Source: a virus
Strand: one strand, 5' to 3'
Length of the DNA stretch: 54,074 nucleotides
IMG/VR virus record: IMGVR_UViG_3300009783_000001
In this document: positions 1 to 54,074 of the stretch, one piece after another
Layout: each line of letters opens with the position of its first letter
How positions within the stretch are numbered: the stretch's first letter is position 1
Made by a program: the position numbers and the translations under genes
Notes under the pieces: model-generated
What the model was told of the DNA's origin: nothing
The model's input: the letters and a program-made list of their open reading frames with translations, nothing else
Databases searched by the model: none

Positions 1-123
1 CCCGCGCTGACCGAGGGGACCGGGCATGAGCGCCGCAGACCGCACCATCCAGCCGATGCGCGAGCGTCCGGGCCGACCTGTCGCCTCCGGCTTCACGCTG
101 CTGCCGCCCGCCGAGCAAGAACG
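1..123. repeat. terminal direct repeat, left copy (identical to 53952-54074)
   Basis: Base-by-base identity of the first 123 nt with the last 123 nt of the window. Confidence 0.95.
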
Positions 124-235
124 CGAGCGGGAGCGGTGGGCCGAGGTCCAAGCCCGCACCGCCACGTTCCGAGAGGAAGCCCACTTGTGCCGTGTCCGAG
201 CTATGGCCGCTGCACGAACGGCGGTGATCCGATGA
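26..235 (+). CDS. hypothetical protein (69 aa)
   Basis: ATG overlaps the stop of the preceding ORF (ATGA, seen intact at 53977-53980). Its own stop overlaps the next ATG at 232. No motif recognised. Confidence 0.5.
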   Translation: MSAADRTIQPMRERPGRPVASGFTLLPPAEQERERERWAEVQARTATFREEAHLCRVRAMAAARTAVIR

Positions 236-888
236 CCTCCACCCCTACCCCTGAACCCGGCCCCCACTCCCGAGCTTGCGGTTGGCGACCGCACGACCAC
301 GGGTCCGCCTGCTCTACGAACTGTCCGACCTGCCACGGACGCCCCGCCCCGTCTACTCCTGGTGAGGGAGACGGGCGACCGGGCGGATGGGTCGAAGGCA
401 TCGGCTGGGTGGCGCTGCTCTGCGACCTTGCTCCTGGTGATGTGTGGGCACCGCACCTGCCGCCAGCGCAACCGACGCACGTCGTCGGGATGCGCCATAA
501 CGGCACGATGGGCGCCTCGGTGCCCTTCTCGCCCTCTGTCGTCATCATCACCCGTTGGGCTGATGGCACCACCCCGGCGCCCCCTGCGTCTCCCGTACCA
601 CCGACCCCACCACCGCAAGCGGACGGCACCGGCCAAGCGCTCAAGTCGATGGCGATCGAGCTGGCGGTGGAGCGACGACGGGCCTCCCTGGCGACGGTCG
701 CCCTGCTCAACGCCTGCCGCGATGGCTGGGCAGATGGGGACTCTGCCGCTGCGAAGTACCTGGCCGAAGCCGAACTCGCCGCCGCCCCTCCCTCTACACC
801 AGCCGAATCCAAGGGACAGTTCGCTGTGAGCTTCACTGTTTCTGGGGCAACAAGGACCAAACGTGGCGAGAATGGGACAACCGCCTAG
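232..888 (+). CDS. hypothetical Pro-rich protein with Cys/His cluster
   Basis: 218 aa from ATG 232 (ATGA coupling). CGWRPHDHGSACSTNCPTCHG cluster followed by a PAPPASPVPPTPPP linker. Family not recognised. Confidence 0.55.
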   Translation: MTSTPTPEPGPHSRACGWRPHDHGSACSTNCPTCHGRPAPSTPGEGDGRPGGWVEGIGWVALLCDLAPGDVWAPHLPPAQPTHVVGMRHNGTMGASVPFSPSVVIITRWADGTTPAPPASPVPPTPPPQADGTGQALKSMAIELAVERRRASLATVALLNACRDGWADGDSAAAKYLAEAELAAAPPSTPAESKGQFAVSFTVSGATRTKRGENGTTA

Positions 889-911
889 AAAGGCTCTTCG
901 AGGGCCGTAGA

Positions 912-1247
912 GTGCTAGATGAGGTGCTCACCATGGAGGCCTACCAGGGGGACCTGAGCACTGGTCGCATAGTTATGGGGTTCGATGTACAACAGGGGAG
1001 CCCAGTTCCCACTTTGTTCTACATGATGGCCAGGGGTCAACAGGTGATGGCGCTTTACACCCTACGCTACGTCCAGGACTTCGGGTACAACTTCGAAAGT
1101 GCCCATGAACTAGCCTGGAGGGCGGTTTGGGGCGATACCCCGGAGGAAAGGGCCGAAAATACCCCGGGCCCCGCCATTGTTGAGCAAACATTCTTCGTTC
1201 AGCGACGACTGGGCATGATTCCGCCCGGGGCCACTTGGGATCGCTGA
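912..1247 (+). CDS. hypothetical protein (111 aa)
   Basis: GTG 912 or in-frame ATG 933. Coding-like composition. Followed by a promoter-like element. Confidence 0.5.
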   Translation: MLDEVLTMEAYQGDLSTGRIVMGFDVQQGSPVPTLFYMMARGQQVMALYTLRYVQDFGYNFESAHELAWRAVWGDTPEERAENTPGPAIVEQTFFVQRRLGMIPPGATWDR

Positions 1248-1277
1248 AAAACGGGAATAAAACACCATCTTGGTTCC

Positions 1278-1307
1278 TTGACGGGGAGAATCGACTCGTG
1301 ATAGACT
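1278..1307 (+). promoter_or_regulatory. sigma70-like promoter upstream of terS
   Basis: TTGACG (1278-1283), 18-nt spacer, TAGACT (1302-1307). Confidence 0.5.
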
Positions 1308-1346
1308 CTTAGGGTAGCCACTCGCAGCACGAACGCAAGGCCCACA

Positions 1347-1961
1347 ATGCTCGTCGCCGACACCGCAACCCCCCAGATCTTCGACATGACGCAGGTGATC
1401 GCACCTTCCAAGTCGAAGGCTGGTCGGCGTCATCCGGACCACCCCGACCTGAGCATGAACAAGAAGGCGATTCGCAACCGCACTCGCCGACGGGGCCGGA
1501 TCACGACCAAGGAGTTCGAGGAGCTCTATCGGCCGATCGAAGAGTGGGACGAGGAAGAGCTCGCTCGAGGTCGACCCCGTGCGAAGGACGGAACCTTCCG
1601 GGGTACGGCGCCGAAGTGGCTCACCCGGGAAGTCCACGAGACTGCCATGGCACGGTTCAAGGAGATCGTGCAGGGCAAGCTGCGTGAAGAGGGCATCACC
1701 GCCCTGAGCGTCATCCACTCCATCCTCGCCGATGAGACGCTGGATGATCGAGGCAAGCCGGTCGTTCCCGCCTCGACGAAGCTGGATGCGTCGAAGTGGC
1801 TCATCGAACAGGTGGTGGGCAAGCCCAAGCAGACCACGGAGACTGACATCAGCGTCAAGCTCCAGGCCGTGCTGGCTCACGCCATGGTGGGAGGCGATGC
1901 CGCTCCCTCGCAGCTCGAGCATGCGGTGTGGGAGATCGACTCGACCGAGGACGACGAATGA
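1347..1961 (+). CDS. terS: terminase small subunit (putative)
   Basis: 204 aa with a basic N-terminal segment (RNRTRRRGR). C-terminal KLDASKWLIEQVVGKPKQ motif resembles small-terminase families. Sits in the packaging module. Confidence 0.6.
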   Translation: MLVADTATPQIFDMTQVIAPSKSKAGRRHPDHPDLSMNKKAIRNRTRRRGRITTKEFEELYRPIEEWDEEELARGRPRAKDGTFRGTAPKWLTREVHETAMARFKEIVQGKLREEGITALSVIHSILADETLDDRGKPVVPASTKLDASKWLIEQVVGKPKQTTETDISVKLQAVLAHAMVGGDAAPSQLEHAVWEIDSTEDDE

Positions 1962-2404
1962 CTGACTCTGACATCTGCGAGATGTGCCCGCATCCTCGTG
2001 AGGATCACGTACCGCCTCACATCATGCATCCCTTCACCCCGAAGGGCTCTGGCGCATCCCTGCCGACGAAGAAGGACATGCAGCAGGCATCATCATCGGG
2101 CGGCACCCGCTCGCATGAGGGATCGCCAGGGACGCCGCTCATCAAAACCCGTAAGGGCGAAGGGGTCGACCTCGCATTGCGGGTGGCCCTTCTCAAGGCG
2201 GGAATCATCACCCAAGAACAGATCGCTGCGGCAGAGAAGGACATTGAGGCTGGTGGAATCATCTTCATTGCTCCAGGGGGACCAAGCGCTGATCACGTGG
2301 ATCCTGGATCAGGGTCACCTGGAAGCGCCGAGGGAGGCGTGCGGGGTGGCAGTGAAGCTGACGGAGAATCGCCGCCGAGGCTTCCGTTTGCCGAATACGG
2401 CTGA
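1958..2404 (+). CDS. hypothetical protein; 3' end uncertain (may join the JAB frame)
   Basis: ATG 1958 overlaps the terS stop (ATGA). Protein-like up to ...KDIEAGGIIFIAPGG. The last ~40 codons are low-complexity and are the JAB gene read out of frame. Confidence 0.45.
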   Translation: MTDSDICEMCPHPREDHVPPHIMHPFTPKGSGASLPTKKDMQQASSSGGTRSHEGSPGTPLIKTRKGEGVDLALRVALLKAGIITQEQIAAAEKDIEAGGIIFIAPGGPSADHVDPGSGSPGSAEGGVRGGSEADGESPPRLPFAEYG

Positions 2405-2615
2405 CGATCCACACCGCCGCTTCAGCTTCCAGACGAAGGAACTGCACGAGGTCCTGCGGGGCTTCCGACAAGACCAGGTCATCATCTGGCACACCCACCC
2501 GGGTGGCACGGTCGGGCCCAGCGAGGGCGATCTGACCGAGGTCATCGACGGGGTGAGCTACCTCGTGGTGACAATCCCAAGTGGAGAGGCCTCCTGGTAT
2601 GGCAAAACCCAGTAA
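2268..2615 (+). CDS. JAB/MPN (JAMM) metallopeptidase domain protein
   Basis: REACG ... HTHPGGTVGPSEGD gives the complete E...HxHx7SxxD JAMM signature. TTG 2268 is the first possible start in this frame segment. Confidence 0.75.
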   Translation: MLQGDQALITWILDQGHLEAPREACGVAVKLTENRRRGFRLPNTADDPHRRFSFQTKELHEVLRGFRQDQVIIWHTHPGGTVGPSEGDLTEVIDGVSYLVVTIPSGEASWYGKTQ

Positions 2616-2793
2616 CCGACGGGTCAGTGAGTTCGAGGGCCGCCTCGACAAAGACAAGACCATCCCGATCAAGCCTCGTCCAGTGCGACGACCCAGCCAT
2701 CGGCTGCGCATGGGGTATTTGACCGGAGACGACAGTGGACGATCGCCCCGTGACAAGGGTCAAGCCTTCCGAGGCGAAAGGAAACCGGAGTAA
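2599..2793 (+). CDS. small basic hypothetical protein (64 aa)
   Basis: ATG 2599. Its stop overlaps the next ATG (TAATG at 2791-2795). Fills an otherwise empty 180-nt gap. Confidence 0.35.
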   Translation: MAKPSNRRVSEFEGRLDKDKTIPIKPRPVRRPSHRLRMGYLTGDDSGRSPRDKGQAFRGERKPE

Positions 2794-4118
2794 TGGTAAC
2801 AGCACTTCCTACCAACTTCAACACGGGTCAGATCACCGGCCGCTTCGTCGACCTCCAGGGTCGATTCGAGCAGGGCAAGATCACCTTCGCCGCCCGTGCT
2901 CCTCGGTTGGAGTCAGATGGCACCGATACGGTGGTCATCGGGGTTCCGATCGTAGTCGAGCTCATCAACGGCGAGATCAACATCGCGTTGCCCGCCACCG
3001 ATGACCCAGACATCACCCCCACTGGGTTCACGTACCAGGTGACCGAAGACTTCTCGAACGGTTACCTTCGTCAGTACGACATTGATGTGCCGGTTGGTAG
3101 TGTTACCGACCTGAGCGACGTCGTCAGTACTGACCCCTCCACGGGTGAGACGGTCATCAGGACTCCCAGTGATCCTCCCCAGCTGATCGACCTCACCGGG
3201 GAATCTGGGGCTGTTGCCTTGGATCTGAGCACGGGTATCCATGAAGTGGAGCACTCGGTCAGCGCTGTACTCATCCAGTGCGATGACTCGGTCACCTTGA
3301 CCGTCACTCCGCCCTCTGCTCGACAGACGCGGCTCGGTGTGGTTGTTCGGGTGACCGGCGGCGGTGACGTGGTCTTGAAGGTGGCGGGCAACGCTGATGA
3401 GCTCTCGGGTAGCGATGAGGTCTCGGCGTACTTGGAGCCAGTGCCCTCGGGGCTGGAGACTCCGATGGTGTTCGGTCCTCGAGTGAACCCCACCTCCATC
3501 AGCGAAACGATGACCTGGTCGGCGATCGACGCCAAGGGTGATCTCCTGGTTGGCACCGCCAACGACACGGTGGGTCGCAGGTCGGGCCCGACCACCGCAG
3601 GCGAGGTTCTGGTGGGTGACCCCAGCGACCCTACGGGGCTGGGGTGGGCATCTGGTGACCCCCTTGGAGCCTTCACTTGCGCTCCTACCCCAACCCTGTT
3701 GGCGGCCTTGGCCAACCACATGTTCGCAGCTCGCTGGTGGGGTGGCGGAACTTTCACCAAGATCGCCGTGCTCATCGGCACCAGTTCGGGCAACATCTGC
3801 GTAGCCGCTTACAGCTCGATCAACTCGAGTTACCTGGCAATCCCGAATGCTCGCTTGGGTACTTCGGGGTCAATCCCTTGTCCTGCTGGAGGTTGGGCGG
3901 AGATCTCGCTCGGCGGCTCAGTCTCATGGGCAGCCGGAGACTGGGGAGCGGTTGGCTGGGACAATGCCACTGCAACATCCTTTGGTTCTGCGGCTTCAGC
4001 CTCAACCCTGGGAGGACACGGCTTTGCTCGATATCAGGCCTCAGCATTTCCGGCTCCAACCACCCTCTCGCCCGCTGGGTCGGGAGATCGCCAATACCGA
4101 CTCTGGGGGGTCGCATGA
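2793..4118 (+). CDS. tail fibre / receptor-binding-like structural protein (putative)
   Basis: 441 aa. N-terminus NFNTGQITGRFVDLQG...GKITF resembles actinophage minor-tail/fibre N-termini. Gly/Ser/Ala/Trp-rich C-terminal half. Confidence 0.45.
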   Translation: MVTALPTNFNTGQITGRFVDLQGRFEQGKITFAARAPRLESDGTDTVVIGVPIVVELINGEINIALPATDDPDITPTGFTYQVTEDFSNGYLRQYDIDVPVGSVTDLSDVVSTDPSTGETVIRTPSDPPQLIDLTGESGAVALDLSTGIHEVEHSVSAVLIQCDDSVTLTVTPPSARQTRLGVVVRVTGGGDVVLKVAGNADELSGSDEVSAYLEPVPSGLETPMVFGPRVNPTSISETMTWSAIDAKGDLLVGTANDTVGRRSGPTTAGEVLVGDPSDPTGLGWASGDPLGAFTCAPTPTLLAALANHMFAARWWGGGTFTKIAVLIGTSSGNICVAAYSSINSSYLAIPNARLGTSGSIPCPAGGWAEISLGGSVSWAAGDWGAVGWDNATATSFGSAASASTLGGHGFARYQASAFPAPTTLSPAGSGDRQYRLWGVA

Positions 4119-4492
4119 TTCGCATTGTTGACAACGAGGATGAGCGGTACCCGGACTGCGTGCTGATCGAGTGCGTGGATGACCTCAGTGGAGAAATCCT
4201 CTGGAGGTCTTGGGCACCAGAGGACGTTGACCCGGCGATCCGGCTCAACCCCGACTCCTACCCGGTCGTGGATGATGTCCGCACCACGACGGAAACCGAG
4301 ACCATCCACTACCGTGTTCCCACGGTGGCCGAGTTCACCGGTCTGGCAGGGAGCTACCAGGAAGATGCCCATCGTGTCATCGCCACCTACGCTGCGGTCG
4401 TGGAAGCGGTAACGGTGTCCGAGGCCGCCAAGGCAGCACAGGTCGACGAGCAGGTCTTGGTCGACGAGGCCCAGGGCTGGTCCGGGTGGTAG
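4115..4492 (+). CDS. hypothetical protein (125 aa)
   Basis: ATG 4115 overlaps the upstream stop (ATGA). Acidic with coding-like composition. Confidence 0.55.
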   Translation: MIRIVDNEDERYPDCVLIECVDDLSGEILWRSWAPEDVDPAIRLNPDSYPVVDDVRTTTETETIHYRVPTVAEFTGLAGSYQEDAHRVIATYAAVVEAVTVSEAAKAAQVDEQVLVDEAQGWSGW

Positions 4493-5535
4493 CTCCTGGC
4501 CGAGTCGGGCGTATCGTACCAGCCCCGGAAGAACTTCCGGCTGGTTCTCGGTATGCCTCGCCCACCGGAGGCGGTAGCGGCCTGTCGATCGACTCGCCGA
4601 CCACGTTGTCCTTGGCGATCGCTGACGCAACTCCCGGAGCGGTGGTGGTCATCTTGCCGGGCTCGTACACAGGTATTGGAGCCATCAGCAAGACTCTGAC
4701 CATCCGACCCCCGCTGAGCAACAGCGGTTTCTCGGTTGTTCAGTCCTCTGGAACGATCTACCCGGATCGAGGAACCTTCGGTTCTTTGACCCTGGATGGA
4801 GTCAAGGTTACTTCGTTGCTGGGAACTGCGGGAGGTACCGAGTACTGGACCTCGTTGACCCCCTCTCAGGTACCCACGTTTGAGCCCAAGATGGGCGTGC
4901 TGTTCATGCACGGCGCTACCGCCAATGAGTTGCAGCCTGTCCTCTCTTGGCCCTTTGCGATCGGCAACATCACTCGTACCCTGGCTCAAGCCGGTTACTC
5001 AGTGCTTTCGATCTACGGAGGAGGTGACACCTGGGGTAATGCTGCGTGCATGAGCCTCATGTCTGACGGGGTCGAATACCTGAAGAGTCACCTCGGAGCA
5101 AAAGCGGGCAAGGTGGCTTTGATCGGGGGATCCATGGGCGGCTTGGCTGTTGCGAACTGGGCTCGAGCCAACCCCTCCCAGGTTGCGGCCATCGTCGGAC
5201 TTACCCCGGTCTCGGATGTCACTGATATCCACACCAACAATCGAGCCCTCTTGGCGAGCTCCATCAACGGGGCTTATTCAGGTGGGTGGTCTGAAGCTGT
5301 CTACGGCGCTACGCGAAATCCCCATACCTACGCGGGTACTGATCTGGTGGGACTCGCTTACAAGGCCTGGTATGGCGCATCCGACACGACCGTAATCCCC
5401 TCGACCGTTACTGATGTGGCTACCGCTATCGGTGGAACTGCTTCAGCAGTTTCGGTAACGGGCAACCATACCACTGCCTTGAGCAACATCCCGCCAGAGG
5501 ATGTCCTGGCTTTCCTGAACGCGAACGGTACCTGA
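4486..5535 (+). CDS. alpha/beta-hydrolase (esterase/lipase-like) with N-terminal beta-helix-like segment
   Basis: Nucleophile elbow IGGSMGG (GxSxG) preceded by FMHG, with a C-terminal GNH. N-terminus SPTTLSLAIADATPGAVVVILPGSYTG resembles pectate-lyase-fold starts. Confidence 0.7.
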   Translation: MVAPGRVGRIVPAPEELPAGSRYASPTGGGSGLSIDSPTTLSLAIADATPGAVVVILPGSYTGIGAISKTLTIRPPLSNSGFSVVQSSGTIYPDRGTFGSLTLDGVKVTSLLGTAGGTEYWTSLTPSQVPTFEPKMGVLFMHGATANELQPVLSWPFAIGNITRTLAQAGYSVLSIYGGGDTWGNAACMSLMSDGVEYLKSHLGAKAGKVALIGGSMGGLAVANWARANPSQVAAIVGLTPVSDVTDIHTNNRALLASSINGAYSGGWSEAVYGATRNPHTYAGTDLVGLAYKAWYGASDTTVIPSTVTDVATAIGGTASAVSVTGNHTTALSNIPPEDVLAFLNANGT

Positions 5536-5537
5536 GC

Positions 5538-6914
5538 ATGGAGTTCGAGCAGCTTCCAAAGGTTTTCGACAAATCCCGGTACTTTGAGGGTGTTGGATAC
5601 GTGCCCCACGACGCTCAGGTCGAGATCCAGTACGACCGGCATCGCCACCGTGCGCTTTCGAATGGCCGGCGCTGGGGCAAGACCTTCTTGGGTGCCCGAG
5701 AAGCGGAAGCCACTGCGTACGTGAAGAATCGCCTGGGTGAACCCCAGCGAGGTTGGATCGTCGGGCCGAACTACACGGACTGCGAGAAAGAGTTCCGAGT
5801 CATCTACAACTCGCTGAAGGCCCTCGGCATCGAGGACATCAGCAGCAAGTTCGTCAACAACGTTGACAATGGCAACATGCACATCGCCACGAACTGGGGT
5901 TGGGACGTTCAGTGCCGATCCGCAGCTCACCCAGAATCCCTGGTGGGTGAGGGGCTCGACTTTGTCCTCCTGGTCGAGGCGGGCCGCCTCACTCGTACCG
6001 TGTTCACTCAGTACATTCGCCCTGCGCTCTCGGACAAGCGAGGCTGGTCGATGATGACGGGGGTGCCTGAGATCGCTACGGACACCTCGCTGCTCTACTG
6101 GGGGTACTCACGCGGCCAAGACAGCTCACGCCTGCCCTGGATGAGCTGGAAGAAGCCCTCTTGGACGAACACGGTGGTGTTTCCGGGTGGGCGCACCGAC
6201 CCTGAGATCCTGGAGGCCGAGGACGACCTCACCAAGGACGAGTTCGACCGGCAGTACGGTGGGGAGTTCGTCGAGAAGGTTGGCCGAGTCATCAAGGAGT
6301 GGGACGACGACATCCACCTCGCCGACCTGCAGTACAACCCCGCCTGGCCGCTCTACGCTGCCTGTGACTATGGCTACACCAACCCGTTCGTGTGGCTTTG
6401 GATCCAGGTCGACGAGTGGAACAACACCTACGTCTTGGGCGAGCACTACATCACGCTCAAGGACACGTACGAAATCGCCGAGTACACGCTCAAGACTCAT
6501 CCGCTGGTCGACAAGCTGCTCGCGTTCTACCCCGACCCTGCTGAGCCTGACGACACGGCGACCCTGCAGCGCATGCTGAGAGTCCCCGCTCGTTCCAACA
6601 CCGGGGGTCCACTCAAGGACCGCCTGGCACTCATTCGCTCGGCCATGAAGCCTCGGCCCGAACACGCCAAGCCCGAGGATCAGAAGCCCGCCCTGGTCAT
6701 CGACCGCAGCTGCACCCGCCTTGCCTGGGAGTGCCGTGAGGGCTACCGGTGGCCGAAGCACAAGGCTGAGGCAACCTCCAACGACAGTGAACTCCCCATG
6801 GACAAGGACAATCACGGTCCTGAGGCCCTCGGTCGGTTCATGAAGGGGTACCATGGGGTCGTGCAAGAAGATCGACGCGGTAGCCGCCAGCACAAGGTGA
6901 AGGTTTCTCGATGA
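5538..6914 (+). CDS. terL: terminase large subunit
   Basis: Walker A-like NGRRWGKTF and Walker B-like FVLLVEAG. Nuclease motifs ACDYGYTNPF and DKDNHGPEALGRF. Directly precedes the portal gene. Confidence 0.9.
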   Translation: MEFEQLPKVFDKSRYFEGVGYVPHDAQVEIQYDRHRHRALSNGRRWGKTFLGAREAEATAYVKNRLGEPQRGWIVGPNYTDCEKEFRVIYNSLKALGIEDISSKFVNNVDNGNMHIATNWGWDVQCRSAAHPESLVGEGLDFVLLVEAGRLTRTVFTQYIRPALSDKRGWSMMTGVPEIATDTSLLYWGYSRGQDSSRLPWMSWKKPSWTNTVVFPGGRTDPEILEAEDDLTKDEFDRQYGGEFVEKVGRVIKEWDDDIHLADLQYNPAWPLYAACDYGYTNPFVWLWIQVDEWNNTYVLGEHYITLKDTYEIAEYTLKTHPLVDKLLAFYPDPAEPDDTATLQRMLRVPARSNTGGPLKDRLALIRSAMKPRPEHAKPEDQKPALVIDRSCTRLAWECREGYRWPKHKAEATSNDSELPMDKDNHGPEALGRFMKGYHGVVQEDRRGSRQHKVKVSR

Positions 6915-8455
6915 GCTCTGATGACAACATCTACACGCCCTACGCGAACTTGGTGCCCTTCTTCGTCGAAGAGCCCATGTGGGCGCCAGAGACCGAGCGG
7001 GAAAGGGTCCAATCGTACGGGGTGTACGACGAGCTGTACTGGAACTACCGCAAGGCACTGAAGCTGATGTTGGCCGACGACCGGGATCCGGTTTATCTCC
7101 CGACCCCTCGCACGATCGTCGATAGCACGTCTCATTTCCTCCTCAAGGGCCTCCGTATCGCTCCCAAATCGGGTGAGGGCGAGTCACCCTTCAAGCAGGC
7201 GCTCGACGCGTTCTTCAAGCGTGAGAAGTTCATGTCGAAGTTCCACACCAACAAGCTGGCGGGTGTGCGCCGAGGTGATGCCTACTTCCACCTCACGGCT
7301 GACCCCAACAAGCCCGTTGGTTCCCGGCTCTCCATCAACGGCCTCGATCCTGCGTCGGTCTTCCCGATCTGGGACGACGATGACATCGACAAGCTGCTGG
7401 GCATGGACATCGTCACGCAGTGGGAGGGCGAGGACGGCAAGCCCCGGATCAAGCGGCTCCGGTACATGTACGAGTTCGGCCCGAACGGTCGTATGGTCTG
7501 GATGAGCGAGGGGCTCTACGAGGTCGAGGGCTGGTGGAAGGGCAAGGCCGCCAAGGTCGTTCAGATCTTCATGACCGACACCAAGCTCGACCCTCGCATC
7601 GACACGATCCCCGTCTTCCACTTCAAGAACCTGGATGACGTCGAGAACCCCTTCGGGTCGTCAGAACTGCGAGGCTTCGAGCAGCTCATCCAGAGCATCA
7701 ACCAGAGCGTGACCGACGAAGATGTCGCGTTGGCCCTGGAAGGTCTCGGTGTCTACGCAACCGATGCGCAGCCGCCCGTGAATGAAGCGGGTGAAGAGGA
7801 GCCCTGGATCATCGGCCCGGGTCGGGTGCTCGAGACGCCGGGCGGCACCTTCTTCAAGCGGGTCGAAGGTGTGGGATCGGTCAAGCCCATGCAGGACCAC
7901 ATCCAGATGCTGGCTGATGGGCTCTACGAGGCATCTGCGACATTCCGCCCCTCACAGGTGGATGTGCTGACCGCCGAGTCGGGTGTGGCCATGGCGATCA
8001 AGTTCATGCCGACCCTCGCCAAGATCGAGACCCGTGACCAGGATGGCCTGGACAACCTCGAGCAGCTCTTCTACAACTGGCGCAAATGGCACGATGTCCA
8101 CGAGGGCCAGCTCTTCACGGATGAGCTCGAGATCTCCATCGGTGACAAGCTGCCGGAGTCTCGCAAGGAGAAGCTCAACGAGCTCAACAACATGAAGGAC
8201 CGAGACGTGATCTCGGCGAAGTACTTCAGGGCCGAGATGGCCAAGTTGGGCTACATCTTCCCGAACGACGAGGAGATGGAAGACCAGATCTTCAAGGAGA
8301 AGGAACGCGCCCTGAAGCTGCAGCAGATGTTGGGCAACAACAACAACGCAGCTTTGGCTGGCGGCGACCCCAAGAAGGACACGATCCCGGGCAACGACAA
8401 CGCGAGCAACAACGCGAAGAAGCCCAACGAGTCGGGTGGCACAGAGGCCACTTGA
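6911..8455 (+). CDS. portal protein
   Basis: 514 aa, immediately after terL with start/stop overlap. Size, position and acidic/polar C-terminus are typical of portals. Confidence 0.8.
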   Translation: MSSDDNIYTPYANLVPFFVEEPMWAPETERERVQSYGVYDELYWNYRKALKLMLADDRDPVYLPTPRTIVDSTSHFLLKGLRIAPKSGEGESPFKQALDAFFKREKFMSKFHTNKLAGVRRGDAYFHLTADPNKPVGSRLSINGLDPASVFPIWDDDDIDKLLGMDIVTQWEGEDGKPRIKRLRYMYEFGPNGRMVWMSEGLYEVEGWWKGKAAKVVQIFMTDTKLDPRIDTIPVFHFKNLDDVENPFGSSELRGFEQLIQSINQSVTDEDVALALEGLGVYATDAQPPVNEAGEEEPWIIGPGRVLETPGGTFFKRVEGVGSVKPMQDHIQMLADGLYEASATFRPSQVDVLTAESGVAMAIKFMPTLAKIETRDQDGLDNLEQLFYNWRKWHDVHEGQLFTDELEISIGDKLPESRKEKLNELNNMKDRDVISAKYFRAEMAKLGYIFPNDEEMEDQIFKEKERALKLQQMLGNNNNAALAGGDPKKDTIPGNDNASNNAKKPNESGGTEAT

Positions 8456-9216
8456 GCAACCGAGGCGAGAGGCCTCAGAAAGGACGCGAGATGCGTTCCA
8501 TGCAAGAAGAGCAGGTCCCGTGGTGGAAGCTGTTGGAGGAAGTCCTCGGGTTCGAGGACGACGACGATGGTGACGACGATGACGGGGATGACGACGGCAC
8601 CGATGACGGTGACGACGGTGATGATGACGACGGTGACGACGAGGACGAGAAGTCCAAGCCGAAGCCGCCCGACACCGCCGCCCTGAAGTCGGCACTCCGC
8701 AAGGAGCGTCGTGATCGCAAGGCTGCCGAGAAGCGGGAGAAGGCGAAGGACGCCGAGATCGCCCGCCTCAAGAAGGGCACCACCAAGAAGAAGGAGGAGG
8801 ACGACGCGGAAGCGGAGGCCAAGGACGAGGAGCTCTCGAGCACCAAGACCAAGGCCGAGCGCATCGCTGCGAAGCTCCTCCGGACCGAGGTGGACAAGGA
8901 GATCGCCAAGGCGGCCCGCAAGCTGGGCTTCCTCGACGAGGACGAGGCCGTGGCCTTGGTCAAGCGTTCGGAGATCGACGCTGACCAGGACGAGGACAAC
9001 CCCGAGGAGATCGACATCGACGTCGAGTCCGTGCAGGAGGTCGTCGAGGCCCTGGCGAAGGACAAGCCCCACCTGCTCAAGGCCAAGGATGAGGATGAAG
9101 AGGATGACGGCGAGATGCCCAGTCCGTCCAAGTTCAACGGCAAGAAGAAGGGCAAGAACCGGGCCAACGACGAAGCTCTCGTCAACCGGTACCCGGCGTT
9201 GAAGAACAAGAGCTGA
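8452..9216 (+). CDS. scaffolding protein
   Basis: Highly charged, coiled-coil-like (ALRKERRDRKAAEKREKAKDAEIARLKK) with a poly-Asp/Gly run. Lies between portal and capsid genes. Alternative ATG start at 8491. Confidence 0.7.
   Translation: MSNRGERPQKGREMRSMQEEQVPWWKLLEEVLGFEDDDDGDDDDGDDDGTDDGDDGDDDDGDDEDEKSKPKPPDTAALKSALRKERRDRKAAEKREKAKDAEIARLKKGTTKKKEEDDAEAEAKDEELSSTKTKAERIAAKLLRTEVDKEIAKAARKLGFLDEDEAVALVKRSEIDADQDEDNPEEIDIDVESVQEVVEALAKDKPHLLKAKDEDEEDDGEMPSPSKFNGKKKGKNRANDEALVNRYPALKNKS
8554..8649 (+). repeat. GAY/GGY trinucleotide low-complexity run (poly-Asp/Gly) inside the scaffold gene
   Basis: Encodes EDDDDGDDDDGDDDGTDDGDDGDDDDGDDEDE. Confidence 0.6.
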
Positions 9217-9271
9217 GGGAACAAGCCCTCAGCACAACCGTTCCCCGAAGGGGGAACAGGAAGGCAAATCC

Positions 9272-9634
9272 ATGGCTCGCATCGACAAGTACGATGGAGT
9301 GGATGGTGGTTTCCGAGCGCCTCTCGCCGCAAACCGTTCCGGAGCCGCTGCACCCGTTGCAGTCGGCCTCGACGTGAACGGTCGCATCGTGGCAGGCGCT
9401 GGGAACTCCGGCTTGGTGGGTGTGCTCTGCATGCCCGATGACCACTCCGCCGGAGACATCCTCGACATCATGACCGACGGGGAGCTCGTCGAGTTCGCCG
9501 GGGTCGCCGGCACGGCGTACACCGCCAACACCACCACCGGTGCCATCACCAGCGCAGCTGCGTCTGGCACCCAGATCAAGGTCGGAGCAACGGTTGAGGC
9601 CACGCGCCTCATCGTCCGATTCGGAAGGGGCTGA
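9272..9634 (+). CDS. head decoration / capsid-accessory protein (DUF2190-like, putative)
   Basis: 120 aa, Gly/Ala-rich. The position between scaffold and major capsid gene is typical of this class. Confidence 0.5.
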   Translation: MARIDKYDGVDGGFRAPLAANRSGAAAPVAVGLDVNGRIVAGAGNSGLVGVLCMPDDHSAGDILDIMTDGELVEFAGVAGTAYTANTTTGAITSAAASGTQIKVGATVEATRLIVRFGRG

Positions 9635-9636
9635 GC

Positions 9637-10824
9637 ATGACGATCGAACTTCTCGACCGTGACCTCGCACTGCCCGGCTCCAACGCCTACCACGACCAGA
9701 TGGAGCTCCTGCTCTTGCCGGACGAGGTCAAGGGCTACGAGCGGGGCACCAACCAGGAGGCGGACCTCCTCCGCCTGAGGGAGACCGCCGACGGCGCCGA
9801 CCTCAACGCCATGTGGCGGGAGTTCAACCGCGTCGTGGCGATGAACAACGCCGACCGGAGCCGCCTCGTGCAGCTCCTCAGCTACCGGGTGTCCAACGAC
9901 GTCGAGCGCGTCTACTACCCGGTGTCCGAGGACTTCGAGGAGGCCTCGGAGTTCGGCGAGCCGAAGGGCGTGCGGCTCGGCCGTCCGTTCTCCATGGGCT
10001 TCGACTTCAAGTGGTACGACCTGGCCATCCGCTACACGTGGAAGTTCCTGGTCGATGCCACCTCGGAGGAGCTCCGTGCGCTCACCAACGAGGCGCTGGA
10101 GGCGGACAACCGCCTGGTCTTCACCCGGATCATGAAGGCGGTGTTCAACCCGGCCAACCGCACGGCCGAGATCAACGGCGCCGCCTACAACGTCTACGCC
10201 CTGTACAACGGCGACGGCACGGTGCCGCCGCAGTACAAGACCACGACGTTCGACAACACCCACACCCACTACCTCGCCTCCGGCGCTGGCACGGTGGACT
10301 CGGGTGACCTCGACGACATGGAAGAGCACCTCTTCCACCACGGCTACCGCATGACCAACGGCTACCAGCTCGTGCTGCTGGCCAACCGGCAGGAGGCCCA
10401 GGTCATCCGGGGCTTCACGGTGGCCGGCGGCGACGCCTACGACTTCATCCCGAACGGCAACGTCGGGGGCGGGATCCTGCGGGACCCCAAGCAGATCGTG
10501 GGCCAGCCGGGCGGCTCGGGCATCCCGGGCGAGATCGGGACCTACGGCCCGTTCAACGTCATCGAGGAGGAGTACATCCCCGCCGGGTACATGGTGGCCT
10601 TCGCCACCGGAGGCGAGGAGTCCCTCGGGAACATGATCGGCATCCGGGAGCACGCCAACGCGTCGGTCCGTGGTCTGCAGCTCGTCAAGGGCCCGGACAA
10701 CGACTACCCGCTGACGGACTCCTTCTACCGCCACGGTCTCGGGACGGGCATCCGTCACCGGGGCGCAGGCGTCGTCATGAAGATCACCGCCGGCGCGTAC
10801 GCGGCTCCGTCGCAGTACGCCTGA
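9637..10824 (+). CDS. major capsid protein
   Basis: 395 aa in the canonical position after scaffold/decoration genes. Followed by a strong hairpin. Confidence 0.8.
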   Translation: MTIELLDRDLALPGSNAYHDQMELLLLPDEVKGYERGTNQEADLLRLRETADGADLNAMWREFNRVVAMNNADRSRLVQLLSYRVSNDVERVYYPVSEDFEEASEFGEPKGVRLGRPFSMGFDFKWYDLAIRYTWKFLVDATSEELRALTNEALEADNRLVFTRIMKAVFNPANRTAEINGAAYNVYALYNGDGTVPPQYKTTTFDNTHTHYLASGAGTVDSGDLDDMEEHLFHHGYRMTNGYQLVLLANRQEAQVIRGFTVAGGDAYDFIPNGNVGGGILRDPKQIVGQPGGSGIPGEIGTYGPFNVIEEEYIPAGYMVAFATGGEESLGNMIGIREHANASVRGLQLVKGPDNDYPLTDSFYRHGLGTGIRHRGAGVVMKITAGAYAAPSQYA

Positions 10825-10844
10825 CCCACCCCCACATCACCCTG

Positions 10845-10880
10845 CCGGCTGAGGGCTTCGGCCCTCGGTCGGTGGGTGTG
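10845..10880 (+). terminator. hairpin/attenuator after the capsid gene
   Basis: GAGGGC-ttcg-GCCCTC core (10851-10866) followed by a G/T-rich tail GGTCGGTGGGTGTGG. Confidence 0.45.
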
Positions 10881-10894
10881 GGAGAGAGGAACAC

Positions 10895-11335
10895 ATGTCC
10901 AAGCAGCTGGATCTCAGCGATCCGACCAAGCTCAGCGACGAAGACCTGCAGTATGCCCTCAGCCGAGGCAAGCTGCCGCAGGACGTCGTCGATTCCATCA
11001 TGCAGGATCCGGAGCGCCGTGCGGCCGCCACCGGCAACCTGTTCGCCCCCACCCCGATCGAGGACCAGGTGCACACCGGCACCATCAACTCGGCCGGCCT
11101 GACCCAGGCGGAGTACGACCGAGCGGTCGAGCTCCTTCGCCAGGAGCAGGGCGGGGACGACGACGAGGAAGACGAGGGCAGCGGTGAGCCCGAGGACTAC
11201 GACGAGGGATGGAACAACGACGACCGTCGTGCCGAGCTCTCGCGTCGTGGCCTCCCCGTCGAAGGCAACAAGGACGAGCTCATCGCTCGACTCCTCGCCG
11301 ACGACGCGGAGGACGAGGACACCGAGGGGTCCTGA
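10895..11335 (+). CDS. SAP/HeH-motif acidic protein
   Basis: C-terminal RRAELSRRGLPVEGNKDELIARLL matches the SAP/Rho-N helix-extended-helix pattern. Acidic linker. Confidence 0.55.
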   Translation: MSKQLDLSDPTKLSDEDLQYALSRGKLPQDVVDSIMQDPERRAAATGNLFAPTPIEDQVHTGTINSAGLTQAEYDRAVELLRQEQGGDDDEEDEGSGEPEDYDEGWNNDDRRAELSRRGLPVEGNKDELIARLLADDAEDEDTEGS

Positions 11336-11658
11336 TGAGCGACTCCTCGGAAGTCCGGGCCAAGCTGGGGGAGCGCATCCCCCAGGACGGTGCGGACACA
11401 GACACCATGTTCACGAACGCAGAGATCCTCGACCTGCTCGCCACCTACGGTGGTGTGGAGGGAGCAGTGCTCGAGGGTTGGCGCCGCAAGGCAGCTGAGT
11501 TCGCAAACCTGGTGGACACCACCGAGGGGACTTCCAAGCGGGCCATGAGCAACCTCCATGCTCAGGCCCTCGCTCAGATCAAGATCCTCGAGACCGAATC
11601 AACTGGGGCCCCTCGAGCGAGGTCCCATGCGATCAGCAGGGCAAGTGAACGATCATGA
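11335..11658 (+). CDS. head-tail connector/adaptor protein (putative)
   Basis: 107 aa, ATGA-coupled. Position between capsid and tail genes. Confidence 0.4.
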   Translation: MSDSSEVRAKLGERIPQDGADTDTMFTNAEILDLLATYGGVEGAVLEGWRRKAAEFANLVDTTEGTSKRAMSNLHAQALAQIKILETESTGAPRARSHAISRASERS

Positions 11659-12056
11659 CCGCAGCAGCAGAACGCCAGATGGCCCGACGCAACACTCGGG
11701 CGTTCATCGACGCTGACCCGTGCAAGATCGTCATCAAGCGCTCGATGATGGAAGAGACGGAGGCTGGTGGCAGAAGGGCCCTGCCGCCGGCCACCCTCGC
11801 CCCTCAAACGGTTCGTCTCGTGCCGCTCAGCGGTAACGTTTGGGACCGCAGCAAGATGACCACCGACGAGGGCAACCTCCCGGATGTCACCCACCAGATC
11901 GTGGGGATGCCGAACTTGAGCATCGAGAAGGACGACATCTTCGTGAGCACGGATGCTGAGGGTCGCAAGACCGAGTGGCTCGTGGCTCACGTCTCCCCTG
12001 AGAGGGGGAACCGCACTTCCGGCTACGTTGTGGTGCGAGACCAGAAGGCGGAGTAA
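11655..12056 (+). CDS. head closure / head-tail joining protein (putative)
   Basis: 133 aa, start/stop overlap. Call rests on position in the connector module. Confidence 0.4.
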   Translation: MTAAAERQMARRNTRAFIDADPCKIVIKRSMMEETEAGGRRALPPATLAPQTVRLVPLSGNVWDRSKMTTDEGNLPDVTHQIVGMPNLSIEKDDIFVSTDAEGRKTEWLVAHVSPERGNRTSGYVVVRDQKAE

Positions 12057-12403
12057 TGGCTCGAAGCGGGGTTTACTGGTATTACAACACCCTGACCCCT
12101 CGCCTTCGGGGTTTCCCCGTTGCAGTCAATCTCATGATCGGGGAAGCCCTGGATCAGGCTGCTGCAGATATCGAGGAGTACATGAAGGCCAACGCCCCCT
12201 GGGAAGACCAGACAGGCGAGGCACGAGAGGGCCTGGGTGCTGAAGCCAGCAACTCAGGTTTCTTCCACACCATCGAGCTGTTCCACTCAGTGGACTACGG
12301 CATCTGGCTCGAGGTCAAGTGGTCAGGGCAATACGCGATCATCGTTCCCACGATGGAGCGCATGGGTCCGCAGGTAATGGCAAACCTCAACGGGTTGATC
12401 TGA
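12056..12403 (+). CDS. HK97 gp10-like neck/tail-completion protein (putative)
   Basis: 115 aa. ...MKANAPWEDQTGEAREGL... resembles the gp10-family core. Confidence 0.5.
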   Translation: MARSGVYWYYNTLTPRLRGFPVAVNLMIGEALDQAAADIEEYMKANAPWEDQTGEAREGLGAEASNSGFFHTIELFHSVDYGIWLEVKWSGQYAIIVPTMERMGPQVMANLNGLI

Positions 12404-12410
12404 GGATCCA

Positions 12411-12800
12411 ATGACTCGACGCACAGAACTCTACGCTGCTCTCATGGGCCATACCGGGTTGCAGGCTATCGTCGACGGACGAGTAGCCTCCTCGGGGTCG
12501 CTGAACAACGTTCCCGCCCGCCCCTTCGTCCTCATCCGACTGCACAACGCGTACCGCATGAGCAACATCGGTAAGCGTGACATCGCCCAGGTGTGGTGCC
12601 ATGATGAGCCCGGCGACTACATGGTCGTCGACGAGATGATGGAGCACTGCCGGGAAGCCATCGAGTCCATCGTGGGTGCAGGCAACCTCTGCGCTTGGGA
12701 ATGGATCGAAGACTCGGTCGATCTCAAGGACGATGACATGCACACCGTCTGCAGGAACGCCCGGTACCAAGCAACATCCACTACGCCCGAAAGGCAATGA
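12411..12800 (+). CDS. tail terminator/completion protein (DUF3168-like, putative)
   Basis: 129 aa. LYAALMGHTGLQAIVDGRV...ARPFVLI pattern. Located just upstream of the major tail region. Confidence 0.45.
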   Translation: MTRRTELYAALMGHTGLQAIVDGRVASSGSLNNVPARPFVLIRLHNAYRMSNIGKRDIAQVWCHDEPGDYMVVDEMMEHCREAIESIVGAGNLCAWEWIEDSVDLKDDDMHTVCRNARYQATSTTPERQ

Positions 12801-12801
12801 C

Positions 12802-13218
12802 ATGTTCCTCAAGTACGTCCACGACCACTCCAGCAGCTACACGCTGACGGCCAAGGACCTGAACCGCATCAAGCCGAAGGACGCCCCCGAGGTCACCCTC
12901 GAAGCGCCCCTCGTGTTCCCGGTCGATGAGCCCGTCGAGGTCGACGAAGCGATCGCCCAGCTCATCCTCGAGCACAAGGGCCTCTACGACCTCATCCAGG
13001 TCGACGAGGACGGCGAGCCCGTCGAGAGCACGGTCGCCGAGACCGACGAGGCCGATGCCCCGGAAGAGACCGCCAAGGCCGGCAGCCTCGGTGCCTCGAG
13101 CTCCCCCGGAGCGACGTCCAGCGCGTCGGCCGGTGCATCGACGGCTGGCTCGTCGACCGCAGGCAGCGGTGGGGCCTCCGGTGGCGGCTCGAGCACGGGC
13201 CCCTCGGGCGGCAACTGA
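12802..13218 (+). CDS. hypothetical protein with Ser/Gly/Ala-rich C-terminus
   Basis: ATG 12802, 138 aa. Confidence 0.5.
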   Translation: MFLKYVHDHSSSYTLTAKDLNRIKPKDAPEVTLEAPLVFPVDEPVEVDEAIAQLILEHKGLYDLIQVDEDGEPVESTVAETDEADAPEETAKAGSLGASSSPGATSSASAGASTAGSSTAGSGGASGGGSSTGPSGGN

Positions 13219-13265
13219 TCACGAGCGATCCGCTCGCCTAGGGACGCGTCAGGAGCCCATCCCTC

Positions 13266-13463
13266 ATGTCCGAACTCCGGTGCGACTACAAGCTTCACGG
13301 CATCCTGGTCGACGATCACACCCTCGAAACACGCTGCGGCAGCAAGTTCTGCGGCAAGGCCCCTGGTGTGGTCGTGATTCACCGCTTCGATCTTCGTACG
13401 GGTGCTTTCACAACGCGTCGGTACGCAGAACCACCAACCAACCAGCATGAAAGTGAGGGCTAA
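13266..13463 (+). CDS. hypothetical small Cys-containing protein (65 aa)
   Basis: ORF between tail-completion and major tail genes. No family recognised. Confidence 0.4.
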   Translation: MSELRCDYKLHGILVDDHTLETRCGSKFCGKAPGVVVIHRFDLRTGAFTTRRYAEPPTNQHESEG

Positions 13464-13465
13464 CC

Positions 13466-14011
13466 ATGCCCCTCGAAGATCCCATCATCGGCTACGGGTT
13501 GCGTGACGTCCACGTTGCGCCCCTCGACAACACGGACACCCCCGGCACGTGGGTGGACCTCCCCATCGCCCAGACCCTCTCCTGGTCGGAAGACGAGGAC
13601 TTCGAGGAGCTCCGGGGCGACGACAAGCTCCAGGCCTCTCGGGGCAAGGGCGCCCAGATCGCCTGGGACCTGGAGGAGGGCGGCATCTCGCTGGCCGCCT
13701 ACAAGGTCATGGCCGGCGGCACCATCACGGCTTCGGGCACCACCCCGGCGCTGCGTCGTCGCTTCAACAAGAAGTCGACCGACGTCCGCCCCTGGTTCCA
13801 GATCCGGGGACAGGTCATCACGGACGGTGGCGGCGACCTCCACTGCGTGATCTACAAGGCCAAGGTCACCGGCTCCATCGAAGGCGAGTTCGCCGACGGT
13901 TCGTTCGAGGTCACCAAGATGTCGGGCATCGGCATCGGCAACGCCGACGACGACCTGTACGACTGGCTCGACCACGAGACGGCGATCGCCGTCGACGACG
14001 AGGACGCCTGA
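13466..14011 (+). CDS. major tail protein
   Basis: 181 aa, directly upstream of the chaperone/tape-measure set. Sequence style resembles siphovirus tail-tube proteins. Confidence 0.7.
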   Translation: MPLEDPIIGYGLRDVHVAPLDNTDTPGTWVDLPIAQTLSWSEDEDFEELRGDDKLQASRGKGAQIAWDLEEGGISLAAYKVMAGGTITASGTTPALRRRFNKKSTDVRPWFQIRGQVITDGGGDLHCVIYKAKVTGSIEGEFADGSFEVTKMSGIGIGNADDDLYDWLDHETAIAVDDEDA

Positions 14012-14081
14012 CCCAGCTCATCCCACACCCTCGATGATCGTGCACCCCAAAATAGCCTCGTCGTAGACTACGTGCACGAGA

Positions 14082-14108
14082 ACTCAACTATCCCGTAGAA
14101 AGTTGAGT
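14082..14108. repeat. ACTCAACT-N11-AGTTGAGT hairpin (CTCAACTA family)
   Basis: 8-bp inverted repeat, with an extra GTTGAGTCA half-site at 14148-14156. Related hairpins at 44441-44467 and 50411-50430. Confidence 0.6.
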
Positions 14109-14294
14109 CAAAAAATCACACCACCCTCATGCTACCCCGAGAGAAGGTTGAGTCATCATCGCAGTCGATCACCCCTTCAACGGGTTGTGATCGCCTCTGC
14201 AGATGCATGACGATCAACCTCCCTCTTGCGGTGCATTGTAAGGTTGGTATACGGCATCCCAAGAACAACCCCATCAGGAGCCCAGGAGGCCAGC

Positions 14295-14969
14295 ATGGCA
14301 ACGAAGAAGACCCCAGCCAAGAAGACCGCAGCGAAGAAGGCACCCGCCAAGAAGGCTGCAGCGAAGAAGAAGGGCGGCGACCCCCGCAACAAGCGGCCCG
14401 GTCGTACCACCCCACCAACCCCGCCCGCCGCTCCGGCTGGGCCCACCAGCGCCAAGGCCTGGAAGGGCAAGAAGTCGAAGAAGCCCTACGAGCTGGCACT
14501 TCCGAGCGGCAACGTCTGCTTGGTGCGAGCCGTAGGGATGGAGTCGTTTCTCAAGGGCGGCTTGATCCCCAACTCCCTCCTCGGCCTGGTCCAGGGTGCG
14601 CTCGACAAGGCGAAGTCGGGCAACGAGATCACCAAGGAGGACGAGGACCAGTTCATGGAGACCCTCATGGGTGACCAGCAGAAGATCGACGACATGTTCC
14701 GCCTCATCGACGAGGTCACCCTCGCCACGGTGGTGGAGCCCGAGGTGCACCGCGTGCCCACCAAGGACGACGGCAACGGCGTGCAGGTCCGGGACCCCGA
14801 TGCGATGGACGACGACCTCCTCTACGTCGAGGACGTGGACACCGACGACAAGATGCACATCTTCAACGTCGTCGTGGGAGGCACGGACGACTACGAGTCG
14901 TTTCGTGATGAGGCTGCAGAACGTCTGGCAGCTCTCGGTGATGGCCAAGGAGATTCACCAACGGCCTAG
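14295..14969 (+). CDS. tail assembly chaperone (G-like) with N-terminal PAKKA lysine repeats
   Basis: ATG 14295 with a GGAGG-type RBS. Position before the tape measure. N-terminus KKTPAKKTAAKKAPAKKAAAKKK. Confidence 0.65.
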   Translation: MATKKTPAKKTAAKKAPAKKAAAKKKGGDPRNKRPGRTTPPTPPAAPAGPTSAKAWKGKKSKKPYELALPSGNVCLVRAVGMESFLKGGLIPNSLLGLVQGALDKAKSGNEITKEDEDQFMETLMGDQQKIDDMFRLIDEVTLATVVEPEVHRVPTKDDGNGVQVRDPDAMDDDLLYVEDVDTDDKMHIFNVVVGGTDDYESFRDEAAERLAALGDGQGDSPTA

Positions 14970-15186
14970 CAAGCTGTTGGGGATCAAGGCCCCGTACGCT
15001 GCCTACTGCATGGATGAAGCGATCCTGGTTGGTGGGTCGCTCATCCAGGCAGAGGTAGAGAAGATCACCCACAAGAATGCCAAGGTCCAGGCAACACGAC
15101 GCGACGACAAGCTGCGTCAGCTCCTGGGTCTTCCGAAGCTCAAGCGCACCAGGCAGTTCAAACAACCACCCCCACTACAGAAGTAA
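14941..15186 (+). CDS. tail assembly chaperone extension (T-like): frameshift product or separate 81-aa ORF
   Basis: The +1 frame is open from 14596 and overlaps the end of the G-like ORF. In-frame ATG at 14941. Ends 9 nt before the tape measure start. Confidence 0.45.
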   Translation: MAKEIHQRPSKLLGIKAPYAAYCMDEAILVGGSLIQAEVEKITHKNAKVQATRRDDKLRQLLGLPKLKRTRQFKQPPPLQK

Positions 15187-15195
15187 GGGGTAGCC

Positions 15196-18100
15196 GTGAG
15201 CGGTTACGACTTGGGCACAGCCCGAGGCAGAGTAGAAATCGACGCTTCGAGTCTGGGCCGTGCCACGGCTGGGCTTGACAAGATGGGCAAGGGCCTCCTC
15301 GTCACAGGGGCCATCGGCGCTGCCGCCTTCGTCGGTGTGGTCAAGGCGGCTGCCGACTTTGAGCAGATCATGTCTGCAGTGGGGGCGGTGTCCGGGGCTT
15401 CCGAGAAGCAGATGGGGAAGCTTCGAGACACCGCCCTTGACCTGGGCATCAAGACCAAGTACTCCGCCAAGGAAGTCGCCGCAGCGATGGAGGACTTGGT
15501 CAAGGCGGGTGTTTCCGTCGAGGACGTGGTGGGTGGAGCGGCGGAAGCTACCACCATGCTGGCTGCGGCTGCCGGTGAAGAGCTCCCGGGTGGTATCACT
15601 CAGGGTGCTGAGATCATCGCCAACGCGATGAAGACGTTCGAGGCCTCCGCAGAGGACCTCACTCACTTCTCAGATGTGCTCGTGGGTGCTGCGGCTTCCT
15701 CGACCATCAACATCGAGGATTTGGCGACAACGCTGAAGTACGCCGGTCCGATCGCTCACGAGCTGGGCATCAACATCGACGACCTGTCAGCCACGATCGC
15801 AATCCTGGGCGACCGAGGGATCAAGGGATCGACTGCGGGCACCTCACTTCGAGGGGTACTGCTCTCCCTGACCCCATCGTCCAAGAAGGCCACCAAGGCC
15901 ATGAAGGACTTGGGGTACATCACCGAGGACGGCAAGAACCAGTTCTACGACCTCAAGGGCAACCTGAAGTCGATGCCCGAGGTGATGCAGGTCTTGCAGA
16001 ACGGGCTCAAGGGCTTGTCCAAGCAGCAGAAGGTTGCCGCGTTCAACGCGATCTTCCAGCGCCGAGCCATGAACTCGGCTTTGGTCCTGGCTGGTCAGGG
16101 CGCCAAGGGGTTCGACAAGTACGCCGAGTCGATCAAGAAGACGAGTGCGGCTGACATCGCCGCCAAGAAGATGGACAACCTCCACGGTGCCATCGAGATC
16201 CTGAAGTCCTCGGTTGAGACCTTGGCCATCAAGGCCGGTACTTCCCTGCTCGGGATGCTCAAGGGTGTTGTTGAATGGGTCACCAAGGTGGTCAACTGGT
16301 TCGCTGCGTTGAACCCCAAGACGCTTGAGCTCGCCCTCAAGATCATCGCCATTTCGTCCGCCATCGCCATCGCTCTGGGGTCGGGGTTGTTGTTCCTCAG
16401 CTTCCTGCTGAAGATGTACCGAGCGTTCGTCGAGGTCAAGGCAGCTATGCTGCTGTTTGGCAATGCTCTGAAGATCTCTTTCCTGGCGAACCCGGTCTTC
16501 CTGGTGATCGCTGCCATCGTTGCCTTGGGTGCGGCCTTCTACCTGGCTTACACCAAGTCGGAGTCGTTCCGCAAGTTCGTGGACGGGTTGATCGACACCC
16601 TGCAGGACTTCGTCAAGCCGCTCCAGCCCATCGTCGACCGCCTCAAGTTGGTTGGTCACTACATTGCCATCATGGCTCGGATGTTCCTGAACGGGCAGCA
16701 GACGGCCAAGAAGTTCGGCAATATCATGGGCACAATCACGCGCATCCTCACGGGCAACCGTGATGCTTCGCTCTGGGTGACCAAGGCGGCAACCAAGCTG
16801 TACATGGTCTTCCGTCGGCTCTGGGAGGCAGCGGATCGCCTCCAGGCCAAGATCGACTTCGGCAAGGTCGCCAAGATCGCAGGTGTGGCCCTCCTCGCCA
16901 TGCTGGCACCGCTGGTTGCCCTGGCAATCGGGTTCATGCGGCTCTACCGCAGCAACGAGACGTTCCGTAACGCGATCCAATCTGCGATCGCCTGGATCAA
17001 GGCCAACGTCTTCCCAGTGTTCGCCTCGCTGATGGAGCTGTTCCGGGCATTGGTCCCCGTGATCGCCACGGTGGCTCGAAACGTGGTTCCGATCATCCAG
17101 GCCTGGTTCAGGTTGATGACCACGATCTTCAAGTTCTTCATCAACTTCGCCAAGCGGGCTTGGGCTTTGCTGGGTGACAACATCATCGCCATCCTGAAGA
17201 ACGCGTTCAACATCGTCAAGGGTGTTGTTACGGCTGCGCTTCGCATCATCCAGGGCATCATCCAGGTGGTCACTGGGATCATCAAGGGTGACTGGAGCAT
17301 GGTCTGGGGCGGCATCCAGAAGATCGTTAGTGGTGCCTGGGCCTTCATCCTCGCCATCGTCAAGGGTGCCCTGAACGCGGTTTGGATTGCGATCCAGACT
17401 GCGGTCGATGTCCTTCACCTTGCCTGGGATACGGCATGGGATGCGATCAAGAACGTGGTGCCGGCAGCGTTCAACTTCATGCTGCAGATCGTGAAGAAGG
17501 TTCTCTCGGCGATCTACCAGGTGGTGCTGCACCTCGTCAAGATGCTGCTCCAGCCCTTCGTGTGGCTCTACGACAAGCTGGTGGGGCACTCGGTCATCCC
17601 GGACATGATGAACGCCATGAAGAACATCATCAAGGGTGGCTTGGAGGCTGTTCTTCGGTTCTTCCGGGAGGCACCAGGCAAGATCCTGGGGGCCATGGCG
17701 AGCCTCGCTGGGAAGCTTCTGACCCTGGGCGACAAGGCCCTGGACGCGCTGCTCCGGGGGGCCAAGGCCGGGTGGAGCTCGCTCTACAACTGGGTGACGA
17801 TGCTGCCGGGCAAGATCCTGAGCGGCCTTGGAAACTTGGGCAGCATCCTCCTGGGGGCAGGTCGTTCGATCCTCCAGGGGCTCTTGGATGGCATGAAGGA
17901 AATCTGGGACGACGCTGCTGGGTGGCTGGGAGGCTTGGGCGGCAAGATCAAGGATCTCAAGGGTCCCCCCGAGTACGACAAGACTATCCTCATCAACAAC
18001 GGTGAGCTCATCATGCAGGGTCTCCGCAAGGGGCTGGCAGCGGGCATGAGCGACGTGGAAAAGCAGTTGGCGGCAACCACACAGATGTTCGATGACTACG

Positions 18101-18294
18101 GCCTGGGCCAAGGAGGGCAGGTGACCCTCCGGGGTGTGGGTAGCAAGACTGCCGGAAACGTCATCAACGTGAGTCTCGAGTTCCCGATCACTAAGGCGGG
18201 TCAAGAGAACGAGATCAGGGCAATCATCGACGAGAAGCAATTCTTGCCGACGCTCATCCGAGGAATTCGATCTGGAGTAGGGAAGAAGCGATGA
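15196..18294 (+). CDS. tape measure protein
   Basis: 1032 aa, GTG start. N-terminal ...FEQIMSAVGAVSGASEKQMGKLRDTALDLG... is typical of the TMP core. Long helical/hydrophobic repeats. Confidence 0.9.
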   Translation: MSGYDLGTARGRVEIDASSLGRATAGLDKMGKGLLVTGAIGAAAFVGVVKAAADFEQIMSAVGAVSGASEKQMGKLRDTALDLGIKTKYSAKEVAAAMEDLVKAGVSVEDVVGGAAEATTMLAAAAGEELPGGITQGAEIIANAMKTFEASAEDLTHFSDVLVGAAASSTINIEDLATTLKYAGPIAHELGINIDDLSATIAILGDRGIKGSTAGTSLRGVLLSLTPSSKKATKAMKDLGYITEDGKNQFYDLKGNLKSMPEVMQVLQNGLKGLSKQQKVAAFNAIFQRRAMNSALVLAGQGAKGFDKYAESIKKTSAADIAAKKMDNLHGAIEILKSSVETLAIKAGTSLLGMLKGVVEWVTKVVNWFAALNPKTLELALKIIAISSAIAIALGSGLLFLSFLLKMYRAFVEVKAAMLLFGNALKISFLANPVFLVIAAIVALGAAFYLAYTKSESFRKFVDGLIDTLQDFVKPLQPIVDRLKLVGHYIAIMARMFLNGQQTAKKFGNIMGTITRILTGNRDASLWVTKAATKLYMVFRRLWEAADRLQAKIDFGKVAKIAGVALLAMLAPLVALAIGFMRLYRSNETFRNAIQSAIAWIKANVFPVFASLMELFRALVPVIATVARNVVPIIQAWFRLMTTIFKFFINFAKRAWALLGDNIIAILKNAFNIVKGVVTAALRIIQGIIQVVTGIIKGDWSMVWGGIQKIVSGAWAFILAIVKGALNAVWIAIQTAVDVLHLAWDTAWDAIKNVVPAAFNFMLQIVKKVLSAIYQVVLHLVKMLLQPFVWLYDKLVGHSVIPDMMNAMKNIIKGGLEAVLRFFREAPGKILGAMASLAGKLLTLGDKALDALLRGAKAGWSSLYNWVTMLPGKILSGLGNLGSILLGAGRSILQGLLDGMKEIWDDAAGWLGGLGGKIKDLKGPPEYDKTILINNGELIMQGLRKGLAAGMSDVEKQLAATTQMFDDYGLGQGGQVTLRGVGSKTAGNVINVSLEFPITKAGQENEIRAIIDEKQFLPTLIRGIRSGVGKKR

Positions 18295-20309
18295 CCATCG
18301 AAGAACTGGACCCGAACGCGGTCAACAGCAACACCTCGAGTCGGTTCAAAACCGAGTCAGGTACCACCTTCGCCACCGGCCACGTGGCCAAGCTGAGCGA
18401 TGCTTCAGATACGACCTATGCAACTCTGGGGTCGAATGATCTGACCACCCTTGCGGTGGCGCTCAGTGACACCGTAGTGCTGACCGGAGATGACCGGATT
18501 GCGGGTGTCCGTACCCGGGCTCGTTTCATCGTGCCGAAGGGCCATCAGGGCATCTTGAAGTTGGTCGAGGACAGCACGGTCTTGGACGAGGCTCGCTTCA
18601 AGGGGGGAACTCGGGCCACCTACTACGGCGACTGGATCCGTAAGACGCGGTTGGGCGCTGAGTGGGGTCCCACTGACATGGCTGACCTGACCATGCAGTT
18701 CACCAGCGCTTCCGCGTTGAGCACGCTGTACCGGTATGTGCTCGAGTACGACGTTCGGGAAATCCCCCTTGCTTCGCCGGCCTGGCCCATCAACGGGAGC
18801 TTTGCTGCCCCTACCGCTCAGTTCACCTGGAGCTACCAGCAGGACCAGCTTCAGACCCAGTTCGATCTGCTGATCTTCGATGCGGCGACTGCGGAAGCGG
18901 GAGGCGGGTGGGAGCCCAGCCCAGTTGATGCCTTGGCTCGGGTTCAGGGGGTCCAGAACTCCCCCTCGGTGGTCTTGTACCTGGGCAATGAGGCTGACTA
19001 CTCCCACACCCCAAGCGGGCCCATGCTCGACCTCGTTCGGGGCGACACGTACTACTGGGCCCTTCGTGTGGCTCAAGACTTCAACGGGGAGACCTGGTGG
19101 GGACAGTACACCCAGCCTTTCGCCTTCGTTTACCAAGGGCGGCCCACCCTTGACGTCTCCGCCCCGATCGGCGACATCACCACGAGCACCAGCCCGCTAG
19201 TGGACTGGACTTTCACCGATACGGAGAACAGCAAGCCCCAGCAGGCGTATGCGGTGAAGGTATTCGAAGAGCCGGTCGCAGGTTGGAGTGGTTTCAATCC
19301 TGGGCGTCCCTGGGATCGCGTCGGAGAAACGACTGCACCGATCACCCGATCGTCGACACCCGGGGGAGCGCCTGAGTCATCGGTCGTGAGGAGCGCCACC
19401 ACCCAGTGGCAGATCCCCCGGCCGCTGAAGAACAACACCACCTACCGGGCCTACGTCTGGGCTCAGCAGGCTGACCCGGTTGACACTCGTCGGGGCCCCG
19501 GTGAGTGGGAGATCAACGAAGAAGCTGAGTTCACCATCGACATCGCCGCCCAAGCGGCCCCGGCGATCACGGTCCAGGCTGAGCCAGAGAACGGGCGGAT
19601 GTCAATTCAGGTGGTTGCCGATGTCACCGACACCGACTCGGTGGCTCTCACCATCCTGAGGTCAACTGATGGGGTCAACTTTCAGTCGTTCCCCCTCACC
19701 CTGAGCTGGTTCGGTGGGCACCGGATGCGTAGTCGACGCATGGCTGGTTTTGCCATCGACCTGGACGGGGGTACGAACCAGTTCTACGACTACACCATGC
19801 CCCTGAACAAGCAGGTCTACTACCGGGCGTACACCATCCGCGTCGTGACCGGGTCGGACATTGCTGGTCTCTCGAGTCAAGACAACGACTTGGTCTCCAG
19901 CAACCGCACCTGGTTCAGCGACCCCTACGGTGATGGTTCCATCGTTTCCTACCCGGTTCAAGATGACTGGATCTCGTTGACCCGCCCCACACCTCGCACG
20001 GTTCACAAGCCCATTGGCCGCAGTCGAGCTTTGGTCAACCGGGGCCAGACCATGGGTGACGAGTTCACAGTCAACTTCCTCATCCTCGGTCTCGACCACT
20101 TCAACGAGTTCATGCAGTGGATGGAGACCAAAGACACCTGGATGTTCCGCAACGAGGACAAGGCCTGGTGGGTGCAGGTAGCCGGCGACATCGCTTGGGA
20201 GGATTACCTCTGGGACAACTCCCATGAGGCTGACCAGGCAGCCCAGAAGGTAGCCATCCCGTTCATCGAGGTTGCAGACCCCGATCCTGACGATGAGGTG
20301 GAGGCATGA
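18291..20309 (+). CDS. minor tail protein (distal-tail-protein-like C-terminus)
   Basis: 672 aa, first gene after the TMP with start/stop overlap. Confidence 0.65.
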   Translation: MTIEELDPNAVNSNTSSRFKTESGTTFATGHVAKLSDASDTTYATLGSNDLTTLAVALSDTVVLTGDDRIAGVRTRARFIVPKGHQGILKLVEDSTVLDEARFKGGTRATYYGDWIRKTRLGAEWGPTDMADLTMQFTSASALSTLYRYVLEYDVREIPLASPAWPINGSFAAPTAQFTWSYQQDQLQTQFDLLIFDAATAEAGGGWEPSPVDALARVQGVQNSPSVVLYLGNEADYSHTPSGPMLDLVRGDTYYWALRVAQDFNGETWWGQYTQPFAFVYQGRPTLDVSAPIGDITTSTSPLVDWTFTDTENSKPQQAYAVKVFEEPVAGWSGFNPGRPWDRVGETTAPITRSSTPGGAPESSVVRSATTQWQIPRPLKNNTTYRAYVWAQQADPVDTRRGPGEWEINEEAEFTIDIAAQAAPAITVQAEPENGRMSIQVVADVTDTDSVALTILRSTDGVNFQSFPLTLSWFGGHRMRSRRMAGFAIDLDGGTNQFYDYTMPLNKQVYYRAYTIRVVTGSDIAGLSSQDNDLVSSNRTWFSDPYGDGSIVSYPVQDDWISLTRPTPRTVHKPIGRSRALVNRGQTMGDEFTVNFLILGLDHFNEFMQWMETKDTWMFRNEDKAWWVQVAGDIAWEDYLWDNSHEADQAAQKVAIPFIEVADPDPDDEVEA

Positions 20310-21469
20310 GGGCACGAAGCGCCAAGTTCGATGAGGCAATCCGCAATGGTGCCGAGATCGTTTCCGAAGCAATCCTGTACCGGGGGGCCGAGCGCCTTCG
20401 TACACTCCCCGTGCTCGAGGGCTCATGGACCGAAGATCAAACTGCGTCGGTGCGGAGCAGTGCTCAGTTCACCCTGGGCGCTGAGAATCCCGACGATGTA
20501 GTGCCCTCGAACGACCCGCTCGACACCTCTGGGCTTTGGCCAACGGGCAACGAGATCCAGCTTCGATGCGGCGTCAAGTACCGAGATGGCTCTAAGGAGT
20601 TGCTCGACATCGGTCGCTTCCGCATCAGTAAGCCCAAGGCCACCATGTCGGTGGATGGCGGCATCCAGGTGACCGTCGACGCCTACGATCGCTCCCGCAG
20701 CATGTCTCGGTCGAAGTTCGTCCGCCCCTACGGCATCTTCCCAGGTAAGGACTATGCGACGGCGATCGCTGACCTGGTGCAAAGCCGAGTGCCCTGGGTC
20801 CCTCGAGAGTCGTACGAGTTCATGCGAACTGATGGCTATGGGGGCAACCCGAAGTACAACGCCCCCGGCGCCATCTTCGTGATGGAGGATGATCCGGTAG
20901 ACAAGGTCATGGAGATGGCAGCCTCCTTCGGTGCTGAGTTCTTCTTCAACGAACGCGGGGCGCCAGTACTCCAGCCCATCCCTCAGCTCGGCGATCAGGC
21001 GGTGTGGGCATATCGAGCGGACGAGGCCTCCTTGTTGCTCGACCTGTCTCGAGAGCTGGATGATGAGCTTGCCTACAACGGCCTGATCGTGACCGGCATC
21101 AACTCGGAATCAGTCGAGGTTGCTCGAGCTGAGAAGTGGGACACGGACGTTCGCTCGCCTACTTACTACGACCCGGCCTTCCCCGATCGCACCATCTACG
21201 GTGCCGTGCCTGCGTTCATGACTTCCGAGCTCATCACGAGCCAAGCTCAGGCTGTTGCTGCCGCCTACGGCAACTTCCCTCGAGTCACCGGAGTCATCGA
21301 GGCCATCGACTTCACCGCCGTGCCCCATTTCGCCCACCAGGCCGGGGATGTCATTCGAGCTGAGGTCGAAGAACTGGGGGCTGAGGGGCACTTCATCCTG
21401 GAGTCCTTCACTTGCGGCATCACTCACGCGGGCACCTTGGCCGCAACCACCCGCCGGAGGCAGCTGTGA
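20306..21469 (+). CDS. minor tail protein (baseplate hub/Tal-like)
   Basis: 387 aa, second gene after the TMP, ATGA-coupled. Confidence 0.6.
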   Translation: MRARSAKFDEAIRNGAEIVSEAILYRGAERLRTLPVLEGSWTEDQTASVRSSAQFTLGAENPDDVVPSNDPLDTSGLWPTGNEIQLRCGVKYRDGSKELLDIGRFRISKPKATMSVDGGIQVTVDAYDRSRSMSRSKFVRPYGIFPGKDYATAIADLVQSRVPWVPRESYEFMRTDGYGGNPKYNAPGAIFVMEDDPVDKVMEMAASFGAEFFFNERGAPVLQPIPQLGDQAVWAYRADEASLLLDLSRELDDELAYNGLIVTGINSESVEVARAEKWDTDVRSPTYYDPAFPDRTIYGAVPAFMTSELITSQAQAVAAAYGNFPRVTGVIEAIDFTAVPHFAHQAGDVIRAEVEELGAEGHFILESFTCGITHAGTLAATTRRRQL

Positions 21470-22164
21470 ACGAGAGTCGATCTGATGTAATGGAGGCTGC
21501 CCGCCTCATCGGGCAAGCCCTTTCACCCAATGATCCCGCGTCCTCAGGAGGCGCTGGGCTGATCCGTGGGACGGTGGTAAGCGTCGAGGGCGATAGCTGC
21601 ACCATCAATGTGCTCGATAGCGGCTTGCATCAACCCAGGGTCTACTTCTTGAAGGACTCCTACCACCCTCGAGTTGAGGACAAGGTATGGCTTGTCCCAA
21701 ACGGCTCGGACTACTTCATCCTGGGTCGAACTGGAACGGGCCCGGGCTGGTATGAATACGACTCCTGGATCGGGTTTACCGGCTGGTACGAGGGCGGAGC
21801 CGGGTTGATCGAGACTCGGTACCGCATGATCGGGGGCCTTTGTCACTTCCAGTTCAGAGTCGACTTCAGCGGAACCATCCTTCACCCCACGGCCTCGCTC
21901 ACCCTTCGGCTGCCTTTCCAAGCAGTTGACGGCTTCGAGCAGGCAGGTGTGGCCTATTACATCGACGCAAGTACCGGAATTCGGTACCATGGGCAGTGCC
22001 TGGTCATTGACTCGACCGACCCTCAGTACCTCTACTTCTCGCATGAAGATGCCTCTTTCGGAGTGATCGGAAACGACCCATTCAACTGGGCTTCTGGTGA
22101 TAGCTTCGGTGGTTCCATTTCTTACGAGATTGCAACACCCACACCCGAGCAGGAAGAAGAGTGA
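21466..22164 (+). CDS. minor tail protein (tip/spike-like)
   Basis: GTG 21466 overlaps the upstream stop (alternative ATG 21490). N-terminal GLIRGTVVSVEGDSCTINVLD...VWLVPNGSDYFILG has an OB/spike-like pattern. Confidence 0.5.
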   Translation: MNESRSDVMEAARLIGQALSPNDPASSGGAGLIRGTVVSVEGDSCTINVLDSGLHQPRVYFLKDSYHPRVEDKVWLVPNGSDYFILGRTGTGPGWYEYDSWIGFTGWYEGGAGLIETRYRMIGGLCHFQFRVDFSGTILHPTASLTLRLPFQAVDGFEQAGVAYYIDASTGIRYHGQCLVIDSTDPQYLYFSHEDASFGVIGNDPFNWASGDSFGGSISYEIATPTPEQEEE

Positions 22165-22165
22165 C

Positions 22166-23029
22166 ATGGACGGCAACCCGTCAACCATCCCCTACGTGCA
22201 GGCCCGAGATCAGTGGCCTGGGCTGACCCCGGTCGGGCTCACGATCCACGACATGGAGGCGCCAGAGAAGGGTGACACCGCCGAGCGGATCGCCCAGTAC
22301 TTCCGAGCCCCCTCTCGAACCAGCTCGGCGCACTACTGCCTCGACATCGACTCCATCGTGCAGTGCGTCCGGGACAACAACCGGGCCGCCCACGCCAAGG
22401 GCGTCAACTCGAAGCACCTCGGCCTCGAGCATGCCGGCTACGCGGGTCAGACCGCCGGCGAGTGGAACGATGCCTATAGCTGGACCATGCTCCAGCGGTC
22501 GGCGAAGTTCGCTCGGCTGAAGTGCGACCAGTACCGCATCCCGATCGTCTACCTGCCGGCCGCCGAGCTGCGTCGGGGCAACTTCCGGGGCATCACCACC
22601 CACAACGACGTGAGCATGGCGATCCCGGGCTCGGGTCACTGGGATCCGGGGCCCAACTTCCCGATGGGGCGGTACATCGAGCTCATCAAGAACGGCGCTG
22701 GTTCGGTCAAGCCGCCCGCCGCCAAGGGCTTCAAGCCCGGGGACGTCGGTCAGGGCGTCGCCTTCCTCCAGGCCATGCTCAACATCCTGGCGAAGCAGCG
22801 GGTCCCGGCCTCGGGTCGAGGTCACGGTGCCCAGCTGGTCATCAACAAGGACCCGAAGAAGGCCGGCTACGGGCCCAAGACCCGTGAGGCGGTCGCCGAG
22901 TTCGAGCGGTTCTGCAACGTGATGAACCGCATGGCCGGCAAGCCCCAGATCAAGGTCGATGGCATCGCCGACTCCCAGGTCTGCGGCTACATCGCGTTCT
23001 GGGTCCATCAGCTGAACATCAAGAAGTGA
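22166..23029 (+). CDS. endolysin: N-acetylmuramoyl-L-alanine amidase (amidase_2/PGRP) plus PG_binding_1-like domain
   Basis: HDMEAPEK...AHYCLD...LGLEHAG...THNDV...HWDPGPNFP amidase pattern. C-terminal GDVGQGVAFLQAMLN...YGPKTREAVAEFERF resembles a peptidoglycan-binding repeat. Confidence 0.85.
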   Translation: MDGNPSTIPYVQARDQWPGLTPVGLTIHDMEAPEKGDTAERIAQYFRAPSRTSSAHYCLDIDSIVQCVRDNNRAAHAKGVNSKHLGLEHAGYAGQTAGEWNDAYSWTMLQRSAKFARLKCDQYRIPIVYLPAAELRRGNFRGITTHNDVSMAIPGSGHWDPGPNFPMGRYIELIKNGAGSVKPPAAKGFKPGDVGQGVAFLQAMLNILAKQRVPASGRGHGAQLVINKDPKKAGYGPKTREAVAEFERFCNVMNRMAGKPQIKVDGIADSQVCGYIAFWVHQLNIKK

Positions 23030-23445
23030 GCGACGAGGTGAGGGCCCGCGTTGACGTAGATCGTTTGCACCTCATCCGGGCGGTGTGTGCAATGGTGGGT
23101 GTGTCCCACTTCATCTTCGCCTTCTGGGTGGGGAAAGCGACCTACTTCATCACTGGCCCTCAGCTCATGTGGTCTCTCCCCTTCGGCTTGGCTGGGGTGC
23201 TCTGCGCCTCCATCGCCGTCCACCCCACAAGTGACCGAAGAATCGTTTACGCCGGAGGCTTGACCGTCCTGGTTTACACCTCTCGAGCTACGGCGATCGT
23301 GGTTGCTTGGTCCCGAGGCGAGGTCAGCCTCTGGTCCGCTCAGTCCGCCATTGCGGGTACTGCCTGGTTGCTTTTGGCATTCTTTGCCCTGGTGACCTTC
23401 TTCCTGATGACGGACTACTTGAGCAACCAAGGGGATGGACCATGA
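23026..23445 (+). CDS. holin-like membrane protein (about 4 TM segments)
   Basis: 139 aa with four hydrophobic stretches. Directly follows the endolysin with a start/stop overlap. Confidence 0.55.
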   Translation: MSDEVRARVDVDRLHLIRAVCAMVGVSHFIFAFWVGKATYFITGPQLMWSLPFGLAGVLCASIAVHPTSDRRIVYAGGLTVLVYTSRATAIVVAWSRGEVSLWSAQSAIAGTAWLLLAFFALVTFFLMTDYLSNQGDGP

Positions 23446-23696
23446 TCTTTGGTATCGAACCGGCAAATGCCGCCATCGGAGGTGTGTTCACGCTTCTGCT
23501 CGGGATCTTCACGGTCACCGTGCGGTTGCTGACGGCCACCCAGAACCGCAGCGATCGAAGGAATGACCTCGACGTCGACCGCTTGAACAAGGAGCTCGAG
23601 GCCGTGAAGGAAGAGAGGGATGAGTACCGGGACAAGTGGTTGGATTCCCTCGCTGAACTGCACCACCCTCAACACCCCCCGAAGGACAACTCATGA
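23442..23696 (+). CDS. lysis-cassette membrane protein (N-terminal TM plus charged coiled coil)
   Basis: ATG 23442 (ATGA coupling). TM segment AAIGGVFTLLLGIFTVTV, then DLDVDRLNKELEAVKEERDEYRDKW. Confidence 0.5.
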   Translation: MIFGIEPANAAIGGVFTLLLGIFTVTVRLLTATQNRSDRRNDLDVDRLNKELEAVKEERDEYRDKWLDSLAELHHPQHPPKDNS

Positions 23697-23785
23697 CCAC
23701 CCACTGGGTCGACAAGACCACCCTCCAGAAGGTCGGCGACATCGCCTAGACCGTCTTCGCCCTCATCATCCTGACCCTGCTGGGT

Positions 23786-24133
23786 GTGGGAGTCTCGTTG
23801 CTCCTCTCGCTCAGCCACACGACGAAAGATCAGGCCAGCTCCATCGACGACTTGACCGAGGTTCTCGATCGCAGGTCGCCCATCATGGAGCACCTCGGCT
23901 GTTACGAACAGAGGCTGACCGCCTACCTGGTTGCCAACCAGAACCTGTCGAACTACATCCTTTCGATCGGCGAGGGGTTCTTGGGCGGGACGCCCTTGAC
24001 CCCCGAACAGCGTGCCCGGCTGACTGAGCTCCAGGACCTTCGCAACGAGGCTGCCCAAGACCTGGCCCACGCGACCGAGTACGGCTCGCCCAACCCCTGT
24101 CCCTCCCTGCCCCTACCGAAAGGCACTTCATGA
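23786..24133 (+). CDS. lysis-cassette protein; 5' part (ATG 23693) is separated by an in-frame TAG at 23747-23749
   Basis: GTG 23786 is the first start after the TAG but bisects the hydrophobic helix TVFALIILTLLGVGVSLLLSL. See findings. Confidence 0.45.
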   Translation: MGVSLLLSLSHTTKDQASSIDDLTEVLDRRSPIMEHLGCYEQRLTAYLVANQNLSNYILSIGEGFLGGTPLTPEQRARLTELQDLRNEAAQDLAHATEYGSPNPCPSLPLPKGTS

Positions 24134-24363
24134 CCCAGCCAACTGACGACCCGGGTTACTCGCCCGGCAACATCCTCGACAAGCAACCGGTGACCATCAG
24201 CACGGTCATCATCGCCGGCATCAACGTTGGTGTGGCCTTCGGGCTGGACGTCACCGTGGAACAGCTGGCGGCGATCAACGTCTTCGTGACGGGTGGCCTC
24301 GCGTTGTTCGTCAACAAGAAGACCGCCAACAAGGCCGTCCTCCAGGGGATGGCCCAGAACTAG
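24130..24363 (+). CDS. small membrane protein (holin-like)
   Basis: 77 aa with two hydrophobic segments (VIIAGINVGVAFGL, VFVTGGLALFV). Last gene of the late operon. Confidence 0.6.
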   Translation: MTQPTDDPGYSPGNILDKQPVTISTVIIAGINVGVAFGLDVTVEQLAAINVFVTGGLALFVNKKTANKAVLQGMAQN

Positions 24364-24383
24364 GGGGTGATCCTCAATCTACG

Positions 24384-24442
24384 CAATCAGCCCAATCGGT
24401 GCTGCTCGATGATGAGCGCATCGGTTGGGCTGATTGTCGTGT
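24384..24442 (+). terminator. long hairpin ending the late operon
   Basis: CAATCAGCCCAATCG ... CGGTTGGGCTGATTG (15-bp arms, one mismatch), then a TCGTGT tail. Confidence 0.5.
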
Positions 24443-24542
24443 AGGGAGTCGTGAGTCAAGATGGGTACCTGCATCATGCATGATTGGCGCATCGCATAGC
24501 CGCAAGAGCTTAGGGACGCTCAAGGACGCACACTTTCGTCGA

Positions 24543-24570
24543 CACACCAAAGGACCCCGCCGAAGCGGGG
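24543..24570 (-). terminator. intrinsic terminator of the leftward gene 24617-25120
   Basis: On the minus strand: CCCCGC-ttcg-GCGGGG followed by TCCTTTGGTGTG. Confidence 0.6.
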
Positions 24571-24616
24571 CCCGATGGCGATCTTCAGGGGCGAAGGGTG
24601 GGGCGCCCCCGAGTGA

Positions 24617-25120
24617 TCAGTCGTCGTCCTCGTCGATGTCGATGTCGACCACGTCGTCGTCATCGTCGGCGGGAGCGGCCTTGCCCTTGCCCTTCTTGCC
24701 CTTGCCCTTGGACCCTTCCTTGGCCTTCTTGGCGGCCTTGTCCTCCTTGAGCTTGGCAAGGGCGGCCTTCTTGCCCTCCTCGAGCTCGCCGGCGGTCACG
24801 GCCTTGATGATCGCCTTGACCTCGGGGTCCTTCAGCCCGTCGGGCCAGTCGTAGCGGGAGCGGTTCCCCGGCACGACCTCACGGTTGACCCGGGGCTTGT
24901 CCTCCCGAGCCATCCGGCGGATCTGGGTGCGGAGGTCCCGGGTCGAGATCTCCTTGCCCGTCTTCTCGGAGAGGTACTTGGCGAGGTCGGCGACCCCGAA
25001 GGTCACCTCGGTCTTGGTGGACTTGGAGGTGGTCTCCTCGCCCTCCTCGGCGGCATCGAGCTCCTCGAGCTCGACCTCGTCCTCGGCAGCCTTCTTGTTG
25101 GCGGGGGCCTTCTTGGCCAT
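24617..25120 (-). CDS. DNA-binding-like protein with Lys/Gly-rich segment and poly-acidic tail
   Basis: 167 aa. Central ADLAKYLSEKTGKEISTRDLRTQIRRM helix-turn-helix-like segment, KKAKEGSKGKGKKGKGK, and C-terminus DDDDDVVDIDIDEDDD. Has its own promoter and terminator. Confidence 0.7.
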   Translation of the reverse strand: MAKKAPANKKAAEDEVELEELDAAEEGEETTSKSTKTEVTFGVADLAKYLSEKTGKEISTRDLRTQIRRMAREDKPRVNREVVPGNRSRYDWPDGLKDPEVKAIIKAVTAGELEEGKKAALAKLKEDKAAKKAKEGSKGKGKKGKGKAAPADDDDDVVDIDIDEDDD

Positions 25121-25173
25121 GATGTCGTTCCTTCATGTGTCGGTGGGGGCATCTCGCCCCTTGAGCAATAAGC

Positions 25174-25202
25174 ACCTTATGCCCTCAAGCCCTTCTTGTC
25201 AA
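25174..25202 (-). promoter_or_regulatory. sigma70-like promoter for 24617-25120
   Basis: Minus strand: TTGACA (25202-25197), 17 nt, TAAGGT (25179-25174). Confidence 0.55.
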
Positions 25203-25257
25203 GGCAGGTTGATCTTGTTATTCCTGTCGCTCTGGTGTTTTACAAGAACAAAGTGCC

Positions 25258-25286
25258 TTGACAAGGCATCACGCCCCATATATGAT
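25258..25286 (+). promoter_or_regulatory. sigma70-like promoter of the rightward replication/nucleotide block
   Basis: TTGACA (25258-25263), 17 nt, TATGAT (25281-25286). The -35 sits in the palindrome TGCCTTGaCAAGGCA. Confidence 0.6.
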
Positions 25287-25317
25287 GACGGCATCGAATC
25301 AATCGCCGAGGGGTGAC

Positions 25318-25506
25318 ATGGGAAAGACTGCAAGGGTGGTTGAACTTCCAAAGTGCAACTTCCACGACAACTGCAAGGCCAAGTACGACTTCCGTACCAA
25401 GTTCCGCAGCTGGGCATTCGGCTGCGAGGTTGCCTACCAGGAGAACAGGGCATCGACCGAGCTGGGCACCGGCAACGGTCAGAAGCTGGTGGTGATCGGT
25501 GAGTGA
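25318..25506 (+). CDS. hypothetical small Cys-containing protein (62 aa)
   Basis: ATG 25318 preceded by GAGGGG. It is the first ORF downstream of the promoter. Confidence 0.5.
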   Translation: MGKTARVVELPKCNFHDNCKAKYDFRTKFRSWAFGCEVAYQENRASTELGTGNGQKLVVIGE

Positions 25507-25774
25507 CTACACCGCATGCCGAACCCTGGGACACTCATGGGATGAGGTCCCCTCAACCTGGAAGCCCGACAACGGGTTGGCAGTCATCACATTGCGCTGC
25601 ACGCGATGCACGACCACGCGAGAGGATGTCATCAGTCGACTCAGCGGAGGTCTTTACGGGAGGTACTACACCTACCCCGAGGGCTACAAGGACGTCGAGA
25701 AGCAGAACAAGGACGCCTGGCGGAAGCAATACCTGAAGAAGACGAAGCGACCGAACATGAGGAGAACTGCCTGA
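25499..25774 (+). CDS. hypothetical protein (91 aa, Cys/His-containing)
   Basis: GTG 25499 overlaps the upstream stop. CRTLGHSW...LRCTRC pattern. Confidence 0.5.
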   Translation: MSDYTACRTLGHSWDEVPSTWKPDNGLAVITLRCTRCTTTREDVISRLSGGLYGRYYTYPEGYKDVEKQNKDAWRKQYLKKTKRPNMRRTA

Positions 25775-26007
25775 TGGCCCAGTACGGCACGGGACGAAAG
25801 CCCCACACATGCTGGAGGTGCAAGCTTCTCTTCGAGCAAGAGCTCGAGGATGAGAGAGAAGGTCGAACCCTGAAGCGCAACCGCAAGTTGCCGCTGTTCA
25901 ACGAGTTCTACAAGCTCTTTCGGGAGGGCGGGACCAGCAAGGTCAAGGACTGGATCGACGAGCGATACGCCGAACAACACAAAGGACACAAGAAGTCATG
26001 GGTATGA
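25774..26007 (+). CDS. hypothetical protein (77 aa)
   Basis: ATG 25774 (TGATG coupling). HTCWRC motif. Confidence 0.5.
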   Translation: MAQYGTGRKPHTCWRCKLLFEQELEDEREGRTLKRNRKLPLFNEFYKLFREGGTSKVKDWIDERYAEQHKGHKKSWV

Positions 26008-27119
26008 GACCACTTACCGAACTGCAACTGCTGGGCGCAGAAGCCGGCTTCGACCCCACGGGCATGACTCGGGTTGAGATCATGGACCACCTGCGGGGTG
26101 TGGCCGACCGGTTCCAGATCGACCCGATGAAGGCGACGGACCTGAAGAAGCAGATCCACTGGGGCGAGGAACACCCCTTCCGGGACATCGCTCACCACCT
26201 GACGCCTGAGGTTGCCCTCGAGCCGAAGTACGACGGCTGCCGGATGAGGTTCTTCATCGGCGAGGATGGGTCTCGCATGAACACGGGTCGTCGATCGACG
26301 GTGACCTACGGCTACCTCGACCGCAGCGCCAACTTCCCCCACCTCGCTGCCCTCAAGTCGAAGAAGCATCACGGCACGGTGCTCGACGGGGAGCTCATGT
26401 CACCCACCGCCGTGATCCCCCTCAAGAAGGGCGGGCAGTCGAAGAGCAAGCTGAACGCGGCAGTCGCCATCGTCACGGTCAAGGATCAGGCATGGGCGAT
26501 CAAGGTCCAGGATGAGGTCGGGCCCTTCGAGTTCTACGCCTTCGACGTGCTGGTGTGGAGGGGTGAGGACGTCCGACATCTCAGCTACATCGAACGACGT
26601 CGACTGCTGCGCCGGGTCATGAAGTCGATGGAGAAGCCGTTCTTCAGGCCCACACCGATCTTGAAGGCGAGCCCCGCTGCGATCCTTTGGTGCCTGCGTG
26701 AGGGGTACGAGGGGGCGATGGTCAAGACCAAGCACGGCCCCTACGAGTCGGGGAAGCGATCGAAGCACTGGCACAAGATCAAGACCATGAGCACACTCGA
26801 TGGGGTCATCACCGGGTGGGACCCGGGCGAGGGCCGAAACGAGGGCAAGGTCGGCGGGGTGAAGATCTCGCTAAACCGAGGCAAAGATGACGAAGCATGG
26901 GACTTTGTCGAAGTTGGGCAGTTCGGGGCGATGGATGACGCGCTCCGACAGGCCATGACCGATGACTGGGATAGCTTCGAGCACCAGGTCGTCGAGGTTA
27001 TGGCTCAGGGCAAGACCAAGAACGGGCGCTTGCGACACCCGCAGTTCGTGCGATTCCGCCCCGACAAGTACCCGGTCGACTGCGGCATGGACCAGCTCGA
27101 TCACTTCCCGGAGGTCTGA
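25998..27119 (+). CDS. ATP-dependent DNA ligase
   Basis: Motif I EPKYDGCR (KxDGxR), FYAFDVL, EGAMVK, WHKIK, and OB-domain RHPQFVRFRPDK. Confidence 0.9.
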   Translation: MGMRPLTELQLLGAEAGFDPTGMTRVEIMDHLRGVADRFQIDPMKATDLKKQIHWGEEHPFRDIAHHLTPEVALEPKYDGCRMRFFIGEDGSRMNTGRRSTVTYGYLDRSANFPHLAALKSKKHHGTVLDGELMSPTAVIPLKKGGQSKSKLNAAVAIVTVKDQAWAIKVQDEVGPFEFYAFDVLVWRGEDVRHLSYIERRRLLRRVMKSMEKPFFRPTPILKASPAAILWCLREGYEGAMVKTKHGPYESGKRSKHWHKIKTMSTLDGVITGWDPGEGRNEGKVGGVKISLNRGKDDEAWDFVEVGQFGAMDDALRQAMTDDWDSFEHQVVEVMAQGKTKNGRLRHPQFVRFRPDKYPVDCGMDQLDHFPEV

Positions 27120-28681
27120 TGGGCACCACCTACAAATGGAAGCGTCGCCCCTATCGGCACCAGGTCGAAGCGGTCAAGCAGGGCGTCAGAGCGCTCCAGA
27201 AGACTGGGGGGTTCGCATTGCTGATGGCGCCCCGCACAGGGAAAACCAAGACCGCAAGCGACATCTCAGCGATCATGCACCTCAAGGGACTGGTCAACCG
27301 GGTGCTCATCATCTGCCCCATCAGCGCCATCGACGTTTGGGTCAAGGAGCTCGAGGCGAACGTTCCTTACCCCATGCGGATCGTGATCTGGGATAGGCAG
27401 GGTCGAAAGACCACTGAGCTGCCCAAGTGGGGAACCGATTACCTCGACATCGTGATCGTCAACTACGACGCATTCTCTACCCCAGGGGTGAAGCGAGGGG
27501 CTCGGTCAACCGGGAAGTACGCGATCCTTGCCGCTATCCGCAGGTGGCAGCCTCAACTGGCGATCCTCGATGAGTCCCATCGCATCAAGTCGCCGAGTGC
27601 GGCCAAGACGAGGACCATCACGCAGCTCGCATGGCAGGAGCGACGCCCGAGGGGGAAGCCGATCTACCTGGAGAACTTGATCCCCTACCGACTGATCCTC
27701 ACCGGTACCGTGCTGACGAAGAAGAAGCGCATCTTCGACATCTACAGCCAGTGGAAGTTCCTCAACCCGTACTCGAAGCTCGTACGAGGCATGACCCTGG
27801 ACAGCTTCAAGAAGCTCTACTCGGTGTGGACCGAGCGCAACGGGTACCCGCAGTGGCTCAGGAACAAGAGCAATGCCGAGGACATCCTCAGGAGGCGGAT
27901 GCACAAGGACGCGTTCGCCATCACCCGAGACGAGTGCTACGACCTGCCGGGTCGACTCGATCCCGTCATCATCAAGGTGCCGCTGGTCAAGTCAGCGAAG
28001 TACTACGACGAGATGGCTGAGGAGATGATTATCCAGCTGAAGGGCGGGGAGTTCAGCTGGGCAAAGATCCCGCTGGTGCAGCGGTTGAGGCTGGCTCAGA
28101 TCACGGGTGGCATCCTCAAGATCGAGCCGAAAGACCCGGAAGACCCGGACGACAAGGGGCGCCTGGTCAGGGTGGGCGATGAGAAGCTCAAGATCCTGGC
28201 CGACATCCTCATCGACCTCCACGAGCAGGGCGAGAAGGTCGTCATCGGCGCACGGTTCCGAGGCGACATCAGCTCGATCCGCAGGCTCTGCGTGAAGATG
28301 AAGATCCCCGTATTCGAAGTGCACGGCGGCATCAGCGCAGCCCGCAAAGGGGGGAAGCCGTCAGAGCGTGACGAAATGATCCAGGGATTTACGGCAGCTG
28401 AGGGCTGCGCAGTATTCATCGGGCAGCCTGCCGCAGCTTCTGAGGCGATCGACCTGCGAACTGCTGGAACCATGATCTGGTATTCGTTGGTCCCCAGCTG
28501 GGTGCAGTTTACCCAGTTCGAGGATCGGATCGCCCTGAATGGCAAGGCCCTCCGTTACATCTACCTCCTTGCTGAGGGCACGGTCGACGAGCTGCAGTAC
28601 GCTGACCTCATGGAGGATGGCGACATGGCCAAGAGGATCACCGATTCGCCAGACCGGCTTCGCCGGAACTTCAAGGCATAA
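27119..28681 (+). CDS. SNF2-family helicase/ATPase
   Basis: Motif I LLMAPRTGKTKT and motif II ILDESHRIKS. C-terminal helicase domain (FIGQPAAASEAIDL). Confidence 0.85.
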   Translation: MGTTYKWKRRPYRHQVEAVKQGVRALQKTGGFALLMAPRTGKTKTASDISAIMHLKGLVNRVLIICPISAIDVWVKELEANVPYPMRIVIWDRQGRKTTELPKWGTDYLDIVIVNYDAFSTPGVKRGARSTGKYAILAAIRRWQPQLAILDESHRIKSPSAAKTRTITQLAWQERRPRGKPIYLENLIPYRLILTGTVLTKKKRIFDIYSQWKFLNPYSKLVRGMTLDSFKKLYSVWTERNGYPQWLRNKSNAEDILRRRMHKDAFAITRDECYDLPGRLDPVIIKVPLVKSAKYYDEMAEEMIIQLKGGEFSWAKIPLVQRLRLAQITGGILKIEPKDPEDPDDKGRLVRVGDEKLKILADILIDLHEQGEKVVIGARFRGDISSIRRLCVKMKIPVFEVHGGISAARKGGKPSERDEMIQGFTAAEGCAVFIGQPAAASEAIDLRTAGTMIWYSLVPSWVQFTQFEDRIALNGKALRYIYLLAEGTVDELQYADLMEDGDMAKRITDSPDRLRRNFKA

Positions 28682-28697
28682 TTCGAGAACGAGACTG

Positions 28698-28726
28698 TTG
28701 ATTGCGGGAACGCGGTTTGATATGAT
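28698..28726 (+). promoter_or_regulatory. sigma70-like promoter with conserved CAACGAAAGG leader
   Basis: TTGATT (28698-28703), 17 nt, TATGAT (28721-28726), then GTCAACGAAAGGAAATCCC-ATG. Confidence 0.55.
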
Positions 28727-28753
28727 GACTCGTAGTCAACGAAAGGAAATCCC

Positions 28754-29311
28754 ATGCTCATCGTAGAAGGGCCCGACGGGGCAGGAAAGACGACCCTCGT
28801 CTCCTCGCTCTGCACCCATCTTGAACTGGAGGTGCGACCTCGGTCATCGACCTCCGATCACGGTCCCGTGGGGGACATCGGTGATTGGATCGACAGGGAT
28901 TTCACCACCAACACCCACGTGGGGATCTATGACCGCCACCCGCTGATCTCCGAGACCATCTACGGCCCCCTCATTCGGGCCAGCCAGAGCGACCTGCTCG
29001 GCATGGGCCCGGTCGAGGACCTCTTCGAGATGTTGTACTCGACGTCGCCCCTGGTCATCATCTACTGCCTGCCCCCCGTCGCAGCAGTCCGGGTGAACGT
29101 GGGTCAGACCCACGAGGGCACCACCGACCATCTTCGAGGGGTGCTGAAGTTCACCGATCAGCTCTACGACCTGTACTCCTACAGGTACCTCATGGATGCA
29201 GCACGCGGTGTGGCCATCAAGTGGGACTACACGGATCTCGACGATGGCCGCAACTTCGAGAAGCTCAAGACCCAGGTCAAGGGCTGCGCCAAGAAGGGCA
29301 GGGTCTGGTGA
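28754..29311 (+). CDS. thymidylate-kinase-like dNMP kinase
   Basis: P-loop EGPDGAGKTT and YDRHPLISETIYG (DR motif region), as in dTMP kinases. Confidence 0.7.
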   Translation: MLIVEGPDGAGKTTLVSSLCTHLELEVRPRSSTSDHGPVGDIGDWIDRDFTTNTHVGIYDRHPLISETIYGPLIRASQSDLLGMGPVEDLFEMLYSTSPLVIIYCLPPVAAVRVNVGQTHEGTTDHLRGVLKFTDQLYDLYSYRYLMDAARGVAIKWDYTDLDDGRNFEKLKTQVKGCAKKGRVW

Positions 29312-29817
29312 TGCAGGATGACCTCTTCAAGTTGATGCTCGCCAAGCAACTCGAGTTGCAAACCCAGAAGATGAAGGATGGGGACCCCCGCAACCTCCGA
29401 GGGGAGGCCCGGGCGGACTTCATCCGATGGAACGCCTACGCCCTCGAAGACGAGATCCACGAGGCCACCGCCGAGGTCAAGTGGAAGCCCTGGGCCAAAG
29501 ATCCAGGTCAGCTGCCTGACATCATGGCCTACAACAAAGAGCTGGTCGACGCCTTCCACTTCTTCATGAACCTGCTCTTGGTCGGCAACCCGGGCTTGCC
29601 TCCCGAAGATCTGGCTGACCTCTTCTTCGATCTTTACATGGAGAAAAACGCCGTCAACGCCAAGCGCCAGGACGATGGCTACACCGGCGACAAGTGCCCG
29701 GTTTGCAAACGCGAGGTCGAAGCAGCAACCAAGCTGGGCGACGACCCCGCCACCCACACGACCTACTACAAGTGCCCCTGCGGCAACCGCTACCACATCC
29801 AGAAGGATCCAACGTGA
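29311..29817 (+). CDS. all-alpha NTP pyrophosphohydrolase (dimeric dUTPase/MazG-like, putative) with C-terminal zinc ribbon
   Basis: ALEDEIHEATAEVKWKPW ... ELVDAFHFFMNL helix pattern. C-terminus CPVC...CPCG. Confidence 0.5.
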   Translation: MQDDLFKLMLAKQLELQTQKMKDGDPRNLRGEARADFIRWNAYALEDEIHEATAEVKWKPWAKDPGQLPDIMAYNKELVDAFHFFMNLLLVGNPGLPPEDLADLFFDLYMEKNAVNAKRQDDGYTGDKCPVCKREVEAATKLGDDPATHTTYYKCPCGNRYHIQKDPT

Positions 29818-30875
29818 CCGCCACCACCCTCAAGCCCTCTGTCTTCGAGGCACCGACCCTGACCGAGCTGCACGCCAAGCTCTGTCGAGACATCGTCATG
29901 GCGCCAGCAGATGACCTCGACGTCATCAGCTCCGTCGATGTCCAGATCCACAACGCGATCTGTTACACGCCATCCATGAAGTGGGACTTCGATCTCAAGG
30001 ACATGTGGCTGACCAAGAGCCGATGGTCCATGATGGTCAAGCAGTACATCGACCCCGACGACCTCAAGGTGTGGCTCGAGCAGGTCACGGGAACCATCGG
30101 GGTCAAGGGCCGAGGGATCGCCACCCTCCGCACGAAGATCGTCAAGCCCCGAGGGGGCGAAGCGACGGGCCATACCAACAAGCAGACCCGGCGCTGGGGC
30201 TCCTGCATGCTGGCGATCACCTACAAGGCGAAGCCCCGCCCGCAGATCACGCTCTACTCCCGGACCAGCTACCTCGGCTACCTCGGCGGGCTTGACATCA
30301 GCGTTGCCTGGATGTGCGCTCGGTACGTCGCCAAGGAACTCGGCATCAACGTCGAGGACATCGCGTTCTGCTGGATGAACGAATCGCTGCAGTACCACAA
30401 CTTCAAGTCCATGGCCTACTTGCTCAACCACCCGAACAAGAGCGAGCGGAAGGCCTACCGGGCCATGCTGATGTGGCCGGAGAAGAAGATCAAGAAGAAG
30501 CGCCCTGACCTCATCAAGGTCCTTGCCAAGTCGCCTGCCTTGAACCTGACGCGGAAGTGGCTGCAGAAGGTCATCCAGGAAGACGCAGACGGCAAAACCT
30601 TGGGCGACATGACCTACAACACCTACCGCCGCATCCGCCGGCGCTTCCACACCGAGGTGATGGGGTACGAATACGCCCAGAAGTTCGAGGGGTGGTCGGT
30701 CTACAAGACCGGCGATCAGAAGGGGGAGAACAAGGAGTTCTTCAAGGCCTACCAGCCCCTGCCCTCGGTCAACATCCACGACTGCGACTTCTCGGCCATC
30801 GGCCTTTCCATCAAGGGGACATGGGGAGTGCCCTTCGACGAGTCCGCCGGCGATCCCGATGAGGATGAGGACTGA
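29814..30875 (+). CDS. divergent thymidylate-synthase-fold (ThyA-like) protein
   Basis: RRWGSCMLAITYK..PQITLYSRTSYLGYLGGLDISVAWMCARYVA aligns by eye to the ThyA core PCH..[24 protein letters not shown]. Catalytic-Cys position retained; RSxD degenerate. Confidence 0.5.
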   Translation: MTATTLKPSVFEAPTLTELHAKLCRDIVMAPADDLDVISSVDVQIHNAICYTPSMKWDFDLKDMWLTKSRWSMMVKQYIDPDDLKVWLEQVTGTIGVKGRGIATLRTKIVKPRGGEATGHTNKQTRRWGSCMLAITYKAKPRPQITLYSRTSYLGYLGGLDISVAWMCARYVAKELGINVEDIAFCWMNESLQYHNFKSMAYLLNHPNKSERKAYRAMLMWPEKKIKKKRPDLIKVLAKSPALNLTRKWLQKVIQEDADGKTLGDMTYNTYRRIRRRFHTEVMGYEYAQKFEGWSVYKTGDQKGENKEFFKAYQPLPSVNIHDCDFSAIGLSIKGTWGVPFDESAGDPDEDED

Positions 30876-31051
30876 TGCCCCCAAACCAATGCGAGTTCAA
30901 GGCCCCGTTTCGGGGCAAGATGGTGCGATGCACCCAGGTCGCTCGATGGGTAGGTCGACTGCACGGTTCCACCGGCGACCTTGCCCTAGTCTGCGACGGC
31001 CACCAACACTTCCTCTGGGAACCGAAGGAGATCAAGCATGAGGGTTCTTGA
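30875..31051 (+). CDS. small Cys/His-rich protein (58 aa)
   Basis: ATG 30875 overlaps the upstream stop (TGATG). MPPNQCEFKAPFRGKMVRCTQ...LVCDGHQHF. Below the ORF-track size cutoff. Confidence 0.35.
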   Translation: MPPNQCEFKAPFRGKMVRCTQVARWVGRLHGSTGDLALVCDGHQHFLWEPKEIKHEGS

Positions 31052-31862
31052 CGACTACGACGAGTTCGATGACATGGTGGAGGACTTGAGGCTCATGTTC
31101 CTCAATTCTGCCAAGGTCGTCGACGTGGGCGAATGGCACTCGCAGCCGATCGACAACCCCCTGCTCATCACCCGAGAGCTTCAGGACGCGATCCTGGTGA
31201 TCCCAGTGCCAACCAATCAGCCGATGCTCGAGCGCCGGGTGCGCCCCAACATGCCCTGGGCTGAGGATCATTTCCAGGAAAGGGTCTCGGGTCGACCGCT
31301 GAACCCGCCGCCCAGCAACGAGTGGTGGCCCTTTGCCCAACAGGGCAACGCGAGTCACAAGGAGGGGGATGGGATCTTCTCGCACACCTACCCGGAGCGC
31401 ATGTGGCCCAAGTATGGGGGTGAGGTGGGTCGACTCTTCGCTCCTGATCCAGAAGAGTGGCCCCGGTACACCCGCAACAACACGAACCTCAACCACAACG
31501 CGGGGCTTCGCTATCGGCTGGGGGATCTCGATGACCTGGTCGAGCAGCTCAAGGACAACCCTGAGACACGCCAGGCATACTTGCCGATCTGGTTCCCGGA
31601 AGACACCGGGGCTGTTGACGGTCAGCGAGTGCCCTGCACGCTCGGGTACCACTTCCTGATCCGGGATGGGAAGATCAACTGCAGCTACTACATCCGCTCA
31701 TGTGACTTCATCCGGCACTTCAGGGATGACGTCTACATGGCGGCTCGGTTGATGCAGTGGATCGCAGACAAGTTGCCGGGGGTCAAGCCCGGCGACCTCA
31801 ACATGTACATCGCCTCGTTTCACGTCTTCGAGGGTGATGTATCCAAGCTGAAGGCGATGTGA
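31038..31862 (+). CDS. ThyA-family pyrimidine C5-transferase (dCMP hydroxymethylase/methylase-like)
   Basis: ETRQAYLPIWFPED...VPCTLGYHFLIRDGKINCSYYIRSCDFIRHFRDDVYMAARL...ASFHVFEGD is the canonical TS core, with Asp at the Asn177-equivalent position. Confidence 0.65.
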   Translation: MRVLDDYDEFDDMVEDLRLMFLNSAKVVDVGEWHSQPIDNPLLITRELQDAILVIPVPTNQPMLERRVRPNMPWAEDHFQERVSGRPLNPPPSNEWWPFAQQGNASHKEGDGIFSHTYPERMWPKYGGEVGRLFAPDPEEWPRYTRNNTNLNHNAGLRYRLGDLDDLVEQLKDNPETRQAYLPIWFPEDTGAVDGQRVPCTLGYHFLIRDGKINCSYYIRSCDFIRHFRDDVYMAARLMQWIADKLPGVKPGDLNMYIASFHVFEGDVSKLKAM

Positions 31863-32332
31863 TGAGGATCTCACGAGACCAGATGTTGCTCAAGATGGCG
31901 CAGGTGGCAGCGATGCGAGGCACTTGCTCACGAGCACGCGTAGGTGTGGTAATTGCACGCGAGGGGCGGGTGTTGTCAACGGGCTACAACGGGGCTCCTG
32001 CCGGCATGGACCATTGCAACCACACCTGCACGTGCCCTCCTCGTCGAACGGTCATCCACCAGGCTGACTGCCCTGAGGTCATGCCTTGCCGGCTCTCGGT
32101 TCATGGGGAGGCCAACGCCATCGCTTACGCAGCTCGGTACGGGGTTCAGGTCGACGGCGCCACCCTCGCCACTACCCTGAGCCCATGCATCCCGTGCGCC
32201 CAGCTCATCATCAACGCCGGAATCACGAGGGTGCTTTGGGCTTCTGAGTACCGAGACACGAGCGGGATCGATCTTCTTTGTTCTGCCGGGCTGTTGACGC
32301 AATGGATCCCTGCTGATAGCATGGACTCATGA
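31859..32332 (+). CDS. dCMP deaminase
   Basis: Zinc motifs HGEANA and PCIPC. GYNG motif. Confidence 0.85.
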   Translation: MMRISRDQMLLKMAQVAAMRGTCSRARVGVVIAREGRVLSTGYNGAPAGMDHCNHTCTCPPRRTVIHQADCPEVMPCRLSVHGEANAIAYAARYGVQVDGATLATTLSPCIPCAQLIINAGITRVLWASEYRDTSGIDLLCSAGLLTQWIPADSMDS

Positions 32333-34860
32333 CGATTCGGAACCCTGATTGCACTGCCTGCAAGCTCCATCGTGGTGTCGAGGAGGTTTGCGAGATAGGG
32401 TTCGGGCCGAAGAAGGCTGACATCATGGTGGTGGGCAAGATGCCCAACAGCTCCACCTATCGAGCCTCTCTTGAAGCGGATCTGCTCGAGGTGGGGATCG
32501 ACCCAGCAACCGTCTACTTCACCTCGGCGCTGAAGTGCAGGAACTTCGACCTGAACGCCAGCAACGTCGACATCAAGGCATGCCGGCCCTACCTCGACGC
32601 GGAAATCGAGAAGGTGCAGCCCAAGTGGATCCTCGCAACGGGCAATGAGGGACTCTTTGCACTCACAGGCCACTCAGGCATCATGAAGTATCGCAGCCGG
32701 GTGATCGAGCGAGGCGATATCTCGATCATCCCTACGATCTCCCCAGCAGCTGCTCTGCGCAACCCAGGCCAGCGAGGGTCATGGCTGACCGACCTGAGGT
32801 TCTTCGCATCGCAGGTGTTCGAGAAATCGGCCAAGATCGCCAAACCCGAGATGGTCTACATCACGACCAAGAAGCGATTCCTCTGGCTCAAGAAGATCCT
32901 CGCTAAGACCGAGTTGATCTCCTACGACATCGAGACCTATTCCACACCGATGGGTGACGAGTTCGCCGACAACGCTGCGATCGTGAGTCTCTCGGGCACT
33001 TGCGTTCTGCGCAACGGCAAGGTAGTCGTCTGGTGCATCCCCCTTTTCCACCCGCAATCGCCCTTCCGCAGCAACTGGCGGCAAGCGTTGAGGCAGCTAG
33101 CTCCGCTGTTGGAAGCGATCCCAAAGCAGATTGCTCACAACGGCAAGTACGACGCTCGCTGGATGAGGCAATTCGGGGTACGCATGGTTGTGACCTTCGA
33201 CACCATGCTCGCTTGCCACCTCCTCGACGAGAATCGAGCCAAGGGCCTCAAGCCTCAAGCCACCTCCCGCTTCGGGGTGGCCCCCTGGGGCGTTGACACA
33301 AGGAACCTGCTCGACATGCCGATCGAGGAGGTGATGGAGTACAACTGCCTCGACACCTTCTACACCTATCACGTCTACCTCGAGACGAAGGAAGAGCTCA
33401 AGGCTCAGCCTCGGTTGCTGCGCATCTTCATCCTCATCACGACCAAGGCGAACAACATCCTGATTGACGTCGAGCGACATGGGGTGTGGACCGATCGTGA
33501 GCGACTTCAGACGCAAACCGCCCGGACGCTTGCGCTTCGTGACGAGGTCGACAAGCAGTTGATGGCTTGGGTTCCTGAGGTGGGCTGGGAACCTTCGCCT
33601 AAGAAAGCCAAGAAGGGCAAGACTGCATGGCCCACACAGGGCAAGGGCATCAAACCAGTCGAGGTCAACTTCAACCCCTCCAACTTCGCTCGCTGGTGGA
33701 TCTTTGATTACCTCGGGCTACCGATCCTCGAGCGAGGCAAAGACAAGCCCGATGGGGGCCCGGGTGACCCCTCCATGAAGGAGGCGGTGCTCATGGAGCT
33801 CAAGGAGAGTCACGAGGTAGTAGCCTTGCTGCTCGAGCGGGCTCGACTACAGAAGATGACCACCTTCTTCAACGCCTACAACAACATCATCGACGAGGCT
33901 GACCGCATCCGCACTACGTTCAAGCTCGCCGGCACCGTGACCGGGCGACTGAGCAGTGGCAAGGCTGATGCCGACAAGATCCCTGGTGCTCGGGACATTC
34001 GAGGGGTGAACCTGCAACAGGTACCTCGTGACCCCGCCGTACGAGGGCTCTTCGGGGCACCTCCTCCGAAGTACCTCTTCATCGAAGCTGACTTCTCCCA
34101 GGTCGAGCTCAGGGTTGTCGCCTTCATCTCACGTGACCCTCGCATGATGTACCTCTACCAAACGGGGCAGGACATTCACCGAGCCACCGCTGCGGAAACC
34201 CTCGGGGTGCCCATCGACCAGGTGAGCAAGGACGATCGCAAGAAAGCCAAGGCGGTGAACTTCGGCTTCGTCTACGGCATGGGGTGGAAGAAGTTCATCC
34301 AGACTGCCTTCGAGAAGTACGAGCTCCACTTCACCGAGGCTGAGGCCATGGCTATCCGGAAGGCCTTCTTCAGGCAATTCCCCGGTCTACTGCCCTGGCA
34401 CGCTCGTCAACGACGCCTGGTGAACGAGCACATGAGGGTTGTCTCGCCCCTCGGTAGGGTACGCCACCTGCCCGACATCCTCTCAGGCGAGCAGGGAGTG
34501 AGGGGTGAAGCCGAGCGACAGGCCATCAACTCGCCCGTGCAGTCGTTCGCTTCAGACATGACCCAGCTCAGCATGATCTTGATCCATGAGCACTTCGAGA
34601 AGCTTGGTATCAAGGCACACATCCTGGGCTCGGTGCATGATGCTCTCCTCTTCGAGGTTCACCACAAGCATGTTGCTCGAGCCATGCCGATCATCAAGTC
34701 CACCATGGAGAACCTCCCGCTCAAGCGGATGTTCGGCATCACCCTCGATGTTCCCATCGTCGCTGACCTCAAGCTTGGCACCCACTGGGGTGATGCAACT
34801 GAGCTCGAGGAACACGAAGTCTACAACTACAACCCCAAGAAAGCACTGGTCAACGCATGA
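32329..34860 (+). CDS. polA: family A DNA polymerase with 3'-5' exonuclease and N-terminal UDG-family-4-like domain
   Basis: Exo I SYDIETYS. Motif A DFSQVELRV, motif B KKAKAVNFGFVYGMG, motif C SVHDALLFE. N-terminal ~170 aa: CTACKLH...VGKMPN...ALKC...KAC...ISPAAALRNP. Confidence 0.9.
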   Translation: MTIRNPDCTACKLHRGVEEVCEIGFGPKKADIMVVGKMPNSSTYRASLEADLLEVGIDPATVYFTSALKCRNFDLNASNVDIKACRPYLDAEIEKVQPKWILATGNEGLFALTGHSGIMKYRSRVIERGDISIIPTISPAAALRNPGQRGSWLTDLRFFASQVFEKSAKIAKPEMVYITTKKRFLWLKKILAKTELISYDIETYSTPMGDEFADNAAIVSLSGTCVLRNGKVVVWCIPLFHPQSPFRSNWRQALRQLAPLLEAIPKQIAHNGKYDARWMRQFGVRMVVTFDTMLACHLLDENRAKGLKPQATSRFGVAPWGVDTRNLLDMPIEEVMEYNCLDTFYTYHVYLETKEELKAQPRLLRIFILITTKANNILIDVERHGVWTDRERLQTQTARTLALRDEVDKQLMAWVPEVGWEPSPKKAKKGKTAWPTQGKGIKPVEVNFNPSNFARWWIFDYLGLPILERGKDKPDGGPGDPSMKEAVLMELKESHEVVALLLERARLQKMTTFFNAYNNIIDEADRIRTTFKLAGTVTGRLSSGKADADKIPGARDIRGVNLQQVPRDPAVRGLFGAPPPKYLFIEADFSQVELRVVAFISRDPRMMYLYQTGQDIHRATAAETLGVPIDQVSKDDRKKAKAVNFGFVYGMGWKKFIQTAFEKYELHFTEAEAMAIRKAFFRQFPGLLPWHARQRRLVNEHMRVVSPLGRVRHLPDILSGEQGVRGEAERQAINSPVQSFASDMTQLSMILIHEHFEKLGIKAHILGSVHDALLFEVHHKHVARAMPIIKSTMENLPLKRMFGITLDVPIVADLKLGTHWGDATELEEHEVYNYNPKKALVNA

Positions 34861-35615
34861 CTGACACCCGACACCTCCTCAAGCCGGAAGAACTCGAGGC
34901 CCTCGAGAAGCCAGCCGAGTTCTTCCCCGACCTGGTCTGCGAGTACCGAGATCACATGGGCGACGATGACGCGGTCATCGAAGCCATGCTGGTGAGCACG
35001 CAGGGCGCCAGCGCCAAGGACCTCAAGGCCGACAAGGGCCGCATCGACTTCCTCATGAAGAACCGACACGGCACGCCGTTCGAGCACACCGCCATCAAGT
35101 TCTACGTGCGGGCGCCGATCATGGTCTTCCGGGAGTGGCACCGCCACCGCATCGGCTTCAGCTACAACGAGGTCTCGGCTCGGTACAAAGTGATGGAGCC
35201 CCACTTCTACATCCCCGGCCCCGATCGCCCCCTGGTGCAGCACGGCAAGCACAGCAACACCTGGTTCGAGCCGGCGACGCCCGAGCAGTACGACATCTTC
35301 GTCAACGACCAGCAGGAGACCTTCGAGTTCCAGTGGTACAAGTACGCCAAGCAGCTCAAGGACGGCATCGCCAAGGAGGTCGCTCGAGACGTACTCGGTG
35401 TGGGCCTCTACACGCAGATGTTCGTCACCCTCAACCTCCGCTCGGCCCTGAGCTTCCTCTCGCTGCGGCAGAAGTTCACCGCCGAGGAGGCGATGTTCCC
35501 CTCGTCGCCGCAGTGGGAGATCAACCAGTGCGCCAACCAGATGGAAGCCACCATCGCCGAGCTCTTCCCCCTGACCCACCAGTGCTACGTGGATCGCCTC
35601 CGCGTCGCCCCCTGA
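34857..35615 (+). CDS. thyX: flavin-dependent thymidylate synthase ThyX
   Basis: ThyX signature WHRHRIGFSYNEVSARY (RHRxxSxxxxSxR). Confidence 0.9.
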   Translation: MTDTRHLLKPEELEALEKPAEFFPDLVCEYRDHMGDDDAVIEAMLVSTQGASAKDLKADKGRIDFLMKNRHGTPFEHTAIKFYVRAPIMVFREWHRHRIGFSYNEVSARYKVMEPHFYIPGPDRPLVQHGKHSNTWFEPATPEQYDIFVNDQQETFEFQWYKYAKQLKDGIAKEVARDVLGVGLYTQMFVTLNLRSALSFLSLRQKFTAEEAMFPSSPQWEINQCANQMEATIAELFPLTHQCYVDRLRVAP

Positions 35616-35626
35616 GGAGAACAACC

Positions 35627-35935
35627 ATGCAAGATGAGAAGTACGTCGTTTTCAAGCGGGAGGACCTCGAGCGGTTCTTCACCGAGCAGGTTGGCACGGC
35701 CAACAGGCAGTTCCTCCTGCGTCAGTCCCTGGATGATGCGGTTGTCATTCGCACCCAAGACCTCTTCGCTGGGCCTGCCCTGCACGTCTACGCGAACTCG
35801 ATCGCCCTGGCCTCACACCTGGCCTCCACCCCTGACATCGTCGAGCGGCTTGAGGTGGTCGTCGATTACTTCAGCGAGCGAGCGGACGAGGCTGATGAGA
35901 AGCGCCGACGGGGTGTGGCCCACCTGCCCGATTGA
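35627..35935 (+). CDS. hypothetical protein (102 aa)
   Basis: ATG 35627 with a GAGGAGA RBS. Confidence 0.55.
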   Translation: MQDEKYVVFKREDLERFFTEQVGTANRQFLLRQSLDDAVVIRTQDLFAGPALHVYANSIALASHLASTPDIVERLEVVVDYFSERADEADEKRRRGVAHLPD

Positions 35936-35952
35936 GAACAAGAACGGGGCAT

Positions 35953-35982
35953 TTGACTTGAAGAGCAAGGTAGCGATATGAT
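35953..35982 (+). promoter_or_regulatory. sigma70-like promoter of the recombination module
   Basis: TTGACT (35953-35958), 18 nt, TATGAT (35977-35982). GAAAGG RBS before GTG 36012. Confidence 0.5.
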
Positions 35983-36011
35983 TGCTACCCAAGATGAAAG
36001 GGTCTGGCTAG

Positions 36012-37124
36012 GTGGCTGACACCAAGAAGAAGAAGAAAAAGAAGAAGGGTCGAGTGATTCGGCCCCCTGGGCTCTACGTCGATCCAGATACCGGGCAGAA
36101 GATCTCCACACACAGCATGATCAAGACCTTCCGGCGATGTCCGAAGCAGGCTGAGTACAAGTACGTGGAACGCTTGAAGCCCAAGATCATGGGTCGCCCC
36201 CTTCGACTCGGGACCTGGATGCACCGCCTCGAAGAGGTTCATGCCCTCGGCGGTGACTGGCGGGCTGAGCACGCCAGGATGAAGAAGGACCTCTGGGACA
36301 AGCTGTTCGACGAGGAGAAAGCTGACATCGGCGACCTCCCCGGCGACGCGGAGCGTCTGATGACCTCGTACCTCTGGCACTACAAGGACGATGACTGGAT
36401 CTACCTCGAGTCCGAGTTCGTCCTGGAGTGCACGTTCCCCGATGGCACCCTCTACCGGGCCAAGATCGACAACCTCGTGGAGAACCAGTTCGGGCTCTGG
36501 ATCGTCGACCACAAGTGGCACAAGCGCCTACCGAACCATGGCTACCGCATCCTCGATTCGCAGTCCGGGCTCTACGTCTGGGCTGCGTTGCAGAACGGGC
36601 TGAAGGTGCAGGGTCACATCTGGAACTACGGCCTTTCCAAGCCCCCCACCTGGCCTGCTCAGCTCAAGGGCTCGGGGCTTCCTGCTCGATGGAACCAGGT
36701 GCACACGGACTACCCGACGATGGTTCGCTGGTTCCGGGAGTACTTCGACGGCAAACTGCCCCGGGCCTACGCCGACAAGATGCGGTACCTGAAGTCGATG
36801 AGGTACCAGTTCGGCAAGCCCAACCAGTCGCCCTTCTTCCAGCGAGTCATCCTCGAGCGCTCCGAAGAGATGCTCTACCGAGTCGCTCGAGAAGGCAACC
36901 GCACGAGCCAACGGATGCACTCGTACGACTTCACCGACTCGGATTCGGTCGAGCGAGTCCCAGATCGCTCCTGCACCTTCATGTGCAGTTACACCGACCT
37001 CTGCAGCAATGAGCTCTTCCTGGGCCGCAAGGACGACGCCACTCGACGCGCTCGGTTCAAGCAAGGCGACCCGATGGACTACTACCAAGACGAAGCCAAC
37101 GACCCCGAGAAGGAGAACATCTAA
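36012..37124 (+). CDS. Cas4/RecB-like PD-(D/E)xK exonuclease with Fe-S cysteines
   Basis: N-terminal RCPKQ Cys, IVDHKW (D/ExK), QSGLY (QxxxY), and C-terminal CTFMCSYTDLC. Confidence 0.75.
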   Translation: MADTKKKKKKKKGRVIRPPGLYVDPDTGQKISTHSMIKTFRRCPKQAEYKYVERLKPKIMGRPLRLGTWMHRLEEVHALGGDWRAEHARMKKDLWDKLFDEEKADIGDLPGDAERLMTSYLWHYKDDDWIYLESEFVLECTFPDGTLYRAKIDNLVENQFGLWIVDHKWHKRLPNHGYRILDSQSGLYVWAALQNGLKVQGHIWNYGLSKPPTWPAQLKGSGLPARWNQVHTDYPTMVRWFREYFDGKLPRAYADKMRYLKSMRYQFGKPNQSPFFQRVILERSEEMLYRVAREGNRTSQRMHSYDFTDSDSVERVPDRSCTFMCSYTDLCSNELFLGRKDDATRRARFKQGDPMDYYQDEANDPEKENI

Positions 37125-37252
37125 TGCCCATGGGCGAGATGAGAGACGAAGACACCAAGCCAGACCCCAAGAAGTGCAAGGACATCGAGCACGGCCGGGG
37201 CGCACCCTGCCCCTCATGCGGAGTCACCTCCGGAAGGGATCCGATGGGCTGA
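37124..37252 (+). CDS. small zinc-binding-like protein (42 aa)
   Basis: ATG overlaps the upstream TAA, and its TGA overlaps the downstream ATG. KKCKDIEHGRGAPCPSCG. Confidence 0.4.
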   Translation: MPMGEMRDEDTKPDPKKCKDIEHGRGAPCPSCGVTSGRDPMG

Positions 37253-38031
37253 TGGCTACCGCCAAGAACTACAAGAAGCTGGTCCAGGGTCGCATCACGC
37301 AGCCCTCCAAGTCCCAGAAGAAGCCCCGCATCCTGGTCTACTCCCGCAACAAGAAGGGCAAGACCACCTTCGGGGTTTCAGCTGGTGTGGGCAAGACGCT
37401 GGTGCTGGACCCCGAGCACGGCACCGACGAGATGAAGCAGAAGAACCCTCACGTCTTCCACATCGAGGAGTGGGAGGACATGGATCTTGCCTGGGGGTAC
37501 CTCAAGTCGGGTGACCATCCCTACGAGTGGGTGGTGGTCGACGGGCTCACCAAGATCAACAACCTCGCTCTCAACTACGTGCGGAAGGTCGAGGAGGAGC
37601 GGAACCTCGATCGCCAGCCTGGCATGATCGACCGCCGTGACTACAACAAGTCCGGCGAGCTGATGAAGGCGATGTTGACTAACTTCCAGGCCCTTCAGCT
37701 CGGGGTTATCTACACCGCCCAGGAGCGCATGATGGCACTCAAGGACGAGGAGATCATCGACGAAGACAGCGCCACCGTCTTCTACGTTCCCGACCTGCCT
37801 GCGGGAGTCCGAGGCATGGTCAACGCCTACGTCGACGTCATCGGGCGGCTCTCGGTCGTGCAGGTCGACGACAAGAGGGACATCGACAAGACCAAGGCGC
37901 AACGACGCCTCCAGATCGGTCCACACGAACGGTTCGACACGGGCTACCGCAGCGATTGGGTCCTCCCCGATGTCCTCAAGAACCCGACGGTGCCCAAGCT
38001 CGTGAAGTTGATCCGAGAGGGGGAGCTCTAG
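37252..38031 (+). CDS. Sak4/AAA_24-like RecA-fold ATPase
   Basis: Walker A YSRNKKGKTTFG and Walker B-like WVVVDGL. Sits between the nuclease and the SSB-like gene. Confidence 0.7.
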   Translation: MATAKNYKKLVQGRITQPSKSQKKPRILVYSRNKKGKTTFGVSAGVGKTLVLDPEHGTDEMKQKNPHVFHIEEWEDMDLAWGYLKSGDHPYEWVVVDGLTKINNLALNYVRKVEEERNLDRQPGMIDRRDYNKSGELMKAMLTNFQALQLGVIYTAQERMMALKDEEIIDEDSATVFYVPDLPAGVRGMVNAYVDVIGRLSVVQVDDKRDIDKTKAQRRLQIGPHERFDTGYRSDWVLPDVLKNPTVPKLVKLIREGEL

Positions 38032-38041
38032 AACAAGAGGT

Positions 38042-38070
38042 TTGACACGAGGAAACTCGTGCGATAAGAT
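38042..38070 (+). promoter_or_regulatory. sigma70-like promoter with conserved CAACGAAAGG leader
   Basis: TTGACA (38042-38047), 17 nt, TAAGAT (38065-38070), then TCCAACGAAAGGCAATCCC-ATG. Confidence 0.55.
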
Positions 38071-38101
38071 ACCACCACCGAATCCAACGAAAGGCAATCC
38101 C

Positions 38102-38680
38102 ATGGCCAAGGCCGCAAATCTCGACTTCACCAACGTGAAGGACGGGGGCAACTTCAGCAAGCGACACCAGCCCGCCGGCGACTACCCGGGCACGATCACC
38201 AAGGTGCAGGACGCCAAGGCGAAGTCCGACGGCACGGGGATGTGGCTCTTCACCATCGAGGTGAACGGCGCCACCTACCCGCTGTACTGCAAGTTCCAGG
38301 AGAACCAGCTCTGGAAGATCCGCAACCTCGCCGTCGCCGCCGGCATGAACGTCCCGAAGAAGCGCATCAAGCTCGACCCCAACAAGCTCGTGGGGCGCAG
38401 CATCGGGGTGACGCTCGAGGACGAGGAGTACGAGGGCAAGATGCAGTCGGTGGTCCAGGCGACCTTCCCGACCTCCGAGCTGGGTGACAGCCCCATCGCC
38501 GATGACGACGATGACGACGACGAACCCCCCACCTCCTCGAAGAAGAAGGGCAAGGGCAAGAAGGCCGCCGCCGTGGAGGAAGTCCCCGACGACGAGGGTT
38601 CGGCGAAGAAGTCGAAGAAGGGCAAGAAGAAGGCTGCCTCGGCCGACGAGCTCGACGAGCTCGACGTCGACAGCATCTGA
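38102..38680 (+). CDS. DUF669-like ssDNA-binding protein with Lys-rich/acidic tail (putative)
   Basis: 192 aa. N-terminal OB-like region (LPAGDYPGTITKVQDAKAKSDGTGMWLFTIEV). C-terminus DDDDDDDEPP...KKGKGKK...DELDELDVDSI. Confidence 0.55.
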   Translation: MAKAANLDFTNVKDGGNFSKRHQPAGDYPGTITKVQDAKAKSDGTGMWLFTIEVNGATYPLYCKFQENQLWKIRNLAVAAGMNVPKKRIKLDPNKLVGRSIGVTLEDEEYEGKMQSVVQATFPTSELGDSPIADDDDDDDEPPTSSKKKGKGKKAAAVEEVPDDEGSAKKSKKGKKKAASADELDELDVDSI

Positions 38681-38716
38681 CCCTCACGATCACCGGCCCC
38701 CTGGTCGGTTGAGCGG

Positions 38717-38756
38717 GGCACCCGGTAACGCCATTCCGGGTGCCTCGCTCGTGTTA
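38717..38756 (+). terminator. intrinsic terminator-like hairpin after the SSB-like gene
   Basis: GGCACCCGG-N10-CCGGGTGCC followed by TCGCTCGTGTT. Confidence 0.5.
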
Positions 38757-38769
38757 GGAAGGGAAGTTC

Positions 38770-39054
38770 ATGGCGCAACGCGAGAGTAAGAAAAGCCGAG
38801 AGATCATGAGGGCACTCGAGGCAGAAGGGGCCTTCTGTTTCAAGATTCACGGGGGCGCCAGCATGATGGCAGGGCTGCCCGACATCATCTGTTGTCACCG
38901 TGGGCGCTTCTACGGCTTCGAGACCAAGATGCCCGGCGGCAAGCCCAGCAAGATTCAGCTCTTCATCCACCGCAAGATCCGAGCGGCTGGCGGTATCTGC
39001 GAGGTGGTTCTCACCCCGGCAGACGCGCTGGCGCTCCTCGTGCACGACGCATAG
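38770..39054 (+). CDS. VRR-NUC domain nuclease
   Basis: GLPDIIC...FYGFETK (PD...ExK) in a 94-aa protein. Confidence 0.7.
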   Translation: MAQRESKKSREIMRALEAEGAFCFKIHGGASMMAGLPDIICCHRGRFYGFETKMPGGKPSKIQLFIHRKIRAAGGICEVVLTPADALALLVHDA

Positions 39055-39110
39055 AATCAGAGCTGCGGGGATTTGACTCCAGCTTGTGCTTCCGACCCGT
39101 CCGGTGCTTC
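39052..39110. repeat. ATCAGAGCTGC element, copy 1
   Basis: TAGA-ATCAGAGCTGC(39056-39066)-N..-CCAGCTTGT. Related copies at 48509-48590 and 49301-49385. Confidence 0.55.
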
Positions 39111-39261
39111 CCCATGCAAGCCGGGTCCCTGATGCTCCCCATCGTCACGGGTTGAGCTGATGATGCATTATGCATGACAGGGGTGACCAGCTTCCTAGGG
39201 ACGCAATGGGAGCCCTCTCATTTGATCTCCTGATGCGATCATCGCTCGCAATGCAGCGGTC

Positions 39262-39296
39262 GATACACACCAAGGAGCCCCATCGTTGCCGATGGG
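39262..39296 (-). terminator. intrinsic terminator of the leftward operon ending with GNAT
   Basis: Minus strand: CCCATCG-gcaa-CGATGGGG followed by CTCCTTGGTGTGT. Confidence 0.55.
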
Positions 39297-39313
39297 ACCC
39301 TAAGGGGACTACC

Positions 39314-39667
39314 TCAGTGCGGCAGGGGTGTGCGGACCCAGCAGGGGTAAACCTGACTGGGCTTAGTCTCTGGAATCGGCAGTTCGACGAACTGGAAGCC
39401 ATGCGCCGAATACCAATGCTCGAGCTTCTCGTTCGACAGCGGACCACTGGAGCTGATCTCGAGCCCGAGGGTTACCCCCTCATCATCAGCAGCATCGCAG
39501 ATCTGTCGGAGCAGTTGCGATCCCACACCCTTCCCTCGTTGGCTCTCGGCCACGTTGATGCGACTGATCCATGTAACGCCAGGAAGCCCCACCAGCGCAC
39601 CGTCGAAGGTGTCAGCGATGGAGTTGTCCCGGGCGGTTGGACCGAGGATGATGTAGTAGGACTGCAT
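39314..39667 (-). CDS. GNAT-family N-acetyltransferase (minimal, 117 aa)
   Basis: Acetyl-CoA motif A ESQRGKGVGSQLL. ATG 39667 overlaps the upstream stop (ATGA). Confidence 0.7.
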   Translation of the reverse strand: MQSYYIILGPTARDNSIADTFDGALVGLPGVTWISRINVAESQRGKGVGSQLLRQICDAADDEGVTLGLEISSSGPLSNEKLEHWYSAHGFQFVELPIPETKPSQVYPCWVRTPLPH

Positions 39668-39970
39668 CAGACATCGGGGAGGGTGTGGGTCTTGCGGTAG
39701 TTCTTGGCCCATACCTTGTTCTTCGGGCGTCGAGAGATGATGCGCCAGTTCCAGTGCTCAGCCCAGTAGTCGAACTCGGTGATGACCTTGACCCGGCCTC
39801 CCGGCTGGTAGACGAGAATCGAGCGCGTCATCCCGCGTCCAACCTTGAGGACCAGAGCCTTGACGGCCTTCGGGTCTTCATCCTTGTCACGGAAGTTGCC
39901 CATGAGGAGGATGTCCCCAGCGTGTGGGTGGGCGATGTCGTAGTTGGGTGAGAGGGCAGCAGGGGTCATG
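39667..39970 (-). CDS. hypothetical protein (100 aa; alternative start 40005)
   Basis: ATG 39970 overlaps the stop of the upstream micro-ORF (ATGA), consistent with the coupling pattern of this operon. Confidence 0.5.
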
Positions 39971-40106
39971 ACCAGGTTCCAATCGCCCGGCCCATACCTT
40001 CGCATGGGGTTCCGTCTTCCTTGTTGAAGTGAGGTGCGGTTTCCTCGTTGTCGTCGAGCGTCTCGACGAAGGTTTCCCCGCATTGTGTGCACTTGTACTC
40101 TTGCAT
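39966..40106 (-). CDS. zinc-ribbon micro-protein (46 aa)
   Basis: MQEYKCTQCGETF...GTPCEG. ATG overlaps the upstream TGA within a 17-nt repeated junction. Confidence 0.4.
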   Translation of the reverse strand: MQEYKCTQCGETFVETLDDNEETAPHFNKEDGTPCEGMGRAIGTWS

Positions 40107-40246
40107 CAGATCATGTCCTCCACTTGGAACATGTGCAAGTTGTTGGTGGTTTCTTCACAGACTTCGTCGTCGGTGTCGATGGTGACTATCTCGTTGGAGG
40201 CAGTCTTGCGGACGTTGTGACCGCAGGCTGGGCAGTAAGCGTTCAT
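40106..40246 (-). CDS. zinc-ribbon micro-protein (46 aa)
   Basis: MNAYCPACGHN...DEVCEE...VEDMI. Both ends use the repeated GAGGACATGATCTGATG junction. Confidence 0.45.
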   Translation of the reverse strand: MNAYCPACGHNVRKTASNEIVTIDTDDEVCEETTNNLHMFQVEDMI

Positions 40247-40533
40247 CAGATCATGTCCTCGATGTCGTCGGAGCCGATGGGGGCGGATGCGGTCAGGATC
40301 TTCATCGCCCGTGCCTCGATCAGCATCTTCAGCGATTCCATGAAGTCCGAATCCTCGTCGCAATCCTCGATGTCGAGACGCATCGGGATGATGAGCAGGT
40401 TCTTGATGTTCTCGTTGTGTGCGAGATCATCGGTGAAGAAGGTGTCGATGGCGTTGGCGAGTCCCTCGACCGCAGCTTCGGCGATCACCTCGCAAGCGTT
40501 GGCGATCTCGTGGTTCATCATTCCATCCCTCAT
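40246..40533 (-). CDS. hypothetical acidic protein (95 aa)
   Basis: ATG 40533 preceded by a CAACGAAAGGCAAAGGC leader and a promoter. Ends ...IEDMI. Confidence 0.55.
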   Translation of the reverse strand: MRDGMMNHEIANACEVIAEAAVEGLANAIDTFFTDDLAHNENIKNLLIIPMRLDIEDCDEDSDFMESLKMLIEARAMKILTASAPIGSDDIEDMI

Positions 40534-40562
40534 GCCTTTGCCTTTCGTTGGTTGATAGGGCA

Positions 40563-40610
40563 AGTTTACCATGACTTGTTGACCCTGTCAATAGCAGGTG
40601 CGGACTTCCT
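40563..40610 (-). promoter_or_regulatory. leftward promoter with GGAAGTCCGCACC upstream element
   Basis: Minus strand: GGAAGTCCGCACCTGCTA-TTGACA-N18-TAAACT-tgcc-CTATCAACCAACGAAAGG. Confidence 0.6.
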
Positions 40611-40704
40611 TCCGTGGCAGTCCCTAGGAAGGCTGAATCATCGAGCGGCATGCCCCCTTGCGAGCATCCGGAGCATCCTAGGGACGACTCCAGGCATGCG
40701 CTAC

Positions 40705-40747
40705 GCACACACCAAAGGAGCCCCCCGATTGCAATTCAGGGGGCTCC
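40705..40747 (-). terminator. intrinsic terminator after 40765-41160
   Basis: Minus strand: GGAGCCCCC-N12-GGGGGCTCC followed by TTTGGTGTGTG. Confidence 0.6.
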
Positions 40748-40764
40748 TCGGTCCCGAGGGAGGG

Positions 40765-41160
40765 CTAGGCCAGAGTGCGGTTGGTCTCTGGATCGATGTT
40801 GTAGAGGGCGGCGAGTCGCTTGATCTGACCCTCGGTCAACCCGTAGGGGTCGCCGTTGCCGTTGACCTTGTACCGGGTCACGATGACCGCACCGGCGAGC
40901 TGGTCTCGGTTGCAGAGGGCGAGCGAGTAGGGGTTGGGTTCCAGTCCCTTCAGCTTGCCGTCCTCGTCGCACCAGAGGATCAGATCGGTGTCGGGCTCTG
41001 CCACCCGTTCGCACCACTGGAACCCGATCTCGGTGTTCGAGCCAGAGGCGGAGCGGATGTCGTCGAGGTCGACCCAGAGGTCGTCACGCATGACCTCGAT
41101 GAACTCGGGGGTTGCGCCCGTGCGTTCGGGCCGGCAGGGGAGGCGGAGGATGACGGGCAT
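40765..41160 (-). CDS. hypothetical protein (DUF3846-like, tentative)
   Basis: 131 aa. ...LILWCDEDGKLKGLEPNPYS...AGAVIV pattern. ATGA-coupled to the upstream gene. Confidence 0.5.
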   Translation of the reverse strand: MPVILRLPCRPERTGATPEFIEVMRDDLWVDLDDIRSASGSNTEIGFQWCERVAEPDTDLILWCDEDGKLKGLEPNPYSLALCNRDQLAGAVIVTRYKVNGNGDPYGLTEGQIKRLAALYNIDPETNRTLA

Positions 41161-42017
41161 CAGGCCTCCTCGTCCAGGTCCAGCTCGATGTCGAGGAGGT
41201 CGATGTCGTCGGGGCCCTCGAGATCGTCGAGGTCGACTTCCACCACGTCGTCGGCTTCCGCCTCGTCGAGAGCGTCGTTCACGGTCTCGATGAACTCCTC
41301 GACGTCATCGGCGATCTCGTCGGGGGCGTCGGTCTTCTTCTTCGAGCCGGCGGACCATGCGGTGAATGCCTTCTTCACCTTCTTCATGTCCTTCTTCGAG
41401 ATGCCGTACCGGCCTCCCTGACCCACCGGGTCGATCGGTGACTTCCCCGATCGGAAGAACTTGCGGAGGGTTCGAGCATCCGTGCCCAGCTCCCTCGCAG
41501 CTTCCTTGGCGGAGAGCTTTTCTTCTGTAGCCATGTCCTGTTCCTTTTCCTCGGGTGTGAGGGCGTCGCCCTCGGTTGATAAAGGCATTGTATCTGAATC
41601 GCCAACCCCTGTCAACGGCAGGTCATGACTTCCTACCGGCCGGTCAGGGTGATTGCGGTCGATTCCCCATTCCTCGGGCTTCTGCGCACTTTTCCGAGGA
41701 CAGTCGCAATCCTTGCGGAGCTCGCCGCACTGTTTGCACTTGAGCTTGTCTTTGGGGACTCTCACGCGTCGGGGCTTGGGTGGGGGTGTCAGAACCAGGA
41801 GGCCACGATCCAGCTTGTACTGGAGGTCATCGCCATTCCACACCTCGGGCTCACCCTCTTCCCACTGGATTGTGACTCGACGGCCCGTGTGGTCGATCAC
41901 TCGTCCCATCATCACCGGGCCATAGTCGGGGCCCAGTGGACTGACTGAGAGGGCGACGAGAGTGTTGAGCTTCTGCTTCGGCAACGTGTAACCGGCGCCC
42001 TGCGACTTCCGGTTCAT
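41160..42017 (-). CDS. HTH(excisionase-like)/acidic-tail protein; long form from ATG 42017, short form from ATG 41534
   Basis: C-terminal 124 aa: LSAKEAARELGTDARTLRKFFRS...GQGGRYGI...FTAW plus an acidic tail. A full promoter lies in-frame inside the ORF at 41587-41633. Confidence 0.5.
   Translation of the reverse strand: MNRKSQGAGYTLPKQKLNTLVALSVSPLGPDYGPVMMGRVIDHTGRRVTIQWEEGEPEVWNGDDLQYKLDRGLLVLTPPPKPRRVRVPKDKLKCKQCGELRKDCDCPRKSAQKPEEWGIDRNHPDRPVGSHDLPLTGVGDSDTMPLSTEGDALTPEEKEQDMATEEKLSAKEAARELGTDARTLRKFFRSGKSPIDPVGQGGRYGISKKDMKKVKKAFTAWSAGSKKKTDAPDEIADDVEEFIETVNDALDEAEADDVVEVDLDDLEGPDDIDLLDIELDLDEEA
41587..41633 (-). promoter_or_regulatory. leftward promoter (internal to ORF 41160-42017)
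   Basis: Minus strand: GGAAGTCATGACCTGCCG-TTGACA-N17-TACAAT-gcct-TTATCAACC. Confidence 0.55.
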
Positions 42018-42039
42018 CTCCGCAATCTTTTGTGAAAGA

Positions 42040-42483
42040 TCACGGTGACTTGATCGACTCACGCAGCACCTCCCATCGTCCCCCGATAGACTCTTGGCGT
42101 CCTCGTAGTGAACCAGCTCGCAGTTTGCGTCGCACGTTCTTGGCGTCGGTACCGAGCAGGTTCGCAGCGATCGCCACCGAGACGAACTCCCCGTCCTCAT
42201 CGGGGTTGGTGTAGAGGCCGGTGATGGTGTCTTGCACAACCTCAGGAGCCTTGCCGTCGATCGGCACCAGCTGGTAATCCGTTCGCCCAGACTTCCAGTC
42301 GCAGAAGTACTGTCGTGCGTCGGGGATCACGGTGGGTCGGGCGAACCCGTCGAAGAGGGCGGTCATGCTGGCTCCCTTGACCTTGACGATCGTCCCTCGT
42401 CGAACGAAGGAGGGAGTGACCCAGCGAACCCTCATGCCGGTCACGAGCTGCGACCAGACGAGGTCGGGAAGTTCGGTATCCAT
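42040..42483 (-). CDS. SH3/Tudor-like plus C-terminal HTH (excisionase-like) protein
   Basis: 147 aa. GMRVRWV...GTIVKVKG, then VSVAIAANLLGTDAKNVRRKLRAGSLRG...IGGRWEV. Confidence 0.55.
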   Translation of the reverse strand: MDTELPDLVWSQLVTGMRVRWVTPSFVRRGTIVKVKGASMTALFDGFARPTVIPDARQYFCDWKSGRTDYQLVPIDGKAPEVVQDTITGLYTNPDEDGEFVSVAIAANLLGTDAKNVRRKLRAGSLRGRQESIGGRWEVLRESIKSP

Positions 42484-42695
42484 CAGTCCTCGAATCGAAT
42501 CATCTGGGCGGAGGCGATCACGATGGCGTCGAAGGCACCGATCCCGATCTCGACGATGTCGTAGTCCTGTTCGGCGAAGTCGTTGAGCACGGCTTCGAGA
42601 CGGGCGGCGAAGGTCTCGTGAGAACCTTCGGTGCCCTTGAGATCCCGGATCACCCGGCGTACTTGGAAGGTGGTCTGCGTGACCTGTGTGGTCAT
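42483..42695 (-). CDS. hypothetical protein (70 aa)
   Basis: ATG 42695 overlaps the upstream TGA. Confidence 0.45.
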   Translation of the reverse strand: MTTQVTQTTFQVRRVIRDLKGTEGSHETFAARLEAVLNDFAEQDYDIVEIGIGAFDAIVIASAQMIRFED

Positions 42696-43030
42696 GATTG
42701 CCCCAGTTCGGAGAGGTCGTCGGGGGCGTGGATGGGTTCGAGGCAGGTGATGGGGTAGGTGATGCCCGTGCGGTACTTGCCCCGGAAGGACGGGCCGTCG
42801 ATGATGTTGCAAACCGCCTTGGTCTGCTTGATCTCGGTCACCTCGACGGTCGCTCCCAGCATGTACTGCGGCCGGCAGTTGACCAGCTTGCAGAGCGAGC
42901 CGACTTCGAGTTCGCCCTTGATGCGGATGGCGGCCTGTCGCCGTCGCAACTTGATCTCGTCGACGATGCGGCGGTTCAGTTTGAGCAAATCCTCGTCGGA
43001 GGCGCTCCGGATGTAATCGCTCATCTTCAT
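42692..43030 (-). CDS. hypothetical protein (112 aa)
   Basis: ATG 43030 preceded by a CAACGAAAGGCAATGCC leader and a promoter. Confidence 0.55.
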   Translation of the reverse strand: MKMSDYIRSASDEDLLKLNRRIVDEIKLRRRQAAIRIKGELEVGSLCKLVNCRPQYMLGATVEVTEIKQTKAVCNIIDGPSFRGKYRTGITYPITCLEPIHAPDDLSELGQS

Positions 43031-43059
43031 GGCATTGCCTTTCGTTGGTTGATAGCACC

Positions 43060-43106
43060 ATTATGCCACAACCGTAGCTCCGCGTCAATAGCCGGTGCGG
43101 ACTTCC
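43060..43106 (-). promoter_or_regulatory. leftward promoter with GGAAGTCCGCACC upstream element
   Basis: Minus strand: GGAAGTCCGCACCGGCTA-TTGACG-N17-CATAAT-ggtg-CTATCAACCAACGAAAGG. Confidence 0.6.
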
Positions 43107-43330
43107 TACCCAGTTGTTCCCAGGTAGAGGCAGAGTGCGATTACTGCGAGAGCGAGAATGGCCGCTCCGAGGATGAAGTCGTGCTGCCGATCGGAGAAGT
43201 AGGGCAGGGTCACGGTCTTGTGACAGGACCAGCACCCGATCTCCCCGACCTCCACATCCTCTTCGTACCCGATGTTCGCTTGACCGCAGTTCGGGCAGTA
43301 AACGGTCCAGGTCGGGTCACCCATACTCAT
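43106..43330 (-). CDS. membrane-anchored zinc-ribbon protein (74 aa)
   Basis: CPNCG...CWSCH followed by the C-terminal TM segment FILGAAILALAVIALCLYL. Confidence 0.5.
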   Translation of the reverse strand: MSMGDPTWTVYCPNCGQANIGYEEDVEVGEIGCWSCHKTVTLPYFSDRQHDFILGAAILALAVIALCLYLGTTG

Positions 43331-43532
43331 CCCCGATCTTCTCCATGCGGTCTACGAGGTCCTCGCCCAGGCAGGGCATTTCCTTCGCTTCTTCCAAGCC
43401 GGCGTTGCAGACGAAGCAGCCGTACTGGATCTGTTCGATGCCCTCGGGGTCGACGACGGGCGAGCCGTCGATCAGAACGATGGGTGTGATGATGATCTGG
43501 GCGAGCTTGTGCTCACCGGTCTGGGGACTCAT
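43317..43532 (-). CDS. hypothetical protein (71 aa)
   Basis: ORF in the operon, overlapping its neighbours by a few codons. Confidence 0.45.
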   Translation of the reverse strand: MSPQTGEHKLAQIIITPIVLIDGSPVVDPEGIEQIQYGCFVCNAGLEEAKEMPCLGEDLVDRMEKIGDEYG

Positions 43533-43644
43533 GGGGCTCCTCGGGTGGTTGGTAGGACGGGTGCTTCTTGCGGGCTTCCTCGTAGATGGCGAGGACTTTC
43601 TGGCGTTGCGCTTCTCTGAAGGCGTCGAGGTCTACCACTTCCAT
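43513..43644 (-). CDS. hypothetical micro-protein (43 aa)
   Basis: MEVVDLDAFREAQRQKVLAIYEEARKK... fills the gap between 43532 and 43632. Weak call. Confidence 0.3.
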   Translation of the reverse strand: MEVVDLDAFREAQRQKVLAIYEEARKKHPSYQPPEEPHESPDR

Positions 43645-44105
43645 AGCGTCGGCCTCGTCCACTTGATCGGAGCGCCGCAGATGTGGCACTGCTTGGACTG
43701 GCCGCAGAGGTAGCTCTTCATGTTGTGGTGTCGCTTGAACCAGGTGAAGGTCGTGACCCTGCGGCAGAAGGGGCACCACCACTCGTTGGGCTTGTTGCCC
43801 GTGCCTTCGGGGAAGTGGACCCCCACCTGGCCTGTTGCCTTGTTCCTGACTCGGGGCATCCGATAGGTCCACCACTTCGAGGCGACTGCCCCGTCGTAGA
43901 AGGTCTTGTCCAGGATCTTGGGCAGGAGGAATTTGAGCGCCTCTTCGTAGGTCTCGAAGTCGACTCGGGCCCAGGGCCCCTTCTTCTTGCGTTGCACGAA
44001 GCATCGCCAGTTCTTGTAGCCCTCCCGCTTGTTCATGCGGGGTGTCTTGAGCATCCAAGCCCGGAAGATGGGGTCCTTGAGCTGCTTCCGCAGCGTCGCC
44101 GTCAT
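43632..44105 (-). CDS. hypothetical zinc-finger protein (157 aa)
   Basis: WWCPFCRR...CGQSKQCHICG cysteine pairs. Confidence 0.55.
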   Translation of the reverse strand: MTATLRKQLKDPIFRAWMLKTPRMNKREGYKNWRCFVQRKKKGPWARVDFETYEEALKFLLPKILDKTFYDGAVASKWWTYRMPRVRNKATGQVGVHFPEGTGNKPNEWWCPFCRRVTTFTWFKRHHNMKSYLCGQSKQCHICGAPIKWTRPTLWKW

Positions 44106-44344
44106 GCGACCTTGGCCAGTCGCCGCTGCTGGCGGGGCGTGAAGACCCCCCGGTGGAGGTGGATGAAGAGGATGCCGGCCAGCTCTCGCTTCGGGGTCCT
44201 CGTCGTCACCTTGATGTGCGGGCAGTCGGTCCTGACCATGTCCCGCAGGGCGGGAGCGGTGAACGAGTCGTAGAACTTCAGACCCGCTTCCACGTCGATA
44301 CCTCGCTGAGCGAGATAGTTGAGCGCCTTCTTGGTGTGGTTCAC
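44102..44344 (-). CDS. hypothetical protein (80 aa), first gene of the leftward operon
   Basis: GTG 44344 preceded by a CGACGAAAGGTAACTCCC leader and a promoter. Confidence 0.5.
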   Translation of the reverse strand: MNHTKKALNYLAQRGIDVEAGLKFYDSFTAPALRDMVRTDCPHIKVTTRTPKRELAGILFIHLHRGVFTPRQQRRLAKVA

Positions 44345-44386
44345 CGGGAGTTACCTTTCGTCGGTGGCAGTTGTGATTGCCAAGTC

Positions 44387-44414
44387 ATCATATCATGCTC
44401 GTGCGATGGGTCAA
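44387..44414 (-). promoter_or_regulatory. leftward early promoter
   Basis: Minus strand: TTGACC (44414-44409), 16 nt, TATGAT (44392-44387). Confidence 0.55.
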
Positions 44415-44440
44415 AATGCGAGTGCATGGATCGTTCTCGG

Positions 44441-44467
44441 CTCAACTATGCCCCCACCGTAGTTGAG
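44441..44467. repeat. CTCAACTA-N11-TAGTTGAG hairpin in the divergent promoter region
   Basis: 8-bp inverted repeat between the two divergent promoters. Same family as 14082-14108. Confidence 0.6.
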
Positions 44468-44486
44468 TGGAACCGGTACGAGTGAT

Positions 44487-44515
44487 TTGACTCCACTTTC
44501 CCGTCATGATAAGGT
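44487..44515 (+). promoter_or_regulatory. rightward early promoter (primase operon)
   Basis: TTGACT (44487-44492), 17 nt, TAAGGT (44510-44515). Confidence 0.55.
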
Positions 44516-44547
44516 GATCTCACCTCAAACCACGAATGGAGTGATGC

Positions 44548-44772
44548 ATGACCGACGAGGATACGCACATGAGGACTTCGATGACCCAGGAGGACTGGGA
44601 CGAGTTTGCCCGGGCAATCCAGGGGTTCATCGACGGGGCTCAAACCTTCGCCGCTGTTCTGCTCAAGTTCCAGGACGATCTCCCCCTCACCACCGAGCAG
44701 CGCACGCAGGTTCAGAACTTGAGGGGTCGAGGCAGGAAGCCCGCACCGATCTGGGGTGACGGACCGCAGTGA
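44548..44772 (+). CDS. hypothetical protein (74 aa)
   Basis: First ORF after the promoter. Its stop overlaps the GTG of the primase gene. Confidence 0.5.
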   Translation: MTDEDTHMRTSMTQEDWDEFARAIQGFIDGAQTFAAVLLKFQDDLPLTTEQRTQVQNLRGRGRKPAPIWGDGPQ

Positions 44773-46823
44773 AGGCTGAGCAACAACTCTCAATCATCAG
44801 CAAGGCGTGGGGGAGGCAGTCCGGTTACTGCTTCTTCCCATGGATCGGGGGTGACGCCAAGGATCGCTCGGAGCGCATCAACTCGTACCACGAAGGTCCA
44901 CCTTTCCTCTGGCCGGAGGACAAGGCGAAGATCATCAAACACATGGAGGACCACACCCATGACGACCTCTACTGGTGCCCCTCACTCTTCGAGAAGAAGG
45001 CCCGACGCCTCGACTTCGCCATGGACGAACATGCTCTCTGGGCTGACCTCGATGAAGTCGATCCTCGAGAAGTTCCTGACGAGTACCGCCCCACCATCGC
45101 TTGGGAGTCCTCGCCTGGGCGGTACCAGGCTCTCTGGCTCGTTTCCGGTGGTGACATTCAGGGTGCCTCTTGGCCCGGTGGTGAGAATCAACGACTCACC
45201 TACCATCTGGGTGCAGATGTCGGAGGCTGGGATACCACCCAACTTCTGCGTATCCCAGGCTGGGACAATCACAAGCCCCATTACCGAGAGGCAAATGGTG
45301 GGAAGCCTCAGCGGGGCAAGCTCCTTTGGAGTACCGGCCGTCGGTACCTTGCGGATGAGTTCACCGACCTCCCTGAGGTTGCCGCCGCCGGGGTCGCTCA
45401 GAACATCGTCGAGGAAGAGATCGACCGGATCGACCGACATGAGGTGTGGGGGCGAGTCCGACTCAAGGTGAGCAAGAGGGTTCGGGAGCTCATCTCCAGC
45501 CGTGAAGTATCCGGCGACCGCAGCGATGCGCTCTGGGAGATCGAACGCGAACTCGCCGACGCGGGGTGCACGGTTACCGAGATCGTCGCCATCGCCCGAG
45601 CCACCGTCTGGAACAAGTTCTCGGGCCGCCAGGATGAGCTCCGCCGCCTCATCAGCGAGGCCAGTAAGGCCTACGAGGCCCGCTCCGAAGAGACGGTCGA
45701 GAAGATCGAGAAGGAGCTCGAGCACAAGCCCCCGCCCCAGCGCATCATGACCCTCCTCGCCAACGTCAAACCGCCGAAGTGGCTGGTCGAGGGCATCTGG
45801 GCAGAGGGCTCCTGCGGGTTCATCGCTGGGCAACCCAAGTCCTACAAGTCCTGGTGTGGCCTCGACCTCGGGCTCAGCATCGCCAGCGGTACCGACTTCC
45901 TCAACCAGTTCAAGGTCATCAACCCCGGGCCCGTCCTCTACATCCAGGAGGAGGACCCGGCGCCGGTGCTCAAGAACCGCTTCGAGAAGGTCTGGCCGGG
46001 GAAGCAGTCCGACCGCATGGAGATGGTCGACGGGGAGATGATCTGGACACCTCGCCAGGACGTTGCCCCTGACCCCGACCTCATGGCCTACGTTGGCGAG
46101 GGGTTCACGATTTCCGACACCGGGTGGCAGAGCTGGCTCGAGGGTACCCTCGACGACGGGCTCGATGGTGAGGGATACCGCATGGTCGTGATCGACCCGC
46201 TGATGATGGTTGCCGGCGATGTCGATGAGCACCGTGCACAGGAGATGACTGAGAAGATCTTCAAACCGCTCAAGCAACTGTCGCGTAAGCACAACGTCGC
46301 CATCTGCATCATCCACCACATGCGGAAGGGGAACGACACCAAGGGCAACACTGTCCGAGGCGGGCAGCGCATGCTGGGAAGCGTTGCCAACCATGCCTGG
46401 ACAGAAGATGCGCTCTATCTCTCCCTTGCCACACGCGACGTGATCGTCGAACGCGAATCCAAGCACTCGCCCTCAGGCAGCTTCAGGATCGGTCGGGTTC
46501 GCAATCGTGAGTGGATGCCCATCATCACAAACCTCGACCTGGGAATCGACGATGACGAGGAAACCTCCGTGGTCAACCAACCCACTGGGGCCACACCAAG
46601 GGACATTCCGCCCGGCGAGGATCGACCCCCAGGGAGGAAGTCTGGTCAGGGCAAGGCCATCCAGCTCGTACTCCAGGGCGGTGACTCCCGAACCACCAAG
46701 GACATCGCCATCGAGGTCGATATGTCAGTGAGCGGGGTCTCCAAGCAGCTCCGCAGGGCAGAAGCACAGGGCATCGTCCGGCACACCAGCCGAGGCTGGA
46801 TCCCCGGAGCAAAAGCCAAGTGA
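44769..46823 (+). CDS. primase (prim-pol/RepB'-like) fused to RepA/DnaB-type RecA-fold helicase, with C-terminal wHTH
   Basis: N-domain LWADLDEVD and ESSPGRYQALW. Walker A GQPKSYKSW, LYIQEEDP, VVIDPL, IIHHMRKG. C-terminus TTKDIAIEVDMSVSGVSKQLRRAEAQGIV. Confidence 0.8.
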   Translation: MKAEQQLSIISKAWGRQSGYCFFPWIGGDAKDRSERINSYHEGPPFLWPEDKAKIIKHMEDHTHDDLYWCPSLFEKKARRLDFAMDEHALWADLDEVDPREVPDEYRPTIAWESSPGRYQALWLVSGGDIQGASWPGGENQRLTYHLGADVGGWDTTQLLRIPGWDNHKPHYREANGGKPQRGKLLWSTGRRYLADEFTDLPEVAAAGVAQNIVEEEIDRIDRHEVWGRVRLKVSKRVRELISSREVSGDRSDALWEIERELADAGCTVTEIVAIARATVWNKFSGRQDELRRLISEASKAYEARSEETVEKIEKELEHKPPPQRIMTLLANVKPPKWLVEGIWAEGSCGFIAGQPKSYKSWCGLDLGLSIASGTDFLNQFKVINPGPVLYIQEEDPAPVLKNRFEKVWPGKQSDRMEMVDGEMIWTPRQDVAPDPDLMAYVGEGFTISDTGWQSWLEGTLDDGLDGEGYRMVVIDPLMMVAGDVDEHRAQEMTEKIFKPLKQLSRKHNVAICIIHHMRKGNDTKGNTVRGGQRMLGSVANHAWTEDALYLSLATRDVIVERESKHSPSGSFRIGRVRNREWMPIITNLDLGIDDDEETSVVNQPTGATPRDIPPGEDRPPGRKSGQGKAIQLVLQGGDSRTTKDIAIEVDMSVSGVSKQLRRAEAQGIVRHTSRGWIPGAKAK

Positions 46824-46992
46824 GCGCCCGACGACATGACGGGTTGGGTGTGGTGGAGTGCTCACATCTTTTCGCAACGGGAACGAGTCATCGACTCAAC
46901 CTTCTCGTCGGGCGGCCGGTGGGGGTATGCTCCACTATCAAACTTTCGACGTGGTCTCACACGCAGTCACCTATCGGGTCGCAGATGCGGTA

Positions 46993-47039
46993 TGATGATA
47001 AGGGGATATATACCCTAAGGGGTATATCCCCAATCATCA
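46993..47039. repeat. 47-bp imperfect palindrome with AT-rich core
   Basis: TGATGATAAGGGGATATATACC-ctaagg-GGTATATCCCCAATCATCA. The left arm starts inside a TATGAT hexamer. Confidence 0.7.
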
Positions 47040-47112
47040 CCACTGCAGATGATGACCTGGGGAACTCACATATCCACCTAACCGAACAACAAATAGGAAG
47101 AAGGAACAGGGC

Positions 47113-47517
47113 ATGGGTCTTGAACATCCCGAGGCACGCAAACACATTCCACCGGATGATGGAATGAAGTACCTGATGGATGCGACGAAGCACCAGGGGC
47201 TTCACTACTCGACGCTCACTTCCGGAGGTCCCGACTTCATGGAGTTTGGGGTCAAGCGCCATGGGGGTTGGGCGATGATCCTCGAGCCCGGTCTCGCCAG
47301 TGACTACCTGGCGACCATCGTCAACCTGCCCCAGAGCTGGAACGAGGGCAGGGGCGAGTACGACTACGCCAACATCTTCTTCGGCTTGGACAATGGGTGC
47401 CGAGCTGGAGGTCTCTACGGCCTTCGGGCGAAGGTCTACGCCAACGGGCAGAAGATCGCTGAGTATGGGGACTGGGATGGCGAACGGGAACCATGGACCG
47501 AAGCGGAGGGAGAATAG
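47113..47517 (+). CDS. hypothetical protein (134 aa)
   Basis: ATG 47113 with a GGAAGAAGGAA RBS. Confidence 0.5.
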   Translation: MGLEHPEARKHIPPDDGMKYLMDATKHQGLHYSTLTSGGPDFMEFGVKRHGGWAMILEPGLASDYLATIVNLPQSWNEGRGEYDYANIFFGLDNGCRAGGLYGLRAKVYANGQKIAEYGDWDGEREPWTEAEGE

Positions 47518-47519
47518 AC

Positions 47520-48194
47520 ATGGGGCGACAGACTGGTGATGGGCTGAGGTTCGAGGACCAGGTCGAGCGGGAGGTACGCAAACGACTAGCGGAGACCATG
47601 AGTAGTGCCGGAGTCAACCAAGGGAGGATCTCCATGGAGGTTCTCTACTGGCTGCCAGAGAACTTCGCTCGGCTCTACATGCAGATGGTGGACAAGGCCC
47701 TGAAGATGGATGATGGGGTTGGGAGCTCCATGGGCGGACAGACGGGTGATGAGGGGCAGATCAAGGCGAAGGTCGGGACAGGACCACAGAGGGGCAAGCA
47801 GGCGGGAGGGTTGTTCACTCGTGAGAGCGGGGCTCATGCAAGGGGCACGGGCAAGAGGTACCGAGTTCACTGGCTGGTGAAGGATGAGAACGCCTTCGCT
47901 CTCAAGGGCAAGATTGACCGGAAGCTCGGGGAACTCGCTCACCTCATCGCTCAAGGTGGAGGCGGGAAGATGGGTTCTGAGAAGAAGGTCGATGGGCGAA
48001 CCCCCCTCTCCCCTGGTGGGGATGCTGTTGCGGAGCGAGGCGAAACTCATGGAGTTGATCTGGGGGACCGCACGCTGAAGGTGCTGGGGGCTGGGAGACT
48101 GCAATGCAAGGGATGCGGGAAGATGGCCTCGAAGGGTTGGGTCATTTGCCCTCGTCCGCACAACCAGGGAAAGGACCAGGAACATGCAGGTTGA
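47520..48194 (+). CDS. hypothetical protein (224 aa) with C-terminal CxxC...C
   Basis: ATG 47520. Internal repeat MG(R/G)QTGD(G/E). C-terminus LQCKGCGKMASKGWVICP. Confidence 0.5.
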   Translation: MGRQTGDGLRFEDQVEREVRKRLAETMSSAGVNQGRISMEVLYWLPENFARLYMQMVDKALKMDDGVGSSMGGQTGDEGQIKAKVGTGPQRGKQAGGLFTRESGAHARGTGKRYRVHWLVKDENAFALKGKIDRKLGELAHLIAQGGGGKMGSEKKVDGRTPLSPGGDAVAERGETHGVDLGDRTLKVLGAGRLQCKGCGKMASKGWVICPRPHNQGKDQEHAG

Positions 48195-48411
48195 TCGAGA
48201 TGGCAACTACATGAAGGACGAAGGCGCTTACGGTGCTGATCCGAAGTCCGAGGTTGAGAAGGTGGACGAGGAAGTGCTGCGCCAGCAGGTGTGGGAAGCA
48301 CTTGGGGAACTGAGTGACGATGAGTTGAGGGTGCTGTACGGGCTTGAGGTGACTCGTGAGGTACTGGTGGGGATGATTGTTCATGCGATCTCACATGCGG
48401 ATGGTGCGTGA
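48184..48411 (+). CDS. hypothetical acidic protein (75 aa)
   Basis: ORF overlapping the upstream stop. ALGELSDDELRVLYGLE is faintly like sigma region 4 (not claimed). Confidence 0.4.
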   Translation: MQVDRDGNYMKDEGAYGADPKSEVEKVDEEVLRQQVWEALGELSDDELRVLYGLEVTREVLVGMIVHAISHADGA

Positions 48412-48508
48412 TGCGGTGATGGGTAGTAACGAGGATCGGGGACGGTTGCGAAATCAGGCAAACCTCGAGTGGTGTCACAATGCCAACGGGATCTCGGTTT
48501 CGGACGAG

Positions 48509-48590
48509 ATGTGACTCTCCGTGTGTCGTGTCTAGCATCAGAGCTGCTGGGGTTTCGGCCCAGCTCGTTCCGGACTCTCGTTTGATCTCA
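48509..48590. repeat. ATCAGAGCTGC element, copy 2
   Basis: gtgtcgtgTCTAGc-ATCAGAGCTGC(48537-48547)-tggggtttcggCCCAGCTCGTTCC. Confidence 0.55.
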
Positions 48591-48671
48591 AAACACATGG
48601 AAAGTACCGGAAAAGCATGAGACTACACGAGCACGGGAGCCGGACGGGAGAACTCCCACCGCCCTGGTCGG

Positions 48672-48687
48672 TGTGACGTGTGTCACA
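48672..48687. promoter_or_regulatory. TGTGA-N6-TCACA palindrome (CRP/GlxR-type operator-like site)
   Basis: TGTGACGTGTGTCACA, perfect. Confidence 0.6.
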
Positions 48688-48898
48688 AAATCGCTTGCGC
48701 CCTACCCCTGGTGTTCTCCCAGAGCCCCGTACGTGGTGTCCTAAGAGCGTTCCGTCGAAGCGCTAATAGGGTCAACCCCTGGGGCACGTACGAGGAGCGC
48801 TCGGACGCTTCTGTGCCGAACTCATGGAGAGAATCCCATGGAGATAATCTTGGCACAACCCGTGCCAAAAAGAAATCGACTTTGTTTGAACAAAAGCC

Positions 48899-48927
48899 TT
48901 GACGGGGTTTGAACCAGTGCCTAAGAT
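48899..48927 (+). promoter_or_regulatory. sigma70-like promoter of HTH paralogue 48988
   Basis: TTGAACAAAAGCC-TTGACG (48899-48904), 17 nt, TAAGAT (48922-48927). The leader contains ATCAACCAACG and CAACGAAAGGAAACCCC. Confidence 0.6.
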
Positions 48928-48987
48928 TATCCCATCAACCAACGCGCCGCATCACGATGATCGACGCAACGAAAGGAAACCCCAAAC

Positions 48988-49227
48988 ATGGCTCAGATCA
49001 CCGCCAAGGAACTGGCTGTCGCTTGCGACACCGACCCCCGCACCGTCCGGAAGTTCCTCCGTTCGCACATGGAGGACACCCCCGGGAAGGGCTCCCGCTA
49101 CGCCATCGAGAAGCGACAGGTCAAGTCGCTGGTCAAGGCATTCAACGCCTGGGATGAGGCCCGGAAGCCGGCTGCGACCGACGAGGTCGAGGTCGACGAG
49201 GTCGAGGTCGAGGTCGAAACCGACTGA
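48988..49227 (+). CDS. HTH (excisionase/MerR-like) protein with acidic tail, paralogue A
   Basis: ITAKELAVACDTDPRTVRKFLRS...GKGSRYAIEKRQVKSLVKAFNAW, plus tail DEVEVDEVEVEVETD. Confidence 0.7.
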   Translation: MAQITAKELAVACDTDPRTVRKFLRSHMEDTPGKGSRYAIEKRQVKSLVKAFNAWDEARKPAATDEVEVDEVEVEVETD

Positions 49228-49238
49228 CACCCGAACCA

Positions 49239-49286
49239 GCACCCCTCCCAACCCCCTCCCCCGGGAGGGGTGCTCGGTGTGTTCTG
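49239..49286 (+). terminator. intrinsic terminator
   Basis: GCACCCCTCCC-N13-GGGAGGGGTGC followed by TCGGTGTGTTCTG. Confidence 0.6.
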
Positions 49287-49300
49287 TCAAGGTTTTTCTG

Positions 49301-49316
49301 TGTGACGTGTGTCACG
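49301..49316. promoter_or_regulatory. TGTGA-N6-TCAC palindrome (CRP/GlxR-type site)
   Basis: TGTGACGTGTGTCACG. Starts copy 3 of the ATCAGAGCTGC element (49301-49385, core 49322-49332). Confidence 0.55.
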
Positions 49317-49400
49317 TCTAGATCAGAGCTGCCAGACTTCGCCGCCAACTCGTTCCCGTCCGCCCTGCGGGTTAGTTTGTTCGTGAACGCACAAGCACAA

Positions 49401-49416
49401 TGTGACACAGGTCACA
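49401..49416. promoter_or_regulatory. TGTGA-N6-TCACA palindrome (CRP/GlxR-type site)
   Basis: TGTGACACAGGTCACA, perfect. Exactly 100 nt after the previous site. Confidence 0.6.
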
Positions 49417-49496
49417 TCTCGCACCCTTGATAGGCGGGTGTCCCTTGCGTTGATGTCATCTTATCATCCGCGGGGTACCCCGTCAAGGAATTTCTT

Positions 49497-49512
49497 TGTG
49501 ACCTGTGTCACA
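49497..49512. promoter_or_regulatory. TGTGA-N6-TCACA palindrome (CRP/GlxR-type site)
   Basis: TGTGACCTGTGTCACA, perfect. Preceded by GTCAAGGAATTTCTT, as the 49301 site is by GTCAAGGTTTTTCTG. Confidence 0.6.
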
Positions 49513-49836
49513 AATTTGCCGATGCGCCGATGGCAGAATGCTCTCATTGCCCCGTAGGAGGCGTCCTAAGCGCGTGCCACGCATAGCGCCCCTGTTAGGG
49601 GGATTAGGAGCAGGCGTCGAAGCGCTCTCACGCCCTCCTAGGGGCAATCACGGGCGTTGCCACCTAAGGAGATATCAACAGGCAAGATGGGTGATGGGTG
49701 CGCAGCATGCCTCGACCGCCTTAGGGACGCTTCTAGGGGGCAATGCGGCGAAGTCGCTCGAGTCATCCTTATCGCACGACGCGCACGCGAGTACCACACC
49801 TCGCCGCCGATGTCAAGGAATTGCTCGCCGAATCGC

Positions 49837-49852
49837 TGTGAACTTTGTCACC
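49837..49852. promoter_or_regulatory. TGTGA-N6-TCAC site upstream of promoter 49874
   Basis: TGTGAACTTTGTCACC, 22 nt upstream of the -35. Confidence 0.5.
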
Positions 49853-49873
49853 CCGATTTCTTGAACAAATGCC

Positions 49874-49902
49874 TTGACCAATGCCTTGCATCATGCGATG
49901 AT
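49874..49902 (+). promoter_or_regulatory. sigma70-like promoter of HTH paralogue 49957
   Basis: TTGAACAAATGCC-TTGACC (49874-49879), 17 nt, GATGAT (49897-49902). The leader contains ATCAACCGA and CAACGAAAGGAAAACCCC. Confidence 0.55.
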
Positions 49903-49956
49903 CTTCATATCAACCGATCGCAACCGATGCGATCGCAACGAAAGGAAAACCCCATC

Positions 49957-50187
49957 ATGGCAACGCTCACGATCAAGGAAACCGCGCTCGAGATCGGCAC
50001 CGATCCCCGCACGCTTCGCAAGTTCCTGCGCAGCGACGCATCCCCGATCGCTCCGGTCGGGAAGGGTGCTCGATACGCGATCGAGCGCAAGGCGCTGAGG
50101 GGGGTTAAGGCGAAGTTCGCCGCCTGGGATGCCGCTCGCACCCCCGCCACCCCCGAACCCGCTGACGACGCGCCTGACGCGAACTGA
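49957..50187 (+). CDS. HTH (excisionase/MerR-like) protein with acidic tail, paralogue B
   Basis: LTIKETALEIGTDPRTLRKFLRSDASPIAPVGKGARYAIERKALRGVKAKFAAW, plus an acidic/Pro tail. Confidence 0.7.
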   Translation: MATLTIKETALEIGTDPRTLRKFLRSDASPIAPVGKGARYAIERKALRGVKAKFAAWDAARTPATPEPADDAPDAN

Positions 50188-50198
50188 CGCGATGCTGA

Positions 50199-50232
50199 TC
50201 CCCGCCTTCGGGCGGGGGTCAGTTGTGTGTTG
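50199..50232 (+). terminator. intrinsic terminator
   Basis: CCCCGCC-ttcg-GGCGGGG followed by GTCAGTTGTGTGTTG. Confidence 0.65.
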
Positions 50233-50354
50233 CAACTGACTCGGCGAAGCATGAAATGCCATGAGGATCCACTCGGCGATTCGGCGCCGCCCGATCGCTG
50301 GTTTGGCACCACGGGGCGTGAGTCGCGTCCTAAGGCGGTGCCACCCCCTCGCTC

Positions 50355-50366
50355 AATGCTAGCATT
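50355..50366. repeat. AATGCTAGCATT 12-bp palindrome, copy 1
   Basis: Context CTCAATGCTAGCATTC. Confidence 0.7.
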
Positions 50367-50410
50367 CTGGGCATCCGGTCCCCGCGGCGGTTCGGCGTCG
50401 AGGTGCCCGA

Positions 50411-50430
50411 GTAGTTGAAGTTTCAACTAC
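50411..50430. repeat. GTAGTTGAA-gt-TTCAACTAC hairpin just upstream of a -35
   Basis: 9-bp inverted repeat, related to the TAGTTGAG/CTCAACTA hairpins. Confidence 0.55.
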
Positions 50431-50439
50431 ATTTCCTCC

Positions 50440-50468
50440 TTGACTTTCCACACCACCCATGCGATGAT
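50440..50468 (+). promoter_or_regulatory. promoter of leaderless ORF 50475
   Basis: TTGACT, 17 nt, GATGAT, then exactly 6 nt to the ATG. Confidence 0.55.
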
Positions 50469-50474
50469 CTTCCC

Positions 50475-50672
50475 ATGACCCACCTGATGAACTCCCTCTC
50501 GCTCGCTGCGCATCTCACGCTCGAGAACGATCGCACCTGCCCCGCTTGCGGGGAATACCTCGATTCGGGGATGGGATTCGATCGACGCGACTTCGAATGC
50601 ACGGAATGCGACTTCTTCACTGACTACCCCGCCGAACTCGCCCTCGCCTTCTTCCGCCTCGACTTTCCCTGA
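50475..50672 (+). CDS. Cys-rich micro-protein, paralogue 1 (65 aa)
   Basis: LSLAAHLTLENDRTCPACGEYLDSGMGFDRRDFECTEC. Paralogous to 51106-51324. Confidence 0.55.
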   Translation: MTHLMNSLSLAAHLTLENDRTCPACGEYLDSGMGFDRRDFECTECDFFTDYPAELALAFFRLDFP

Positions 50673-50677
50673 TTCTT

Positions 50678-50708
50678 CCCCCTCATGCCTTGACACCGCA
50701 TGAGGGGG
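50678..50708 (+). terminator. 11-bp perfect hairpin whose loop is the -35 of the next promoter
   Basis: CCCCCTCATGC-cTTGACAcc-GCATGAGGGGG. Confidence 0.55.
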
Positions 50709-50718
50709 ATGATATGAT
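50690..50718 (+). promoter_or_regulatory. promoter of leaderless ORF 50725
   Basis: TTGACA, 17 nt, TATGAT, then exactly 6 nt to the ATG. Confidence 0.6.
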
Positions 50719-50724
50719 TGCTGC

Positions 50725-51021
50725 ATGAACCACACCGACATCATCAACTTCATCTCGATCGACAACGACGATGCTTGCAACGCCGACGATCGCTACGCCT
50801 TCATGATCGACTACCTGATCGACCCACGCGACACTCGCTACCTGCTCTCCGACTTCGATTCGATCCACCCCGCCCTCACGACGATCGCCGACATGATCGA
50901 CGAACTCGATGCCGACGAAACGCGCCGCCTGCTCGAATCATACGAACTCTGCCCGATCCACCGATGCGACGATGCGATCTGCGCCGATGACGCCAACCCC
51001 GAATGCGCCCACCTGCGCTGA
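50725..51021 (+). CDS. acidic Cys-containing hypothetical protein (98 aa)
   Basis: Leaderless-type ORF. ...ELCPIHRCDDAICADDANPECAHLR. Confidence 0.55.
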   Translation: MNHTDIINFISIDNDDACNADDRYAFMIDYLIDPRDTRYLLSDFDSIHPALTTIADMIDELDADETRRLLESYELCPIHRCDDAICADDANPECAHLR

Positions 51022-51032
51022 TCTGATCCGCC

Positions 51033-51057
51033 CCCCATGCGATGCGACCGCATGGGG
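51033..51057 (+). terminator. hairpin after 50725-51021
   Basis: CCCCATGCG-atgcgac-CGCATGGGG. Confidence 0.5.
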
Positions 51058-51071
51058 TGACGGATGTCACA
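51056..51071. promoter_or_regulatory. GTGA-N6-TCACA site abutting the -35 of promoter 51072
   Basis: GGTGACGGATGTCACA, immediately followed by TTGACA. Confidence 0.5.
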
Positions 51072-51099
51072 TTGACAAACCGCCCCGCCATGATAGGAT
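51072..51099 (+). promoter_or_regulatory. promoter of leaderless ORF 51106
   Basis: TTGACA, 16 nt, TAGGAT, then exactly 6 nt to the ATG. Confidence 0.6.
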
Positions 51100-51105
51100 G
51101 GATGC

Positions 51106-51324
51106 ATGAACCAAATCACAACGCTCCTCTTCCTCGCCGCCCTCTGCACGCTCGAACGCGACCGCCAATGCCCCGAATGCCCGCACGGGGAACTCGACTC
51201 GGGGATGGGATTCGGACGCCGCGATCTCGAATGCTGCGGATTCGATGAGGATGATGAGGATGAGGATTGCGGATTCGCGATCTCCTACTCCATCACGCTC
51301 TACCTCGATCTCATCGCCGCCTGA
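51106..51324 (+). CDS. Cys-rich micro-protein, paralogue 2 (72 aa)
   Basis: LFLAALCTLERDRQCPECPHGELDSGMGFGRRDLECCGFDEDDEDEDCG. Confidence 0.55.
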   Translation: MNQITTLLFLAALCTLERDRQCPECPHGELDSGMGFGRRDLECCGFDEDDEDEDCGFAISYSITLYLDLIAA

Positions 51325-51334
51325 TCCCGCCCGC

Positions 51335-51365
51335 TGCGCCGCCCTCCGGGGCGGTGCTTCGGCGT
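51335..51365 (+). terminator. intrinsic terminator-like hairpin
   Basis: GCGCCGCCC-tcc-GGGGCGGTGC followed by TTCGGCGTG. Confidence 0.5.
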
Positions 51366-51409
51366 GAGAGGGGCGCAGGAGCGTCGTAGCGGCGGTGTGG
51401 GGGCAGACA

Positions 51410-51425
51410 GGAATGCTAGCATTCC
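51410..51425. repeat. GGAATGCTAGCATTCC 16-bp perfect palindrome (AATGCTAGCATT copy 2)
   Basis: Core at 51412-51423. Confidence 0.7.
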
Positions 51426-51587
51426 CGGCGTAAAACAGCGTCAAAGAGCTCTAGTTTGGTCCGTGAAGAGATTCTCCGCCTAAGGAGATGCGAGGGCAGT
51501 GCCCGCAGGGTCGCCCCACTATGGGGGTCAACTCGCTTAGGACGCTTCTGACGCGATCTGACGCCACACGCCACCAGAAGGAAATGG

Positions 51588-51617
51588 TTGACAAGCGATC
51601 GCCCGCATTGGCAGGAT
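51588..51617 (+). promoter_or_regulatory. promoter of leaderless ORF 51624
   Basis: TTGACA, 18 nt, CAGGAT, then exactly 6 nt to the ATG. Confidence 0.5.
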
Positions 51618-51623
51618 CTGCCC

Positions 51624-51758
51624 ATGACCCGCACACGCAACCTCATCGCCGCATCCGCCCTCGCCCTCGCCGTCGCCCTGACCGCGTGCCAACCCGCTCC
51701 GCCCATCGAGTCGTGCGACCCGCTCCCCGGCATGCCCTGCACTCCCGAGCACCCCTGA
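51624..51758 (+). CDS. tiny predicted lipoprotein (44 aa)
   Basis: MTRTRNLIAASALALAVALTAC: basic n-region, hydrophobic core and an L-T-A-C lipobox. The mature part is 23 aa with 3 Cys. Confidence 0.5.
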   Translation: MTRTRNLIAASALALAVALTACQPAPPIESCDPLPGMPCTPEHP

Positions 51759-51763
51759 CCGGG

Positions 51764-51779
51764 TGTGCCGAACGTCACA
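51764..51779. promoter_or_regulatory. TGTG-N7-TCACA near-site upstream of promoter 51791
   Basis: TGTGCCGAACGTCACA. Confidence 0.4.
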
Positions 51780-51790
51780 GAAGAAAGTCC

Positions 51791-51818
51791 TTGACATCGT
51801 GCCCGAGTCATATAGGAT
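51791..51818 (+). promoter_or_regulatory. promoter of leaderless ORF 51825
   Basis: GAAGAAAGTCC-TTGACA, 16 nt, TAGGAT, then exactly 6 nt to the ATG. Confidence 0.6.
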
Positions 51819-51824
51819 GACTGC

Positions 51825-51947
51825 ATGAACCGCACCGACGAACACACCAACCACGACCACGGCCTTTGCGAGGGATGCGGCGAGGAGACCTGCCTCGCCA
51901 AGGATTCCGACCTCTGCCTCGCCTGCGCCTACGACCCGGAGTACTGA
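51825..51947 (+). CDS. Cys-rich micro-protein (40 aa)
   Basis: MNRTDEHTNHDHGLCEGCGEETCLAKDSDLCLAC. Below the ORF-track cutoff. Confidence 0.4.
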   Translation: MNRTDEHTNHDHGLCEGCGEETCLAKDSDLCLACAYDPEY

Positions 51948-51949
51948 TC

Positions 51950-52117
51950 ATGAACCACATCGACACCCACGACGAAGAACTCGCCGACTGCCCGACCCAC
52001 GGCGACGACCAGGTGGTCACCGCCATCCACACGGGGCCGGGGTTCTGCACTCCGATGACCCTGCTCACCCTCGCCTGCGGTTGCCAACAGGTCGAGGGCG
52101 ACCACATCGAGGACTGA
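51950..52117 (+). CDS. Cys-containing micro-protein (55 aa)
   Basis: MNHIDTHDEELADCPTHGDD...LACGCQQ. Starts 2 nt after the previous stop. Confidence 0.45.
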   Translation: MNHIDTHDEELADCPTHGDDQVVTAIHTGPGFCTPMTLLTLACGCQQVEGDHIED

Positions 52118-52123
52118 ACCTTC

Positions 52124-52156
52124 CCGCCGCCGCCCTCCGGGGCGGTGGTTTGGTGT
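52124..52156 (+). terminator. intrinsic terminator
   Basis: CCGCCGCCC-tcc-GGGGCGGTGG followed by TTTGGTGT. Confidence 0.6.
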
Positions 52157-52262
52157 CGACCTTCGTGGAGTCGGAAGTTCAGGTCGTAGGTGTGGGACCT
52201 CAAGTTAGGTTCTCGTAGGGAGCCCGTAGGAGTCGACGAGAGGGCCGCTCGCCCAATCACTC

Positions 52263-52274
52263 AATGCTAGCATT
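52263..52274. repeat. AATGCTAGCATT palindrome, copy 3
   Basis: Context CTCAATGCTAGCATTC, identical to the copy 1 context. Confidence 0.7.
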
Positions 52275-52373
52275 CCTGACATGATAGGGAGTCGTTAGGA
52301 CACTCCTCAGGATGACTGATCGCATCACGTCGATCGTCGATGACCGATCGCCGACCTCCTGGGAAGAAAGTCC

Positions 52374-52402
52374 TTTACTTGTGCCCTGAGGTAAGGTACT
52401 AT
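52374..52402 (+). promoter_or_regulatory. promoter of leaderless ORF 52409
   Basis: GAAGAAAGTCC-TTTACT, 17 nt, TACTAT, then exactly 6 nt to the ATG. Confidence 0.5.
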
Positions 52403-52408
52403 ACCTAC

Positions 52409-52684
52409 ATGCCCTCCACCACCCACTTCAACTGCCCCACCTGCGATCGGCTCGGGCCTGCCGGTCGGGATCGCGAACAGGAACTCAAGAACCTCCGGGC
52501 ACGCCTCCGCAGGGTCTACCGCAACTACAACCCGACTCCTGATGAGGGAATCGGAACCAAGGCCTGGTCCGACCACATGAAGAAGGTTCGCCCGATCTTC
52601 GACTCCATGGATGACTACAAGTCCATGCTGACCATCGACCGCCAGGCCCTGAAGGATCACCTCCAGGAAGGTGTGGGAGGCTGA
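52409..52684 (+). CDS. hypothetical protein with N-terminal CPTC (91 aa)
   Basis: MPSTTHFNCPTCDRLGPAGRDREQELKNLRARLRRV... Confidence 0.5.
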   Translation: MPSTTHFNCPTCDRLGPAGRDREQELKNLRARLRRVYRNYNPTPDEGIGTKAWSDHMKKVRPIFDSMDDYKSMLTIDRQALKDHLQEGVGG

Positions 52685-52696
52685 CCCTGCCGAGGA

Positions 52697-52712
52697 AGTG
52701 ACCAACGTCACA
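52697..52712. promoter_or_regulatory. GTGA-N6-TCACA site
   Basis: AGTGACCAACGTCACA. Confidence 0.45.
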
Positions 52713-52892
52713 TAAGTATTCTTGGTGTATAGGGCAGGGGGAGCCTATATGCCGGGTATGGGCCCCCTACCTCCCTGCTCCTACCACGAAGATTTTTGGG
52801 AGGGTTTTTCCAAACCTATGGAGAAAGGCCTGAGTAGACCGCCCTGGATAGGTCCCTAGGATGGCCTCAGAATCGCCCCCATATGGGCGCCC

Positions 52893-52904
52893 TATGCTAG
52901 CATT
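52893..52904. repeat. ATGCTAGCAT palindrome, copy 4
   Basis: TATGCTAGCATT; 10-bp perfect core at 52894-52903. Confidence 0.6.
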
Positions 52905-52946
52905 GAGGGCACAGAGGGAGGGCTCTAGGCATTGCTCAGGCTCTAG

Positions 52947-53232
52947 AGGTAGGTAAGTGGGCAGGCATCAGCAGTAGGTAGTAGTAGGTAGGTGGGTAGG
53001 TAGGATGGGTAGGTAGTAGGTACCTCAGAGGTAGGCATATGGGTAGGTATAGGCAGGGGGCAGGTATAGGTAGGTATGTGGGTATGGGTACCAGGTGGGT
53101 AGGTGGGTAGTATTCTGGTAGGGATATCAGCATCCTGATCGTGGTAGGTGGGAGGTGAGTAGTAGTAGGATAGAGGAGGGCATTGCCTTCCTTCATTGGT
53201 AGGTAAGAGAGGAGGGTGGGGGATGGGGGTAT
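52947..53232 (+). repeat. C-depleted GGTAGG/GGGTAGGT repeat block
   Basis: At least 12 GGTAGG copies. Hand count gives 24 C in 286 nt, with C-free runs of 50, 40 and 38 nt. Bounded by GGTAGGTAAG at both ends (52948 and 53198). Confidence 0.85.
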
Positions 53233-53534
53233 CCCTAACTGCTCCAGTGTCCGCTCCGTCCTCCGTTGGTAGGATGAGAGCAGTAGGTCCCGGGTCTGTG
53301 ACGAACAACAAACAACGAACCACGACGACGAAGGCTGAACCCCCCCGGGTCATATGGTGTACGTGTTGTAGTAACGACCGTCCTCTACTCCGCCTGCGAA
53401 CTTCTGGCTCTTTTCCAAATCTTTGCTACCACGTCACACCATGCACAGGGCGATATGCCCTCACCGTCGATAGCCGTACAAACCCCGTACGACTAAACCA
53501 CACTATCACGGGCAGATCGAATAGAGCGTTCTCC

Positions 53535-53563
53535 TTGCCTAGAAAGAACCCATGCGATAGAGT
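53535..53563 (+). promoter_or_regulatory. sigma70-like promoter at the head of the late operon
   Basis: TTGCCT (53535-53540), 17 nt, TAGAGT (53558-53563). AAAGGAG RBS before ATG 53591. Confidence 0.5.
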
Positions 53564-53590
53564 CTAGGCTCACCGACAAAGGAGTACAGC

Positions 53591-53980
53591 ATGCTGCTGT
53601 CCTACGACCACTGCCTCGACCTCGCCATCCGGGGACCCTGGGGCTCCGAACCCCCGACCACGAAGGAGATCACCGACCGAGCCGACGCGTACTTCAAGGC
53701 TCAGGGCCAGGTCAAGCCTGGGGACCTGAAGCCCATCTCGGACGCCCTCGGCATCGACACCGGCGAGATCCCGCCCGGCCCCGATGTCATCGACGTGGTC
53801 CTCGCCCGGATCGCCGAGATCAAGGAGCGGCTGCAGGGGCGGAACGGCGACAACGCCATCCTCAACTCCGAGGTGGCCGAGCTCACCCGGAAGCTGAGCA
53901 AGACCGAGCTCCGCCTCATCGACCTGACTGCGTGCTTGTGCCCGAAGTTCGCCCGCGCTGACCGAGGGGACCGGGCATGA
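53591..53980 (+). CDS. hypothetical protein (129 aa), first gene of the late operon
   Basis: ATG with an AAAGGAG RBS. Its 3' end runs into the terminal repeat and is ATGA-coupled to the ORF annotated at 26-235. Confidence 0.55.
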   Translation: MLLSYDHCLDLAIRGPWGSEPPTTKEITDRADAYFKAQGQVKPGDLKPISDALGIDTGEIPPGPDVIDVVLARIAEIKERLQGRNGDNAILNSEVAELTRKLSKTELRLIDLTACLCPKFARADRGDRA

Positions 53981-54074
53981 GCGCCGCAGACCGCACCATC
54001 CAGCCGATGCGCGAGCGTCCGGGCCGACCTGTCGCCTCCGGCTTCACGCTGCTGCCGCCCGCCGAGCAAGAACG
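53952..54074. repeat. terminal direct repeat, right copy (identical to 1-123)
   Basis: Same 123-nt string as 1-123. Could be an assembly overlap of a circular or circularly permuted genome, or a true DTR. Confidence 0.95.

Follow-up and report, generated by a model that had tools for sequence, protein, structure and literature searches.

The question raised by this locus is what role a short stretch of strongly G-rich, C-depleted repeats could play in the untranslated DNA of a phage genome. The window, i.e. the whole stretch of 54,074 nt that was analysed (IMGVR_UViG_3300009783_000001), is a circularised metagenome contig of an actinophage, and the GGTAGG/TAGG repeat stretch, referred to below as the block, occupies positions 52947–53232 on its plus strand. 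The ends of the window overlap by 123 identical bases (1–123 = 53952–54074), which brings the true length to 53951 bp on a circular or concatemeric map; the end junction is spanned by contig L191. A megablast search of 52000–54074 against GenBank phages gave no match.

The block consists of 127 G, 69 T, 66 A and 24 C over 286 nt. The C count and the lengths of its C-free runs, which start at 52973 (50 nt), 53141 (40 nt) and 53195 (38 nt), are those given in the initial annotation. No other 286-nt window of the genome has fewer C than this stretch (24) or more G (128). The extreme strand asymmetry noted earlier is also real: the G–C skew is 0.73–0.77 compared with a genome mean of -0.003 (s.d. 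0.12), and the block forms the genome-wide maximum of G-over-C skew, the interval 52981–53180 containing 91 G and 14 C. Twelve copies of GGTAGG lie within the block, which agrees with the earlier figure of at least 12, and of the genome's 17 plus-strand copies, 13 fall within 52948–53273. Counted on both strands the hexamer occurs 45 times against 15.2 ± 3.8 in dinucleotide-preserving shuffles, none of 100 of which reached 45. The shorter core TAGG is present in 16 copies where 0.2 are expected, and these asymmetric units all point in one direction.

Smaller features of the block were mostly found as first described. The framing decamers, GGTAGGTAAG, occur at 52948 and 53198 and at no other site; GGTACC is present at 53019 and 53087; and the small palindrome, ATCAGcatcCTGAT, a conserved element of 5-4-5 form, lies at 53126–53139. 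The motif (A/G)TGGGTAGGT had been counted five times, but only four copies are within the block and the fifth is elsewhere in the genome. The description as a repeat block holds for the enrichment of GGTAGG but not in the sense of a regular tandem array. TRF detects short sub-arrays only (periods 4, 7 and 13 at 52974–53022, 17 at 53041–53074 and 8 at 53093–53110), GGTAGG copies are spaced irregularly by 4–55 nt, and the block is best described as about 16 irregular units over 286 bp.

The block does not appear to be expressed as a protein or as a structured RNA. It is taken to be non-coding because insertions and deletions of 1 and 2 nt within it separate the window from the corresponding regions of two close relatives, contigs L189 and L207. 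These indels break the frame and so rule out a minus-strand low-complexity gene, and the minus-strand ORFs also fail the GC3 filter (≥0.72) that real genes meet. No Rfam family matched the block at the gathering threshold, a tRNA scan found nothing, and no Watson–Crick structure was detected in it (z = +2.1 as RNA, +0.4 as DNA), 99 of 100 shuffles folding at least equally well as RNA. A structured non-coding RNA is not supported, since the block has no Rfam match and folds worse than shuffled sequence.

This lack of secondary structure, together with the composition of the leftward 286-nt RNA (44% C, 8% G), would suit a polar Rho-dependent terminator, in which the leftward transcript acts as a rut-like element and stops antisense transcription from entering the predicted direct terminal repeat (DTR; see below). 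We consider this very improbable, as the DNA to its right has no leftward gene or promoter for about 25 kb, and such a terminator would leave the TAGG core, the conserved core sequence and the fixed relation to the terminus module unexplained.

A G-quadruplex or R-loop function was among the roles first listed for the block. The 286 nt have a mean G4Hunter score of 0.93, which exceeds that of the genome by about 5 s.d., and contain 19 overlapping motifs of the two-tetrad (G2) kind. The strongest plus-strand G4Hunter segment of the genome, GGAGGGTGGGGGATGGGGG, is situated at 53204–53233, and its counterpart in L189 contains four G3+ runs with loops of 1–2 nt. However, the block contains no canonical G3+ quadruplex (four G3+ runs, loops of 1–7 nt) and only one when loops of up to 12 nt are allowed, and scores of at least 1.5 are confined to two segments, 53040–53065 and 53197–53238. 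Such a role is possible but weak. Known G-rich priming elements of the R-loop or G-quadruplex type include the ColE1 RNA II hybrid region and mitochondrial CSB II. The block is similar to these in having a G-rich non-template strand and strong strand asymmetry, and the phage encodes a Pol I-type polymerase. It differs from them in having neither a canonical G3 motif nor a promoter to transcribe through it, and in having a terminator-like hairpin upstream.

The suggestion of an iteron origin was not supported. The TRF periods of 4, 7, 13, 17 and 8 extend over short stretches with irregular spacing, and the locus shows no phased 17–22-bp repeats, AT-rich unwinding element, adjacent initiator gene or DnaA-box enrichment. 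The GC content is 52–58% throughout 52700–53400, with no AT-rich unwinding element near the block, and the primase-helicase gene is 6 kb away. DnaA boxes (TTNTCCACA, up to 1 mismatch) are not enriched in the window (25 found, 30 expected), and the untranslated region around the block contains three isolated one-mismatch matches in no paired arrangement.

This untranslated region measures 906 bp (52685–53590; ORF and GC3 analysis, with gene calls on identical contigs) and extends from the end of the last gene of the predicted DTR, at 52684, to the start of the unique region's first gene (53591–53980). The placement given in the initial annotation was correct: the block sits in an extended stretch that is not translated, some 300 nt ahead of a conserved promoter-like site and some 2 kb ahead of a terS-like gene. 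Upstream of it on the plus strand, an imperfect GC-rich hairpin (GGGCAGGGGGAG...CTCCCTGCTCC) is followed by two T runs (52735–52812). This corresponds to the terminator-like T-run region previously noted near 52790, and the hairpin is conserved in L207, but the terminator scan calls no plus-strand terminator there; we regard it as a weak terminator candidate for the DTR genes. A palindrome, ATGCTAGCAT, then occurs at 52894–52903. It repeats in reversed form the CTCAATGCTAGCATTC motif of repeat families D16 and D19, which is found at 50357, 51412 and 52263, each time upstream of a DTR gene. Downstream, the plus-strand spacer at 53233–53335 contains a C-rich stretch around 53236–53272 and an (ACGAACA)n run at 53301–53325, and relatives have pyrimidine-rich or ATGA-repeat spacers at the same position. 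The late promoter proposed at 53535 can be matched to a plus-strand site, TTGCCT-N17-TAGAGT (53535–53563), that is 97% identical in L189, but it agrees with the consensus at 8 of 12 positions and falls just short of the scan threshold. It is simply the first promoter-like site past the predicted repeat boundary; a similar site, TTGACG-N18-TAGACT, is present at about 1279–1308. The promoter scan found no promoter within or directly after the block.

The setting of the block becomes clearer by comparison with cultured phages. By TerL identity the nearest cultured relatives are Curtobacterium phage Shrew (63%) and Microbacterium phage Triscuit (58%), for which DTRs of 4512 bp and 3795 bp, respectively, were verified by the identity of the record ends (that of Triscuit is also given in PMC7302621, Table 1). 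Across the right DTR boundary of both phages runs a module consisting of TGAACCCCCCC, about 40 nt, GAC/C (the slash marking the boundary), about 40 nt and CTACCACGT; both records end 51 nt past the G of GAAC7. The same module is present at 53336–53434 of the window, and for this reason a genome terminus, equivalent to the right DTR boundary, is predicted near 53378–53387, with GAC/CGTCC between 53378 and 53379 as the preferred position. The left half of the module is the TGAACCCCCCCGGGTCAT box on the plus strand (53336–53353), which shows 94–100% pairwise identity in close relatives. TGAAC7 is retained in 12 of 13 aligned relatives, L033 having CCAAC7, while L032, which is outside this alignment, has a variant with six C. 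GAC/C is the consensus at the boundary column in most of the 13 relatives. The right half is a conserved plus-strand box past the predicted terminus (CGTCCTCTACTCCGCCTGCGAACTTCTGGCTCTTTTCCAAATCTTTGCTACCACGT; 53379–53434). Measured from AAC7 to CTACCACGT, the module covers 97 nt in the window, L189 and Triscuit, against 98 nt in Shrew and 95 nt in L033; measured from the G of GAAC7, the pattern matches in the other relatives span 96–100 nt. The module pattern had ten matches in IMG/VR, from which L197 and L202 were left out as likely chance matches (43% GC, apparently coding). The block is situated 105–390 nt upstream of the module and 146–440 nt from the predicted cut, inside the right end.

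The conservation of this locus is sharply divided. A check among close relatives showed that the block is kept in L189 and L207, its core (53010–53160, which includes the invariant palindrome) having 87–92% pairwise identity between these and the window compared with 51–79% in the flanks. In the three close relatives identity rises from 36–56% at 53354–53378 to 96–100% at 53379–53428, a switch that falls exactly at the predicted terminus. The block core, the GAAC7 box and the 50 nt past the predicted cut thus form conserved islands, separated by segments of 36–62% identity. In 9 of 12 module-bearing relatives (the window, L189 and Shrew included) the strongest G-over-C skew of the whole locus, as far as it is available, is found 360–610 nt upstream of GAAC7, and L032 provides a further case of an upstream G-skew array. 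The G runs are kept across relatives while the exact unit and the array length vary. The TAGG core is enriched in 9 of 12 blocks, which points to sequence-specific recognition rather than to composition alone. Triscuit, L201 and L204 are without a strong array directly upstream of the module, and a large array is therefore not strictly required. The array units include a GGTAGG type and a ATAGGGGG type.

Two wider scans were made. One, for three GGTAGG copies in IMG/VR, was uninformative, with at least 120 unrelated contigs returned. The other, which examined skew at 68 TerL-related loci, gave few matches because most of these loci end before the DTR boundary, and its strongest match, L005, was a false lead from a purine-rich coding region.

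The conservation pattern disfavours the view that the block is functionless low-complexity DNA that slippage created and a non-coding gap can tolerate. Irregular, degenerate units, and an array length and exact motif that vary between relatives, are what such DNA would show; against this stand the difference in identity between core and flanks, the recurrence at the same position in at least nine relatives as the locus-wide skew extreme, and the parallels in T5 and T7 described below. We therefore find the absence of function highly improbable. There is strong support for the block being genuine, for its being non-coding and conserved, and for its position next to a module that is homologous to the right DTR boundary of cultured relatives.

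The left limit of the terminal repeat is less precisely placed. The second-strongest G-over-C skew peak of the genome (48249–48449, plus strand; 87 G, 28 C), which partly overlaps the genes at 47493–48194 and 48184–48411, suggests one, since in Triscuit, Shrew, T5 and Musetta the left DTR boundary comes directly after the strongest or second-strongest G-skew peak. On this comparison the left boundary is predicted just downstream of the peak, near 48.45 kb, and the contig of one relative (L208) starts at the window-equivalent of 48433. Homology searches for this boundary, in which Shrew and Triscuit were compared with the window and with one another, gave nothing significant, so the left limit is only approximate. 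Contigs counted per gene for two-fold coverage of the DTR numbered 2–3 each, too few to inform. We infer by homology that a DTR of about 4.9 kb occupies 48450–53380 on the plus strand as one collapsed copy, and the contig is very probably a collapsed genome with a terminal repeat of roughly this length.

The 'cassette array' of the initial annotation is on this prediction the gene content of the terminal repeat, namely small ORFan genes and two MerR/excisionase-like helix–turn–helix (HTH) paralogues (48988–49227 and 49957–50187). Of the two, the gene at 48988 has a homologue in the DTR of Triscuit (gp1/gp106) and in that of Shrew (gp2/gp113), in each case the first HTH gene of the repeat, and this synteny, with the second skew peak, matches the DTRs of the relatives and supports the assignment. 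A profile search of the DTR genes against PHROGs gave no matches beyond HTH families, and none that were A1- or A2-like.

The presence of these paralogues raises the possibility that the block is an operator or nucleation array for a DTR-encoded HTH protein, for example one that silences or insulates the boundary between pre-early and later transcription. An HTH gene lies directly upstream of the module in Triscuit, L201, L204 and L199, and the conserved 5-4-5 palindrome within the block could be read as an operator. However, clearer operator-like palindromes of other sequence are found in the region, TGTGAC-N-GTCACA at 48672, 49299, 49395 and 49500 and AATGCTAGCATT at four sites; one-way asymmetric TAGG units are unusual for dimeric HTH operators; and, as mentioned above, no promoter adjoins the block. 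An operator function is accordingly judged quite improbable.

The proximity of a predicted DNA end makes a role in recombination or replication initiation conceivable, although we think it unlikely. The predicted right terminus carries the 3′ end of the G-rich strand, and 5′-to-3′ resection of the right end would expose an unstructured top strand containing the block as a G/T-rich 3′ tail. This tail would be a preferred substrate for the phage annealase or recombinase, so that DTRs could pair with one another in concatemer formation or recombination-dependent replication. In another version, a G-rich R-loop or G-quadruplex produced by rightward transcription would prime the phage Pol I. Relevant enzymes are encoded by the phage: an exonuclease (36012–37124), a Sak4-like annealase (37009–38031), a Pol I (32329–34860) and a RepB′-type primase-helicase (44769–46823). 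The block is 69% G+T, its poor folding and its high G4Hunter score, with the top plus-strand site at 53204–53233, are compatible with either version, and it is the G runs that are kept in relatives while the exact unit changes. This reading is weakened by the missing canonical G3N1–7 motif and adjoining AT-rich unwinding element, and by the terminator-like hairpin between the DTR genes and the block. Furthermore, the conserved 150-nt core, the invariant palindrome and the shared TAGG core point to protein recognition rather than composition alone, and the other G-rich peak is found beyond the DTR, at a great distance from any DNA end.

The closest parallel in layout is found in T5. In both genomes a large untranslated, repeat-rich region follows the last terminal-repeat gene and a terminator and crosses into unique DNA (9158–10935 in T5, with the boundary at 10219; 52685–53590 in the window, with the boundary predicted near 53380). 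Each region exceeds its neighbouring genes in conservation and carries the genome-wide G-over-C maximum just inside the repeat boundary; in T5, where the G-rich part consists of the DRD repeats, this maximum (9992–10191; 78 G, 12 C) falls just short of the LTR end at 10219. The peak ranking second in skew is likewise found, in both genomes, immediately ahead of the left boundary of the other repeat copy. The TerL proteins are distantly homologous. The two regions differ in that no sequence similarity is detectable between them, the T5 inverted repeats with paired DnaA boxes are absent from the window, and the T5 repeat is 10.2 kb long and includes A1 and A2, neither of which was found in the window.

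It could be argued from this layout that the block marks a T5-type injection stop or pre-early boundary, where the DTR enters first and transfer pauses at the repeat-rich end until the DTR proteins are made. The TerL shares about 23% identity with T5-like TerL across 90% of its length, a distant relationship, the small ORFan and HTH genes of the DTR could be pre-early functions, and the iss region of T5 has been described as more conserved than neighbouring genes (Davison, bioRxiv 10.1101/866236). Yet the first-step-transfer shear point of T5 is at about 9618 and the iss candidates (IRD′-spacer-IRC′, DRE and paired DnaA boxes at 9332–9620) lie to the left of the G-rich stretch. DnaA boxes are neither enriched nor paired in the window, and no DTR gene matched an A1- or A2-like PHROGs family. 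To our knowledge, two-step transfer has never been reported for actinophages. We consider this explanation improbable.

A further likeness is seen in T7, where the genome-wide skew minimum is a CCTAAAG array adjoining the 160-bp repeat (146–345, skew -0.48 to -0.64). Such heptamer arrays flank the repeat and are known as SRL and SRR (Dunn & Studier 1983). T7 and the window share degenerate, short, one-way units at terminal-repeat boundaries that form a genome-wide extreme of strand asymmetry, and the T7 and actinophage arrays have a common CCTA/TAGG core, perhaps by coincidence. T7 differs in polarity, being C-rich on the strand written left to right, in having its array mainly outside the right repeat boundary, in its short repeat, and in being a podovirus with an unrelated terminase. 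Literature on T7 concatemer-junction repeats and on Curtobacterium phages contained no description of an element such as the block. The initial annotation knew of no described element with this repeat. Analogous G-run arrays are present at the same position in relatives and in T5, and the block is thus a lineage-specific version of a recurrent feature. We know of no demonstrated function for the analogous arrays in T5 or T7.

Among the roles listed at the outset, a packaging-recognition array fits best, as the block adjoins the DTR-boundary module, although its function is only inferred. We tentatively propose, at somewhat less than even confidence, that the block is a cis-acting DTR-end element just inside the right end, probably an array recognised by the terminase or the terminus-forming machinery. 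Replication would give concatemers with one DTR copy between neighbouring genomes, and the packaging machinery would cut within the TGAACCCCCCC-N40-GAC/C-N40-CTACCACGT module. The repeat array just inside the cut would serve as a multi-site landing pad, in the manner of lambda cosB or SPP1 pacL/pacR, on which an oligomeric DNA-recognition component, most plausibly the small terminase subunit, would assemble. The assembled component would then position and orient the large subunit for the right-end cut and for the start of translocation into the DTR. That the array is bound by terminase and is functional in packaging is offered as a hypothesis only.

Arrays recognised by TerS include the R sites of lambda cosB, the pacL/pacR boxes of SPP1 and the pac hexamers of P1, and consist of 3–7 well-defined sites within 100–200 bp, next to or inside terS. 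The block is similar in that its short motifs are clustered within a few hundred bp of a terminase cut, here a predicted one, and on the side packaged first if packaging starts at the right end. It differs in having about 16 irregular units over 286 bp, located about 2 kb from a weak terS candidate. This irregular spacing counts against a packaging array, as it is unlike that of well-phased protein-binding arrays, and the conserved module spanning the cut might alone be sufficient for terminase recognition. The binding protein proposed is also uncertain, because the terS-like gene (1347–1961) depends on one weak PHROG match (phrog_10899, E = 3.5e-4); it has no Pfam or PDB sequence match, and its homologues in Shrew and Triscuit, where gp34 and gp24 are the respective TerS candidates, are annotated as hypothetical.

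The genome-wide G/C-skew extremes of T5, Shrew, Triscuit and Musetta all lie within a few hundred bp of repeat boundaries, as does that of T7 with opposite polarity, and both repeat boundaries in the T5-like and actinophage cases are preceded by a G-rich stretch of like orientation. It is possible, if doubtful, that strand-asymmetric short-repeat arrays are a general polar landmark of DTR boundaries. If so, these arrays would be the long-sought cis signals that mark the start and end of a long terminal repeat for packaging and repeat duplication, and they might act by strand-specific recognition or through a G-rich single-strand, G4 or R-loop intermediate. This bears on how long DTRs are recognised, cut and duplicated, which is a question even for T5; for DTR actinophages no description of packaging signals was found in the searchable literature. 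The boundary module and its adjoining array are directly testable in two cultured phages, Shrew and Triscuit. For the uncultured phage studied here, the termini are predicted from a circular contig, the left near 48.45 kb and the right at 53378–53387, and the cassette array is recast as a set of terminal-repeat genes; in T5-type phages it is the terminal repeat that holds the host-takeover genes expressed first. Extremes of skew near repeat boundaries may help to find DTRs in metagenome-assembled phage genomes, and if the landmark is general, DTR boundaries would be predictable from sequence alone in circularised metagenome contigs.

The genome is that of a siphovirus-like actinophage with a GC content of 61%. 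The first 123 bases of the window are identical to 53952–54074 and an independent contig spans the end junction; these findings show that the genome is 53951 bp long and its assembly circularised, the template having been circular or concatemeric and the identical ends an overlap left by assembly. One gene crosses the junction, starting at 53977 and running on to 235. TerL, portal, major capsid protein, Pol I, ligase, helicase, exonuclease, a Sak4-like annealase and a RepB'-type primase-helicase are encoded, and neither tRNA genes nor Rfam families were found in the window. The G-rich, C-depleted repeat block (52947–53232) lies within a 906-bp untranslated gap (52685–53590) flanked by two rightward genes. 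Read on the minus strand, it could be a polar rut site, but no leftward transcription is evident. The few leftward genes of the genome carry at their 5' ends repeated 27–42-nt elements (40530–40613, 41611–41637 and 43027–43110) of the form GTCAATAGC.GGTGCGGACTTCCT.CC and TCATG.C.TTGCCTTTCGTTGGTTGATAG, which are probably promoter or operator units of a separate regulon.

The block contains 127 G, 69 T, 66 A and 24 C, the lowest C and the highest G count among all 286-nt windows of the genome, and its G–C skew is 0.73–0.77, the mean for the genome being −0.003 (s.d. 0.12). The C-free runs of 50, 40 and 38 nt described in the initial annotation were reproduced, as were the ATCAGcatcCTGAT palindrome, both GGTACC sites and the decamers that frame the block; (A/G)TGGGTAGGT occurs four times rather than five. 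GGTAGG is found 12 times within the block; the plus strand of the genome has 17 copies, 13 of which fall in 52948–53273, and both strands together have 45, against 15.2 ± 3.8 in shuffles. As TRF returned short sub-arrays only, the block is a mosaic of degenerate, irregularly spaced units and not a regular tandem repeat. An iteron origin was tested and not supported.

Curtobacterium phage Shrew, at 63% TerL identity, is the nearest cultured phage, followed by Microbacterium phage Triscuit at 58%. The long direct terminal repeats (DTRs) in their records were confirmed as identical ends of 4512 and 3795 bp, respectively, and PMC7302621 also gives '3795bp DR' for Triscuit. A module at 53336–53434 of the window is common to the right DTR boundary of both phages, and consists of TGAACCCCCCC, about 40 variable nt, a GAC/C-type junction, about 40 nt and CTACCACGT. 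The span from AAC7 to CTACCACGT is 97 nt in the window, 98 in Shrew, 97 in Triscuit, and 97 and 95 in contigs of two relatives (L189 and L033). A pattern scan of IMG/VR gave eight further genuine carriers, and another relative, L032, has a variant of the module. The genomes of Shrew and Triscuit end exactly 51 nt past the G of GAAC7. Transferred to the window, this distance predicts a right terminus at 53378–53387, the cut being most plausibly GAC/CGTCC at 53378/53379, which would place the block 146–440 nt inside the right end. Two promoter-like sites, at 53535–53570 after the predicted boundary and at ~1279–1312 before the terS-like gene (1347–1961), share an extended −10 region, gaTAGAsTCT(t)AGG.

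Uncultured close relatives of ~80–89% nucleotide identity span this region (L189, L207 and, in part, L208), and pairwise identity across the untranslated gap is strongly patterned. It is 52–79% in the flank (52818–52946), 62–94% in the left part of the block (52947–53009), 87–92% in the block core with its invariant palindrome (53010–53160), 51–62% in the right part and spacer (53161–53336) and 94–100% in the TGAACCCCCCCGGGTCAT box (53337–53353). The predicted cut coincides exactly with a switch from 36–56% (53354–53378) to 96–100% (53379–53428), the 25 nt right before it being hypervariable between two almost invariant boxes. This pattern speaks against junk DNA. Indels of 1 and 2 nt between relatives within the block exclude a conserved reading frame, and a minus-strand gene is likewise not supported. 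The data show or strongly support that the block is a real, non-coding and conserved element, and that the module it adjoins has its homologue at the right DTR boundary of cultured relatives.

Nine of the 12 relatives with the module have the peak G-over-C skew of their whole available locus 360–610 nt upstream of GAAC7, with no background window reaching it; Triscuit falls in its own top 0.3%. The window shares the unit GGTAGG(T) with L189 and L207, whereas Shrew and five relatives (L198, L200, L205, L206 and L032) have (T)ATAGGGGG, and the TAGG core is enriched in 9 of 12 blocks though units vary by lineage. The spacer between array and module is variable, and pyrimidine-rich or of ATGA repeats. 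L005, a lower-GC relative by TerL, carries ~1.2 kb of almost C-free, purine-rich sequence (1300–2500) that looks protein-coding, with unusual codon and amino-acid bias.

Homology links the HTH gene at 48988 to gp1 of Triscuit and gp2 of Shrew, in each phage the first HTH gene within the DTR. In both phages the strongest or second-strongest genomic G-skew peak directly precedes the left DTR boundary. The second-strongest peak of the window is at 48249–48449, and the L208 contig starts at window-equivalent 48433. From these observations together we infer a DTR in this genome; they suggest a length of ~4.9 kb, from ~48.45 to 53.38 kb, which would hold the small-gene stretch initially annotated as a 'cassette array'. 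Direct sequence similarity at the left boundary was sought and not found, so this limit is approximate. Two paralogous cassettes (48965–49061 and 49934–50030, 73% nucleotide identity) each comprise a leader and an excisionase/MerR-like HTH gene, other duplicated pairs are 50559–50611/51193–51245 and 51337–51365/52128–52156, and internal duplication appears to have enlarged the predicted DTR. A palindromic motif, (CTC)AATGCTAGCATT(C), lies upstream of three of its small genes (50357, 51412 and 52263) and once, reversed, just ahead of the block (52894). Operator-like palindromes, TGTGAC-N(3-4)-GTCACA, at 48672, 49299, 49395 and 49500, in untranslated stretches near two HTH paralogue genes, are probably binding sites of the HTH paralogue proteins. 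The presence of these clearer operators elsewhere argues against reading the block as an array of operators bound by the HTH proteins of the DTR.

The window TerL is distantly similar to that of T5-like phages (~23% identity over 90% of its length). In T5 (NC_005859), ranked over the 111.5-kb non-redundant genome, the G-skew maximum (9992–10191; 78 G, 12 C) is in the part annotated as iss, a short way inside the left repeat, whose right boundary is at 10219; the second-highest peak (110817–111400) comes immediately ahead of where the right repeat begins. The window has the same two-peak layout. Its layout also matches a T5-type injection-stop signal, but DnaA-box pairs are absent from the window and A1/A2 genes were not found. 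The T5 shear point (~9618) and iss candidates lie left of the G-rich stretch, which is one of the repeats, as yet unexplained, that lie between iss and the end of the terminal repeat (Davison, bioRxiv 10.1101/866236); no mention of skew peaks at the repeat boundaries was found in that paper. Musetta is a long-DTR actinophage from another cluster; its top two G-skew windows, one directly ahead of the left boundary and the other ~360 nt past the right one, are weaker (0.33–0.40). T7 (NC_001604) reaches its genome-wide skew minimum in the array of CCTAAAG heptamers that adjoins the 160-bp repeat (146–345; 39590–39720); the heptamer has, possibly by coincidence, a CCTA/TAGG core in common with the actinophage arrays. 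We know of no established function for the T5 and T7 arrays. Strand-asymmetric short-repeat arrays therefore recur at terminal-repeat boundaries with a polarity that is not universal, and the block, of which no earlier report was found in the literature searched, is a genuine, conserved variant of them.

The block is best interpreted as a cis-acting element at the end of the DTR. We hypothesize that terminase binds the array and that it functions in packaging, as a multi-site recognition array for assembly of the machinery, most plausibly of the small terminase subunit. Once assembled, the machinery would cleave the DNA inside the neighbouring module and initiate translocation, in a manner resembling that at lambda cosB or SPP1 pacL/pacR. 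Against this stand a poorly supported TerS candidate, irregular unit spacing and some relatives with little array. A role in recombination or replication is possible, either through the 3' strand at the right end, which is G/T-rich and unstructured, or through priming by a G4 or R-loop; G4Hunter values are elevated in the block, but it holds no canonical G4 motif. Folding gave no sign of Watson–Crick structure in the block (z = +2.1 as RNA, +0.4 as DNA), and a structured RNA is not supported. The position of the block strongly suggests that its putative function is in forming the genome end.
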